64,000 bases of DNA from positions 19,614,210-19,678,209 of the forward strand of contig NC_134030.1 in assembly GCF_964204645.1 (NCBI RefSeq). Reading direction: 5' to 3'. A program made the translations under genes and the position numbers. A model generated the notes under the pieces. The model was given only the letters and a program-made list of their open reading frames with translations, had not been told where the DNA came from and searched no databases. This document shows positions 1 to 64,000 of the stretch, piece by piece. Position 1 is the stretch's first letter; every line of letters starts with the position of its first letter. Origin of the DNA: Tubulanus polymorphus. Lineage: Eukaryota; Animalia; Nemertea.

Positions 1-2293
1 GGTACATCATTATAAGCGTATCCTACTACAGTAACCGGTCCTCCTGATGTAATCAGACTGACGACGTGACGACCGTACCACATACCACCAGGACAATACG
101 GACCATAGCGTCTAGCTGTAAAATTACCACCATCATATATATAAAATCCAGCTCTCTCGCACGTCTCTGATAAAACTGTTAGTTTCAATCCATCCTCATA
201 GATATCAACTTTCTGTTTAGATTCTAAGGTATTTATACGATACATAAATTTTTCCGTCTTCGACCTCGGGAACAGATCCCTGGCAGGCAATCCGTAAATG
301 GAGCGATACATCTACAAAAATCAATAAATCACCATTAATAGAATTTCGTATCTATGTTATTCTGGATTAATCCATTTTAGAGGTATATTATGTTTTACAA
401 TTATCAAAGAATATAACCGACATATACTACAAAGAATTCAGTTTTTCATTATGCATGAAATATCCAACGCCAAATAATTGTCGAAAGTAGATCTTAAAAA
501 ATCTGTCTGGGCCACGCAAAAACTATAGCTCGTTCTTCATCAGTTTTGTTTTCCGCGCGCGTTCGTCAAAAATAGTTCGTCATTAAAAAATAGGAATAAA
601 AATGCGCATCCCGCATGCCGAAATCTGATTTCGTTTCTCGGATGAAAATAAACGCAAAAGCACGCATCCAGATAAATAATTTCATCACACTTTATACGTG
701 TTCGTCTTGAGGTCACTACTCAATTGTTACTATGGCAGGTGAGCATTTCGGTAAAGAAGTGCTTTGCAAGCTAATTCAAGGTCGTTGACGCCTACATTTT
801 CCCGTTTTCAAAGTAGAAAATAGTCGTCCTCGTCACTTTTGCAATTCGGAATGAGGCTTTATATTCCGCTCTTTGTTTCTAAGGGAGGTGCAAATAAAAA
901 GTCGACGGAATTTTTGATTATGTTTTCGGTCAAATTAAAATCAATATTTCTTATTTTTTAATACAATACAAACTTTCTCTCCGATTTTTGGTTTTTATTT
1001 CCGCGGTTCACGAATTTCACGAGGTTCACGAATTTACATTTAACAATTTAGTTATACAGCATTATCCGAGAAATAATTTTTACTCACCCTGTGTTTGTGG
1101 ACTTGTACGTCTCCTATAGAGATAGATTTTACTTCAAATTCAATTTTTACATTCGATTGTAAAACACCTGATCTTATTAGAACGCACAGTATGACGAGAA
1201 TGTCGTCAGATTTAACACTCAATGATTCCAGGTAGTTGTAACCGAGTAAAATATCAGTTCCTACAACGCGTAACCCTTCTAGTTTATATACACCAATGAC
1301 GTCATCGGATGTGCTGAGATCACGTGTCCAGTTGAAGATGACGTACTGTAACACCTGCACTGTGATAGACCAGCAGTGTAAGTGTTTTGATCGAGTTATT
1401 ACGTGTAAACTGTTGTCATCAGGAATGAGCACTCCAGACTCGTTATTAGAGATTTGAATTAACGGATTAGAGACGTTCCAATCAGATATTCTATAGATCT
1501 GAATTGATAGTTGTGATATAAGTACGTTTCGCCCAAGTAGCAAACTGATCATAGCTTTGTTTGTCTTAGTATAAAAGGATGAAGGTGGATGCCCGGTTTG
1601 TTCTGGTATTACAGCAATAAGTTCACTGCTATTCCATCCGTCATGAATTTGAACAGTTGCCGCTGGATCAGTGCCGGGATATATTTCGAATTTTATCTGC
1701 GAAAACGTGAAATTCATAGCAAAACCATCCGGGATCCCGATCCATTCCAAATACAATTTACATTGCCATATCAACATAGCAAACTTGTATCCTATCGATG
1801 TTGGTAATTTGTTAATTTTTAAATTGTATTTTGTGCAGTTGTGAATTAATTTCAAATTGTTTCGTTCTAAACGATATGTGATATAAACCCAACTTCCCCG
1901 CGCACCACCGAGGTCACTTCTAAACATCAACGAGATCGAATCGTTACGGCGGATTTCATGTTTTCCTTCGCCGCAGAATCTGTTATCGGACTCACCGACG
2001 AGAAGGTAGTTATCACTACAGAATATCGACGGCTCGATGTCGTAGTATAGTTTGATGTTGAAAGTTCCCGGTAAAGAGCTGTTGACGAACCAACGACATT
2101 CAACACCGCGCGTTAACAACGGGTAATTCGGTGAAACGATGTAACCGGACGTAGAATCGACGGGGTACCAAGTGTTGTTACAAGACGAACTGACCGTCAC
2201 AGAGTCAGACAGATCAGCGTGTGCGATGATAACTCGCCAGACGATCAGCGACGCTATAAACAGCGCTCTCAGTCGATCCATACCGAACAACAT
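1..2293 (-). CDS. GRL101-like CUB/CTLD/LDLa/LRR GPCR, copy A: exon 1 (1088-2293) and start of exon 2 (311 to window edge); continues left of the window
   Basis: Matches 34279-36571 at offset 34278. Signal peptide plus a CUB domain (SGYIVSPNYP...C.W...RFCG). Donor CACAGG|GTGAGT at 1088/1087; acceptor TTTTGTAG|ATGTAT at 312/311. Confidence 0.88.
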
Positions 2294-4562
2294 CTACACG
2301 ACAAAATTAACCGAATCTTTCTAATTAAAGTTCAGATTTATTCCCGTCGAATGACGACCGAACACAAAATGCAATTCGTCCAATCAGAAAATTCGCTGAG
2401 AATTTTTCTGAAATAGATATTCTTTGTTGCTGATGCAATGATTTTGACACAGATTCCAATTTCGCGTGCTGAGTATTTTTCACAGACGGATCGGTTTATC
2501 AATTAATAACACATATATATTTCTAGATTTCATGTTGCCTACTGGAAGGGAAGGATCTTCAATCAATTCATATGATTTAGAATATTTAGATTCGCGCACG
2601 AATTCAGCCTGAGAAGTATAAGAACTAATGCCGATGACGTGGTTGATCTAATTTGAATATCGATTTTCTCTAAGCAGTTCAGAAAATTTCCAAACCATAG
2701 TTAAACTTACGTTAGAATTATCACAAAACGTCTCACTCTTTAAAGCCCTCGAAAAGTGTATCAATGACTTCATTTTTAAAGCTCACTCTGTAGATATCGA
2801 ATTCGAATCCGCTCATCCATATATCAGATATAGACTATTCCAAACTCTGCATGCGATCTCTGTCTAATCAAGACGGCTAAGATCTTAGATGATGTTTGGA
2901 GAAAAACCATCAGTAAGGTTTACAAGTTCTATTTCATGCAATGAAATTTAAATGTTGCGATATAACCTGTCTTTTATTCAGGCCGTGCCGAGGGGAGGGG
3001 TTTGGGAGTAACGAACGAACCCAGGCACTTCATACTTGAGATGTGTCTTTTTTCAATCTAAACGCGCCTTTTTTCTTGAAATAGAACTGCCCCTGCAAAA
3101 GCTCAGCAACGGGTTCTCATTCTAGTTAACATTTTATTTGATGGTGATTTATCCTTACCTTCATCCGTCTCATTTTGCACGGAGAGGATTTGAAATAGCA
3201 TTGCCCCTTCTAAAACTTTCTTTTATTTCGTAATTTGTTACCTTCCGGATACCAGTGTTGAGTAAACTCACTGTCTTCGATGACAATTTTATGCAACATT
3301 CAATCACCAGAAAATATGTTTCTCACTCTTTTAACGAAACACTTTGAGGTTTGAAATATTCATCGATGTTGATATTTGATATATAGATTGAGTGATTATC
3401 GATTGCTAGATTTGTTGGAATCCATTTTATATATCTGTTCTGTTAAGAATATTCGTTGAAATTATATCATTCTCTCTTGTTGAAGTATTATTTTCTAAAC
3501 TCATCTATTAAGCAAACCATTCATGAAATAAAAAATTAATTCATGGAAATTAGCAAAGGCGGGGCCGTTTTTAGCGGGAGGATAGGGGAAAGGTGTCCAA
3601 ACATTTTTGAAATTAAGAAAATTCACTGAGATTTTTTTATAGATTGTACTCTGATCGGAAAAACATCAAAACACTGAATATGAAAGTATGAAAATGGCAA
3701 ATCATCATTTGACAATACGACGCTTTGCAGTCGCAATTTTTTTCATTGAGCAACTTTTCTTTCGCATCCCTCTGGCTACGGGTCTGAAGACTCGTAAAAT
3801 TCCGGTGTGACCTACACGTGATTTACATACCTAGATTTAAGTTGACTGCATTAATTATCAGTCATTTATTTTATCGATGATGTTTTTTTTTCTATCGAAT
3901 TTCCGACTAACAATTGTATTCGGCTGTATTTCAGTACCCCTAAATCTCCTCGCTTTAAAATATTTAGTTTGTGGCTGATTTTTATGTTGTATGTTAACCC
4001 TAGCTCGTACTTGTATTAACTATTGTGCCTTAATATTCCCTAGTAAACTCTGCTTGGAATTTGCTAAGTTCATAACTGCTTTTATATTGTATATCAACCT
4101 TCGTTTATACCATCATGAAAATGAAAATACCATGTAAATTACCTGATAATCAAAAAATTTATCATTAGTCTATTCTTAAAATCCAATTGATAATCAGTAG
4201 TAACGCAGTAATCTAATTTCGAATGTGTATATAGTATAGATAGAAAATAAACTGTAGCATTTTATTATCATCATGTGTTCATTTTAAACTGTTGAGATAA
4301 ATCATTGGTGGCATTTTTTCCTACTGTTATTTTTTGTTATTTTCACTGGTGGCATTTTAACCTGTGGCATTTTTCCTACAACCGAACTTCATAATACTCC
4401 TAATAGTTTTTAATCAGTATACCCGCACCACCAACCTTTGCCTTAATCTCTGATTCTAACTCGATACTAGGTTCATTTAGAATGATAAGTTGATGGATCG
4501 AAAATGAGAGTACATAACTTCAAATTGTAGCATAAAATAGAATAGTCATTAGAATTGAATAA

Positions 4563-5516
4563 TCATTTCACCTTTTTACTACAGCGTATTCTAATACAAA
4601 AATATTCACGAATTTCTCGTCCCAGTAAAAGATATATGTAGAAATTTACTACAAAGTTACAAATAAGGAATTGATTGAAAATACCGAGTATAACTTCTTT
4701 CCGTTCCGTCGGGATTGGTAGAAATACGATAATAGTTGTCGGGAGTGTAAAAGTTGCAAATGCTAGTGAAACTGTAACCAGCATTATTGTCGTACGTTTT
4801 GATTTCGTAGTTTTCTGATCGGACGAAACAATTTTCGAACCTCTGAATAACTGAACTATTATAAAAGAGTTCGATAGAAGAATCAAAGTTAAAGGTAGAA
4901 TGTTAACGTGGATGACGATTGCAGTGAAATATTTTACTTGGTCCAATAGTTCGTAGTAACATCCGGACAACTGGTCGGAAAAATATATCGATAGAGTAGG
5001 TAGAAGATTCAACATCAGTACATTCACTGCAGTAATTATCAGTATAACAAATCTAGCGAATCTCGGTGTACATATCAAACGAGATGTGAACGGGAAGAGC
5101 ACAACCGCCGCGCGTTCTAGTGATATCGCTACTATCAACCACGAACTATTGCAGTTTACAAGTACCATTATAAATTCATAGATTTTACAACCGATTAGTG
5201 AATTAATCATTAATAAAGGTATTTCTTTGACGTTAAAGAGAACAAACTGTAAAACAGGCATCAGTGTATACCCAACGCAGAACATAAAATCGCAGACTGA
5301 TAAAACGATAAGATAATTGGCGTATGATAATTTGCGGAATCTGCTGCTCGTCATAATCAGGAAAGTAGCTGAATTTCCAAAGGCTCCAAACAGGAACAAT
5401 ATAGTCAGACCAGTCAATAACAAAATGAGGTGCGTGCCAGACGCGTTTGCCACGGACATGAGAACGATATAGCCAACGTAAGTTCGACCAATTTGTTTCT
5501 GAGTCAAATTCATCAT
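4563..5516 (-). CDS. Intronless orphan rhodopsin-class GPCR (peptide-receptor-like, putative chemoreceptor), GPCR1a
   Basis: 317 aa with 7 hydrophobic segments. TM1 GAFGN, TM2 LSVCD, TM3 C...SLERA, TM6 FTLP, TM7 NFYIY. Confidence 0.9.
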   Translation of the reverse strand: MMNLTQKQIGRTYVGYIVLMSVANASGTHLILLLTGLTILFLFGAFGNSATFLIMTSSRFRKLSYANYLIVLSVCDFMFCVGYTLMPVLQFVLFNVKEIPLLMINSLIGCKIYEFIMVLVNCNSSWLIVAISLERAAVVLFPFTSRLICTPRFARFVILIITAVNVLMLNLLPTLSIYFSDQLSGCYYELLDQVKYFTAIVIHVNILPLTLILLSNSFIIVQLFRGSKIVSSDQKTTKSKRTTIMLVTVSLAFATFTLPTTIIVFLPIPTERKEVILGIFNQFLICNFVVNFYIYLLLGREIREYFCIRIRCSKKVK

Positions 5517-7010
5517 TTATGAATGAAGGTCAACGATACTTGCTGACTGTCCGAGGGTGTACTGACTATCCAAGAGTTATATGACTGTCTGTAAGTGTCC
5601 ATACTGTCGGATAGTGTTCCGACTGTCAGAAAGTACCAAGGTCTGAGAGTGTACAGACTGTCTAATAGTGTATTCGACTAGAATAAATGTGTTTGTTCGG
5701 TAAAAATAAATAATCTTTAATTCATATATTTCGAGAATGAATTTTCCTTCGTGCACAGGGAGAATTGAATCGAACCAAATTTGTTCATCCAGAAAATAAA
5801 CGAAATTAGTCATTCAATTCTGGAAATTGGCAAATCAATTCTCCTGGTAAAACTGCAGAATACAGCTTACAACATCATCGCTTAGAGCTAATTCGAAGCT
5901 TGTATACGCTCCACTTACATTGCATCCCGGATAGATAGCTTTATTTTCATTAGTTTAGTTTTCGGCAAGCTAGTTATTCGTGTCCTTAGACTTGATCTCT
6001 ACATTGTCTCACGAATTTGTTAGCTGTATTTTGAACACTTATAGTAACCCTAACACCTCTAGTCCGGCAATGTGATTCTACTAGAATTTGCCAGGTGTCG
6101 CCTGTGGTTAATCATAGATAAGAAAACTCATTTCGACGAACTGTAACTGATTCCGTGTGTCTGGGGCTGAACGGGGAGCTGCCATTTACTTTGGCAATCG
6201 AGGATTCCACTTTTGGCATGCAGAGATTGATCAGGTTCGCTAGTAGTAACTCGATCTTCCGCGTTCAATTTCTTATACATTTCAGTTAAACTTGAATGGA
6301 CATTTTTCTTACATGAATCAGTATTTAAGAACTGTACCAATCACTTAGTAGAATTTAATGAATTTCAAGTATATTTGGCAGGCTCTGCGACAATGTGTGG
6401 ACACGAGAGCCTAAATATTCGGTTCAAAGTTCATCTTTTAAAGTTCATGAAAGAGGAAATTATCATGACAACCTTAAGACCGAGTTATCGTCGGGCCATT
6501 TTGAAGGATAACCAGTTGTAGTTCCCATTCACCTGGGTCGGATCAAGGATTTTTTGAAGTCTGTGGCCCTCTAAATAAAGAAGAGAAGACTTCCTGAATA
6601 CAAGTTTTTGAATTAGTTTTTTTAGTACGAATGCAGTGACGCAAAACAGGCAACCAGTCAATAGGATGTTCACGTCGTTTTTCATGTCGGCACCGGGTGG
6701 CTATTATTTGAATTTCATCGACCAAATTTTGAACTGGGTTTCGATTAATAAACGATGCTTTACTTCTTTACTAAGTTTAAAGAAATCGGTCGACAATTAT
6801 GACCTCTAAGCTGTAAAAAACGTCACTAGCGGTGGTGGCGTATTCAGACGCGGGTATATCTATATTCCACCTCTCGTCATAAGTTGAGTTGTGGGGTACA
6901 AATCATTGGGGTTGCGAATTATTGATATGATGATTTATGTAGGTTAAGGAACTGTCAATCTTCATCAACCATTTTCTTAAGTTTATGACGGGTAAACGTG
7001 AAGTCAATGG

Positions 7011-7967
7011 TCATTTCACTGAATTTCTACAATGGATTTTCATGCAAAAATATTCACGAATTTCTCGTCCCAGTAAAAGATATATGTAAAAATTAACGAC
7101 ATAGTTACCAACTAATGACTGGACAAATATGCCGTATAGGAATTCTCTCCATTCCGGTGAAATTGGTGAAAATGCAGTAATAGTGATCGGAAGTGTGAAT
7201 ATTGCAAATGCGAGTGAAACTGTTACAAGCATTATTGTCGTACGTTTTGATTTTGTAGTTTTCTGATCGGACGAAACCATTTTCGAACCTCCGAATATTA
7301 ACTGAATTATTATGACAGAATTCGATGTTAGAATCAAAGATAAAGGCACAAGGAAAACGTGGATGCTACTTATACTGAAAAGAATCATTTGGTCAGATAA
7401 TTTATAGTAACATCCGAAAAACTGTTGGTCGGAAACGTACATCGAAAAAATAGGTGTGAGACATAGAATCAGGAAATTAACTGCAGTAATTATCAATATT
7501 GCAAATCTAGCGAATTTAGGTGTACATATCAAACGAGATGTGAACGGGAAGAGAACAACTGCCGCACGTTCTAGAGTTATTGCTACTATCAACCACGAAC
7601 TATTGAATGATGAAAGCGCCGTAACAAATTCATATATTTGGCAAGTGAGCACTGAATTCATGATGAATATAGGGTCGTCCTTAACATAGAAGAGAACAAA
7701 CTGTAAAACAGGCATCAGCGTAAAACTGATACAGAACGTGAAGTCACCGAGTGACAAAACGATCAGATAGTTAGCGTAAGATAAACCGCGAAATCTGCGG
7801 CTTATCATTATCAGGAAAGTAGCTGAATTTCCGAAGGTTCCAAACAGAAACACGATAGGCAGAATGATCAGTGTTACAGTACGGTAGATTCCAGACCTGT
7901 GTACAACAGACATGAGAAGCATGTAACTGGTATAGGCTCGACCGATTTGCATCTGAGTTGAATTCAT
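7011..7967 (-). CDS. Intronless orphan rhodopsin-class GPCR, paralog of GPCR1, GPCR2a
   Basis: 318 aa with GTFGN, LSLGD, TLERA and NFYIY. Long blocks identical to GPCR1, e.g. SSDQKTTKSKRTTIMLVTVSLAF. Confidence 0.9.
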   Translation of the reverse strand: MNSTQMQIGRAYTSYMLLMSVVHRSGIYRTVTLIILPIVFLFGTFGNSATFLIMISRRFRGLSYANYLIVLSLGDFTFCISFTLMPVLQFVLFYVKDDPIFIMNSVLTCQIYEFVTALSSFNSSWLIVAITLERAAVVLFPFTSRLICTPKFARFAILIITAVNFLILCLTPIFSMYVSDQQFFGCYYKLSDQMILFSISSIHVFLVPLSLILTSNSVIIIQLIFGGSKMVSSDQKTTKSKRTTIMLVTVSLAFAIFTLPITITAFSPISPEWREFLYGIFVQSLVGNYVVNFYIYLLLGREIREYFCMKIHCRNSVK

Positions 7968-7984
7968 GATTCAAGAGATCAAAT

Positions 7985-8590
7985 GAGAGTGTACTGACTG
8001 ACTGTGATAGTGTACTACGTATACTTAACTTTTATGGAAGTGCACTGACTTGCTCATAGTGTACGGTACAGCTTAGAATTAACCATGGACGGTAAATAAA
8101 CGCTAAGGATGTTAAGTTAATTCTAAGCTGTACCGTACTGACTGTCCGAGTGGGCCGACTGTCTGAGAGTGTACAGACTGTCTGAGAGTGTACAGACTGT
8201 CTGAGAGTGTACTGACTGTCTGAGAGTGTACTGACTGTCTGAGAGTGTAGCGACTGACTGAGAGTGTACTGACTGTCTGAGAGTGTGCTAGCTGCCTGAG
8301 AGTGTAGCGACTGACTGAGTGTGCTGACTATCTGAGAGTGTAGCGACTGACTGAGTGTGCTGACTATCTGAGAGTGAAGCGATGACTGAGAGTGTACAGA
8401 CTGTCTGAAAGTGTGCTAGCTGCCTCAGAGTGTAGCGACTGACTGAGTGTGCTGACTATCTGAGAGTGTAGCGACTGACTGAGTGTGCTGACTGTCTGAG
8501 AGTGTAGCGACTGACTGAGTGTGCTGACTGTCTGAGAGTGTAGCGACTGACTGAGAATTTGCTGACAGTCTGATAATGCACTGAATGTTT
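7985..8590. repeat. Minisatellite (18-bp GACTGTCTGAGAGTGTAC-type units and ~33-bp derivatives) upstream of GPCR2a
   Basis: Visible tandem units. A degenerate homolog lies at ~5535-5675, upstream of GPCR1a. Confidence 0.9.
8064..8135. mobile_element. 72-bp mini-MITE with TA target-site duplication
   Basis: TIR CGGTACAGCTTAGAATTAAC / GTTAATTCTAAGCTGTACCG with TA on both sides. Removing it restores the minisatellite motif AGTGTACTGAC. Confidence 0.75.
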
Positions 8591-8925
8591 GAGAATGTTC
8601 TCATCTATTGGAAACTTAATTCAACTACATAGACTAGATATACAATTCTTTATTACAGCTACAACTGCAGCTACTTTATTGTTCACGGTGAACAATACGA
8701 AATCCGTTCTTAGAAATCTGAAATTTGTGAAAGTTTATTATTGTGTAAAATATAAATGTAACTAAATTAAATGTGAATATTCGTTGTTCAAGAATTCATT
8801 GTAAGTGATAAAATATCTCATAGTAGAACATCAGATTATGTTCTATACAGGGAAATCACAGGTCACCCAATAGCACCGTTCACTAGTTGTACTGTGGTGA
8901 GTGACTTAACAGGCCGCACTGGCTA

Positions 8926-9471
8926 TGTCGGGTGGTAGTTTAGTAGTTTAGACCGTTATGTACGGAAGCTGGAGTTTATGGCCAGTATCGCCATTAGCAA
9001 ACTCTCCGCATTGATATTTGCGTAACACATAAAACAATGAATAGTTATATAGATAGTCTGGGAATGACGTAGGTATCCGCGTAGGGAAACCCAAATATGG
9101 CGCAGCTCTGAGCATCTCAGAGTGCAAAAGGTATTTTTAGAATTGTGTGGGTACGTAAACACTCCATACATGGGTTGGTGGAATGTTATGACGTATATAT
9201 GCGTCACAATCCGTAATACCGAACCATGCGTGGTAAAGAGACTGCACACGTTACGAAACAGTAAACGATATGAAAGGGGAGGGTTTTTAGTTGGGTTTTA
9301 GGCTAGACAGAAAGGAGTCGCAGTTTAGCTTTGGGAAGAGATTGTAGTTAGATAAGAGAGGAAAGGCAAGAACTGTATATAACCAACAACACAAGTAAGA
9401 AGATTTACCAACACTGCACACAACACTGGTTGACATTCAGCAACCATAAAAATTGCCGGAGAACCATAACC
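8926..9471 (+). mobile_element. Degenerate solo LTR, same family as 10562-11201
   Basis: Shares TAGTTTAGTAGTTTAGA, CATACATGG..GGTGGAATGTT.TGACGTAT, CTGCACACGTTAC and CAACACTGGT blocks with the second LTR. Starts TG. GCTA on both sides may be a 4-bp TSD. The 3' end is not CA. Confidence 0.6.
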
Positions 9472-10561
9472 GCTATCGGAAGAAAATGTCACGCTTCTCC
9501 GTGAAAGAATTGTTTGACTTAATATTTATTAAATATTGCGTCTACAATTTGATGAAAATTTGATGAATATCGTTTATGATTAAAAAAAAGATTCGAAAAT
9601 TTTTCGTCATTATCTTACGGTGGTTTACATTAAAACAACGCTCTTGACAAAACTAAGTTACCTATACGTACAACTTGTTTAGGACGTTTGAAAAGGTACA
9701 TGTACCATTCCTGGGTTCCTGTTGGATTTTCTGGTAAATGCGATGAAATTGACTCATTGATACGAGGTCTAACTTTTTGCACAGTTTTTATATAATTATT
9801 CGTCGCCTGATCTTTTTTTGAAAATAGAAGAATCAGATTATCAAATTTGATAAGACTCGCATATTTTCTTTTCTCGTACCATTTCATTTTCAGGTAATCT
9901 CAAACCATTTTCAAATCAAATTACACCGTTTTACTTTGTTTTGTCGCTGTGAGCTGTCTATTTTGATATCATCAGTAACATTTTGAAGTTATCTCGCACT
10001 TGCTTCTTTCGAAGTCACTAGACGCCATTACATACTGAAATCACCTCATTCAGTTTTGAAGTCATCGCCTTCTTGAGATATCGTTCTGCACAATACACCG
10101 CGTATAGTCAAAAATGATCGTTTCTTGCGTTTCTGAATGCGTACAATAATCAGTGAAGTTAGATTGCAGGTTAACTATATTGCAGCAGTAGTTAACCTGC
10201 CGTACATTCTAGTCTCACAATAGCAGTTTCAACCTCAGGCTCGGTCTGCAGTTGCCAGTTATTTGCAAGTTGCCAAGTAATCGAAAATGAAAAGAATCTA
10301 TCGGACTTTTATAAGCTAGAAAATAGGTAATTGATTGATTTAAACGCGAAATAACGATAACGATAGTGAGTGCTTTAGATATTTAAGTACCGGGTACACC
10401 GAACTTTACTTATTTGTTAAAAACGTATTCAAATAGAGAATGATTCTGCTTTCTTTCAGTATTTGGATCCTGAATATCCAACGTAAACGCTTTCGTGTCA
10501 AAAGAATAAAAAAAACATGTGTATACTTGATAGTAAACTTGTTGATTAGTATGAGCTTTTG

Positions 10562-11201
10562 TGTTGTGCAGATAGTTTAGTAGTTTAGATAAATGTACAG
10601 AAGCTGGGGTTCATGGCCAGTGTTATTATTGCCGGATAACCTACGTTGATGCGTACGTCATACATAGACATACGTACGTAGAAGTAATATAAATAAACAA
10701 ATCTTAAAGTGACCTTATGTGTCTACGTAGGTAAACCTAATATGGTGCTGCCATGGACTCTGATGAGTACAAAGGGATATTTATAGATAATTGTGACATG
10801 TGCAGATACGTCATCACCCATACATGGATGGGTGGAATGTTGTGACGTATGAATACGTCACAATCCATGAATTCCAGGCCATGTGTGGAAGAGGGTCTGC
10901 ACACGTTACTAAAGATAAAATAATATAAAAGGGTTTAAGAAAGCTTTAGAGGGAGGCTGGAGAGAAGAGGTTTTAGAGAGAGCTCCGGGGAATGATCTTG
11001 TATACATCTGGTAAGAGAAAATAAACGAAAAGATAACTTAAGAAATTGTCAAGTTATATCCGGGAGTCGTGTAAGAAAGTCAAGACCAAGGACTGAGATC
11101 TGATCTCAGAGAGTGTCCCTCGTAACAAGAGAGAAATCATTACCACAACACTGGTAGATATACGCGACCATAACATTGGTGGAGAATCCATACCCACAAC
11201 A
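10562..11201 (+). mobile_element. Solo LTR (Gypsy-like, 4-bp TSD)
   Basis: Inverted termini TGTTGTG...CACAACA, TTTG on both sides, and internal TATAAAA and AATAAA. Confidence 0.85.
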
Positions 11202-11249
11202 TTTGCTGCTGTTGTTCTTTATCAGGGGAAGAATTGTAAAATATGAAAT

Positions 11250-11316
11250 AAACGCTTCGACTATATCCTAATAGTCAGGAATGATGATTATTCCTAAGGA
11301 TGACTATTAGGATATT
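11250..11316. mobile_element. Fragment of the Penelope-type palindromic element, with a mutated hammerhead core
   Basis: TTCGACTATATCCTAATAGTCAGGAATGATGATTATTCCTAAGGATGACTATTAGGATAT matches the centre of 48356-48601. Confidence 0.7.
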
Positions 11317-11400
11317 TATTGTTGATTTGCAGCATTCGCATCTGTTGTAAAGAAGCTTCACCAGGGGAATGTTTGTAAAATATAACATTTACGCCCTGAT

Positions 11401-12363
11401 TTAAGTGCTAATTTTTTTCAATAAATGAAACAACATATTTCTGAATTGTTTGTTGACGATTGTATAGAGTGTAAAGTTTACGCATGAATTTATGATTGAT
11501 GTCATCTGATAAATGTGATGAAATACATCCTTGTAAAAAAATACATCAGCTTTCCCGATTTTACCGAGCGAATCGGGCAGTTCTAGAATAGTAAATACAA
11601 TACTCATCGTAAGCACCATTTTAGTGGCTTTCTTTTCATTTTGAGCTGTTGAGGTTTTCGACACCGAGAGAGTTTCGCGTTCCTTTCTTTTGACGTATAA
11701 GACGACAATAAGAGCGATGTTCGCTGCGAAAACTAAAATATTTGAAATGATAACGCGGATAATTGGGTCTATATATCCGTTCATTATGTCATAAATTCGT
11801 TTGAGGATTCCTGGCATGTAAAGCATGTAATGAACAAATCGGAATTCTTTAAATGAACTTGCCTTTTTGACTCTCAACGTAATAGGGTAGTAAGATCCTA
11901 GAGCCATCGATGATATACCTGTTATGATGACGAGTGGTTTTAAGCTGCTTTTTACGCGTAAGGGAAAAGTAATAGTAACCAATCTTTCGCATTGAATTAT
12001 GACGGTTAAAAAGTTACGATAGACCTGGAATCCTTTGACGAGCATACTTCCCCATATCGTCAAGTTTACCGGGGAAATTCTGTCGTTGGGAAATTTCTTG
12101 ATCGAGTCGCCGTACCGCGCGTAGTGAATATGAAAGCGAACCGAGTTTGCGATGAGATATGCCAACAAAAACATGATGTCGACGAGCGCGAGGATTTTCA
12201 GTAAATCGAAGCAGCGGTTTTTAGTTTTCAGCTTGTGAAATACGGTTATAACCATCACATTGAATGTCACGCCGACTACGAGTAGTGGAGGCATGATGTA
12301 CCCAATCCGGATCCATTTAAACTCCCAAATTGGGTTGTAAACGTAGACTACAGTTATGTTCAT
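11401..12363 (-). CDS. Intronless orphan rhodopsin-class GPCR (peptide-receptor-like), GPCR3a
   Basis: 320 aa with GVTFN, LALVD, QCERL..ITFPL, EKKATKMVL, ELP and NSCVNFTLY. Confidence 0.88.
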   Translation of the reverse strand: MNITVVYVYNPIWEFKWIRIGYIMPPLLVVGVTFNVMVITVFHKLKTKNRCFDLLKILALVDIMFLLAYLIANSVRFHIHYARYGDSIKKFPNDRISPVNLTIWGSMLVKGFQVYRNFLTVIIQCERLVTITFPLRVKSSLKPLVIITGISSMALGSYYPITLRVKKASSFKEFRFVHYMLYMPGILKRIYDIMNGYIDPIIRVIISNILVFAANIALIVVLYVKRKERETLSVSKTSTAQNEKKATKMVLTMSIVFTILELPDSLGKIGKADVFFYKDVFHHIYQMTSIINSCVNFTLYTIVNKQFRNMLFHLLKKIST

Positions 12364-12651
12364 TATTTTCGAACGGTCTGGTTGGTCAGCAGCATAATGC
12401 CTTATCCTACCAAACGCGTCTAAACTGATATACTCGCATTACTTTCAATTTGTAAGGTGATAGATTTTCAGATTTACGCTAATTTGTGTCAAAAAACCTA
12501 TTGCCTGAACGCCAACTCTCTAAATGAATTTATATCCAATCAATAGCACGGCAGACTTACAGGTGTCTGGTGTGCATTCAGAACTTATATAAGGACGAGG
12601 TTTGAAAGCTGAAAGTAATCTAGGATTTTCAGGGTTGTGACGACATGTCGA

Positions 12652-12920
12652 TTAACCCTTTCTTCACGTGTGACCCGCAGTTCGGGTCATTTGAAATTAA
12701 ACAAAATTTGGAAGACGCCTATTACATATCTGCCCAGAATACCTTCATTCGAAATCCCACACTCTGGATCCCTCGAGCCAGAATACCCTCATACGTATGT
12801 GTCCAAAATACCTCCGTCCGGAATTTTAAAACAATGTTTCCATCTATAATTCACCAGTATCGACTAAATCAAAATAATGCAGTCGATATTTGTGCATTTT
12901 TTATTTTTTTCAAGTTCTTT
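12652..12920 (+). mobile_element. piggyBac-like element end, truncated at the duplication breakpoint
   Basis: TTAA followed by CCCTTT, then a subterminal TGACCCG..CGGGTCA palindrome. No matching right end was found. Confidence 0.4.
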
Positions 12921-14540
12921 AACAACGCAGTCTCAAATGTTTTGTGACTTTCTCAAAATGTATCAAAAATTTAAGAAATTTTTAGTTCATTAGTCTTCAA
13001 ATATTCATAAATGAACAGTTAAAAATTGTTGAAACATGTCGACTCAGCCGTAAAATCAACCCATTCACAGTCCCGAATGTGGGATCATGCCGGGCTTTAG
13101 AGAACATAATGCCCCCGAGGTCTTCACATTTACAGATTAGATTATGTAAGCGTGTCGCGCGTTACACCGGATAGGCACACAATAGAAATATGAGCCTCAC
13201 GTTCATTTGATCATCTTCTATTAAGAGGACCGCTATTGTGAAAATTGACTGCGGGAGGAATATTCCTCCCAAAGTCAATCGATGGAAACTTGACCAAGGG
13301 GTCTGATATTCAAACAATTGACTTTGGGAGGAATATTCCTCCCTGTAAGGATAAATGTTTCGTTGTTCGTGATATTCAGCATACACCAATGTCCAGTTGA
13401 ATTTGACAATTCAAAGTTATTACAAAAGGAGCAAATTCTAATTTAGCGGCAATTTTTCCCAATTTTTTCCCTAGGCCATTTTTTCCGTTCACCCAAAGAT
13501 TGATATACTTCATTAATACTAAATTAATACTAAAAGTTATCGCACAGGACAAATATATCGCTAGGACGTTCAAATATATTACACTAGCTTTGATTTAAGC
13601 GATTTCAAATTAAAAGTTTTATTATTTTCAATAATTTTCGCATCGCACAGCGAAATATATTATTGATTTACGGGTGCCTCATAGGCCTGTCATCGCTAGT
13701 ACATTGCTCATCATAATGAATTCTCTTTAATTGAGCAATATTTACTTAGGGCTTAATCACTGACTTTCTATAGATAAAGAGCTATACAAAGACTAACCCC
13801 ATAAAATGCAGTGGCTTGTTATTGTCAGCCTGCTTGTATACCAAGCTTCGCTAACATAAACGATAAAGTTGCCCTTTTTACTGAAATCTTGACGTATCAA
13901 ACCTAGATAAATAACACTAAAAAAATTGCTACAATCATTATTTCGCAATCGGAATCTATTCTGATTTGAAAGGCACTTGTTGACATGTGGGGAAAAATTG
14001 AAAATTTTCACAGAAATCAATTTTAAACGATTCCAGTTAGTTTGGACTAAATTTTGCAATACAAACGAAAAAACAGGCCAACAGCAGCAAATCATAACCT
14101 CTTCAATGGGATTTCTAGGGGGATTCCTAACGGGGAATTTCGACCATTCCCATGTAAACGAGCCAGTAACAAAAACCCTTTGGAAATATCAATTATTCGC
14201 ATGTATCAATTTACGCTACTTTTGATAGGACTGCCTAATCAAATATTTCAATGGCAGCTGATGATGTGTGATAGAAATCATGGAGATGACGAGTTGATTG
14301 AGCCCGAGGCGCACAGTCAATAGTAGTTGAATAGAAACTACAAACATAATGCATTTTCTTTAAAATCGTTTCATCTATAGAGATTTATTACAACTTGTCA
14401 ACAGTTTAATTTCTATAATGCAATGACCTGCATAGTTCTATAGTGAATTGATTACAAGGAGTTAATTCAACAAAACAAAGTAAATTGTTCATAATTAGTG
14501 CATTGCCAAGGCCATTATTCAAAATTACAAACTACATCTA

Positions 14541-15301
14541 TGGTTATCGGCAAAAATCATCTGGGAAAAAATACCCTAGGTAACAATCCCCTAGGTTAAA
14601 ATCCTCTCGGTAAAAATCCCCGATTCTTTAGTGTAGGTAGAAATCCCCCTCCTTTTGAATGGATTGTAGATACAATCTTAAGGTCAATTAATTCATATTA
14701 TTGATACATATATCCAATTTATTCATATTTTACTGTGAAACACCATAATGATATCATGAGTATACAAACTATAGTATATACTATTTGAATTAAAACATAC
14801 TACAAAATTAACATTGTTCATTACTACTAAATTGGTAAATAAAGTGATCGCACAGCTTAATGGAAGGGTTCATCGCACATTTCAAATATATTACACTAGC
14901 TTGAATCTAAAATATTTCAAATCAAAAGAACATTATTTCTAATAATTTTTGGCATCGCACAGCTGAAATATACCACAGTTAACAAGAGTCCGCAGTTCAA
15001 AAATACTCCTGTTCGAATCTTTAGATATTACAAATTAAAATTTATTATTCTTATCAATTCTAACAATTTATTTTATGCTAAGAGTTTTACTTAAGAATTT
15101 ATCGCAACGAAAGATTTCATTGCACAGTTCTAACATATTTCAGTCTCATAGCAAATTAATAAAATTGGAGAAACATTTTGCTTTGAAATGTCTTTGAAAA
15201 TCACCGAGTGGGGATTTTTACCTACTTTGAATATTTTGGGTTTTTCCACAGGGGATATTTACCTAAAGGATTTTTACCAGGGAGATTTTTACCTACAACC
15301 A
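14541..15301. mobile_element. MITE with subterminal GGTAAAAATCCC-type repeats
   Basis: Ends TGGTTATCGGCAAAAATC / GATTTTTACCTACAACCA with TA flanks and ~15-bp repeats in mirrored orientation at both ends. A related end (CCTACAACC) lies at ~4303-4384. Confidence 0.6.
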
Positions 15302-17134
15302 TATTCCTATGTATTTTTGAATGGTTGAAGGTTTTTTGAGGGAGATATTTTGGTTCAGATATTCTGGATATGAGACTCATTATCATCTCTAGCTACGGTA
15401 GATACTTTTCTCACTTTGATTATTCGCTTTATTTATTACATATCACGCAAATCCGCATATACGCTTGCATTTATACTGTTAGCAGATATCACAAAGTTTG
15501 CTCATTTTGTAATAATTTTGAAATCGACAAATTTTATTGCAGAGATTCCTCGATATATCACGAGTAATGAAACAGATATCTCATTTAAACGTAGATTTTT
15601 CTTTTATTTTGAAATCCATAGCAAACATTTATAGGAACCTAATGTTATTGAGCATAAAGCTTCTGACCCTCCTTGCATTTATACATCGAGAAATCCAACT
15701 CTAAACTATAAAAGGCTTTTCATCACGGTGTAAGATAGCTTGTGCAAAAGGACGCCACTCAGTCATCACGTAAATTGTGAGAGGTTTTTATACATAATAG
15801 TTCCATGTGCAATTCATATATTGGGATCACAATCGGAAAAGATCTGCTTAAAACACTTTATCACCTTAGGGAGTTTGTGCTTCTTGATTACTCGATTAGC
15901 AGTGACACCGCGGATAAAATTCCCCCTTCAAAATCGCCCTTTCCAATATTTAATTAAAAGCCATTCAAAGCAAGATATTTTCTCAATTCTCTTTGAATTT
16001 AATCATAATTAATAACTTATTCTTAATAGTAATACATGTAAAATCATTAGGAATCTGATTTTATGCACTTCTAGTTGTAAAACGTAGCTGTCGGATCTAC
16101 GAGCAATTATCTCATTAATGATTAATCCTCGTATGTCGGATGGATGGACATATTGGTGTGTACCGGTCAACAGTGTCTGTAATCAAAGATGCCATTTGAT
16201 ATCTGTCGAATTTCTATGAAAGAGTACAAACAGAAATATAAACCGGCCTATACAGGGTACAAATCAGAAGTTAAAACTAGGACAATCGCTAATTTGCAAA
16301 CAAATTGGCTCGAATCAGGGTCCGACTTTAATTGTTTTCATGGCTTACCAAAGAGCGCGCTGATTTTCATGTTCAAATTTATTTCACATTTAAATGCAAA
16401 CCCATTCATTCGATACTAAACAATGCTTGAAGAGACTCTAAAACGAGTCCATACTTAAGCAATGCGAAGTGACTGACTTCCAGAACCAGTTTAAATTAAC
16501 ACGCTAATTTGACTCGGCTTAATTTGACTCAGGTCTGGTCGGACTATTTGGTCGGGCAATTAGGCATGGGTCAATTTGGCGCCCATATCGTTTGTTGTTT
16601 CTTTTCGTCAGATCTCTCCGCCCTACCTTCAACTTATTTTTTATTATCCACGTATTTCAAATTCGATTTCTTCAACTTGTGTTAATTTTATACCCATGAA
16701 AAGCATACTGGTTACAATTTGCAGCAGTGCGCTATATAATGATGAGTAATATTGATTATTAATATCAATATCAAATGTGAATTCGCAGTTGAAACATAAT
16801 TGATATAACAATATAATTTGATGTAGACCTCCCAGCGTGAATCAATCAAGAAAAAAATTTAACTAGTCGTCTCAGATCAAAACAAGAAAAAGGAAGATGC
16901 ATTCTAACAACTGATTGCGATGTGAAGACTATATTAGGCTCATTATTAGAACCTGTACTACAGCTATTTAACTTTCTAAAATTATTTGTCGCAGACCCTC
17001 AAATACAGTGTATATTAATAATCAAATTGCCTAAATCTGGTTTCGTCGCTATAGTATACTATTCATTAAAAACAATTACATCAATATCATTTATGTAGAC
17101 CTATCATTCTAAAAGCTCAGGTTTTTAGCGTTAG

Positions 17135-17380
17135 AGGTTTGGACGAATATTCATCCCAAAGTCAATATTTCGAATATCAGACCTAGGTCCATTTTCCTTC
17201 GTTTGACAGTCGGAAGAATATTCCTCCCGAAGTCGATACTTTGAATATCAGAACTGAAGGTCAAATTCTCTTCGTTTGACCTTGGGAGGAATATTCCTCC
17301 CAAAGTCAATTGTTTGAATATCAGACCCCTTGGTCAAGTTTCCATCGATTGACTTTGGGAGGAATATTCCTCCCGCAGTC
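17135..17380. repeat. Four ~71-73-bp tandem units, each centred on the palindrome GACTTTGGGAGGAATATTCCTCCCAAAGTC
   Basis: GAATATTC cores at ~17145, 17216, 17289 and 17362. Two units are mirrored at 13247-13343. Confidence 0.85.
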
Positions 17381-18296
17381 AATTTTCACAATAGCGGTCC
17401 TCTTAATAGAAGATGATCAAATGAACGTGAGGCTCATATTTCTATTGTGTGCCTATCCGGTGTAACGCGCGACACGCTTACATAATCTTATCTGTAAATG
17501 TGAAGACCTCGGGGGCATTATGTTCTCTAAAGCCCGACATTATCCCACATTCGGGACTGTGAATGGGTTGATTTTACGGCTGAGTCGACATGTTTCAATG
17601 TGATTGTTCTTTGTTAGGCCTGATCATTTTTAAGCAGGAAAGTGTCGACGCATAAAACGAACATATTGCAATTCCATGCAGCGATTTATTTTACTCTCAA
17701 ACCCATTACAGGTATTAGATACTACATGCTGACCTCAGTGCCCCCTAATGTTCTTGAGCTAAGTACTGATGCCACGTCTGAAACAATGAAGATTCCAATT
17801 CTAGAAAAACCTTAGAGTAGGAAATTGTGGAGTAAGAAAATCAATCAAACTTGAAGCCTATCGCAGATAAAAAGACGACCGTATCGCCGTTATATAGAAT
17901 AGTTTTATTTTTTTATACCGAACAAAATGCGAATATGAGACAATATTCTAGTGAGAATCATGTTAGACTTGAACGTTGAAGATCCGCCGATTTTGGGAAA
18001 GTCGATGTACGATTAATTGATCATGCGCAGTGCATTGCCCCATAGAAGGGAGCTGCAGGCGTCGACAAAAGAACTTGATTTTCAATGTTCAAATCGAACT
18101 CAATTTGGATCATAAACTGGATCGGATGAATTAATTGGATGAATCCGCATTGGAGTACCGGCACGCAACAGATGGCGCATCAATACACTGGGTTATTGAT
18201 AGCAAAAGTTGGTTCATTTTGATGAGATTGTAACTGGATTTTTGGCTATCAAATCCGAAAATCACCAAACCTATGTACAAGTTATCGAATTATGTA

Positions 18297-18514
18297 TGGT
18301 GGCTGATTCGGGCCATACTAAAAAAATTTTCTGTACGGCTAGAGCAACGATAAAAAAAATTTCACAGTGGCCCTTCTTTGGTTTTCTCGCGCGAGAAAAC
18401 CAAAAGTTTTGAATTCTCGCGCGAGAAAACCAAAAAAAGGGCCACTGTGAAAATGTTTTATCGTTCCTCTAGCCGAACAGAAAATCTTTTTAGTATGGCC
18501 CGAATCAGCCACCA
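18297..18514. mobile_element. Palindromic MITE with TA TSD (Tc1/mariner-like)
   Basis: TA|TGGTGGCTGATTCGGGCCATACTAAAAA ... TTTTTAGTATGGCCCGAATCAGCCACCA|TA; nearly the whole element folds back. Confidence 0.88.
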
Positions 18515-18664
18515 TATATTGATGCATGGAAACCGAGTAACCACTTTCGACACCTAGCGCATCCTCGGTCCTTGCTTGTCACACAAAAGCGTTGCCGGTA
18601 CCCCGATTCAGTGAAGAATTGGTGGAAAGAATGTTAGTGAAGTTCATTTCATCCTTATTCACTT

Positions 18665-20147
18665 CTAACAGTCCTTCGAACAAATAGCCGGTAGTCTTCG
18701 GTTGCAAGCAATATCGTTCCACAAACCTGCCCGTCGCTTCAACTCAACGCAACCTTCATATGAACCGTATTTACCACCATGTCCACTAGGTTCTCCAGGC
18801 GCCCATCTTTCAAAATCCTGCGGTGATATGAATAGATCAAATTTATAATTCCTTCCCCTGCCTCGCCTTAGCCCAGACATAGAACTATAAGCGAAAGGGT
18901 AGGCGAACTCCGTGACGTCACTATACATTTGCCTTTGCTATCTTCGAAATTGATTAGCGCCCTCACCGGTAGCGATAAACAATAGGTTTCCGGAAATTGT
19001 TTCGATTATATTAATCACTGCGAGCATTGGACATTACCCTTTTTCAAGATTTGGTATTAAGACTTAAACAAATTAATAAAGACGCTAAATCGAGAATAGA
19101 GACTGGCAACCAGTCTACAACATCTATTGTTTATCGCCACAAGATTACTAACGGTGCCTGGCGGATATTTTAGGAGTCGGCCTTCCCGTTCGCCTATAGT
19201 TCTATGGCCCAGAGTACTGGTCGGCGTGCTCCCCCTTAGGACCATTAATGTTCAAGGCAAAGTCGAGGAAAATCGAGTTGTAGTGACGTTCACTCAGTAG
19301 GCAGACGTTAAATTTGAACTGATGTCAAGTTATCGTACGTTTAACCACTGGCCGAATGGACTAATCCTATTGGTCTGCCGGTTGGCATATTTGCTATGCG
19401 CGTAATTTCAATGTCAATCGTTACAGCTGTATGTGGGAGTTTTTCCGACTGTCAAGAATTTACCGTAGTGAATTCGAATTCGAATGATGTGGAATTTCTC
19501 TCAAAACCAAGCCAAGCTTTTGAGATGCCAGCGGGTATCAATCCTGAAATAATGTTAATTTTGTGTCAGGCACACTTATATCGCAAGCCCCCTCCTTCCC
19601 CATTCCATAAAACACGATATTTTATAGTTACTATAAGCGACGGTGTTTTCCTCCCTGCTATCGGTCTTGGCCAATTCCGAAGAAGCACAATGCTCGGATC
19701 GCAAGAGATACTCCGCAAAAAACTTGAAGCATTTGTTTTGTCCGGCTTTCGTCCAACCAGCATCACAAACACACGCTGAAACTGTATTGTATAGCAACTT
19801 GTCTCACATTTGCCTTACCTGGGGTAACAAGCCGGCAGTGATTTGTTTCCTTATGGTCAAAGCCCATCCACTGATCCACTCAACCCTTGCTTACGTATGT
19901 TAAATTTCGATTAAACGTACCACAATTGTATATCTATTCTGGTCTCTTCATTCCGAGTCAGAATGATTTGTGACAATGATAGTATTCCTAAAAGTGCATT
20001 CCGAATATCCCGCCTACGCCTCCCCCAAAACGCTGCCTGACAGTCATACTGATATATAACATGCTATATGGCCAACAAAATGAATTTGATATATCTACCT
20101 GTCGTTATAGAACAGACCAGTAACAGAGTCGATATGATCAGCTTCAT
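18665..20147 (-). CDS. Secreted single-domain C-type lectin A (~143 aa, EPS/WND); coding exons 20099-20147, 19632-19781, 19464-19543, 18665-18817
   Basis: GT-AG junctions in phases 1,1,0 give MKLIISTLLLVCSITTVSACVCDAGWTKAGQNKCFKFF...AWLGFERN...DFERWAPGEPSG...GCVELKRRAGLWNDIACNRRLPAICSKDC. Exon structure matches lectin B. Confidence 0.85.
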
Positions 20148-20318
20148 ATTTAAGCAAATAGTTTCCTTTATTTTATACCTGATAAAACAAAGAATAGAAT
20201 GTATATTATTTTACAACTCTTGAATAAGTTTTGCTCGAAGTGCCTTTTGTAATCATCAGAAGGTCGTTGTCGAGAAAGATCTACTTTCAGTGGTTATCGA
20301 GAAATATCATGCTCGCTT

Positions 20319-20624
20319 GTCAAAGGTCCGGTATCGCTCCCAAACTCGCTTCCACCAGACCCCTTGGCCTCACGACGCGTGATTTCATTACTCGCGCTTT
20401 TGCGCATGACTTCATTATATCGATTTGCAAAACACTTTTTTGTTCGGTAAAACGTTCGCTGATTGGTCCATTTCACGGGAATTCCAACAGAAGCCTAATG
20501 TCGTTTGTTACAAGCGCTGTGATTGGTACGACCGGATTCTGGTCGGCCAGTAACGACGCTAACGACTCGTGAGGTCAAGGTGTTCGGGGAACAACTTGAG
20601 CTTAGTGGGTTCGAATCCCTTGAC
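20319..20624. mobile_element. Dispersed MITE-like repeat, also present in the GPCR-array spacers (~58760-59020, ~63055-63315, partial 54541-54608)
   Basis: Shared blocks CTCACGACGCG.GATTTCATTAC, GGAATTCCAACAGAAG, GTTACAAGCGCTGTGATTGGTACG and GTTCGA(A)TCCCTTGAC. Confidence 0.75.
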
Positions 20625-20715
20625 GGGTGAAGAGGGAGAAATGTAGGCATATCAGGAGTGTAATGTATGAAATGTAAATATTCAGCGAGATTGTGAATCA
20701 TTCGGAAAAACTATA

Positions 20716-20975
20716 GCCGCGATCACACGAGCATTTTTGCCAAATTTGGCCCGGAACAACTGTTCACACGGGTGCCAAATGGCTCCGTGTCTGTTTGGCC
20801 CGACCAAAAACGTCGGACCAGGCCTGAGCGACTCAATGTTTGTTAGAGAATTGTTTAGTATTGAGTGAGTGATTTTCGTGAGAACGTGCTCTCTAATTAG
20901 GCACGGGCCAAATTTGGCGCGAGCCTGATCCGTGCCAATTTGGCCCGGATCAAATCGTCTCCGCGTGATCGCGGC
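20716..20975. mobile_element. MITE with Harbinger-like termini
   Basis: GCCGCGATCACACG ... CGCGTGATCGCGGC with TA flanks and internal GCCAAATTTGGC repeats. Confidence 0.75.
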
Positions 20976-21514
20976 TAATGGATAAAGTCATTGGGGATGT
21001 TAGAAATTTATCAATGGGTTTTTACTTTGCATCGAAAACCCGATCCTTTTGGGAAACTACCTACTAAGTTCTCGTAACCATCATTTTGTTTGATACATAA
21101 ATTACATAGAAGAAATAAAAGATCTGCACACGTTATCCAACAGCAAAACGGTACTTCATTTATGGACGGTGTTTTTAGTAAATAATGAGATGGACAGTAT
21201 TCTAAATATACCAATATAAGCAAATACTAATTTTATTTGCAGCAAGGCGGTCGAATTTAGTGGGTAAGAAGTTCGTATCAGTTTGCTTTCCGTGATCAAG
21301 ACCCGGGCGTAATTCTACTGTCACTTCCAAATCGTAATACACTGACCCCAAGAGCAATCGAACTCGATTCTATTTCTATGTTGAGCAGTGAATAAATACA
21401 GATTGATAGATTGAATCAGATTGATATTTCACTTTCGACCACAATGATAACCCGATAGATAGCAAGCGATTCAAAGATTCTTTTTGAAAATCCTACCTTG
21501 TCCGGTCCTTTATT

Positions 21515-21725
21515 TTGCTTACCGTTTGCGGCAGTTAATTTCGCAATATGTTCAATGGTCATTCGGAAATATGATAATATAGGCGTGGTATCGATTTTAT
21601 CTAGCTAGAAAATTGTAACGAGTGCAAACATGAACTAAAATGCTTTTCAGCTGCTTGATTTTAAAAGTTATTACCGGCGCGCGACCCAAACAATAAGCGA
21701 TTTACTTCATTTGTCTCATTTGATA
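21515..21725 (-). promoter_or_regulatory. Putative promoter and non-coding first exon of lectin A
   Basis: Reverse-complement homolog of 24255-24480. Donor AACG|GTAAGC at 21523/21522. Acceptor TTTTATCAG at ~20180, before the ATG exon. Confidence 0.6.
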
Positions 21726-23577
21726 TAATTTCATATTTAGTATTCAATTGCATAGTCTTGGTCTTTTAAAATTGTATCATTGATAAAGAAATGACAGAAG
21801 TTTCAAATACTAGTTTCTTTTGGGGAATTATTCGATTATTGAACGTGTCAATTTACTGCCTGAGATCAGACGTTCATCTTCCCATTTTCCGACATTGATA
21901 CTCTATACCTAACCGTATTCAAAACTACTTACTAATGCTTGTAGTATATTCTAACGGGGTACCCGCAAAATCAACTTTTCCTTTTTTTTCTTCTCTTTTT
22001 TTGTAAAATTAAAAGATATTAAATGTTTTAGACGCCCCATCCATATATTAACACAACACCCCCCCCCCCTCAAAATATACAATACTTTCATTCTTCCACT
22101 CAGATACCGAAATATTTTTCTACAATGATTGATTCATTTAGGAGCATAGTTCATTCAGAATTGAAATGTAGAAGAAATCGAACGCGGACGACCAACTATC
22201 TACTAGCGCACCTGGTGGATCCTCGCCTGCCATACGTGGAATCCTCGATTGCCACAGCAGACATATACAATCTCCGGGATAAATTAACACCGCTTTGAAC
22301 AATGCAAGCCATTTATTTAGCGTTTTCATATCCGTTAAAATTGGTATCGATTGCTTGTGAAAACATGTGTCCTGAACACAAACATCGGCTATTTCAGGTA
22401 CTTAATTCTAGCAAATAAGCCAATTTTACTCGATCATTGGTATATTGCATTCAGTCAGAAAATGGTTCTAATATGGCTTTTCCATGCGTGTATTATCATT
22501 TTTAGTTTATATGATATCAGGCAGGATATTTTAGATGGTGGATGATCAGTTTACGTGTAACATCTAACGCATGATATAGGATCATTTCCACGTATTTATG
22601 AAATATAAGGCATGGTATATATCTTATATTATAGATAATCTTTTACCTAACGTTCCATTATACCCTTTTATCATTCAAAAATATCGTGCTGTAAAATCGT
22701 TTAGATTAGTAGCACTGGACAAAATAAGTGAATGAATTCTCATTTTCCGGTTCGTCCAGTAATTGCTTCCTTGATAATTTCAGATCGAACGGGAAATGTA
22801 AATGATTAATTTGGTACTCATCTTTAATTGTATCTACGTACGGAGTATAGGACATCTACAAACAATGGTTATCTTATGGGAACCGTTCTCGATTAACATA
22901 ATGATTATGATCATTAAAATTCATTCAGTGCATATCGAGAAACTTTGTTTTGAAAACCATTTAAATAGTGAATCTGAAATCCAGTTCACCACCGATGATC
23001 GATTTGAACTTGCTGCCTCATAGTATTTGCTCGAATCAAGTAGGAAAAAGCCTCATCGTATTTGCTTTTGTTGCACATGTTTCCAATAGTCAACCGCATC
23101 GAACGTATATTTGAACGTATATTTCATTTTCATCCTCATGACAAATGCATTTATTTCCAACTGTTGTCGAGTTTAACGTATTCAACAAACCCTAGGCCAT
23201 CAAACTTTGGTCAGGAATTTGCGGACGATTAATCTTTTAAAAGTACGCTGACCAATCCTAACGTCGTATCGTCATCGGGTGCTTGTGCAGGGGTACTCAT
23301 TTGCATGCATTATTTCAGTTTAGAAAGTCTCAGATGCCGATGGAGTCGCGAATATTTCGACGATGAAAAACACAGAAATTGGTACAACAACTCTAACCCT
23401 GGTATCTATTCCCAATCACAACAAAAGTTTTTTAGAAGTGCTTTACGTCCCAACTGCAATGAGTTACAGTGTAAGCCTAGTGCGTCTTAAGAGATGGTCG
23501 GGGCATTTTTATAGGTTGTTATGGCTCGCAAACTAACTAAGTTAGCATAGCTTAGTCCATGTATGTGTCTCGACAGC

Positions 23578-23652
23578 CAACGCCAGAGGTGGTTTCGAAC
23601 TAGGGACCTCTCGGTTCCCAGTCCTCCACTCAACAAACTGAGCTAACTGCAC
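23578..23652 (-). mobile_element. tRNA-derived SINE head
   Basis: On the - strand: A box TAGCTCAGTTTG and B box GTTCGAAAC. The acceptor stem and anticodon arm are imperfect. Confidence 0.6.
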
Positions 23653-24254
23653 AGGACAAAGGTTTTGGCTGAAGTTCTGGACATTTGGCTGAGGGTTGGA
23701 AATTTGTTCCTCTGTCCGGATTATCGATTTCCAAGATGACGTATTTATTTCTTCCTTTGCAGTTCATTCCCAGCTCGTAATGTACGTATCCAGGAGAACG
23801 ATCTGTTTTTGAAAGTGCGGAGCATGATATGTTAGAAATGTCTGTGTGTTTAGTTCATTTCCCTATGGAAATGCTCAAGTCCTGAACACACGTCGAGTAC
23901 GGTGCAGTTGGCAAACTTACGTTTACGAACTTACGTACGAGCATCTGCGGACAACCTTGATTTCTTAAGAGATATACTATACGTATAAATACAATACAAT
24001 TAAAACGTTATCGTCCATATTGCTACCGTTTGGGAGGTGAATGTATTGAAAGTTTGAAGCATCAGGGTTGGAAAAACGGTAAGAATAGAACGTGCGTCAC
24101 AGGCAGCAGATTGACACGTTGAATAGTTGAATGATACCCAAGCCCCCCCCCCCCCAAAAAAAAAAAAACTCACGTTATTTCCTTATCGACGAACGAATTA
24201 TGAAATAGCAAATACAAAACGGATATGCATTTGAATACGAATTATAAAACGACA

Positions 24255-24480
24255 TAAATTGAGTTAAATGAAATAAATCGCTGATTGTTTGGATCACCTA
24301 ACCGCACTCGCTTATAACCTATCATTAAAAAACAGAAAAGCATTTTTGTTCATGTTTGCTTTCAATATATTTGTTTTTCTAAGCAAAATCGATACCGCAC
24401 CAGTTCTATATTATTATTACTATATTTCCGAATGATCATTTAGCGCATTGTGAAATTCACTGCCTGACGCCGTAAGTAAA
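24255..24480 (+). promoter_or_regulatory. Putative promoter and non-coding first exon of lectin B
   Basis: Shares AAATCGCT.ATTGTTTGG, GAAAAGCATTTT.GTTCATGTTTGC, AAAATCGATACC, CTATATTA and ATATTTCCGAATGA with lectin A. Donor GCC|GTAAGT at 24471/24472; acceptor TATTTATCAG ending at 25790. Confidence 0.6.
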
Positions 24481-25049
24481 AAAAACTCTGTTACTGTTAA
24501 AGTTACCGTTTTTCATCAACCAATACGTTTCAGATAGCTTACTCACAGCTATTCACCATATTCTTTTTCTTTAAAAAAAGTTGATTTTGAATTTTCACAT
24601 ATTTCATGCATTCGCCGATTCGGGAAGTTTTTTTTTTTAAGAACTAAATTTACCGAGTTCCCCGATTCTAAATTCGACGAAATATCAACAGTTCAGCTTT
24701 CATCGAGTTCTTTAACGAAGCGACTTTGGTGATGATCTTTTTTTCTGGGGATTTTTTTTAGGTAGCTCAGTATCTAACAGATATTTCGGAAACTTATAAA
24801 GAAAGGATTTTTCAGTAATAAACATCTTTCATCCATATCTTGATTATGTACATGTATATATCTGTTGACTGTCGCTAAGAATTGTTGTGTGGAAATCAGT
24901 TTATGATATTGCACAACTCCGCTATTTTAGTCAATAGAACGTTGTGAGGATACCTACCGTGCCAGAAATTGTCCGTAAAGCGATGAAGAGATGTGACAGT
25001 GAAAATACGGTGTTGTCATATCGCGGAATCACGGAATTTTCCAAAAACA

Positions 25050-25135
25050 CGGAAACCCGCGCACTCACCGGGGTTCGAACCCGGGTCTCGTGCGTAGAAA
25101 GCAAATTACATGGTACCGTCATGGCTATGTAGCTT
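25050..25135 (-). mobile_element. tRNA-derived SINE-like fragment (related copies at ~26520-26590 and ~21245-21315)
   Basis: B-box hairpin CCGGGTTCGAACCCCGG on the - strand. The CACTCACCGGGG.TCGAACCCGGG motif recurs at ~26525. Confidence 0.55.
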
Positions 25136-25818
25136 GTCACGATGAGTAACAGCCGCTTGCAATCTTAGAACTCACGGTTGTGAGATAATTACTATTATGC
25201 CCTCAGGAGGAGTTCCTTCGTTCTAAAACTTATTATTTAGAATATTTACAATATTTAGAATATTTTAACAACACTAAATATCACTGATAATTGTTATAGA
25301 TATTTCATCTATATTTCGTATTTCTATATTGTTTTATGTCTCCATCTTATTACTCATTGTCCTCTGAGACTGTTTGTCTGTGTCAGAATGTGTTAATTGT
25401 TTTTTGTCTCACTGTGATGTCACAACTCGTCACCTTTGTTTTTGTATCATTTTCCATGTCTCAATCTGTCTGAATCTGTGTTATATAAATAGCTATGTGT
25501 AAAAATAAAGTCAGTCCAGTTTTGGTATTCCAAACTGATAGTTCGCTCGTTACTCTTTCGCTCTGTTCCGGATTTCCGACGTCGACCATTCTTCGAGAAT
25601 AGGACTGAAAATAGCTTTGCTAAACTATTCGCGATAGGCCGTAATGTTTTCAGCAGCTGCTGAAAGCATATCCTTTTCGGCAACGATCATTCTTCAATTT
25701 TAGCAAAACGGAATTTTCTAGCAATTGAAACCGCCAAACTTTTTCAAAAGCTAAAACGATTCCGTCCATTATCTCATTGTTATTTATCAGTTATAGATAA
25801 AAGAAAACAGACTTTAAA

Positions 25819-27747
25819 ATGAAGCTGATAATATCGACTCTGTTACTGGTCTGTTTAACAACGACAGGTAAATATATGTTAATATGAAAGTCAAACTAGG
25901 CATATACAAAATAGTTACAAATTAAACCAAAAAAGATTTGGAATGAACTTATGGTCGGGAATGCGTACTTGTATGATATAGCGAACACGTGTTGATAAAA
26001 AAGTCACAATTAATGATTGAATTTTAACAAAAGAAAGGACTGATTTGATCAAATAATGCCTAATCAGTGGTCAGGCCTATACTTAAAAAACCAGCTATGT
26101 ACAATGCTTGAAACCCCACGTATAAAATCCCATGTGAGTCACATTGTTAATCTCCGTTGGCATATGTACATAGTGTCCGGGTGTGTTTGTGATGAGGGTT
26201 GGGCGCAAGCTGGAGACACAAAATGCTTCAAGTTTTTTGAGGAATCTCTCCCGCAAGACCAACATTGCGGTTCTTCAGAACTGGCCAGGATCGATAGCAT
26301 GGAGGAAAATAACGTTGCTCGAAGTAAGTATATGTTTGGGAATCCGGAGTTTTATGGAATAAAGCGTGATATAAGCGTACCTGAAACAGTACTGTCATTA
26401 TTTCAGATCAGATACCTACTGGCGTGACAACGGCTTGGCTCGGTTTTCGGAGACCATTCAACTTCACTACGGTACATTCTCAATATGAGTAGCTGTAACG
26501 ATTAACAGTGAAATTGCATACGTACACTCACCGGGGATCGAACCCGGGCCTCGTACGCAGCATGCATACTTTCACCTTAGACCAATAGCAGAACTTTTCA
26601 ATGCAAATGATTAAACCATTTTAAGCGTATAGTTTTATGGTTATCCACGCGAGTCCTTCGACTGTAAAAACTATAAAAATAAGTTTATGATCATCGGTAA
26701 ATGAACCGCCTGGCGAAAGTTTCGCTATCTTTCAGAAAAGACAAACAGAACTACGTTGTTTGGCATGCGCACGTGAGATATGATAATGGGTGATGAATAG
26801 TTTTTTTTTATAAAACCGCGTTCAGCCTGTATCACTATATAGTTAGACCGTTCAAAAATCAGAGTGCTAAAAAATCAGTGCTACGGACTGGCAAGATGTA
26901 ACCATGATTATTTCGCCCCGATATTTATAGATCATAGCTTTTTGGGTCCCCCCTGGTTGTTATTCGTTTTAAGAAATTCTGCTATCCGTCTTGACTCATC
27001 AATCTGTGGTACATTTTATGACATGTTCAGAGCAATCAAATATGGCACATACGATTAACGATCAATGAGATTCCGTCAGCCTATACATATTGTTAGGCAA
27101 ATATAAATATGAAGTCTGAAAACTATACTAATCCGCTTGTCGATGAACATACGGACTTTATAAAAAAATAAATGTTACCAAATGAAAGCCCATACACGAA
27201 AACCTAAAATTAGTGTAATAGCGGGCTACTTAAGACCATGGTTTAGGAGTTACATACTTTTTAAAGGATTTCTATCTATGAAATCAAATTAGGTATCGGT
27301 TGCCTTGGTATCCGTTTCCATGGAACATGCAGCAGTTTCCACGGAAACGGATATCGATTCCCCGAAGCCAGGATGCAAAGCTTTCGAATGATACCAAATT
27401 TGTCCATATGGTATCTCTGTTGAACGGAACCTAATTTCTAGAGGACTTTTTTGTACTTTGGTGCCCCTCTTATTTTCTCATCTTTATCGTGGGATTCTCA
27501 TTACATTATCAAGTGTGAATATTATGACGAGCCCAGTTCATCGACACGCAGCGATAATTTGCCATTAGTTTTATTTATTTCGCTGTAGGGTTTTACACGG
27601 TGGAGAATAGGAGAACCGAATGGATTCGGTGGGAAATACGGCTATGAAAATTGCGTTGAAATGAAGAGAAGAAGAGGTGTGTGGAACGATGTTGTATGCA
27701 ACAAACAAATGCCGGCTATTTGTTCGAAGGACTGTCAGCAACAATGA
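25819..27747 (+). CDS. Secreted single-domain C-type lectin B (~140 aa, EPN/WND); coding exons 25819-25867, 26174-26323, 26407-26471, 27589-27747
   Basis: GT-AG junctions give MKLIISTLLLVCLTTTVSGCVCDEGWAQAGDTKCFKFF...TAWLGFRRPFNFTTGFTRWRIGEPNG...ENCVEMKRRRGVWNDVVCNKQMPAICSKDCQQQ. Confidence 0.87.
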
Positions 27748-28594
27748 ACGAGGACGACGTGAAATCCACTAACATTCTTTCCTTGATCAATTCTTCGCTA
27801 AATCGGGGGATACCGGCACCGCTACTGTACATTCATAAAGATCCGCTAGATGATTTGTTTGGAAATTTTCAGGTTTCAAGTCCCCACTTCAGGTAAACCA
27901 ATTCTCACTGCGGATAACCTATCTTTCACCATTAGGTGTGTACCGGTACCCCAACAGGGATCTGAATTAATTTCATCTGTGTTAATATAACCCAAGTCAG
28001 ATTTGAACGTTGAAAATACATCGTCTCTTAGCAAAACTCACCACCGCTCATCCATCGACCCGCATGACGCGTCGGTGCTCAACAGGGAACCAGAGACATG
28101 ATTAAGGAGAGGCATTGGGAAAGCCATACAGACGAGGTCCTTATTCTAATTGGGAGTCGACGCCAGCTCCCCCTTGCAGAACAATTAAACGATAACTATA
28201 CACATGCATGGGTTTGGATTGAAAGCGGTGTTGAGTTATTTTGGTTCAAAATTCGTGGATTTTCAACGGTCAAATCATATATTATTTTCACTGCAATACT
28301 GTCTCTCTCATATTCGCATTTTGTTCCGTATGAAAAATAAAAGTATTCTGTTTAACGGCATTACGGTCGTCTTAGTTTCATCGATGCTCCGCAGTTCCGT
28401 TTATGCCTCGTTCGCACGAATTGGAATCTTCTTTATCTCGTTTTTCCAACAAAACATCAGTAATTCAGTACGAGAACACCAGGTGGCACTGAAGCCAGCG
28501 TAGTATTCCATTTACGTGAAATATAGTGAGTTTCGTTTAACAACATACACCTTTTCTGCTTTAAAATGATAATCGATGTACAATCGTGTTTCTA

Positions 28595-28850
28595 AAGCCG
28601 GGCGTAGGTCGGCCTGGCGACGGCTTGCGACTCACTGCGACCGCCAGCGACGATCGCGTCGCAACGACCAACCGACCTACGCTACCTTGCGATTACCAGC
28701 GACGGGTTGCGACTGCCAGCGACGCCTGTCGCAATGAGTCGCACATGTTCTACTTTCTGCGACGCGACGCGACCGTCGCAACCGACCTACGCACTCTCGC
28801 GACTGTGGTCGCTCGCTGACAATCGCGTCGCAACCGACTTACGCCCCCAC
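28595..28850. mobile_element. GC-rich MITE-like element with internal GCGAC/GTCGC repeats
   Basis: Inverted termini GGGCGTAGGTCGG ... CCGACTTACGCCC and dense GCGAC motifs. Confidence 0.5.
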
Positions 28851-29743
28851 TTGTGACGCAACGCGACGGTCGACATCACGCTGGATTGATTTACGGTTTG
28901 TCAAAAAGAGTTTGGGTTGTGACTGACTGAATATGAGTTTGACTAGATGTAGAATTTTGCACACAGGAATAAAAAGTCATACGTAGAAGTATTTGTTCCT
29001 GAAACGTCTGTATTTAGAAATCTTTTCATTTAACTTTGATTGAAAATATCGACTACTTTTAGATATATGCCACATCGAACAACGCTCGAAGACTGTCTAA
29101 CAAACAAAATTTAATAATGTTAGGTTTTTGTTTATATGTTGGCGGTTGGTCAGGATTTTGGATGCTTTTTAAGTATTTGGTTAAAAGGGCCATCAACGAA
29201 TACAGAGTTTATAGAGTTACATGGCCCCCATCAACTGGAAAACTAAATGAAGTAAATAGGCATTCATCATTTTCCACTAAAGTCTATTTGAAAAAGTAAT
29301 ATGTGATGACGAAATTTTATCGAATATGAAATTGAAGATTTAGATATTTTCTGAAATCTGAAAGCGGTAAAAACTCTCGATTGTTTGAATTTTTCATTCA
29401 TGGTGCAGAATTTATGTTGATAGAAATTGCATTTAACTCAAAAATTCAACTGTTACTCATTTCTTTTCGCAACTATCCGTGATAGAAGATATTTAAATTG
29501 ATGCTTTTATGATATGGATATATAGCACTCCTAGTGTGTATTTAAAGTACTACGTGGTAATGAGTACTCAGAATAAATCAGATATCCATAAATATATGAG
29601 TTAAAATAATTGTTTAAGTGATGTGAAGCGAATTCAAGAGCGAAATCGCGGAAAGGAGTCTGGTGAAAACATATGTATTTCGACTGAAGAATATTTAAGC
29701 TATTTCGATAAGTGCCTAAAGGTAATATCGACTGACAAATGTT

Positions 29744-32700
29744 TTAGCGAGTTTTCGAAGTCCGTTTATTTCTAGCCCGAATCGATTTAACATCAATAGT
29801 GAGGATGGTGTAAAGAAGTGGATTCAGTGACGAGTTGATCGGTAGGAAAAGTACCGCCAACCAAGCCGCCACTTGGTTCGGTATTTCTACTCGCAATACA
29901 GCGCAAAACTGAACGATAATTATCGGTAACCAGCAAAATGAATTACACAGATTTATCACTAAACTCCTACGTGCCAGAATCAATTCGGTAGGATCAGCTC
30001 TACCCGAGCCGGACCTGCTTCCAGATACGAGTCTATACATCTGTGCATACGTCATCATTATTGTAGCAAGTACGACCGAGTTAAACACGGCAAAAATAGC
30101 GAATGAGTATTGCCAGGCGTGGACATCGATGGTCAGTAAATTCATAGGTAGACAAACACCAGTTGTGCCGTAAAAGTTATATCCGAAGTAAGAAGATGAC
30201 GATAGCGGTAGCATTGAAACGATGCTTAAAATGACCCAACAAATGCAGCAAATGCCGGATACAGATTTCGAAGATATGATTGGGCTTCCTGAAAATGGAT
30301 CGACGATATTTGAGTACCTTTGAAGGGTAAGAATGAGGAGAAAAGTCAAAGATCCCTCGCACGAAATCGTCAATGTAATCCCGGCGAGTCGACACGATAA
30401 ACTATCTGTCCAACTTTCCGAATTCAGGAAATATGAACCTTTATAGACGTAATCGGCTCCTGCGATCAGAAACAGATAAATCGACATCAGGAAATCACAG
30501 GTGGCAATATTAATGATGAGGATATCAGAGGATGTATTACGTGATTCGGAGGAAGCATTTCGAAACTTTTGTATGCGAAGTAAAATGACAATGATGTTCG
30601 CAAAAAAGCTGAATGAAGCGATCACCCAAATGATTGCTCTAAGAACAGTGTTACCCATCAGGTCGGAACAAGAAGAAAATTGGTCGGCTTCCGGGAGACA
30701 CTGGTCAACATTCGGAACCATGCAACAAAATTTGTACGCGTCAGAAGTCAAAGTACTTAATGCTAAAAGACTGTCGAAAATGTTTTTATCTACGGTTATG
30801 ACTTTTGAATTTTTGGTTAGATCAAGATTTCTAAGTTTTGATAACCCTTCAAACGCATTTGGTGAAATATATCTAATTCTGTTACTGCTGATATTCAACG
30901 ACTCTAAAGCGGATAAACCACTGAACACGTTTTCACCGAGTAACGACAAGGAAAGTCCGTGAAGATCGAGATCTCTAACTGACTTTAAGCCATCAAAACT
31001 GCCTTCTCCTAAATATCTCACTGGATTTCCAAAAATCAAAAGCTTTTTCAAACTATACAAACCGGCGAATGTATTAGCGGACAATGATATTATGCGGTTA
31101 TATGTAAGATCTAATGTATGTAGATTATGCAGGTTTGAGAACGAGTTTGGAACAATATAAGACAAATTGTTACGTGAAATATTAAGGAAATGTAGATAGA
31201 GGTAAGAAAAAAACGTAGATTCATTGAATACAACTCGGTTTCGTGATAAAATCAGAACTCGAGTTGATGCTGAGAAAATGCCAGTAATTTCTGCCAGATC
31301 TGCATGATCGCAATCGACTAAATAGCCTTGGCATTTACAATATTTTGGACACTTGACATTACAGTATGACTCGTCATCAGTGGTATGTTTACAATTGACA
31401 ACACCGTCACAAACTTCATATTGAGGTATACATCGGTTTTCCTGGCCACATTTGAACATGCCGGGACACGACAAAGTCTCGCAGTTTCGCTCGTCTTCTG
31501 AATTAGGACAATCGGATCGACCATCGCACACCTGTCCCATCGGTATACAGTAAGATGCTGGACATTTAACAGTACCAGCTGGACATTTGAAATCAGTACA
31601 ACCTTGTATATGCTCGAGCCTTCTACATACCGGGTAACCAATCGGCATCCTTTCTAAAATGCATCTGTGACGTCTAGAATAACAATGAGGAGATTCAAAA
31701 GAACATCTTTGTTCATCAGATTTCGTACATAAGTTTGTGAAATTAGTCGTGCAGTAGTTCTCCGTAGTGCACTGAATATTCGGGTTAACAGTTATATTTG
31801 TGACTATTTCATCTTCTTCGAGGTCCCCACCACAATCAACAACACCATCGCGATACAACAGAGAACTGATACATTCACCATTTACACACAGAAACCCGTT
31901 ACATTCATCTGAAGAGCAGCCGATCTCATCAGATTTATCTTTACAATCAACCAGTCCATCACATCGTTTATATCTACCTACACATTGTCTATTGTTGCAC
32001 TTAAACTGTTCAGAGGAACATGAAGTATGATAGCACGAGTTCTCATCTGATCCGTCAGCGCAATCTCGTACAAAATCGCACAAATTACTAACAGATATAA
32101 CTTCTCCATCGGTACAGTGGAACTGACTCTGTAAGATTGATTTCGAACAATCGAGTTCATCATCACCGTGTTGACAGTCGTTTCTGGTATCACATACGCG
32201 ATGGTCGCCGATACATCTTTGATCGTTACATTCAAATTGCCACGATTTACAACCACTTATAGAAGCCAACTCTTCACCAGTTACATTATAGGAACATAGC
32301 ACGGAATGCGCTACATCTGTGATATTATCGAAGGCAGTCACTGACCATTTCACCGTTTTTATATATGTCATCTCATCTCTGGTCAAAACTGGATTCAGAG
32401 CAAGAAATTCACTATCCGTAGCCTTCACCAGTATAGCACCATATTGATGTTCATAATGAAATATTTGAATCAAATGTTGAATTTTACTATCATTGGATAC
32501 TATACCTATTTCTCCACCAATTGTATGACACATTCTCTCAGCTTCCCGAACTGCCAATCTTTGAGTATCCCAGGCTGTAAGTATCTGATAGCAATTTCTT
32601 TCTAAACCAATCCATCCTTTAGAACATGTTGAGTTTACTGCTTTAAATATCTGAGAACGATAAGTTCCGTTTTTGTTTGAAATACTCGACAATTCGTGAT

Positions 32701-35700
32701 TGTTGATAGTTATGTAGTTATTTGCGTCTTTCTCACAAACGAAAGTTGTTCGAGTCTCCTCTATTTGACACGGGAATCGAACCCAGTTCGCTGATCCTCG
32801 TGGATTATTCAGTATCATCGCCGTACACGGCATATTGACGTCATTTATCGGTTGTTTTCGTAGAGGAGATATCAAGCCTCGTATAACTTCTGGTATCGTT
32901 TCGTTTATCATAGCAGGTCTAAACCATTCTGTGTAGCTCAACGGTTTCCTATCAGTCCAAGTGTAGAAACCATCATTCTGTTGCAAAATAGAAATCAGTT
33001 TCATTCATCGAAATGGTTTTAACAGTGTTCACGACGATTAAATTATAGATATCTAACTTGTACTTGATTTCAGTTTATTCCACTTAGATTTTGACACAAT
33101 TTACGTTCAAGATACTATAGAAATCATTTTCAATAATTATGAGAGTTTTTTAGGTATAAGTAGAGAATGCACGAGTGTCTGAATCTGTATAAAATTTCAA
33201 AAACCATTTTCAACAAAGAGAAGTAAACATTTTTATAGTAGACTTTGAAATTACCTGCCATTTCAATCCAATCATCACAATCAGCGCCGCATGTGAATAC
33301 GCCTCCAGGAGAAGTTTAGTAGCGAACAGTTTTTTTACAGCGATAATTTCATCTTGTGAGTTGATACTGAGAAGATGTCCACCGTATTTCTGTTGACAGT
33401 ACATTTCAGCGTTCTCCCAGTTCAGACGTTTGTGCTTTATGTATCTTATACACGAAACACCTGAATCTAGAAAATCTGATCGGCAGTAACTTATTTCAGG
33501 TGTTTGTAAAGGCGATTGTTCTAAAGTGTATTGAATTTGAAATGTTGGGATATAGTTTGTTGCTTCGAAGTAAACGTCGTGCCCGAGTAGACTGTACAAT
33601 ACAAGTCCAGGTACAGCGTTATTTTCACATATTTTAGTCTCGAGACGATGCAGCCCAAAGCCGATTCCATGATTACCAGGTTTCAAGATAATCTGTACTA
33701 GTAATAGAAGATCTCTGATTGTAAAAATATCAGAAGGGCTACACGAGGCTTGTCCAATATATTTAAACAGGAATCTGATGTAATATGAATGTGTATTTGT
33801 GGGGTTACGAAATGAATAGAATCGCGATTTACTCCTTTTTGTAAAAAAAGACGGATAGTTCGGTGATTGTACGACTCCACATTCCTCTAATACCCACGGG
33901 ATGACGATGAATGAATTTGAACTGATCATCGGGGAATCTCGATCTGCCTTCAATCCCAAACATTTACGTCGTAGTACTATCATTATTGCACTACTCCAGA
34001 ACCCATAACCACTTCCTTTGAATATCAGATGATTCGATACGAGACTGTTGTTCAATAATCGATTTGTAAGAGTAACATAATAACATGTAGTTAAACCGCG
34101 GGCACATACGTCAATTTGATATTCATATTCTGATAAAATATAAATGTTTTCTAAAGGAAGGCGCCGGTTTTCGGGTGTAATCACGAGACAGTGTGACGTC
34201 ATATTGATCTGATTTTCTCCTTTCCGCAGAACATACCCGTCACAATCAGTAGGAATGAATCCGAGATGCCCAGAGTAAGGTACATCATTATAAGCGTATC
34301 CTACTACAGTAACCGGTCCTCCTGATGTAATCAGACTGACGACGTGACGACCGTACCACATACCACCAGGACAATACGGACCATAGCGTCTAGCTGTAAA
34401 ATTACCACCATCATATATATAAAATCCAGCTCTCTCGCACGTCTCTGATAAAACTGTTAGTTTCAATCCATCCTCATAGATATCAACTTTCTGTTTAGAT
34501 TCTAAGGTATTTATACGATACATAAATTTTTCCGTCTTCGACCTCGGGAACAGATCCCTGGCAGGCAATCCGTAAATGGAGCGATACATCTACAAAAATC
34601 AATAAATCACCATTAATAGAATTTCGTATCTATGTTATTCTGGATTAATCCATTTTAGAGGTATATTATGTTTTACAATTATCAAAGAATATAACCGACA
34701 TATACTACAAAGAATTCAGTTTTTCATTATGCATGAAATATCCAACGCCAAATAATTGTCGAAAGTAGATCTTAAAAAATCTGTCTGGGCCACGCAAAAA
34801 CTATAGCTCGTTCTTCATCAGTTTTGTTTTCCGCGCGCGTTCGTCAAAAATAGTTCGTCATTAAAAAATAGGAATAAAAATGCGCATCCCGCATGCCGAA
34901 ATCTGATTTCGTTTCTCGGATGAAAATAAACGCAAAAGCACGCATCCAGATAAATAATTTCATCACACTTTATACGTGTTCGTCTTGAGGTCACTACTCA
35001 ATTGTTACTATGGCAGGTGAGCATTTCGGTAAAGAAGTGCTTTGCAAGCTAATTCAAGGTCGTTGACGCCTACATTTTCCCGTTTTCAAAGTAGAAAATA
35101 GTCGTCCTCGTCACTTTTGCAATTCGGAATGAGGCTTTATATTCCGCTCTTTGTTTCTAAGGGAGGTGCAAATAAAAAGTCGACGGAATTTTTGATTATG
35201 TTTTCGGTCAAATTAAAATCAATATTTCTTATTTTTTAATACAATACAAACTTTCTCTCCGATTTTTGGTTTTTATTTCCGCGGTTCACGAATTTCACGA
35301 GGTTCACGAATTTACATTTAACAATTTAGTTATACAGCATTATCCGAGAAATAATTTTTACTCACCCTGTGTTTGTGGACTTGTACGTCTCCTATAGAGA
35401 TAGATTTTACTTCAAATTCAATTTTTACATTCGATTGTAAAACACCTGATCTTATTAGAACGCACAGTATGACGAGAATGTCGTCAGATTTAACACTCAA
35501 TGATTCCAGGTAGTTGTAACCGAGTAAAATATCAGTTCCTACAACGCGTAACCCTTCTAGTTTATATACACCAATGACGTCATCGGATGTGCTGAGATCA
35601 CGTGTCCAGTTGAAGATGACGTACTGTAACACCTGCACTGTGATAGACCAGCAGTGTAAGTGTTTTGATCGAGTTATTACGTGTAAACTGTTGTCATCAG

Positions 35701-36571
35701 GAATGAGCACTCCAGACTCGTTATTAGAGATTTGAATTAACGGATTAGAGACGTTCCAATCAGATATTCTATAGATCTGAATTGATAGTTGTGATATAAG
35801 TACGTTTCGCCCAAGTAGCAAACTGATCATAGCTTTGTTTGTCTTAGTATAAAAGGATGAAGGTGGATGCCCGGTTTGTTCTGGTATTACAGCAATAAGT
35901 TCACTGCTATTCCATCCGTCATGAATTTGAACAGTTGCCGCTGGATCAGTGCCGGGATATATTTCGAATTTTATCTGCGAAAACGTGAAATTCATAGCAA
36001 AACCATCCGGGATCCCGATCCATTCCAAATACAATTTACATTGCCATATCAACATAGCAAACTTGTATCCTATCGATGTTGGTAATTTGTTAATTTTTAA
36101 ATTGTATTTTGTGCAGTTGTGAATTAATTTCAAATTGTTTCGTTCTAAACGATATGTGATATAAACCCAACTTCCCCGCGCACCACCGAGGTCACTTCTA
36201 AACATCAACGAGATCGAATCGTTACGGCGGATTTCATGTTTTCCTTCGCCGCAGAATCTGTTATCGGACTCACCGACGAGAAGGTAGTTATCACTACAGA
36301 ATATCGACGGCTCGATGTCGTAGTATAGTTTGATGTTGAAAGTTCCCGGTAAAGAGCTGTTGACGAACCAACGACATTCAACACCGCGCGTTAACAACGG
36401 GTAATTCGGTGAAACGATGTAACCGGACGTAGAATCGACGGGGTACCAAGTGTTGTTACAAGACGAACTGACCGTCACAGAGTCAGACAGATCAGCGTGT
36501 GCGATGATAACTCGCCAGACGATCAGCGACGCTATAAACAGCGCTCTCAGTCGATCCATACCGAACAACAT
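29744..36571 (-). CDS. GRL101-like (type C LGR) GPCR, ~1924 aa: SP, CUB(n), CTLD x2, LDLa x~7, LRRNT, LRRs, hinge, 7TM; exons 35366-36571, 33255-34589, 29744-32977
   Basis: Phase-0 junctions AGG|GTGAGT...GTAG|ATG and CAG|GTAATT...CAACAG|AAT; the second rebuilds a CTLD (MIGLKWQ|NDGFYTWTD). LDLa motifs DC.DGSDE, LxxLxLxxN LRRs, hinge YKFCC...FSSCSDLM, and LQRY, CWLP, NPLLY. Confidence 0.9.
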
Positions 36572-38840
36572 CTACACGACAAAATTAACCGAATCTTTCT
36601 AATTAAAGTTCAGATTTATTCCCGTCGAATGACGACCGAACACAAAATGCAATTCGTCCAATCAGAAAATTCGCTGAGAATTTTTCTGAAATAGATATTC
36701 TTTGTTGCTGATGCAATGATTTTGACACAGATTCCAATTTCGCGTGCTGAGTATTTTTCACAGACGGATCGGTTTATCAATTAATAACACATATATATTT
36801 CTAGATTTCATGTTGCCTACTGGAAGGGAAGGATCTTCAATCAATTCATATGATTTAGAATATTTAGATTCGCGCACGAATTCAGCCTGAGAAGTATAAG
36901 AACTAATGCCGATGACGTGGTTGATCTAATTTGAATATCGATTTTCTCTAAGCAGTTCAGAAAATTTCCAAACCATAGTTAAACTTACGTTAGAATTATC
37001 ACAAAACGTCTCACTCTTTAAAGCCCTCGAAAAGTGTATCAATGACTTCATTTTTAAAGCTCACTCTGTAGATATCGAATTCGAATCCGCTCATCCATAT
37101 ATCAGATATAGACTATTCCAAACTCTGCATGCGATCTCTGTCTAATCAAGACGGCTAAGATCTTAGATGATGTTTGGAGAAAAACCATCAGTAAGGTTTA
37201 CAAGTTCTATTTCATGCAATGAAATTTAAATGTTGCGATATAACCTGTCTTTTATTCAGGCCGTGCCGAGGGGAGGGGTTTGGGAGTAACGAACGAACCC
37301 AGGCACTTCATACTTGAGATGTGTCTTTTTTCAATCTAAACGCGCCTTTTTTCTTGAAATAGAACTGCCCCTGCAAAAGCTCAGCAACGGGTTCTCATTC
37401 TAGTTAACATTTTATTTGATGGTGATTTATCCTTACCTTCATCCGTCTCATTTTGCACGGAGAGGATTTGAAATAGCATTGCCCCTTCTAAAACTTTCTT
37501 TTATTTCGTAATTTGTTACCTTCCGGATACCAGTGTTGAGTAAACTCACTGTCTTCGATGACAATTTTATGCAACATTCAATCACCAGAAAATATGTTTC
37601 TCACTCTTTTAACGAAACACTTTGAGGTTTGAAATATTCATCGATGTTGATATTTGATATATAGATTGAGTGATTATCGATTGCTAGATTTGTTGGAATC
37701 CATTTTATATATCTGTTCTGTTAAGAATATTCGTTGAAATTATATCATTCTCTCTTGTTGAAGTATTATTTTCTAAACTCATCTATTAAGCAAACCATTC
37801 ATGAAATAAAAAATTAATTCATGGAAATTAGCAAAGGCGGGGCCGTTTTTAGCGGGAGGATAGGGGAAAGGTGTCCAAACATTTTTGAAATTAAGAAAAT
37901 TCACTGAGATTTTTTTATAGATTGTACTCTGATCGGAAAAACATCAAAACACTGAATATGAAAGTATGAAAATGGCAAATCATCATTTGACAATACGACG
38001 CTTTGCAGTCGCAATTTTTTTCATTGAGCAACTTTTCTTTCGCATCCCTCTGGCTACGGGTCTGAAGACTCGTAAAATTCCGGTGTGACCTACACGTGAT
38101 TTACATACCTAGATTTAAGTTGACTGCATTAATTATCAGTCATTTATTTTATCGATGATGTTTTTTTTTCTATCGAATTTCCGACTAACAATTGTATTCG
38201 GCTGTATTTCAGTACCCCTAAATCTCCTCGCTTTAAAATATTTAGTTTGTGGCTGATTTTTATGTTGTATGTTAACCCTAGCTCGTACTTGTATTAACTA
38301 TTGTGCCTTAATATTCCCTAGTAAACTCTGCTTGGAATTTGCTAAGTTCATAACTGCTTTTATATTGTATATCAACCTTCGTTTATACCATCATGAAAAT
38401 GAAAATACCATGTAAATTACCTGATAATCAAAAAATTTATCATTAGTCTATTCTTAAAATCCAATTGATAATCAGTAGTAACGCAGTAATCTAATTTCGA
38501 ATGTGTATATAGTATAGATAGAAAATAAACTGTAGCATTTTATTATCATCATGTGTTCATTTTAAACTGTTGAGATAAATCATTGGTGGCATTTTTTCCT
38601 ACTGTTATTTTTTGTTATTTTCACTGGTGGCATTTTTACCTGTGGCATTTTTCCTACAACCGAACTTCATAATACTCCTAATAGTTTTTAATCAGTATAC
38701 CCGCACCACCAACCTTTGCCTTAATCTCTGATTCTAACTCGATACTAGGTTCATTTAGAATGATAAGTTGATGGATCGAAAATGAGAGTACATAACTTCA
38801 AATTCTAGCATAAAATAGAATAGTCATTAGAATTGAATAA

Positions 38841-39794
38841 TCATTTCACCTTTTTACTACAGCGTATTCTAATACAAAAATATTCACGAATTTCTCGTCC
38901 CAGTAAAAGATATATGTAGAAATTTACTACAAAGTTACAAATAAGGAATTGATTGAAAATACCGAGTATAACTTCTTTCCGTTCCGTCGGGATTGGTAGA
39001 AATACGATAATAGTTGTCGGGAGTGTAAAAGTTGCAAATGCTAGTGAAACTGTAACCAGCATTATTGTCGTACGTTTTGATTTCGTAGTTTTCTGATCGG
39101 ACGAAACAATTTTCGAACCTCTGAATAACTGAACTATTATAAAAGAGTTCGATAGAAGAATCAAAGTTAAAGGTAGAATGTTAACGTGGATGACGATTGT
39201 AGTGAAATATTTTACTTGGTCCAATAGTTCGTAGTAACATCCGGACAACTGGTCGGAAAAATATATCGATAGAGTAGGTAGAAGATTCAACATCAGTACA
39301 TTCACTGCAGTAATTGTCAGTATAACTAATATAGCGAATCTCGGTGTACATATCAAACGAGATGTGAACGGGAAGAGCACAACCGCCGCGCGTTCTAGTG
39401 ATATCGCTACTATCAACCACGAACTATTGCAGTTTACAAGTACAATTATAAATTCATAGATTTTACAACCGATTAGTGAATTAATCATTAATAAAGGTAT
39501 TTCTTTGACGTTAAAGAGAACAAACTGTAAAACAGGCATCAGTGTATACCCAACGCAGAACATAAAATCGCAGACTGATAAAACGATAAGATAATTGGCG
39601 TATGATAATTTGCGGAATCTGCTGCTCGTCATAATCAGGAAAGTAGCTGAATTTCCAAAGGCTCCAAACAGGAACAATATAGTCAGACCAGTCAATAACA
39701 AAATGAGGTGCGTGCCAGACGCGTTTGCCACGGACATGAGAACGATATATCCAACGTAAGTTCGACCAATTTGTTTCTGAGTCAAATTCATCAT
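38841..39794 (-). CDS. Orphan class A GPCR, GPCR1b (duplicate of 4563-5516)
   Basis: 317 aa; 5 amino-acid differences from GPCR1a. Confidence 0.9.
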   Translation of the reverse strand: MMNLTQKQIGRTYVGYIVLMSVANASGTHLILLLTGLTILFLFGAFGNSATFLIMTSSRFRKLSYANYLIVLSVCDFMFCVGYTLMPVLQFVLFNVKEIPLLMINSLIGCKIYEFIIVLVNCNSSWLIVAISLERAAVVLFPFTSRLICTPRFAILVILTITAVNVLMLNLLPTLSIYFSDQLSGCYYELLDQVKYFTTIVIHVNILPLTLILLSNSFIIVQLFRGSKIVSSDQKTTKSKRTTIMLVTVSLAFATFTLPTTIIVFLPIPTERKEVILGIFNQFLICNFVVNFYIYLLLGREIREYFCIRIRCSKKVK

Positions 39795-41289
39795 TTATGA
39801 ATGAAGGTCAACGATACTTGCTGACTGTCCGAGGGTGTACTGACTATCCAAGAGTTATATGACTGTCTGTAAGTGTCCATACTGTCGGATAGTGTTCCGA
39901 CTGTCAGAAAGTACCAAGGTCTGAGAGTGTACAGACTGTCTAATAGTGTATTCGACTAGAATAAATGTGTTTGTTCGGTAAAAATAAATAATCTTTAAAT
40001 TCATATATTTCGAGAATGAATTTTCCTTCGTGCACAGGGAGAATTGAATCGAACCAAATTTGTTCATCCAGAAAATAAACGAAATTAGTCATTCAATTCT
40101 GGAAATTGGCAAATCAATTCTCCTGGTAAAACTGCAGAATACAGCTTACAACATCATCGCTTAGAGCTAATTCGAAGCTTGTATACGCTCCACTTACATT
40201 GCATCCCGGATAGATAGCTTTATTTTCATTAGTTTAGTTTTCGGCAAGCTAGTTATTCGTGTCCTTAGACTTGATCTCTACATTGTCTCACGAATTTGTT
40301 AGCTGTATTTTGAACACTTATAGTAACCCTAACACCTCTAGTCCGGCAATGTGATTCTACTAGAATTTGCCAGGTGTCGCCAGTGGTTAATCATAGATGT
40401 GAAAACTCATTTCGACGAACTGTAACTGATTCCGTGTGTCTGGGGCTGAACGGGGAGCTGCCATTTACTTTGGCAATCGAGGATTCCACTTTTGGCATGC
40501 AGAGATTGATCAGGTTCGCTAGTAGTAACTCGATCTTCCGCGTTCAATTTCTTATACATTTCAGTTAAACTTGAATGGACATTTTTCTTACATGAATCAG
40601 TATTTAAGAACTGTACCAATCACTTAGTAGAATTTAATGAATTTCAAGTATATTTGGCAGGCTCTGCGACAATGTGTGGACACGGGAGCCTAAATATTCG
40701 GTTCAAAGTTCATCTTTCAAAGTTCATGAAAGAGGAAATTATCATGACAACCTTAAGACCGAGTTATCGTCGGGCCATTTTGAAGGATAACCAGTCGTAG
40801 TTCCCATTCACCTGGGTCGGATCAAGGATTTTTTGAAGTCTGTGGCCCACTAAATAAAGAAGAGAAGACTTCCTGAATACAAGTTTTTGAATTTGTTTTT
40901 TGAGTACGAATGCAGTGACGCAAAACAGGCAACCAGTCAATAGGATGTTCACGTCGTTTTTCATGTCGGCACCGGGTGGCTATAATTTGAATTTCATCGA
41001 CCAAATTTTGAACTGGGTTTCGATTAATAAACGATGCTTTACTTCTTTACTAAGTTTAAAAAAATCGGTCGACAATTATGACCTCTAAGCTGTAAAAAAC
41101 GTCACTAGCGGTGGTGGCGTATTCAGACGCGGGTATATCTATATTTCACCTCTCGTCATAAGTTGAGTTGTGGGGTACAAATCATTGGGGTTGCGAATTA
41201 TTGATATGATGATTTATGTAGGTTAAGGAACTGTCAATCTTCATCAACCATTTTCTTAAGTTTATGACGGGTAAACGTGAAGTCAATGG

Positions 41290-42246
41290 TCATTTCACTG
41301 AATTTCTACAATGGATTTTCATGCAAAAATATTCACGAATTTCTCGTCCCAGTAAAAGATATATGTAAAAATTAACGACATAGTTACCAACTAATGACTG
41401 GACAAATATGCCATATAGGAATTCTCTCCATTCCGGTGAAATTGGTGAAAATGCAGTAATAGTGATCGGAAGTGTGAATATTGCAAATGCGAGTGAAACT
41501 GTTACAAGCATTATTGTCGTACGTTTTGATTTTGTAGTTTTCTGATCGGACGAAACCATTTTCGAACCTCCGAATATTAACTGAATTATTATGACAGAAT
41601 TCGATGTTAGAATCAAAGATAAAGGCACAAGGAAAACGTGGATGCTACTTATACTGAAAAGAATCATTTGGTCAGATAATTTATAGTAACATCCGAAAAA
41701 CTGTTGGTCGGAAACGTACATCGAAAAAATAGGTGTGAGACATAGAATCAGGAAATTAACTGCAGTAATTATCAATATTGTAAATCTAGCGAATTTAGGT
41801 GTACATATCAAACGAGATGTGAACGGGAAGAGAACAACTGCCGCACGTTCTAGAGTTATTGCTACTATCAACCACGAACTATTGAATGATGAAAACGCCG
41901 TAACAAATTCATATATTTGGCAAGTGAGCACTGAATTCATGATGAATATAGGGTCGTCCTTAACATAGAAGAGAACAAACTGTAAAACAGGCATCAGCGT
42001 AAAACTGATACAGAACGTGAAGTCACTGAGTGACAAAACGATCAGATAGTTAGCGTAAGATAAACCGCGAAATCTGCGGCTTATCATTATCAGGAAAGTA
42101 GCTGAATTTCCGAAGGTTCCAAACAGAAACACGATAGGCAGAATGATCAGTGTTACAGTACGGTAGATTCCAGACCTGTGTACAACAGACATGAGAAGCA
42201 TGTAACTGGTATAGGCTCGACCGATTTGCATCTGAGTTGAATTCAT
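41290..42246 (-). CDS. Orphan class A GPCR, GPCR2b (duplicate of 7011-7967)
   Basis: 318 aa; 3 amino-acid differences from GPCR2a. Confidence 0.9.
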   Translation of the reverse strand: MNSTQMQIGRAYTSYMLLMSVVHRSGIYRTVTLIILPIVFLFGTFGNSATFLIMISRRFRGLSYANYLIVLSLSDFTFCISFTLMPVLQFVLFYVKDDPIFIMNSVLTCQIYEFVTAFSSFNSSWLIVAITLERAAVVLFPFTSRLICTPKFARFTILIITAVNFLILCLTPIFSMYVSDQQFFGCYYKLSDQMILFSISSIHVFLVPLSLILTSNSVIIIQLIFGGSKMVSSDQKTTKSKRTTIMLVTVSLAFAIFTLPITITAFSPISPEWREFLYGIFVQSLVGNYVVNFYIYLLLGREIREYFCMKIHCRNSVK

Positions 42247-42263
42247 GATTCAAGAGATCAAAT

Positions 42264-42870
42264 GAGAGTGTACTGACTGACTGTGATAGTGTACTACGTA
42301 TACTTAACTTTTATGGAAGTGCACTGACTTGCTCATAGTGTACGGTACAGCTTAGAATTAACCATGGACGGTAAATAAACGCTAAGGATGTTAAGTTAAT
42401 TCTAAGCTGTACCGTACTGACTGTCCGAGTGTGGGCCGACTGTCTGAGAGTGTACAGACTGTCTGAGAGTGTACAGACTGTCTGAGAGTGTACTGACTGT
42501 CTGAGAGTGTACTGACTGTCTGAGAGTGTAGCGACTGACTGAGAGTGTACTGACTGTCTGAGAGTGTGCTAGCTGCCTGAGAGTGTAGCGACTGACTGAG
42601 TGTGCTGACTATCTGAGAGTGTAGCGACTGACTGAGTGTGCTGACTATCTGAGAGTGAAGCGATGACTGAGAATGTACAGACTGTCTGAAAGTGTGCTAG
42701 CTGCCTAAGAGTGTAGCGACTGACTGAGTGTGCTGACTATCTGAGAGTGTAGCGACTGACTGAGTGTGCTGACTGTCTGAGAGTGTAGCGACTGACTGAG
42801 TGTGCTGACTGTCTGAGAGTGTAGCGACTGACTGAGAATTTGCTGACAGTCTGATAATGCACTGAATGTT
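42264..42870. repeat. Minisatellite with embedded mini-MITE (duplicate of 7985-8590)
   Basis: Same units as copy A. Confidence 0.9.
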
Positions 42871-43206
42871 TGAGAATGTTCTCATCTATTGGAAACTTAA
42901 TTCAACTACATAGACTAGATATACAATTCTTTATTACAGCTACAACTGCAGCTACTTTATTGTTAACGGTGAACAATACGAAATCCGTTCTTAGAAATCT
43001 GAAATTTGTGAAAGTTTATTATTGTGTAAAATATTAATGTAACTAAATTAAATGTGAATATTCGTTGTTCAAGAATTCATTGTAAGTGATAAAATATCTC
43101 ATAGTAGAACATCAGATTATGTTCTATACAGGGAAATCACAGGTCACCCAATAGCACCGTTCACTAGTTGTACTGTGGTGAGTGACTTAACAGGCCGCAC
43201 TGGCTA

Positions 43207-43752
43207 TGTCGAGTGGTAGTTTAGTAGTTTAGACCGTTATGTACGGAAGCTGGAGTTTATGGCCAGTATCGCCATTAGCAAACTCTCCGCATTGATATTT
43301 GCGTAACACATAAAACAATGAATAGTTATATAGATAGTCTGGGAATGACGTAGGTACCCGCGTAGGGAAACCCAAATATGGCGCAGCTCTGAGCATCTCA
43401 GAGTGCAAAAGGTATTTGTAGAATTGTGTGGGTACGTAAACACTCCATACATGGGTTGGTGGAATGTTATGACGTATATATGCGTCACAATCCGTAATAC
43501 CGAACCATGCGTGGTAAAGAGACTGCACACGTTACGAAACAGTAAACGATATGAAAGGGGAGGGTTTTTAGTTGGGTTTTAGGCTAGACAGAAAGGAGTC
43601 GCAGTTTAGCTTTGGGAAGAGATTGTAGTTAGAAAAGAGAGGAAAGGCAAGAACTGTATATAACCAACGACACAAGTAAGAAGATTTACCAACACTGCAC
43701 ACAACACTGGTTGACATTCAGCAACCATAAAAATTGCCGGAGAACCATAACC
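43207..43752 (+). mobile_element. Degenerate solo LTR (duplicate of 8926-9471)
   Basis: Collinear copy with GCTA flanks. Confidence 0.6.
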
Positions 43753-44829
43753 GCTATCGGAAGAAAATGTCACGCTTCTCCGTGAAAGAATTGTTTGACT
43801 TAATATTTATTAAATATTGCGTCTACAATTTGATGAAAATTTGATGAATATCGTTTATGATTAAAAAAAAGATTTGAAAATTTTTCGTCATTATCTTACG
43901 GTGGTTCACATTAAAACAACGCTCTTGACAAAACTAAGTTACCTAAACGTACAACTTGTTTAGGACGTTTGAAAAGGTACATGTACCATTCCTGGGTTCC
44001 TGTTGGATTTTCTGGTAAATGCGATGAAATTGACTCATTGATACGAGGTCTAACTTTTTGCACAGTTTTTATATAATTATTTGTCGCCTGATCTTTTTTT
44101 TGAAAATAGAAGAATCAGATTATCAAATTTGATAAGACTCGCATATTTTTTTTCTCGTACCATTTCATTTTCAGGTAATCTCAAACCATTTTCAAATCAA
44201 ATTACACCGTTTTACTTTGTTTTGTCGCTGTGAGCTGTCTATTTTGATATCATCAGTATCATTTTGAAGTGATCTGGCACTTGCTACTTTCGAAGTCACT
44301 AGACGCCATTACATACTGAAATCACCTCATTCAGTTTTGAAGTCATCGCCTTCTTGAGATATCGTTCTGCACAATACACCGCGTATAGTCAAAAATGATC
44401 GTTTCTTGCGTTTCTGAATGCGTACAATAATCAGTGAAGTTAGATTGCAGGTTAACTATATTGCAGCAGTAGTTAACCTGCCGTACATTCTAGTCTCACA
44501 ATAGCAGTTTCAACCTCAGGCTCGGTCTGCAGTTGCCAGTTATTTGCAAGTTGCCAAGTAATCGAAAATAAAGAGAATCTATCGGACTTTTATAAGCTAG
44601 AAATTGATTGATTTAAACGCGAAATAACGATAACGATAGTGAGTGCTTTAGATATTTAAGTACCGGGTACACCGAATTTGTTAAAAACGTATTCAAATAG
44701 AGAATGATTTTGCTTTCTTTCAGTATTTGGATCCTGAATATCCAACGTAAACGCTTTCGTGTCAAAAGAATAAAAAAAACGATTTGTATACTTGATAGTA
44801 AACTTGTTGATTTGCAGTATGAGCTTTTG

Positions 44830-45472
44830 TGTTGTGCAGATAGTTTAGTAGTTTAGATAAATGTACAGAAGCTGGGGTTCATGGCCAGTGTTGTTATTGC
44901 CGGATAACCTACGATGATGCGTACGTCATACATAGACATAAATACGTAGAAGTAATATAAATAAACAAGTCTGGAAGTGACGTATGTGTCTACGTAGGTA
45001 AACCTAATATGGCGCGGCCATGGACTCTGATGAGTGCAAAAGGATATTTATTGATAATTGTGACGTGTGCAGATACGGCATCACCCATACATGGATGGGA
45101 GGAATGTTGTGACGTATGAATACGTCACAATCCATGAATTCGAGGCCATGTGTGGGAGAGGGCCTGCACACGTTACTAAAGATAAAATAATATAAAAGGG
45201 TTTAAGAAAGCTTTAGAGGGAGGCTGGAGAGAAGAGGTTTTAGAGAGAGCTCCGGGGAATGATCTTGTATACATCTGGTAAGAGAAAATAAACGAAAAGA
45301 TAACTTAAGAAATTGTCAAGTTATATCCGGGAGTCGTGTAAGAAAGTCAAGACCAAGAACTGAGATCTGATCTCAGAGAGTGTCCCTCGCAACATCGTCG
45401 AGAGAAATCATTACCACAACACTGGTAGATATACGCGACCATAACATTGGTGGAGAATCCATACCCACAACA
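44830..45472 (+). mobile_element. Solo LTR (duplicate of 10562-11201)
   Basis: TGTTGTG...CACAACA termini and TTTG TSD. Confidence 0.85.
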
Positions 45473-45671
45473 TTTGCTGCTGTTGTTCTTTATCAGGGGA
45501 AGAATTGTAAAATATGAAATAAACGCTTCGACTATATCCTAATAGTCAGGAATAATGATTATTCCTAAAGATGACTATTAGGATATTTATTGTTGATTTG
45601 CAGCATTCGCATCTGTTGTAAAGAAGCTTCACCAGGGGAATGTTCGTAAAATATAACATTTACGCCCTGAT

Positions 45672-46634
45672 TTAAGTGCTAATTTTTTTCAATAAATGAA
45701 ACAACATATTTCTAAATTGTTTGTTGACGATTGTATAGAGTGTAAAATTTACGCATGAATTTATGATTGATGTCATCTGATAAATGTGATGAAATACATC
45801 CTTGTAAAAAAATACATCAGCTTTCCCGATTTTACCGAGCGAATCGGGCAGTTCTAGAATAGTAAATACAATACTCATCGTAAGCACCATTTTAGTGGCT
45901 TTCTTTTCATTTTGAGCTGTCGAGGTTTTGGACACCGAGAGAGTTTCGCGTTCCTTTCTTTTGACGTATAAGACGACAATAAGAGCGATGTTCGCTGCGA
46001 AAACTAAAATATTTGAAATGATAACGCGGATAATTGGGTCTATATATCCGTTCATTATGTCATAAATTCGTTTGAGGATTCCTGGCATGTAAAGCATGTA
46101 ATGAACAAATCGGAATTCTTTAAATGCACTTGCCTTTTTGACTCTCAACGTAATAGGGTAGTAAGATCCTAGAGCCATCGATGATATACCTGTTATGATG
46201 ACGAGTGGTTTTAAGCTGCTTTTTACGCGTAAGGGAAAAGTAATAGTAACCAATCTTTCGCATTGAATTATGACGGTTAAAAAGTTACGATAGACCTGGA
46301 ATCCTTTGACGAGCATACTTCCCCATATCGTCAAGTTTACCGGGGAAATTCTGTCGTTGGGAAATTTCTTGATCGAGTCGCCGTACCGCGCGTAGTGAAT
46401 ATGAAAGCGAACCGAGTTTGCGATGAGATATGCCAACAAAAACATGATGTCGACGAGCGCGAGGATTTTCAGTAAATCGAAGCAGCGGTTTTTAGTTTTC
46501 AGCTTGTGAAATACGGTTATAACCATCACATTGAATGTCACGCCGACTACGAGTAGTGGAGGCATGATGTACCCCATCTGGATCCATTTAAACTCCCAAA
46601 TTAGGTTGTAAACGTAGACTACAGTTATGTTCAT
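45672..46634 (-). CDS. Orphan class A GPCR, GPCR3b (duplicate of 11401-12363)
   Basis: 320 aa; 4 amino-acid differences from GPCR3a. Confidence 0.88.
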   Translation of the reverse strand: MNITVVYVYNLIWEFKWIQMGYIMPPLLVVGVTFNVMVITVFHKLKTKNRCFDLLKILALVDIMFLLAYLIANSVRFHIHYARYGDSIKKFPNDRISPVNLTIWGSMLVKGFQVYRNFLTVIIQCERLVTITFPLRVKSSLKPLVIITGISSMALGSYYPITLRVKKASAFKEFRFVHYMLYMPGILKRIYDIMNGYIDPIIRVIISNILVFAANIALIVVLYVKRKERETLSVSKTSTAQNEKKATKMVLTMSIVFTILELPDSLGKIGKADVFFYKDVFHHIYQMTSIINSCVNFTLYTIVNKQFRNMLFHLLKKIST

Positions 46635-48355
46635 TATTTTCGAACGGTCTGGTTGGTCAGCAGCATATGCCTTACCCTACCAAACGCGTCTAAACTGATA
46701 TACTCGCATTAGTTTCGATTTGTAAGGCGATACTTTATCAGATTTACGCTAATTTGTGTCGGAAAACCTATTGTCTGAACGCGAACTCTCTAAATGAATT
46801 TCTATTAAATCAATAGCACGGCAGACTAACAGGTGTCTGGTGTGCATTCAGAACTTATATAAGGACGAGGTTTGAACCGTGACGACATGTTGATTAACCC
46901 TTTCTTCACGTGTGACCCGCAGTTCGGGTCATTTGAAATTAAACAAAATTCGGAATACGCCCATAACATATCTGCCCAGAATACCTTCATTCGAAATCCC
47001 ACACTCAGGATCCCTCGACCCAGAATACCCTCATACATATGTGTCCAAAAAACCTCCGTCCGGAATTTTAAAACAATGCTTCCATCTATAATTCACCAGT
47101 ATCGACTAAATCAAAATAATGCAGTTGATATTTGTGCATTTTTTATTTTTTTCAAGTTCTTTTACCATTTCTCTCTCTCTCTCTCATCTAATCAAACATT
47201 TCTTCAATCATCCGATTAACGCTAGAAATCTTCTCTCTCATTTAGTTGGGCAACGTGAAATTCCGAATGGTCTTGAAAAGATTAAGAATGTTTTTTCACA
47301 ATTTTGTATGTCCCAAGGCACTTTTTTGTAATCTGTTGTCAGTGCTGCTGTCGTGAAATGATGCTGTTTGGTAGCGTGAGGTTTTCAACAGTTTATAAAT
47401 TAGTTTATCATATCTTTTTCCTCCTATAGAAGGGGGCCACCTTCGTAGCAAACCAATTTGTTATAACTACACTAGTACTCCGGTGCCTGCGTGTTCGAAT
47501 CCCGATTTTATTTACTCAGAAGCACAACGCTTTCGCGCATGCGCCTAGAGGTATGTATATCAGAACCACGTCTGAGAAATAGGGCTTAACATCTAAAATT
47601 AAGCTTCCAAGTAACGGTACTTACACTGGCTATCGCGAACGTGCAGCCCAATTGAAAACTCATTTCAGTTCGTGTCACCTGCTCTAGGACCAAATCCTGG
47701 ACTGCCATTTATCATGGCGACCATCAGCGATAGTCCAGTCAGGGCCAACTTCAGTTATCTGAGTTAGTCGACTATAGTCGAACTAAGTAAGTGAAACCAA
47801 ATTTCAATAAGTCGGAACTATATTTCGGAAATAGTTCGGAAATTAAGCGCATTCGGTTATTGATTCCGACCACTAGTCGACTAGATACGAAAACCCAATG
47901 TAGCCCTTGCTACCCACTAAATCGAACATCCCCGAAACATTTATTCATGAAACGGAAGATACGTATTAGCCTGGATTTTCTTTATTAGATTGATAGCCCT
48001 GCCCCCTGGGAAAAAACTGTGTTTAATGATGCTGTAGATAGTCCACTTCATAAAGGCGACGCAAAAATCTTCTTTGTTTCTTGCGCGCTTTGATCGTCGA
48101 CAATTCGAAGTCGATCAGAATGAATTGTAAAGTACTGGCATCAACCTACAAAATAGAAAATCAGTCACAGCAAAATGATGACCAGGTTCGTCCTAGTTTG
48201 ATTTGTGGAAATCAGGAGTTAGTTTTACTACTATCACCAATAGTAGATACAATATAACATGTAGTGTGACGATACACTTTCAATTGCAGACCTTTCCTTA
48301 ACCACCTAGTTGATTTAGACGAGTATATCGCACTCTTAAATCTGTACATTGTGTG

Positions 48356-48601
48356 TAGAGAGAATCCCACAATGATAAGGAAAAAGTCCGAAAATGTAAC
48401 TTTGAGATAGTAGTTTATTCAACGTTTCGACTATATCCTAATAGTCAGGAATAATGATCATTCCTGAAGATGACTATTAGGATATAGTCGAAACGTTGAA
48501 TAAACTTCGATCTCAAAGTTACATATTCGGACTTTTTCCTTATCATTGTGGGATTCTCTCTACATCGCGTCAACACGGATATAGTGTTCTACCAATCGTG
48601 A
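48356..48601. mobile_element. Penelope-like non-autonomous insertion with inverted pseudo-LTR and 14-bp TSD
   Basis: Direct repeat CTGTACATTGTGTG at 48342-48355 and 48602-48615, a ~210-bp foldback at 48354-48564, and a hammerhead core. Confidence 0.8.
48460..48501 (+). ncRNA. Minimal type I hammerhead ribozyme (Penelope-type)
   Basis: Stem I ATTC/GAAT, core CTGAAGA-T, stem II GACTAT/ATAGTC, GAAA, palindromic stem III AACGTT. Predicted cleavage after GUU at 48497. Confidence 0.72.
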
Positions 48602-48769
48602 CTGTACATTGTGTGCTGTCCTTCCAACTCTGATACCTGTATTAGAATGGGTTTGAGTGAAAATAAATGAATACAAATAAATAAGTAGTCTTGAGCCAAG
48701 TTGGACAATGCGTGATGATGTTACATTCAGTGCTCAGCGACAAGCGGATTTTAGTTCTACCAGCTGCTA

Positions 48770-49845
48770 CTAATGTGCTGGCAACACCACATATACCGTG
48801 GTCCTGTCGTGAGGTTGAGTGAACAATCTAATAGGATAGTCTTGCTAAGGTCCAAACAACGAAAAACAAACCAAACAAACAGAGGAGGTACGGAACTAAT
48901 AAATGCTGCTTACCAGTGAACGCCGATTGACTGTTTCATTATCCGCCGGAGGATGTTCACATTCCAGATTAAACCCTTCACAAGACACTATACTCAGAGC
49001 ATCACCAGTCATCCCTACGCCGTCGTGCTGAGCGTTTCTACTGAGGTCGAAACCTATCTGATCACAGTGTCCACATCGAGACGCCACGGATTTAGAGAAG
49101 CATTCGAGTGGAGACGTCGCACAAATTCCATACTGTCCATGTAAAGTATACGAGAATCAAATTGCGACATCTAGACAATATTGTGCAGTTTCACATTCCC
49201 CCAACTCCCTGCCTCAATACGTGATGTTTGTATTTCAGCGTATATCGAAAATATATCGGGGGAAGTGAATAAAATCTCGACGAACCTTGTTATTTGCAGA
49301 GTGTGGATTATCAAGGTTTGCATTGTCCGGCTTGCCTAGGGTTGCATTGTCTGGCTTGCCTAGGGTTGCATTGTCCGGCTTGCCAAGGGTTGCATTGTCT
49401 GGCTTGCCAATGGTTGTATTGTCCGGCTTGCCAAGGGTTGCATTGTCTGGCTTGTCTAGGATTGCATTGTCTGGCTTGCCTAAGGTTGCATTGTCTGGCT
49501 TGCCTAGGGTTGCATTGTCTGGCTTGCCAATGGTTGTATTGTCTGGCTTGCCTAGGGTTGCATTTTCAGGTTTTCCTTGGGTTCCCGGGCCCAGCTGGCC
49601 TACAGTTGCAGGGTACAGCAGGCTATACATTAAACATCCGAAAATTATGATAGTCCTATAATTGAATAAATTAGAATGATAGGCAAATAGGCAAAATCGG
49701 AATAACCTTTGACAGATCAACAGCGAGATGCAGTAGGATTATATCGAAGCAGAACCTGAAAAAAAACATCTTTTTCGAAAACAATAATTATCTATAAACC
49801 CCGTACTCACGAGATCGGCATAGACCTACATTCTTACCTTATCAT
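48770..49845 (-). CDS. Orphan secreted glycoprotein (~223 aa): signal peptide, 11x KPDNATLG, Cys-rich domain; exons 49838-49845, 49286-49655, 48914-49132, ~48770-48844 (last exon uncertain)
   Basis: ATGATAAG|GTAAGA...TTATAG|G gives MIRTIIIFGCLMYSLLYPATVG-QLG. AAG|GTTCGT...GACAG|TAT leads into YGICATSPLECF..RCGHC..SCEGFNLEC, which ends at CTG|GTAAGC. TATA and Inr lie upstream. Confidence 0.68.
49310..49575. repeat. Coding 24-bp minisatellite, 11 units
   Basis: GGGTTGCATTGTCTGGCTTGCCTA-type units. Confidence 0.95.
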
Positions 49846-49927
49846 CTTTAAACGGGTAGCGATGTCACAAACTCCTATGCAGATTTTTCCTGAGACGAGA
49901 AAGAATCCACGGGGGGAAATGAAATAT

Positions 49928-49962
49928 AAATGAAAGACTCTAACCGTGAGTCGGTATTTATA
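49928..49962 (-). promoter_or_regulatory. TATA box and initiator for the repeat glycoprotein gene
   Basis: TATAAATA at 49962-49955 and TCATTT at 49933-49928, placing TATA at -31 from the Inr A. Confidence 0.65.
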
Positions 49963-51740
49963 TCTACAAATCAGCGCATTTTACAAACGTGTTGAAATAC
50001 TCTTTAAGAGTATGTTTTGCCTGTCAGAAAAAAATTGATTGATCAGGAAAAAGCATAGAATTGTCGAACAAACAATAGGGATGATGTCCACTCGTTACAA
50101 TTCAGCAGAGTTCGAACAAGTGCTTCCCGCACTTGAAAATATACTTACGCATGGTGAATTACTCGAACAGAGAACAAATTCTCAAACAAAACCACGATTG
50201 TTTATCGAAGTGTTTCTGAAATAAGAAGTAAACATATGCTAGTGACATCGTATCGAATATTAGCGAAAAGCGTGAGAATATCACGTATGGTCAATAGCGT
50301 AGACTATATTTAGAACGTAAAACAATATTTGAATTGAGAGGAAGGAGAGATCGTCGATGAACGTGCAGTGAAAGGAAAAATTAATATATATATATAAGGT
50401 TGTTCTACCGCTTGAGCTACGTAGCCCGCTAACGCCAAAAACCATGCTGTAACATCTGTAGGTCGTCACTTTTGCAACAGAGAAATTGTTTTGGGGGTTC
50501 ATTGGAGGGCACGAACTAACGAAATAGGTGACGTTTTCTGGATGCCTGACGTCTATATTAGTACCCTGACAGAATTCCTGGATCTTTTTCACTTGAACAT
50601 CGGTCAGAGATCGCTGCAAACCTGTTGTATGACTAAGTTGTCGTGTGCCGGCGGCCGGGTGAAGCTACCGTGTCGTCGGGAGTAGGCCTACGCACTGAAA
50701 TGGTTTTCAGGGCCTTGGTCAATTCATCATTTTCAAGCCATGTTACTTTCATGTTCTAATATTATTTTTTCTTAAATATTTCAATATTGACGCCGTAAAC
50801 CGTAACAATAGATTACTATGTACGTACGTAGTTTGCATTCTACGTGAGTCGATGTGCACTACGTCATCATTATTTTGCGTTTCAAAATAACAATTACAAT
50901 TGTGAATGCTGGCATATCTTCCTTGCTTAAAGACCTTCTCCAAACATTACCTTGCGTCGTCGATTGTGTTATGTTGTATTGATAAGTCCCAATAATCACG
51001 ATGTACTAAAAGGAGCACCAGTTCCCAGAGTGTATCCGTTAATATGACAGAAATCGTTCCTGCTGTTGATGACATTAATTATGTTGTACATACTTTTAAA
51101 AAGATCTTAGAATACATCTATTACGAACAACCCTTATTTCATATTCGCTTCTCATTCTCGTATTGCAGGCGATATAGGTGGTTCTGTCGGGCTATCGCCG
51201 AGGTCATCTGTTTTATCGGGTCTCAGTTCTTGTATTGCTTGAAGCGGCTGCGATGAGTGCACGCCGATAAGCATGAACACAATATGACGTCACCGAGACA
51301 AACGTGAATCGGTTTCTTTCAAGGTCATTTTTTGTAAAATATAATGAAACTTTTAACTTGGTGAATTAAAGCGGTGAATCAAGGTATCAATTTTTTAGCT
51401 CAATCTTCTTACTCAGATATTACCTATTTTCAAAAATTCAAAACGAAACGATCTTTTTACAGCCACTTTGTAATTGTTCTTTTACTTGTTAATCAACCGA
51501 CATTAGCATTAATTAACATATTCATATTCGTTGAAATAATTCAATTATGTGAATCTACTTTTTTTCGGGGTTTATGACGAAACATTTGGCTATTATTCCC
51601 GTGATAGATGGAGCGAGCAGAACTGTGCATCCTGATTCAACCACTCGTGGATATTTTGAGATCGGGTTCGGTTAGGGCTCAATGAGGACGACAGTGAATA
51701 ATTACCTTAGGTTGTTTATTGAAGTGTTAGTCGCTTAGTT

Positions 51741-52861
51741 TCACGAGGCGTGATTTCTTCCGATCGAAAACATCGTTTTCAGTTGATTTCGAAAGCGACG
51801 CCTCGCCGCGCAATAGATGACGAAATTACAAGATGCTACGATGATTCTCACGATATTCTGAAATTGGTTCATAACCGATGCTAAAGTAGAGCCTTTTACA
51901 ATTTGTCCCTTTCGATTTAATATCAGATTATTAATTGCTCCTCTAAACATAAACGCTTTCTTCAGTAAAAAGAAACATGAAATAAGAACTAACGTTAGTG
52001 TTAAACTACGGTCACTGCTGCTGCTGTTAGAAGTTTGATTATTCGTGGACATGGTTTTTCTCGCTGCTCCTGCGCGTCTCAACGTGACAATCAATCGCAT
52101 AGTTATAAGAATCACTATAACTGTCGGTATAATTGTAAATAAAGGAGCGTGGACAAACACATCGTAGTATCTCAAATACTTGTTTTTTCTTCCGAAGTGA
52201 GTAAATCTTTGCGTCCATCTCTCGTGTCCAGTGCACGGGTTTATTGAATATGTGGTATGATACAAAAAATAGTTCCTAGAATGATTACAGATAGAAACAA
52301 ATGAAATAAACGTGATGTAAAGAGAACTTTTCTTTCTATTGATAATAGTAACGGCTTTCAGTGGCCAACAAACAACGATACATCTGTCTATAGCTATTAA
52401 CAATGTTATCAGATCACTGATACCTGAAAATAAAAGACGAATATTTTGAGTGTATGAAAACATGCGCTTCATGGCGTGGTTTATTTCAGCGGTCATGTCC
52501 AGTAACAGCGTGTGACTGTAGAGTCGATACTGAAAGTCAAATACAATAATAGACACACAAATAAACATGTCCGCAACAGCCAAACATCTCAAGTAAAATA
52601 TACTGGTGTTATTTGAACTTTCTCTGTTGAGAATGATAAAGGACAGTAAATTTGCGCGCAGAAACCGAATATGGCAATGCTGAAAATAACATAAGTGGTG
52701 ACCTGTAATAACAGATTAATATGAAACGGTTTGTAATCGGCGTGATGGATGTATTTACATCGCGAATGAGGTTTAAACCCTTTCTTCTCAGTGATTGTCG
52801 TCGGGTCCGATCCGTTGAGGTCGGGAAACTGAGCACCAAGAGACAAATTTTCAGGATACAT
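51741..52861 (-). pseudogene. Peptide/FMRFamide-receptor-like GPCR, array copy 1, frameshifted
   Basis: A +2-nt change in TM1 at ~52657 (GCGCGCAGAAA vs GCGCCGAAA) splits it into two ORFs. This could be a sequencing error. Confidence 0.8.
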
Positions 52862-54805
52862 CAATTCAGTCAGCGCACAGTGACTGACCGCTTTCAACTT
52901 ACAGATCTAATAAACTAGCGATCAGTTACAATTCAGTTATAAGTTCCATCAAACCGCGAAGAGTAAAATGCGCACTGGCACTGAGATATATTGTATAGTT
53001 CTTGAGTTAACGCCCAATTTCGAAACCTTCTCTCTATTTCAAATCCATGATGTTGGTGCAGCGTGATTCCACCCTACAATCAGGCCTACATTCAGAGACT
53101 TTGAAACATATTCTGGGGGATCGATATTGAAAATGCATACGTGCGCAGAATATTGAGCCACTGTCGAGATGAGGTAATGCTCCTGACAATACACCGTGTC
53201 ATAATTTTGCACATCAAGCGCAAGCATTAAACCTAAGTGAAAAGTCGAAGTTAGCGGCCATTACACGTCCAGTATGGCGCGTGTAAACATTTCATGTGAC
53301 GTGCACTACGTCTAGTTAAAAATACTATTTAGTTTAGCACGAGTTTAAAAGGGAAGGACATTCTTCTAATTTTCAATATTTTCAGTCCCCGGCTCAGAAG
53401 CCTATTTTGAATCTGACCCCTGAAATATATAGTCGGTAATTGGATACCGTCTGTTGTGTTATGATGGCAGCACGTCACTGTCGAGATCGAAACCATTTCG
53501 GGGGAAAGGCACAAACCATTTCGGGGGAAATGCACATTCATTCGCTCCTGACCCCTGTGGTTCTCGCGGTTACCGCTTCTGCTTCTGAAATCCCAATCGA
53601 ACATATCACACTCACCCTCTCAATCCCAGATCGAATAAAAAGAATCTGATGAAATACCTTGTTGTTTTGACAACTTTTTTATTTTTTCGAGCTTATGATT
53701 AACATCAAAAAACGTCGAATTATGTGAGATGTTTAGTTAGGGACAACATCTTCCCATAATTCTTGGGCAACATCCACTGCTGGGTCCACCGATCAGCCAG
53801 TAGGTACCGTGTTTACCACGACAGAAACATGGAAGTCCTCTCTCTTCGATTTCAACTTCTAAAAAATCGATGCAAAATCGGCAAAACTGTGAATAATTTG
53901 CGATAATATACTAAGAAAATGTTGCGGTGAAAATGAATGATTACCTTCGGCAGCGATGGCTCCGATGACCATAAACAAGGCCAAGGCGATGAACAAAGTC
54001 TTGTACATTCTTGAAGAAAATGATTAATTGCATTTATCAATTAATTCACGATTCGTTGATAAGAGGGTTATGTGTCCGGGCATCCCTTTCCCATCAGCAG
54101 TATCTAGACACCCAAGCGCCCAGTTCCACCACGATTTAAATCTGCTTTAATGTTTAATAATTGGAAATAACTTTCTCGAAAGTCAAACAGTAAGAAAACA
54201 TTTAGATGATGCAGGATCGTTTGGAACCTCGTTTTCGAGGATTTTGGGTCAATACGAAGGCGGTTATTGATAAAAAAATGAAGGTGTAATTCATGTGTAA
54301 GACTTTCAGGCAATACTCTATTAGTATAAACTACATATCTTTTATTGTCATTCAAAATTTAATGACGTAGGTTTTAGGCTGAATGACTTTAAACTAAAGT
54401 CAGATGTTACCTGGAGCTTTCGTCGGATAAATTCAATGAAGCAACCTGGTGATTCGTATGGAACGCGATTCATGCAAAATCTACCCGTAGGATAACTTTC
54501 GCACAGCAGTATTATTCGCGACCCCTCATTTTCTTGTCGGATAGTAACGACTCCAACGACTCGCGAGTCGGGGAACGACTTAAGCTGAGTAGGTTCGATC
54601 CCTTGACGTCATGAAATTTGTCCAATTACAGAATGAACATCTATTTGATATTTTCATTTGTTATTTTGAAACGCCAATATTGATGACGTAGTGCACATCG
54701 ACTCGCACAACACCCATTCAATTACACACAGTATTTATTCCTCTCAATGAAGACGACAGCGAAAAATTACCTTAGGTTGTTTATTGAAGTGTTAGTCGCT
54801 TAGTT

Positions 54806-55927
54806 TCACGAGGCGTGATTTCTTCCGATCGAAAACATCGTTTTCAGTTGATTTCGAAATCGACGCCTCGCCGCGCAATAGATGACGAAATTACAAGAGG
54901 CTACAATGATTCTCACGATATTCAGAAATTGGTTCATAATCGCTGCTGAAGTAGAGCCTTTTACAATTTGTCCCTTTCGACTTAATATCAGATTACTAAT
55001 TGCTCCTCTAAACATAAACGCTTTCTTCAGTAAAAAGAAACATGCAATAAGAACTAACGTTAGTGTTAAACTACGGTCACTGCTGCTGCTGCTGTTAGAA
55101 GTTTGATTATTCGTGGACATGGTTTTTCTCGCTGCTCCTGCGCGTCTCAACGTGAAAATCAATCGGATAGTTATAAGAATCACTATAACTGTCGGTATAA
55201 TTGTAAATAAAGGAGCGTGGACAAACACGTCGTAGTATCTCAAATACTTGTTTTTTCTTCCGAAGTGAGTAAATCTTTGCGTCCATCTTTCGTGTCCAGT
55301 GCACGGGTTTATTGAATAAGTGGTATGATACAAAAAATGCTTCTTAGACTGATCACAGACACAAACGAATGAAATAAAAGCGATGTAAAGACAACTTTTC
55401 TTTCTATTGATAATAGTAACGGCTTTCATAGGCCAACAAACAACGATAAATCTGTCTATTGCTATTAACAATGTAATCAGATCACTGATACCTGAAAATA
55501 AAAGACGAATATTTTGAGTGTATGAAAACATGCGCTTCATAGCGTGGTTTATTTCAGCGGTCATGTCCAGTAACAGCGTGTGACTGTAGAGCCGATACTG
55601 GAAGTCAATAACAATAAAAGCCACACAAATAAACATGTCCGCAACAGCCAAACATCTCAAGTAAAATATACTGGTGTTATTTGATCTGTCTCTGTTGAGA
55701 ATGATAAAGGACATTAAATTTGCGCCGAAACCGAATATGGCAATGCTGAAAATAACATAAGTCGTGACCTGAAATAACAGATTAATATGAAACGGTTTGT
55801 AATCGGCGTGATGGATGTATTTACATCGCGGATGAGGTTTAAACCCCTTCTTCTCAGTGATTGTCGTCGGGTCCGATCCGTTGAGGTCGGGAAACTGAGC
55901 ACCAAGAGACAAATTTTCAGGATACAT
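54806..55927 (-). CDS. Peptide/FMRFamide-receptor-like orphan GPCR, array copy 2, intact (373 aa from the ATG of MYPEN)
   Basis: N-terminal NLS/NGS sequons, GFGAN, LAVAD, IAIDRF.VVCWP, NFVIY and helix-8 RFR. Confidence 0.9.
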   Translation of the reverse strand: MYPENLSLGAQFPDLNGSDPTTITEKKGFKPHPRCKYIHHADYKPFHINLLFQVTTYVIFSIAIFGFGANLMSFIILNRDRSNNTSIFYLRCLAVADMFICVAFIVIDFQYRLYSHTLLLDMTAEINHAMKRMFSYTQNIRLLFSGISDLITLLIAIDRFIVVCWPMKAVTIINRKKSCLYIAFISFVCVCDQSKKHFLYHTTYSINPCTGHERWTQRFTHFGRKNKYLRYYDVFVHAPLFTIIPTVIVILITIRLIFTLRRAGAARKTMSTNNQTSNSSSSSDRSLTLTLVLIACFFLLKKAFMFRGAISNLILSRKGQIVKGSTSAAIMNQFLNIVRIIVASCNFVIYCAARRRFRNQLKTMFSIGRNHAS

Positions 55928-58900
55928 CAATTCAGTCAGCGCACAGTGACTGACCGCTTTCAACTTACAGATCTAATAAACTAGCGATCAGTTACAATTC
56001 AGTTATAAGTTCCATCAAACTGCGAAGAGTAAAATGCGCACTGGCACTGAGATATATTGTATAGTTCTTGAGTTAACGCCCAACTTCGGAACCTTCTTTC
56101 TATTTCAAATCCATAATTTTGGTGCAGCGGGATTCCACCCTACAATCAGGCCTACATTCAGAGACTTTGAAACATATTCTGGGGGATCGATATTGAAAAT
56201 GCATACGTGTGCAGAATATAGAGCCACTGTCGAGATGAGGTAACGCTCCTGACAATACACCGTGTCATAATTTTGCACATCAAGCGCAAGCAGTAAACCT
56301 AAGCTAAGTGAAAAGTCGAAGTTAGCGGCCATTACACGTCCAGTATGACGCGTGTAAACATTTCATGTGACGTGCACAGTTAAAAATACTACTTAGTTTA
56401 GCACGAGTTTAAAAGGGAAGGACATTCTTCTAATTTTCAATATTTTCAGTCCCCGGCTCAGAAGCCTATTTTGAATCTGACCCCTGAAATATATAGTCGG
56501 CTTATTGGATACCGTCTGTTGTGTTATGATGGCAGCACGTCACTGACGAGATCGAAACCATTTCGGGGGAAAGGCACAAACCATTTCGGGGGAAAGGCAC
56601 ATTCATTTGCTCCTGACCCCTGTGGTTCTGGCAGTTAACGCTACTGCTTCTGAAATCCCAATCGAACATATCACACTCACCCTCTCAATCCCAGATCGAA
56701 TGAAAAGAATCTGATGAAGTTGTTTTGACAACTTATTTATTTTTTCGAGCTTTTGATTAACATCATAAAAAACGTCGAATTATGTGAGATGTTTAGTTAG
56801 GGACAACATCTTCCCATAATTCTTGGGCAACATCCACTGCTGGGTCCACCGATCAGCCAGTAGGTACCGTGTTTACCACGACAGAAACATGGAAGTCCTC
56901 TCTCTTCGATTTCAACTTCTAAAAGATTGATGCAAAATCGGCAAAACTGTGAATAATTTGCGATAGAATAATAAGAAAATGTTGCGATGAACTGAATGAT
57001 TACCTTCGGCAGCGATGGCTCCGATGACCATAAACAAGGCCAAGGCGATGAACAAAGTCTTGTACATTCTGGAAGAAAATGATTAATTGCATTTATCAAT
57101 CATTAAATTGAAAACGATTCGTTGATGAGAGGGTTATGTTTCCGGGCATCCCTTCCCCATCAGCAGTATCTAGACACCCAAGCGCCCAGTTCCACCACGA
57201 TTTAAATCTGACTTAATGTTGACTAATTGGAAATAAATTTTTCTCGAAAGTCAAACGTAGGAAACCGCTCAAACGATGCAGGATCTTCTGGAACCAAGTT
57301 TTCTAGGATTTTTTGTCAATACGAAGGCGGTTATTGATGTAATGGAGGCGTGATTCACGTGTAAGATTATGAGGCAATACTCTTATATCAAAATCAACTA
57401 CATTTCCTTTACTTTCATTCCAAATTCAATGACGTAGGTTTTAGGCCGAAGGACTTCAAACCAAAGTTAGACGTTACAAAAACTCTAATATTAGAATCCA
57501 TTATATTCCCTTTATATCGTTCAAAATTAAATGACGTAAGTTTTAGGCCGATAGACAATAATAAGTTAGACGTTAGTTGTCGAATAAACACTATAATCCG
57601 TGTATACTGTAGATAAATGAGGAAATCCCACACTTCGAAGAGTGGGATTTCTTCGTTTATTTAAGTTAGACGTCACTTGTGTAACGAGTTTTTGTCGGAT
57701 AGATCCAGCGAAGCATACCAGTTGATTTGTATGGAACGCGATTCGTGCAAAAAACATCACCTTTGTTCCGACGTAGGTCTTTACACGGTGGTATTCGTGA
57801 CCCCCCTCCTGACACCTCGTAGATTCCAAAGGCACTTACCTGAGATTTTACTAAAACTCCCCAAAACTGTAAAAATCATCGCTTACCTGAGTTTTGGGTG
57901 CGTTGTCGGAAGATTCACAACAATTAACAAATCACAGAAAGCGACCCATTTTATAGGTTGATGACAGCATTGTTTTTAATTACCGTAAGCGGATTGTAAA
58001 ATAATCCGCGCGCATGCTTCACACGGAATTAGTGACTTTTTAAAGCAGTTTTTGCATTTTGGTTTTTTTGTGTCAAGCGAATATTCTATACCTGATTTTT
58101 CAAATTTTTAAATTATTTCTCGTTCGTTTGTGTAGCAATGATTAAAGAAAAGGGCAGTTGTTCTATTCAGGCAGGTACACGTACGTAACTCGCATTCAAT
58201 TTTTTTTCCTCAATCATGATCCATTATGAACCCTTGGTGTCCTTCCCAAAACGCAGTTTTAATCACTTGAACCTTTGCCTAAGTGTATTTGAGCCCAATC
58301 TGGAAGAAACCGACCTAACCGACAAAATGCTCATCACTTTTCACTCATGTGGCATTCGTACGTACGTTGCAGCCATTGATTTCAGTCTTTTGGCCTTAAT
58401 AAATGTGTATTCTCCCTCGCATACAACGCCACTTAGGCGCTTTGCGAGATTTATCTAAAATTTGTATTCACTTATGTTTTTTTTCCTCAATAAAGATGGA
58501 TGGTTAGTATAGAGAAATACCTGATTTGTGTAGGTGCGGTGACGACCAGACAGGTGGAAATACGAAAATTACTTGATAGTTTATTAATGCCTTGAAACTA
58601 GCATCCATTTCTTAATGTCTAACACAATGCAGGCGTGACGAATGCGGACCAAGAAATTTATTTTAAAGTTGAATATATCGACACTTGAATGAATTGACAG
58701 GCAACCAGTCTAGCCCGAATATTGGCGTAATGCAACACCAGTCCATCCTCGCTTACCAGGGGTCCGGTATCCACCAGTCCCATGGTCTCACGACGCGCGA
58801 TTTCATTACCGGCGCTGTTGCACATGACGTCATATATCGATATGCAAAATACTTCCTTGTCCGCTGATTGGTCAATTTAACTGGAATTCCAACAGAAGGC

Positions 58901-59217
58901 TTAATGTCATTTGTTACAAGCGCTGTGATTGGTACGAACGTTTTCTGGTCGGCTAGTAACGACTCCAACGACTCGCGAGTCGGGGAACGACTTAAGCTGA
59001 GTAGGTTCGATCCCTTGACGTCATGAAATTTGTCAAATTACAGAATGAACATCAATTTGATATTTTCATTTGTTATTTTGAAACGCCAATATTGATGACG
59101 TAGTGCACATCGACACGCACAACACCCATTCAATTACACACAGTATTTATTCCTCTCAATGAGGACGACAGTGAATAATTACCTTAGGTTGTTTATTGAA
59201 GTGTTAGTCGCTTAGTT

Positions 59218-60255
59218 TCACGAGGCGTGATTTCTTCCGATCGAAAACATCGTTTTCAGTTGATTTCGAAAGCGACGCCTCGCCGCGCAATAGATGACAA
59301 AATTACAAGATGCTACGATCATTCTCACGATATTCAGAAATTGGTTCATAATCGTTGCTAAAGTAGAGCCTTTTACAATTTGTCCCTTTCGACTTAATAT
59401 CAGATTATTAATTGCTGCTCTAAACGTAAACGCTTTCTTCAGTAAAAAGAAACATGAAATAAGAACTAACGTTAGTGTTAAACTACGGTCACTGCTGCTG
59501 CTGTTAGAAGTTTGATTATTCATGGACATGGTTTTTCTCGCTGCTCCTGCGCGTCTCAACGTGAAAATCAATCGGATAGTTATAAGAATCACTATAACTG
59601 TCGGTATAATTGTAAATAAAGGAGCACGGACAAACACACCGTAGTATCTCAAATACTTGTTTTTTCTTCCGAAGTGAGTAAATCTTTGCGTCCATCTCTC
59701 GTGTCCAGTGCACGGGTTTATTGAATAAGTGGTATGATACCAAAAATAGTTCGTAGACTGATCACAGACAGAAACGAATGAAATAAAAGTGATGTAAAGA
59801 CAACTTTTCTTTCTATTGATAATAGTAACGGCTTTCAGAGGCCAACAAACTACGATAAATCTGTCTATAGCTATTAACAATGTTATCAGATCACTGATAC
59901 TTGACAAAAATATACAAATGTTTCTTGTGTATGAGTACATGCGCTTCATAGCGTGGTTTATTTCAGCGGTCATGTCCAGTAACAGCGTGTGACTGTAGAG
60001 CCGATACTGAAAGTCAACAACAATAATAGACACACAAATAAACATGTCCACAACAGCCAAACATTTCAAATAGAATATACTGGTGTAAGTTGTGACCTGA
60101 AATAACAGATTAATATGAAACGGTTTGTAATCGGCGTGATGGATGTATTTACATCGCGAATGAGGTTTAAACCCTTTCTTCTCAGTGATTGTCGTCGGGT
60201 CCGATCCGTTGAGGTCGGGAAACTGAGCACCAAGAGACAAATTTTCAGGATACAT
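59218..60255 (-). CDS. Array copy 3 with an in-frame 81-bp deletion of TM1/ICL1 (345 aa; 6-TM variant or pseudogene)
   Basis: QVTTY is joined directly to TSIFY; VIFSIAIFGFGANLMSFIILNRDRSNN is missing. Confidence 0.75.
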   Translation of the reverse strand: MYPENLSLGAQFPDLNGSDPTTITEKKGFKPHSRCKYIHHADYKPFHINLLFQVTTYTSIFYLKCLAVVDMFICVSIIVVDFQYRLYSHTLLLDMTAEINHAMKRMYSYTRNICIFLSSISDLITLLIAIDRFIVVCWPLKAVTIINRKKSCLYITFISFVSVCDQSTNYFWYHTTYSINPCTGHERWTQRFTHFGRKNKYLRYYGVFVRAPLFTIIPTVIVILITIRLIFTLRRAGAARKTMSMNNQTSNSSSSDRSLTLTLVLISCFFLLKKAFTFRAAINNLILSRKGQIVKGSTLATIMNQFLNIVRMIVASCNFVIYCAARRRFRNQLKTMFSIGRNHAS

Positions 60256-63200
60256 CAATTCAGTCAGCGCACAGTGACCGCTTTCAACTTACAGATCTAA
60301 TAAACTTGCGACCAGTTACAATTCAGTTATAAGTTCCATCAAACTGCGAAGAGTAAAATGCGCACTGGTACTGAGATATATTGTATAGTTCTTGAGTTAA
60401 CGCCCAATTTCGAAACCTTCTTTCTATTTCTAATCCATAATTTTGGTGCAGCGGGATTCCACCCTACAATCAGGCCTACATTCAGAGACTTTGAAACATA
60501 TTCTGGGGGATCGATATTGAAAATGCATACGTGTGCAGAATATAGAGCCACTGTGGAGATGAGGTAATGCTCCTGACAATACACCGTGTCATAATTTTGC
60601 ACATCAAGCGCAAGCAGTAAACCTAAGTGAAAAGTCGAAGTTAGCGGCCATTACACGTCCAGTATGACGCGTGTAAACAATTCATGTGACGTGCACTACG
60701 TCTAGTTAAAAATACTACTTAGTTTAGCACAAGTTTAAAAGGGAAGGACATTGTTCTAATTTTCAATATTTTCAGTCCCCGGCTCAGATGCCTATTTTGA
60801 ATCTGACCCCTGAAATATATCGTCGGCAATTGGATACCGTCTGTTGTGTTATGATGGCAGCACGTTGCTGTCGAGATCGAAACCATTTCGGGGAAAGGCA
60901 CAAACCATTTCGGGGGAAAGGCACATTCATTCGCTCCTGACCCCGGTGGTTCTCGCAGTTACCGCTTCTGCTTCTGACATCCCAATCGAACATATCACAC
61001 TCACCCTCTAAATCCCAGATCGAATAAAAAGAATCTGATGAAATACCTTGTTGTTTTGACAACTTTTTTATTTTTTCGAGCTTATGATTAACATCATAAA
61101 AAAATGTCGAATTATGTTTAGTTAGGACAACATCTTCCCATCAATCTTGAGCAACATCCACTGCTGGGTCCACCGATCAGCCAGTAGGTACCGTGTTTAC
61201 CGCGACAGAAACATGGAAGTCCTCTCTCTTCGATTTCAACTTCTAAAAAATCGATGCAAAATCGGCAAAACCGTGAATAATTTGCGATAGAATACTAAGA
61301 AAATGTTGCGGTGAAAAAGAATGATTACCTTCGGCAGCGATGGCTCCGGTGACCATAAACAAGGCCAAGGCGATGAACAAAGTCTTGTAAATTCTGGATC
61401 GGAAGAAAATGATTGATTGCATTTATCAATTAATTCACGATTCGTTGATGAGAGGGTTATGTGTCCGGGTATCCCTTCCCCATCAGCAGTATCTAGACAC
61501 CCAAGCGTGCAGTTCCACCACGATTTAAATCTGACTTAATGTTGACTAATTGGAAATAAATTTTTCTCGAAAGTCAAACGTAGGAAACCGCTCAAACGAT
61601 GCAGGATCTTCTGGAACCAAGTTTTCTAGGATTTTTTGTCAATACGAAGGCGGTTATTGATGTAATGGAGGCGTGATTCACGTGTAAGATTATGAGGCAA
61701 TACTCTTATATCAAAATCAGCTACATTTCCTTTACTTTCATTCCAAATTCAATGACGTAGGTTTTAGGCCGAAGGACTTCAAACCATAGTTAGACGTTAC
61801 AAAACTCTAATATTAGAATCCATTATATTCCCTTTATATCGTTCAAAATCAAATGACGTAAGTTGTAGGCCGAAAGACTATAATAAGTTAGACGTTAGTT
61901 GTCGAATAAACACTATAATCTGTGTATACTGTAGATAAATGAGGAAATCCCACACTTCGAAGAGTGGGATTTCTTCGTTAATTTAAGTTAGACGTTACTT
62001 GTGTAACGAGTTTTTGTCGGATAGATCCAGTGAAGCATACCAGTTGATTTGTATGGAACGCGATTCGTGCAAAAAAACATCACCTTTGTTCCGGCGTAGG
62101 TCTTTACACGGTGGTATTTGTGACCCCCCTCCTGACACCTCGTAGATTCCAAAGGCACTTACCTGAGATTTTACCAAAACTCCCTCAAAGTGTAAAAATC
62201 ATCGCTTACCTGAGATTTGGGTGCGTTGTCGGAAGATTCACAACAATTAACAACTCACAGAAAGCGACCCATTTTATAGTTTGATGACAGCATTGTTTTT
62301 AATTACCGTAAGCGGATTGTAAAATAATCCGCACGCATGCTTCACACGGAATTAGTGACTTTTTTAAGCTGTATTTTGCATTTTGGTTTTTTTGTGTCAA
62401 GTGAATATTCCATACCTGATTTATCAAATTTTTAAATTATTTCTCGTTCGTTTATGTAGCAAAGTTTAAAGAAAAGGGCAGTTATTAGATTCAGAAAGGT
62501 TTACGTACGTAACTCACATTCAATCTTTCTCAATCATGATCCATTATGAACCCTTGGTGTTCTTCACAAAACGCAGTTTTTCTCACTTGAACCTTTGCCT
62601 GAGCGTATTTGAGCCCAATCAGGAAGGAACCGACCTCACCGAAAAATGCTCACTTTTCACTCATGTGGCGGCATTCGTACGTACGTTGCAGCTATTGATT
62701 ACAGTCTTTTGGCCTCAATAAATGTGTATTCTCCCTCGCATACAACGTCACTAAAATTTGTATTAGCTTATGTTTTTCTTCCTCAATAAAGATGGATGGT
62801 TAGTAAAAAGAAATACATGATTTGTGTAGGTGCGGTGACGACCAGACAGGTGGAAATACGAAAATTACTTGATAGTTTATTAATGCCTTGAAACTAGCAT
62901 ACATTGTTTAATGTCTAACACAATGCAGGCGTGAAGAATACGGACCAAGAAATTTATTTCAAAGTTGAATATATCGACACTTGAATGAATGGACAGGCAA
63001 CCAGTCTAGCCCGAATATTGGCGTAATGCAACACCAGTCCATCCTCGCTTACCAGGGGTCCGGTATCCACCAGTCCCATGGTCTCACGACGCGCGATTTC
63101 ATTACTGGCGCTGTTGCGCATGACGTCATATATCGATATGCAAAATACTTCCTTGTCCGCTGATTGGTCAATTTAACGGGAATTCCAACAGAAGGCTTAT

Positions 63201-63512
63201 GTCATTTGTTACAAGCGCTGTGATTGGTACGACCGTTTTCTGGTCGGCTAGTAACGACTCCAACGACTCGCGAGTCGGGGAACGACTTAAGCTGAGTAGG
63301 TTCGATCCCTTGACGTCATGAAATTTGTCCAATTACAGAATGAACAATCATTTGATATTTTCATTTGTTATTTTGAAACGCCAATATTGATGACGTAGTG
63401 CACATCGACACGCACAACACCCATTCAATTACACACAGTATTTATTCCTCTCAATGAGGACGACAGTGAATAATTACCTTAGGTTGTTTATTAAAGTGTT
63501 AGTCGCTTAGTT

Positions 63513-64000
63513 TCACGAGGCGTAATTTCTTTCGATCGAAAACATCGTTTTCAGTTGATTTCGAAAGCGACGCCTCGCCGCGCAATAGATGACGAAATTA
63601 CAAGATGCTACGATCATTCTCACGATATTCTGAAATTGGTTCATAATCGTTGCTAAAGTAGAGCCTTTTACAATTTGTCCCTTTCGACTTAATATCAGAT
63701 TATTAATTGCTCCTCTAAACATAAACGCTTTCTTCAGTAAAAAGAAACATGAAATAAGAACTAACGTTAGTGTTAAACTACGGTCACTGCTGCTGCTGTT
63801 AGAAGTTTGATTATTCGTGGACATGGTTTTTCTCGCTGCTCCTGCGCGTCTCAACGTGACAATCAATCGGATAGTTATAAGAATCACTATAACTGTCGGT
63901 ATAATTGTAAATAAAGGAGCGCGGACAAACACTTCGTAGTATCTCAAATACTTGTTTTTTCTTCCGAAGTGAGTAAATTTTTGCGTCCATCTCTCGTGTC
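63513..64000 (-). CDS. Array copy 4, C-terminal half (truncated by the window)
   Basis: Frame is open from the edge (HERWTQKFTHFG...) to the stop at 63513. Confidence 0.82.
   Translation of the reverse strand, partial: HERWTQKFTHFGRKNKYLRYYEVFVRAPLFTIIPTVIVILITIRLIVTLRRAGAARKTMSTNNQTSNSSSSDRSLTLTLVLISCFFLLKKAFMFRGAINNLILSRKGQIVKGSTLATIMNQFQNIVRMIVASCNFVIYCAARRRFRNQLKTMFSIERNYAS

What the first reader, a model, noticed from the sequence alone, without database searches (positions are those of the whole stretch)
29744..36571. Giant ~1924-aa GPCR with a CUB + C-type lectin + LDLa + LRR ectodomain
Three 'separate' ORFs (413, 459 and 1086 aa) splice in frame through canonical phase-0 sites, and the second junction completes a split CTLD. 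Established: GRL101/type C LGRs have LDLa + LRR + 7TM. This protein adds ~1000 aa, with 2 clear CUB domains (SPNYP motifs), about 3-4 degenerate CUB-like units and 2 CTLDs before 6 canonical and 1 degenerate LDLa. That puts four recognition-module types on one rhodopsin-class receptor, a candidate pattern-recognition GPCR. I cannot confirm whether this exact architecture has been described.
Basis: partly seen in the sequence, partly recalled or inferred. Interest (0 to 1): 0.8.

Follow-up and report, generated by a model that had tools for sequence, protein, structure and literature searches.

The report
Giant CUB-lectin GRL101-like receptor gene
The three reading frames form one real three-exon gene for a roughly 1,924-residue cell-surface receptor of the relaxin/GRL101 type with extra CUB and lectin-like modules, and it is one of about 300 copies in a ribbon-worm genome, probably a set of varied sensors.

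Summary
The three minus-strand ORFs, the four splice sites, phase 0 at both junctions and the 402+445+1077 = 1,924 aa count are all as described.

- **One gene.** All 22 paralogous loci examined keep the same exon order, orientation and splice positions. Exon 2 has no start codon in 21 of 22 paralogs. dN/dS is below 1 in every domain. A 2,163-aa Macrostomum lignano protein is collinear across intron 2.
- **Identity.** It is a type C LGR. Its LRR+7TM half scores highest against GRL101 (302 bits) and human RXFP1 (275 bits).
- **Architecture.** Signal peptide, five to six CUB-like units (one passes Pfam, three more by fold, two weak), a split C-type lectin-like domain, a second weaker one, six LDLa, LRR, hinge and 7TM.
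A conserved motif of the gene occurs 308 times in what is very probably the Tubulanus polymorphus genome. An identical twin lies 34.3 kb away.
- **Prior knowledge.** Lectin+LDLa+LRR GRL101-like GPCR clusters, with the immune-recognition idea, were published for Biomphalaria in 2025. I found no paper describing the CUB-bearing giant form.
- **Function.** The pattern-recognition role is unproven. The first lectin domain lacks the classical sugar-site residues and barely varies between copies.

This scan had already found the same family on other DNA of this genome. The joined protein was not searched or folded.

The parts
35366..36571 (-). Exon 1 (402 codons): signal peptide plus three CUB-type units
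   Evidence: ORF. Donor AGG|GTGAGT read directly. Intact in 103 scored genomic copies.
36491..36571 (-). Signal peptide, about aa 1-27
   Evidence: Hydrophobic N-terminus ending ...AHA|DL, read directly. The structure model gives a helix at residues 3-28. Inferred; no signal-peptide predictor was run.
36137..36463 (-). CUB 1 (aa 37-145; SPNYP motif; four Cys at 38, 66, 92, 107)
   Evidence: Pfam CUB, 24.5 bits against a cut-off of 21.4. The model matches the TSG-6 CUB (Z 11.9, rmsd 2.5, 105 aligned) and the Gpr126 CUB (Z 11.6).
35753..36136 (-). CUB-like unit 2 (aa 146-273)
   Evidence: Covered together with CUB 1 in two-CUB matches (C1s, MASP, PCPE-1, neuropilin a1a2; about 200 aligned, Z about 10.5). 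No Pfam hit.
35366..35752 (-). Unit 3 (aa 274-402), probably CUB-like; poorly modelled
   Evidence: pLDDT is below 50. In the feature-based look-alike search, 19 of 30 hits are CUB clusters (score 0.93). This is a lead only.
34590..35365 (-). Intron 1 (776 nt, GT...AG, phase 0)
   Evidence: In paralogs, GTGAGT or GTAAGT sits at the same codon boundary in 17 of 20 loci, and a phase-0 AG with a pyrimidine tract precedes exon 2 in all 23 sequences.
33255..34589 (-). Exon 2 (445 codons): three CUB-type units plus the N-terminal half of lectin domain 1
   Evidence: Intact in 95 scored genomic copies. No Met lies upstream of the homology in 21 of 22 paralogs.
34245..34583 (-). CUB-like unit 4 (exon 2 aa 3-115)
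   Evidence: The model matches Neto2 CUB2, TSG-6, MASP-1 CUB2 and C1r CUB2 (Z 8.4-8.8, rmsd about 3.0, 96-100 aligned).
33918..34244 (-). Unit 5 (exon 2 aa 116-224), weakly CUB-like
   Evidence: Beta strands in the model. Foldseek aligns 394 columns to cubilin CUB5-8. Feature look-alikes are CUB at 0.90. Weak evidence.
33510..33917 (-). CUB-like unit 6 (exon 2 aa 225-360; second SPNYP motif)
   Evidence: The model matches the enteropeptidase CUB and neuropilin-2 a2 (Z 8.1-8.5, rmsd 2.6-3.0, 102-106 aligned). It aligns to Macrostomum P0161 residues 719-870.
33255..33485 (-). C-type lectin-like domain 1, N-terminal half (exon 2 aa 369-445)
   Evidence: Pfam Lectin_C profile positions 2-35, 20.2 bits, below the 22.6 cut-off because the domain is split. 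All 40 exhaustive-search hits cover this part.
32978..33254 (-). Intron 2 (277 nt, GT...AG, phase 0), splitting lectin domain 1
   Evidence: The donor G|GTAA or G|GTGA is present in 22 of 22 paralogs. Intron length ranges from 72 to 829 nt.
29744..32977 (-). Exon 3 (1077 codons plus stop)
   Evidence: 43 scored genomic copies at 79-100% identity, 42 without stops.
32729..32977 (-). C-type lectin-like domain 1, C-terminal half (exon 3 aa 1-83); nearly invariant in the family
   Evidence: Aa 44-69 are near-invariant in 20 paralogs. Collinear with Macrostomum residues 983-1060. The RGSANWVRFPC motif is found 308 times in the genome and 0 times in the control.
32285..32632 (-). C-type lectin-like domain 2 (exon 3 aa 116-231), compact and variable
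   Evidence: Pfam UL45 (C-type lectin-like), E 0.0016, below threshold. The paralog profile hits lectin domains of PLA2R, DEC-205 and mannose receptor, E 1.6e-6 to 7e-4, N-terminal half only.
31358..32251 (-). Six LDLa modules (four full, two degenerate) with a Cys-rich spacer at exon 3 aa 403-451
   Evidence: Pfam Ldl_recept_a, 126.8 bits, 6 stretches. Cys patterns read.
30743..31357 (-). Leucine-rich repeat domain
   Evidence: Pfam LRR_8, 90.3 bits. Collinear with the RXFP1 LRRs.
30644..30742 (-). Cys-rich hinge (YKFCC...C...C)
   Evidence: Aligned to the RXFP1 and GRL101 hinge. 88-100% identical in near paralogs.
29798..30643 (-). Rhodopsin-class 7TM domain (QRY, CWLP, NPLLY)
   Evidence: Pfam 7tm_1, 78.4 bits. 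RXFP1 7tmw, E 1.7e-80. Motifs read in the alignment.
1088..2293 (-). Exon 1 of the identical twin gene; its exons 2 and 3 lie just left of the window
   Evidence: Window 1-12606 matches 34279-46876 at 99.0%. Twin exons at G000:C6:19615300-19616502, 19613189-19614520 and 19609678-19612908 are 100% identical in protein.

Best explanation
Window 29744-36571 (minus strand) is one intact three-exon gene. It encodes a single-pass-secreted ectodomain fused to a 7TM receptor, about 1,924 aa in total. The receptor is a leucine-rich-repeat GPCR of type C, closest to GRL101 (type C2). Its usual LDLa-LRR-hinge-7TM core is preceded by a signal peptide, five to six CUB-type beta-sandwich units and two C-type-lectin-like domains. 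It is one member of a family of about 300 tandemly arrayed paralogs in what is very probably the palaeonemertean Tubulanus polymorphus. Shown: the gene structure, the domain content, the family size, purifying selection on all parts, and a mosaic pattern of divergence between copies. Inferred mechanism: the outer modules (CUB-like units 2, 5 and 6, and lectin domain 2) differ most between copies and capture different, probably protein or glycoprotein, ligands. The nearly constant lectin domain 1, LDLa string, LRR and hinge pass the binding event to an intact 7TM core, as the LDLa module and LRRs do in RXFP1, and the core signals through a G protein. The family would then be a germline-encoded set of sensors for outside cues. 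I put chemosensory use at about 0.45, immune or non-self recognition at about 0.35, and anything else at about 0.2.
For: **Gene model**
- Canonical phase-0 splice sites.
- All 22 paralog loci keep exon 1, exon 2 and exon 3 in order and on one strand. The gaps between the exon 1 and exon 2 matches are 79-862 nt (one of 1,585 nt), and intron 2 is 72-829 nt.
- The donor after exon 2 is conserved in 22 of 22 loci. The donor after exon 1 is conserved at the same codon boundary in 17 of 20.
- Exon 2 has no upstream Met in 21 of 22 paralogs and no signal peptide, although it is built of extracellular disulfide-bonded modules.
- dN/dS is 0.15-0.75 in nearly all domains of all three exons.
- Macrostomum lignano PAA57333.1 is collinear with the end of exon 2 (E 1e-13) and with all of exon 3 (30% identity over about 1,050 aa, E 2e-154). 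It runs straight across the position of intron 2.

**Identity**
- Pfam finds LDLa, LRR_8 and 7tm_1.
- The best solved relative is RXFP1 (275 bits), ahead of LGR4 (169, mostly LRR) and LHCGR (123).
- GRL101 of crayfish and Lymnaea score 302 and 301 bits on the same 538 aa.
- CUB folds.
- R3.50, D2.50, CWLP and NPLLY are retained.

**Family**
- At least 43, 103 and 95 scored copies of exons 3, 1 and 2.
- 308 matches to a family motif against 0 for the control.

**Variable versus constant parts**
- Identity between near paralogs is 30-78% in CUB-like unit 6 and 44-88% in lectin domain 2.
- It is 86-91% in the 7TM and 78-89% in lectin domain 1.
- dS ranges from 0.06 to 2.5 within one gene pair, which points to gene conversion.

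**Context**
- The same 34.3-kb repeat unit carries three intronless Srw/rhodopsin-like GPCR ORFs.
Against: - No transcript evidence could be reached, so splicing and expression of this particular copy are inferred.
- The exon 1-exon 2 join has no cross-species support, because exon 1 aligns to the flatworm protein only at E 0.13.
- No domain shows dN/dS above 1 apart from a 34-aa linker, so there is no sign of an arms race.
- Lectin domain 1 lacks the classical Ca2+/sugar-site residues.
- The acidic residue of the E/DRY motif is Gln here (QRY), and the C-terminal tail is only about 17 aa, so signalling properties may be unusual.
- The C2 assignment rests on bit scores, not on a tree that includes type C1 receptors.
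- The structure models are of modest confidence (mean pLDDT 57 and 62), and units 3 and 5 are only weakly CUB-like.
- The chemosensory-versus-immune choice rests on neighbourhood and analogy only.
Confidence: 0.8

Rival explanations
1. The three ORFs are separate genes or gene fragments, and the in-frame splice sites are coincidence.
For: RefSeq's only visible model from this family (XP_074658304.1, 689 aa) contains just LDLa+LRR+7TM. So at least one automated annotation does not join the upstream exons. Exon 2 of this copy happens to begin with ATG.
Against: The tripartite unit is kept in 22 of 22 loci with conserved splice positions. 21 of 22 exon-2 frames lack any Met. Exons 2 and 3 have no signal peptide although they encode extracellular modules. 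A lectin domain is split exactly at intron 2 and is continuous in the flatworm homologue.
Confidence: 0.03
2. It is a receptor for an endogenous insulin/IGF-like or other hormone, as has been proposed for canonical GRL101, and the extra modules only tune that role.
For: The LRR+7TM half is closest to GRL101 and RXFP1. GRL101 has been proposed as an IGF receptor (PMC8286064).
Against: About 300 paralogs with strongly divergent outer modules do not fit a hormone receptor. That paper reports one such gene per ambulacrarian species studied. The first 200 aa of exon 2 have no detectable relatives in 1.84 billion representative proteins.
Confidence: 0.08
3. It is specifically an innate-immune pattern-recognition receptor.
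For: CUB, C-type lectin, LDLa and LRR are all modules used by innate immune proteins (established knowledge). A cluster of lectin+LDLa+LRR GRL101-like GPCRs lies in a schistosome-resistance region of Biomphalaria sudanica (PMC12297450). A C-type lectin exon lies 11 kb downstream at 18665-18928.
Against: In the snail study, the validated variant lies in a neighbouring Zn-RING-IAP gene, not in a GRL101-like gene. Lectin domain 1 lacks sugar-site residues and is invariant. dN/dS is below 1. The neighbours in the repeat unit are chemoreceptor-like GPCRs.
Confidence: 0.3
4. This copy is a very recent duplicate that is silent or on its way to being a pseudogene, or the near-identical 34.3-kb repeats are an assembly artefact.
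For: Three copies at 34.3-34.4 kb spacing are 97-100% identical in protein. The 12.6 kb shared inside the window is 99.0% identical, which is within the range of haplotype divergence in marine invertebrates. Some family members carry stops.
Against: All three exons of this copy are open and the splice sites are intact. Three copies, rather than two, argue against a simple collapsed-haplotype error. The family as a whole is under purifying selection.
Confidence: 0.1

Closest known systems
GRL101 (Lymnaea stagnalis) and its orthologues: type C2 LGRs
   Same: The order LDLa string, LRR, Cys-rich hinge, rhodopsin-class 7TM. These give the highest bit scores on the LRR+7TM half (about 300 bits; 29-32% identity over three quarters of exon 3). 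Both are orphan receptors.
   Different: Canonical GRL101 has 9-12 LDLa and no CUB or lectin modules. One gene per species was reported in ambulacrarians (PMC8286064). It has E/DRx instead of QRY and a long C-terminal tail. Here there are 6 LDLa, about 1,090 extra N-terminal residues and about 300 paralogs.
Biomphalaria sudanica SudRes2 GRL101-like GPCRs (lectin+LDL+LRR+7TM; Nat Commun 2025, PMC12297450)
   Same: A C-type lectin-like domain in front of LDLa, LRR and 7TM. Tandem clusters of paralogs. A recognition-receptor role has been proposed. A land-snail member of this kind (P0166) was recovered here.
   Different: The snail proteins are about 1,270-1,320 aa with one lectin domain, about two LDLa and no CUB. 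There are 12 genes in the cluster and 6 elsewhere. The snail LRR+7TM scores lower against this gene (183-191 bits) than canonical GRL101 does, so a common origin of the lectin-bearing forms is not shown.
Macrostomum lignano PAA57333.1 (2,163 aa, unnamed 'G_PROTEIN_RECEP_F1_2 domain-containing protein')
   Same: The same overall order: CUB units, lectin domain, second lectin-like stretch, LDLa, Cys-rich spacer, LRR, hinge, 7TM. It is collinear from CUB-like unit 6 to the end.
   Different: Only 25-30% identical. Pfam finds 3 LDLa. The N-terminal 700 aa are not alignable to exon 1 or to the first half of exon 2. It has DRY rather than QRY. I found no paper on it.
RXFP1 (human relaxin receptor; PDB 7tmw): type C1 LGR
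   Same: The best solved homologue (E 1.7e-80), collinear over LRR, hinge and 7TM. It provides the model for how an LDLa module plus LRRs drive a 7TM core.
   Different: It has a single LDLa and no CUB or lectin modules. It is a hormone receptor encoded by a single gene.
ADGRG6/GPR126: a GPCR that carries a CUB domain
   Same: Its CUB is among the best structural matches to CUB 1 (Z 11.6). It shows that a CUB at the tip of a GPCR ectodomain has precedent.
   Different: It is an adhesion-class (family B2) receptor with a GAIN domain. Its 7TM is unrelated and it has no LDLa or LRR.

Membership tests
LGR type C (relaxin/GRL101-type leucine-rich-repeat GPCRs) | Rhodopsin-class 7TM domain | tested here: met
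   Pfam 7tm_1, 78.4 bits against a cut-off of 30.5. N1.50, D2.50, R3.50, CWLP and NPLLY are present.
LGR type C (relaxin/GRL101-type leucine-rich-repeat GPCRs) | LRR ectodomain and Cys-rich hinge directly before TM1 | tested here: met
   LRR_8, 90.3 bits. LRR, hinge and 7TM are collinear with RXFP1.
LGR type C (relaxin/GRL101-type leucine-rich-repeat GPCRs) | LDLa module(s) N-terminal to the LRRs | tested here: met
   Six Ldl_recept_a stretches, 126.8 bits.
LGR type C (relaxin/GRL101-type leucine-rich-repeat GPCRs) | 7TM closer to type C than to type A or B receptors | tested here: met
   RXFP1 275 bits, against LGR4 169 (mostly LRR), LHCGR 123, FSHR 120 and TSHR 97.
Type C2 LGR (GRL101 subtype) | Several LDLa modules instead of one | tested here: met
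   Six. The C1/C2 split is described in PMC11863921. LDLa and LRR counts are used to assign a receptor to C2 in PMC6267866.
Type C2 LGR (GRL101 subtype) | Groups with GRL101 rather than with RXFP/Lgr3/Lgr4 in a phylogeny | tested here: inconclusive
   Bit scores favour GRL101 (302 and 301 against 275 for RXFP1). No tree with type C1 sequences could be built from the sequences held.
CUB domain | Profile match, and four Cys in a C1-C2 / C3-C4 pattern | tested here: met
   Unit 1 scores 24.5 bits against a 21.4 cut-off, with Cys at 38, 66, 92 and 107. Units 2-6 have no Pfam match.
CUB domain | CUB jelly-roll fold | tested here: met
   Unit 1: Z 11.9. Unit 2: within two-CUB matches at Z about 10.5. 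Unit 4: Z 8.8. Unit 6: Z 8.5. Units 3 and 5 rest only on weak feature-based leads. Model pLDDT is 57-62.
C-type lectin-like domain | Profile match over the whole domain | tested here: inconclusive
Domain 1 is split by intron 2. Its N-half scores 20.2 bits, below the 22.6 cut-off. The C-half matches only over the WxWxDG stretch. Collinearity with the flatworm protein supports continuity. Domain 2: UL45 at E 0.0016, and profile hits to the N-halves of lectin domains at E 1.6e-6.
C-type lectin-like domain | Ca2+/carbohydrate site (EPN or QPD, plus WND) | tested here: not met
   Read by eye against the classical pattern (established knowledge): QPI(ND) stands in place of EPN/QPD, and WVR in place of WND. 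The same holds in all 20 paralogs and in Macrostomum. So it has the lectin fold but is probably not a classical lectin.
Innate-immune pattern-recognition receptor | Binds microbial or parasite molecules, or responds to infection | not testable with these tools
   No expression or binding data were reachable. Only an analogy to the Biomphalaria SudRes2 locus is available.
Chemosensory receptor family | Expression in sensory cells; a large, tandemly arrayed, divergent family | tested here: inconclusive
   A large tandem family is shown, and co-duplication with Srw-like GPCR ORFs is shown. Expression is not testable.

The most novel reading that the evidence does not exclude
Ribbon worms run a germline-encoded recognition repertoire of about 300 giant LGRs. 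In it, old and discrete variants of a few outer modules (CUB-like units 2, 5 and 6, and lectin domain 2) are shuffled among copies by gene conversion onto a constant lectin-LDLa-LRR-7TM transducer. That would be a G-protein-coupled counterpart of the diversified LRR, Ig or lectin receptor sets of other invertebrates, used for non-self or prey/mate recognition. The flatworm homologue would mean the giant architecture itself dates back at least to the common ancestor of nemerteans and flatworms.
Probability: 0.3. Interest if true: 0.75.

Novelty: new variant of a known kind. Interest (0 to 1): 0.55.

Why it matters
GRL101-type LGRs are orphan receptors whose role is still debated. Proposals include an insulin/IGF-like ligand, immunity and chemosensation. 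A family of about 300 intact copies, with clear constant and variable parts, gives a natural experiment. The variable CUB-like and lectin-like modules point to where ligands bind. The invariant lectin-LDLa-hinge block points to the transduction machinery. The finding also shows that the lectin-bearing GRL101-like receptors just described in schistosome-vector snails belong to a wider and older set of extended LGRs, seen here in a nemertean, a flatworm, a brittle star and snails. On the practical side, automated annotation appears to truncate these genes: the one visible RefSeq model is 689 aa. GPCR and immune-gene censuses of spiralian genomes may therefore be missing them.

Tried and rejected
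1. **Intron loss on contig C9.** I first read two exon-2 copies lying in 1,608- and 1,568-aa open frames as intron loss that would prove the exon 2-3 join. On inspection, intron 2 there is simply 81 or 72 nt long, in frame and free of stops, and still runs GTAAGA...AAACAG. It supports conserved splice positions, not intron loss.
2. **Word-based search with the C9 read-through ORF.** The search used residues 1-520 and a length range of 884-2,812 aa. None of 5,079 candidates scored.
3. **Exhaustive HMMER search with exon 2.** It gave only 40 hits, all on the CUB-6/lectin end and none on aa 1-200. No member of the worm's own family appeared in that library.
4. **Looking up the contig of XP_074658304.1.** Nothing was on record. 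Searching it against the genome gave at best 92% identity over aa 282-689, so its exact locus was not recovered.
5. **Literature.** No open paper pairs GRL101 with 'CUB domain' in a relevant way; the 'cub' hits are mostly DOIs. The nemertean neuropeptide-GPCR survey explicitly left LGRs out.
6. **A co-amplified knottin-like peptide gene**, a lead from another window. No single-exon Cys-rich ORF exists in this window.
8. **Joined protein.** The joined 1,924-aa protein was not assembled, searched or folded. Exons were handled one by one by reference.

Nothing suggests that the contig is human.

Full report
**1. The observation**

I read the junctions directly:

- Exon 1 ends at 35366, followed by GTGAGT.
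- Exon 2 starts at 34589, after a T-rich tract and TAG.
- Exon 2 ends at 33255, followed by GTAATT.
- Exon 3 starts at 32977, after TTTTGCAACAG.

The three coding pieces are 1206, 1335 and 3231 nt. Both introns are therefore phase 0, and the product is 402+445+1077 = 1,924 aa. Junction 2 joins ...MIGLKWQ to NDGFYTWTD..., the core of a C-type lectin fold. Pfam sees the first third of Lectin_C at the end of exon 2.

**2. Is it one gene?**

I could not reach transcript data, so I used comparison instead.

The window is G000:C6:19614210-19678209 in a 268-Mb assembly. Each exon has many intact copies in this genome.

I fetched 22 paralogous loci from seven contigs. Their identity to this gene is 45-90% in exon 1, 48-77% in exon 2 and 67-87% in exon 3. 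The results:

- All 22 keep the three pieces in the same order and on the same strand.
- The donor after exon 2 is G|GTAA or G|GTGA in 22 of 22.
- GTGAGT or GTAAGT follows exon 1 at the same codon boundary in 17 of 20.
- Intron 2 ranges from 72 to 829 nt.
- In 21 of 22 paralogs, the open frame upstream of the exon 2 homology holds no Met.
- A phase-0 AG behind a pyrimidine tract sits at its start in all 23 sequences. It is often the AG of the closing TAG.

Exons 2 and 3 encode disulfide-rich extracellular modules but have no signal peptide of their own. Only exon 1 has one.

dN/dS against eight near paralogs is below 1 in nearly every domain of all three exons. The exceptions are a 34-aa linker and a few CUB-unit comparisons.

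A Macrostomum lignano protein (PAA57333.1, 2,163 aa) aligns collinearly to exon 2 aa 204-443 (E 1e-13). It also aligns to exon 3 aa 5-1058 (30% identity, E 2e-154), so the flatworm protein runs uninterrupted through the place where intron 2 sits here.

The exon 1-exon 2 join has only within-genome support, because exon 1 matches the flatworm protein at E 0.13.

One early idea failed. Two copies on contig C9 lie in 1,568- and 1,608-aa frames. This is not because the intron was lost. There it is 72 or 81 nt long, in frame and free of stops.

**3. What the protein is made of**

*Exon 3.* It carries six LDLa stretches. Four have the full six-Cys pattern and two are degenerate, with a Cys-rich spacer between the fourth and fifth. 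LRRs, a Cys-rich hinge and a 7tm_1 domain follow.

*LRR+7TM half.* Its best solved relative is RXFP1 (E 1.7e-80, 275 bits, collinear). It is ahead of LGR4, LHCGR, FSHR and TSHR. On the same 538 aa, GRL101 of crayfish and Lymnaea score 302 and 301 bits. With several LDLa modules, this fits the type C2 (GRL101) subtype as papers define it (PMC11863921; PMC6267866). I could not build a tree with type C1 sequences, so I call the C2 placement probable.

*7TM motifs.* N1.50, D2.50, R3.50, CWLP and NPLLY are present. The acidic residue of E/DRY is Gln (QRY) here and in another family member. The tail after helix 8 is only about 17 residues.

*Exons 1 and 2.* I modelled them separately with alignments of 20 and 23 paralogs (A1, A2). 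Confidence is modest, with mean pLDDT 57 and 62. All the best fold matches are CUB proteins.

| Unit | Position | Evidence | Strength |
|---|---|---|---|
| 1 | exon 1 aa 37-145 | Pfam CUB 24.5 bits; Z 11.9 to TSG-6 CUB | clear |
| 2 | exon 1 aa 146-273 | covered in two-CUB matches, Z about 10.5 | by fold |
| 3 | exon 1 aa 274-402 | feature-based look-alikes only | weak |
| 4 | exon 2 aa 3-115 | Z 8.8 | by fold |
| 5 | exon 2 aa 116-224 | feature-based look-alikes only | weak |
| 6 | exon 2 aa 225-360 | Z 8.5 | by fold |

*Lectin-like domains.*

- Domain 1 straddles intron 2.
- Domain 2 (exon 3 aa 116-231) is weak. It matches UL45 at E 0.0016. A paralog profile hits the N-terminal halves of lectin domains in PLA2R, DEC-205 and mannose receptor at E 1.6e-6 to 7e-4.
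- Read against the classical EPN...WND pattern, domain 1 has QPI...WVR. It therefore probably does not bind sugar in the classical Ca2+-dependent way.
- The C-terminal half of domain 1 is almost invariant across paralogs.

The joined protein was not assembled, searched or folded. Every search used single exons by reference.

**4. The family and the organism**

- Contig C9 is 16,481,795 bases long. That is the same length as the contig recorded for the only named close hit, XP_074658304.1 of Tubulanus polymorphus. The genome is therefore very probably that palaeonemertean.
- A degenerate pattern for the 11-residue motif RGSANWVRFPC, allowing one mismatch, matches 308 places in the genome. The reversed control matches none.
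- The first-look candidate counts for exons 1 and 2 were 374 and 367. So the family has about 300 or more copies, mostly in tandem arrays on C6, C9 and C12, with smaller groups elsewhere.
- This gene has an identical twin 34.3 kb to the left, whose exon 1 is at window 1088-2293. A third copy, 97-99% identical, lies another 34.4 kb away. Window 1-12606 equals 34279-46876 at 99.0%.

**5. How the copies differ**

- Between this gene and near paralogs, the 7TM, LDLa string, hinge and lectin domain 1 stay 78-100% identical, with dN/dS of 0.15-0.29.
- CUB-like units 2, 5 and 6 and lectin domain 2 fall to 30-88% identity, with dN/dS of 0.23-0.62.
- dS is very uneven within one pair. Against L006 it is 0.06 in CUB 1 and unit 3, 0.19 in the 7TM, 1.07 in lectin domain 2 and 2.5 in CUB-like unit 6.
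- That mosaic is what gene conversion would produce if it homogenised some segments while others persisted as old variants.
- Variable patches are short and lie somewhat more often in predicted loops than in strands.
- There is no domain-level signal of positive selection.

**6. Relatives elsewhere and the literature**

An exhaustive HMMER search of 1.84 billion representative proteins with exon 2 gave only 40 hits, the best at 1e-13. All were on the CUB-6/lectin end. The inner CUB-like units are therefore lineage-specific or fast-evolving.

Related extended LGRs do exist:

- The Macrostomum protein, with CUB x2, lectin, LDLa x3, LRR and 7TM.
- An Amphiura filiformis model, with lectin x2, F5/8C, CUB, LDLa and LRR.
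- Snail proteins with lectin, LDLa, LRR and 7TM.

The snail type is published. Twelve such genes cluster in the SudRes2 schistosome-resistance region of Biomphalaria sudanica. The authors propose that the lectin domain presents pathogen ligands to the receptor (PMC12297450). A GRL101-like receptor is enriched in starfish sensory tentacles (PMC6267866). GRL101 has also been proposed as an IGF receptor (PMC8286064). I found no paper on CUB-bearing LGRs or on this nemertean expansion.

**7. Reading**

The gene and its architecture are real.

- The most likely mechanism is a modular sensor. Variable CUB-like and lectin-2 modules bind different, probably protein or glycoprotein, ligands. A constant lectin-1, LDLa, LRR and hinge block relays this to an intact 7TM, by analogy with RXFP1.
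- Whether the family serves chemosensation or immunity cannot be decided here.
- The co-duplicated intronless Srw/rhodopsin-like GPCR ORFs in the same repeat unit tip me slightly towards chemosensation.
- The snail locus and a lectin exon nearby speak for immunity.

**8. Earlier notes of this scan**

Other windows of this genome had already been read as arrays of the same family, with about 300 copies, variable outer modules and a snail precedent. I re-tested the copy number, the mosaic divergence and the snail paper, and I agree with those notes. A suggested co-amplified knottin gene is not present in this window.

**Verdict:** a confirmed observation, a partly supported interpretation, and a new variant of a known receptor kind.

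Noticed in passing
window 1-12606 and 34279-46876: A 12.6-kb stretch is repeated at 99.0% identity with a period of about 34.3 kb. With a third copy to the left of the window, this makes three near-identical units. Each holds one giant receptor gene plus three small GPCR ORFs. It could be a very recent segmental triplication or, less likely, an assembly artefact.
   Followed up: partly
window 38841-39794, 41290-42246, 45672-46634 (twins at 4563-5516, 7011-7967, 11401-12363); also 51741-52592, 54806-55963, 59218-60258, all minus strand: Intronless ORFs of 283-385 aa match Pfam 7tm_1 and the nematode-type chemoreceptor families Srw, Srx and Srsx. They form a cluster of small rhodopsin-like GPCRs interleaved with the giant receptor genes.
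   Followed up: partly
window 18665-18928 (-): An 87-aa ORF encodes the C-terminal part of a C-type lectin domain (Lectin_C, 23.5 bits, E 9.6e-5). Another reader noted a pair of short secreted lectins at 18060-28020. I did not work out the gene models.
   Followed up: partly
window 49235-49720 (-): A 161-aa ORF has only a weak, sub-threshold match to Bflower_2 (E 0.0033). Another reader flagged this place as a repeat-rich secreted protein.
   Followed up: no
L001:5357-5437, L002:5511-5582 (also L013, L022): In one subfamily on C9 and C22, intron 2 is only 72-81 nt long, in frame and free of stops. ORF finders therefore report fused frames of 1,568-1,608 aa. Retention of this intron would insert 24-27 residues into lectin domain 1 without breaking the frame.
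   Followed up: partly
G000, 308 places (e.g. C6:19646977-19647009 = window 32768-32800): The 33 nt encoding RGSANWVRFPC are almost letter-identical, synonymous sites included, in most copies on C6. They differ at a few synonymous sites on other contigs. This is consistent with local gene conversion on top of protein-level constraint.
   Followed up: partly
P0001 = XP_074658304.1 (Tubulanus polymorphus), contig C9: The only RefSeq model of the family that the searches returned is 689 aa (LDLa+LRR+7TM only). Its best genomic match found is 92% identical over aa 282-689. Automated annotation may truncate or mix members of this family.
   Followed up: partly
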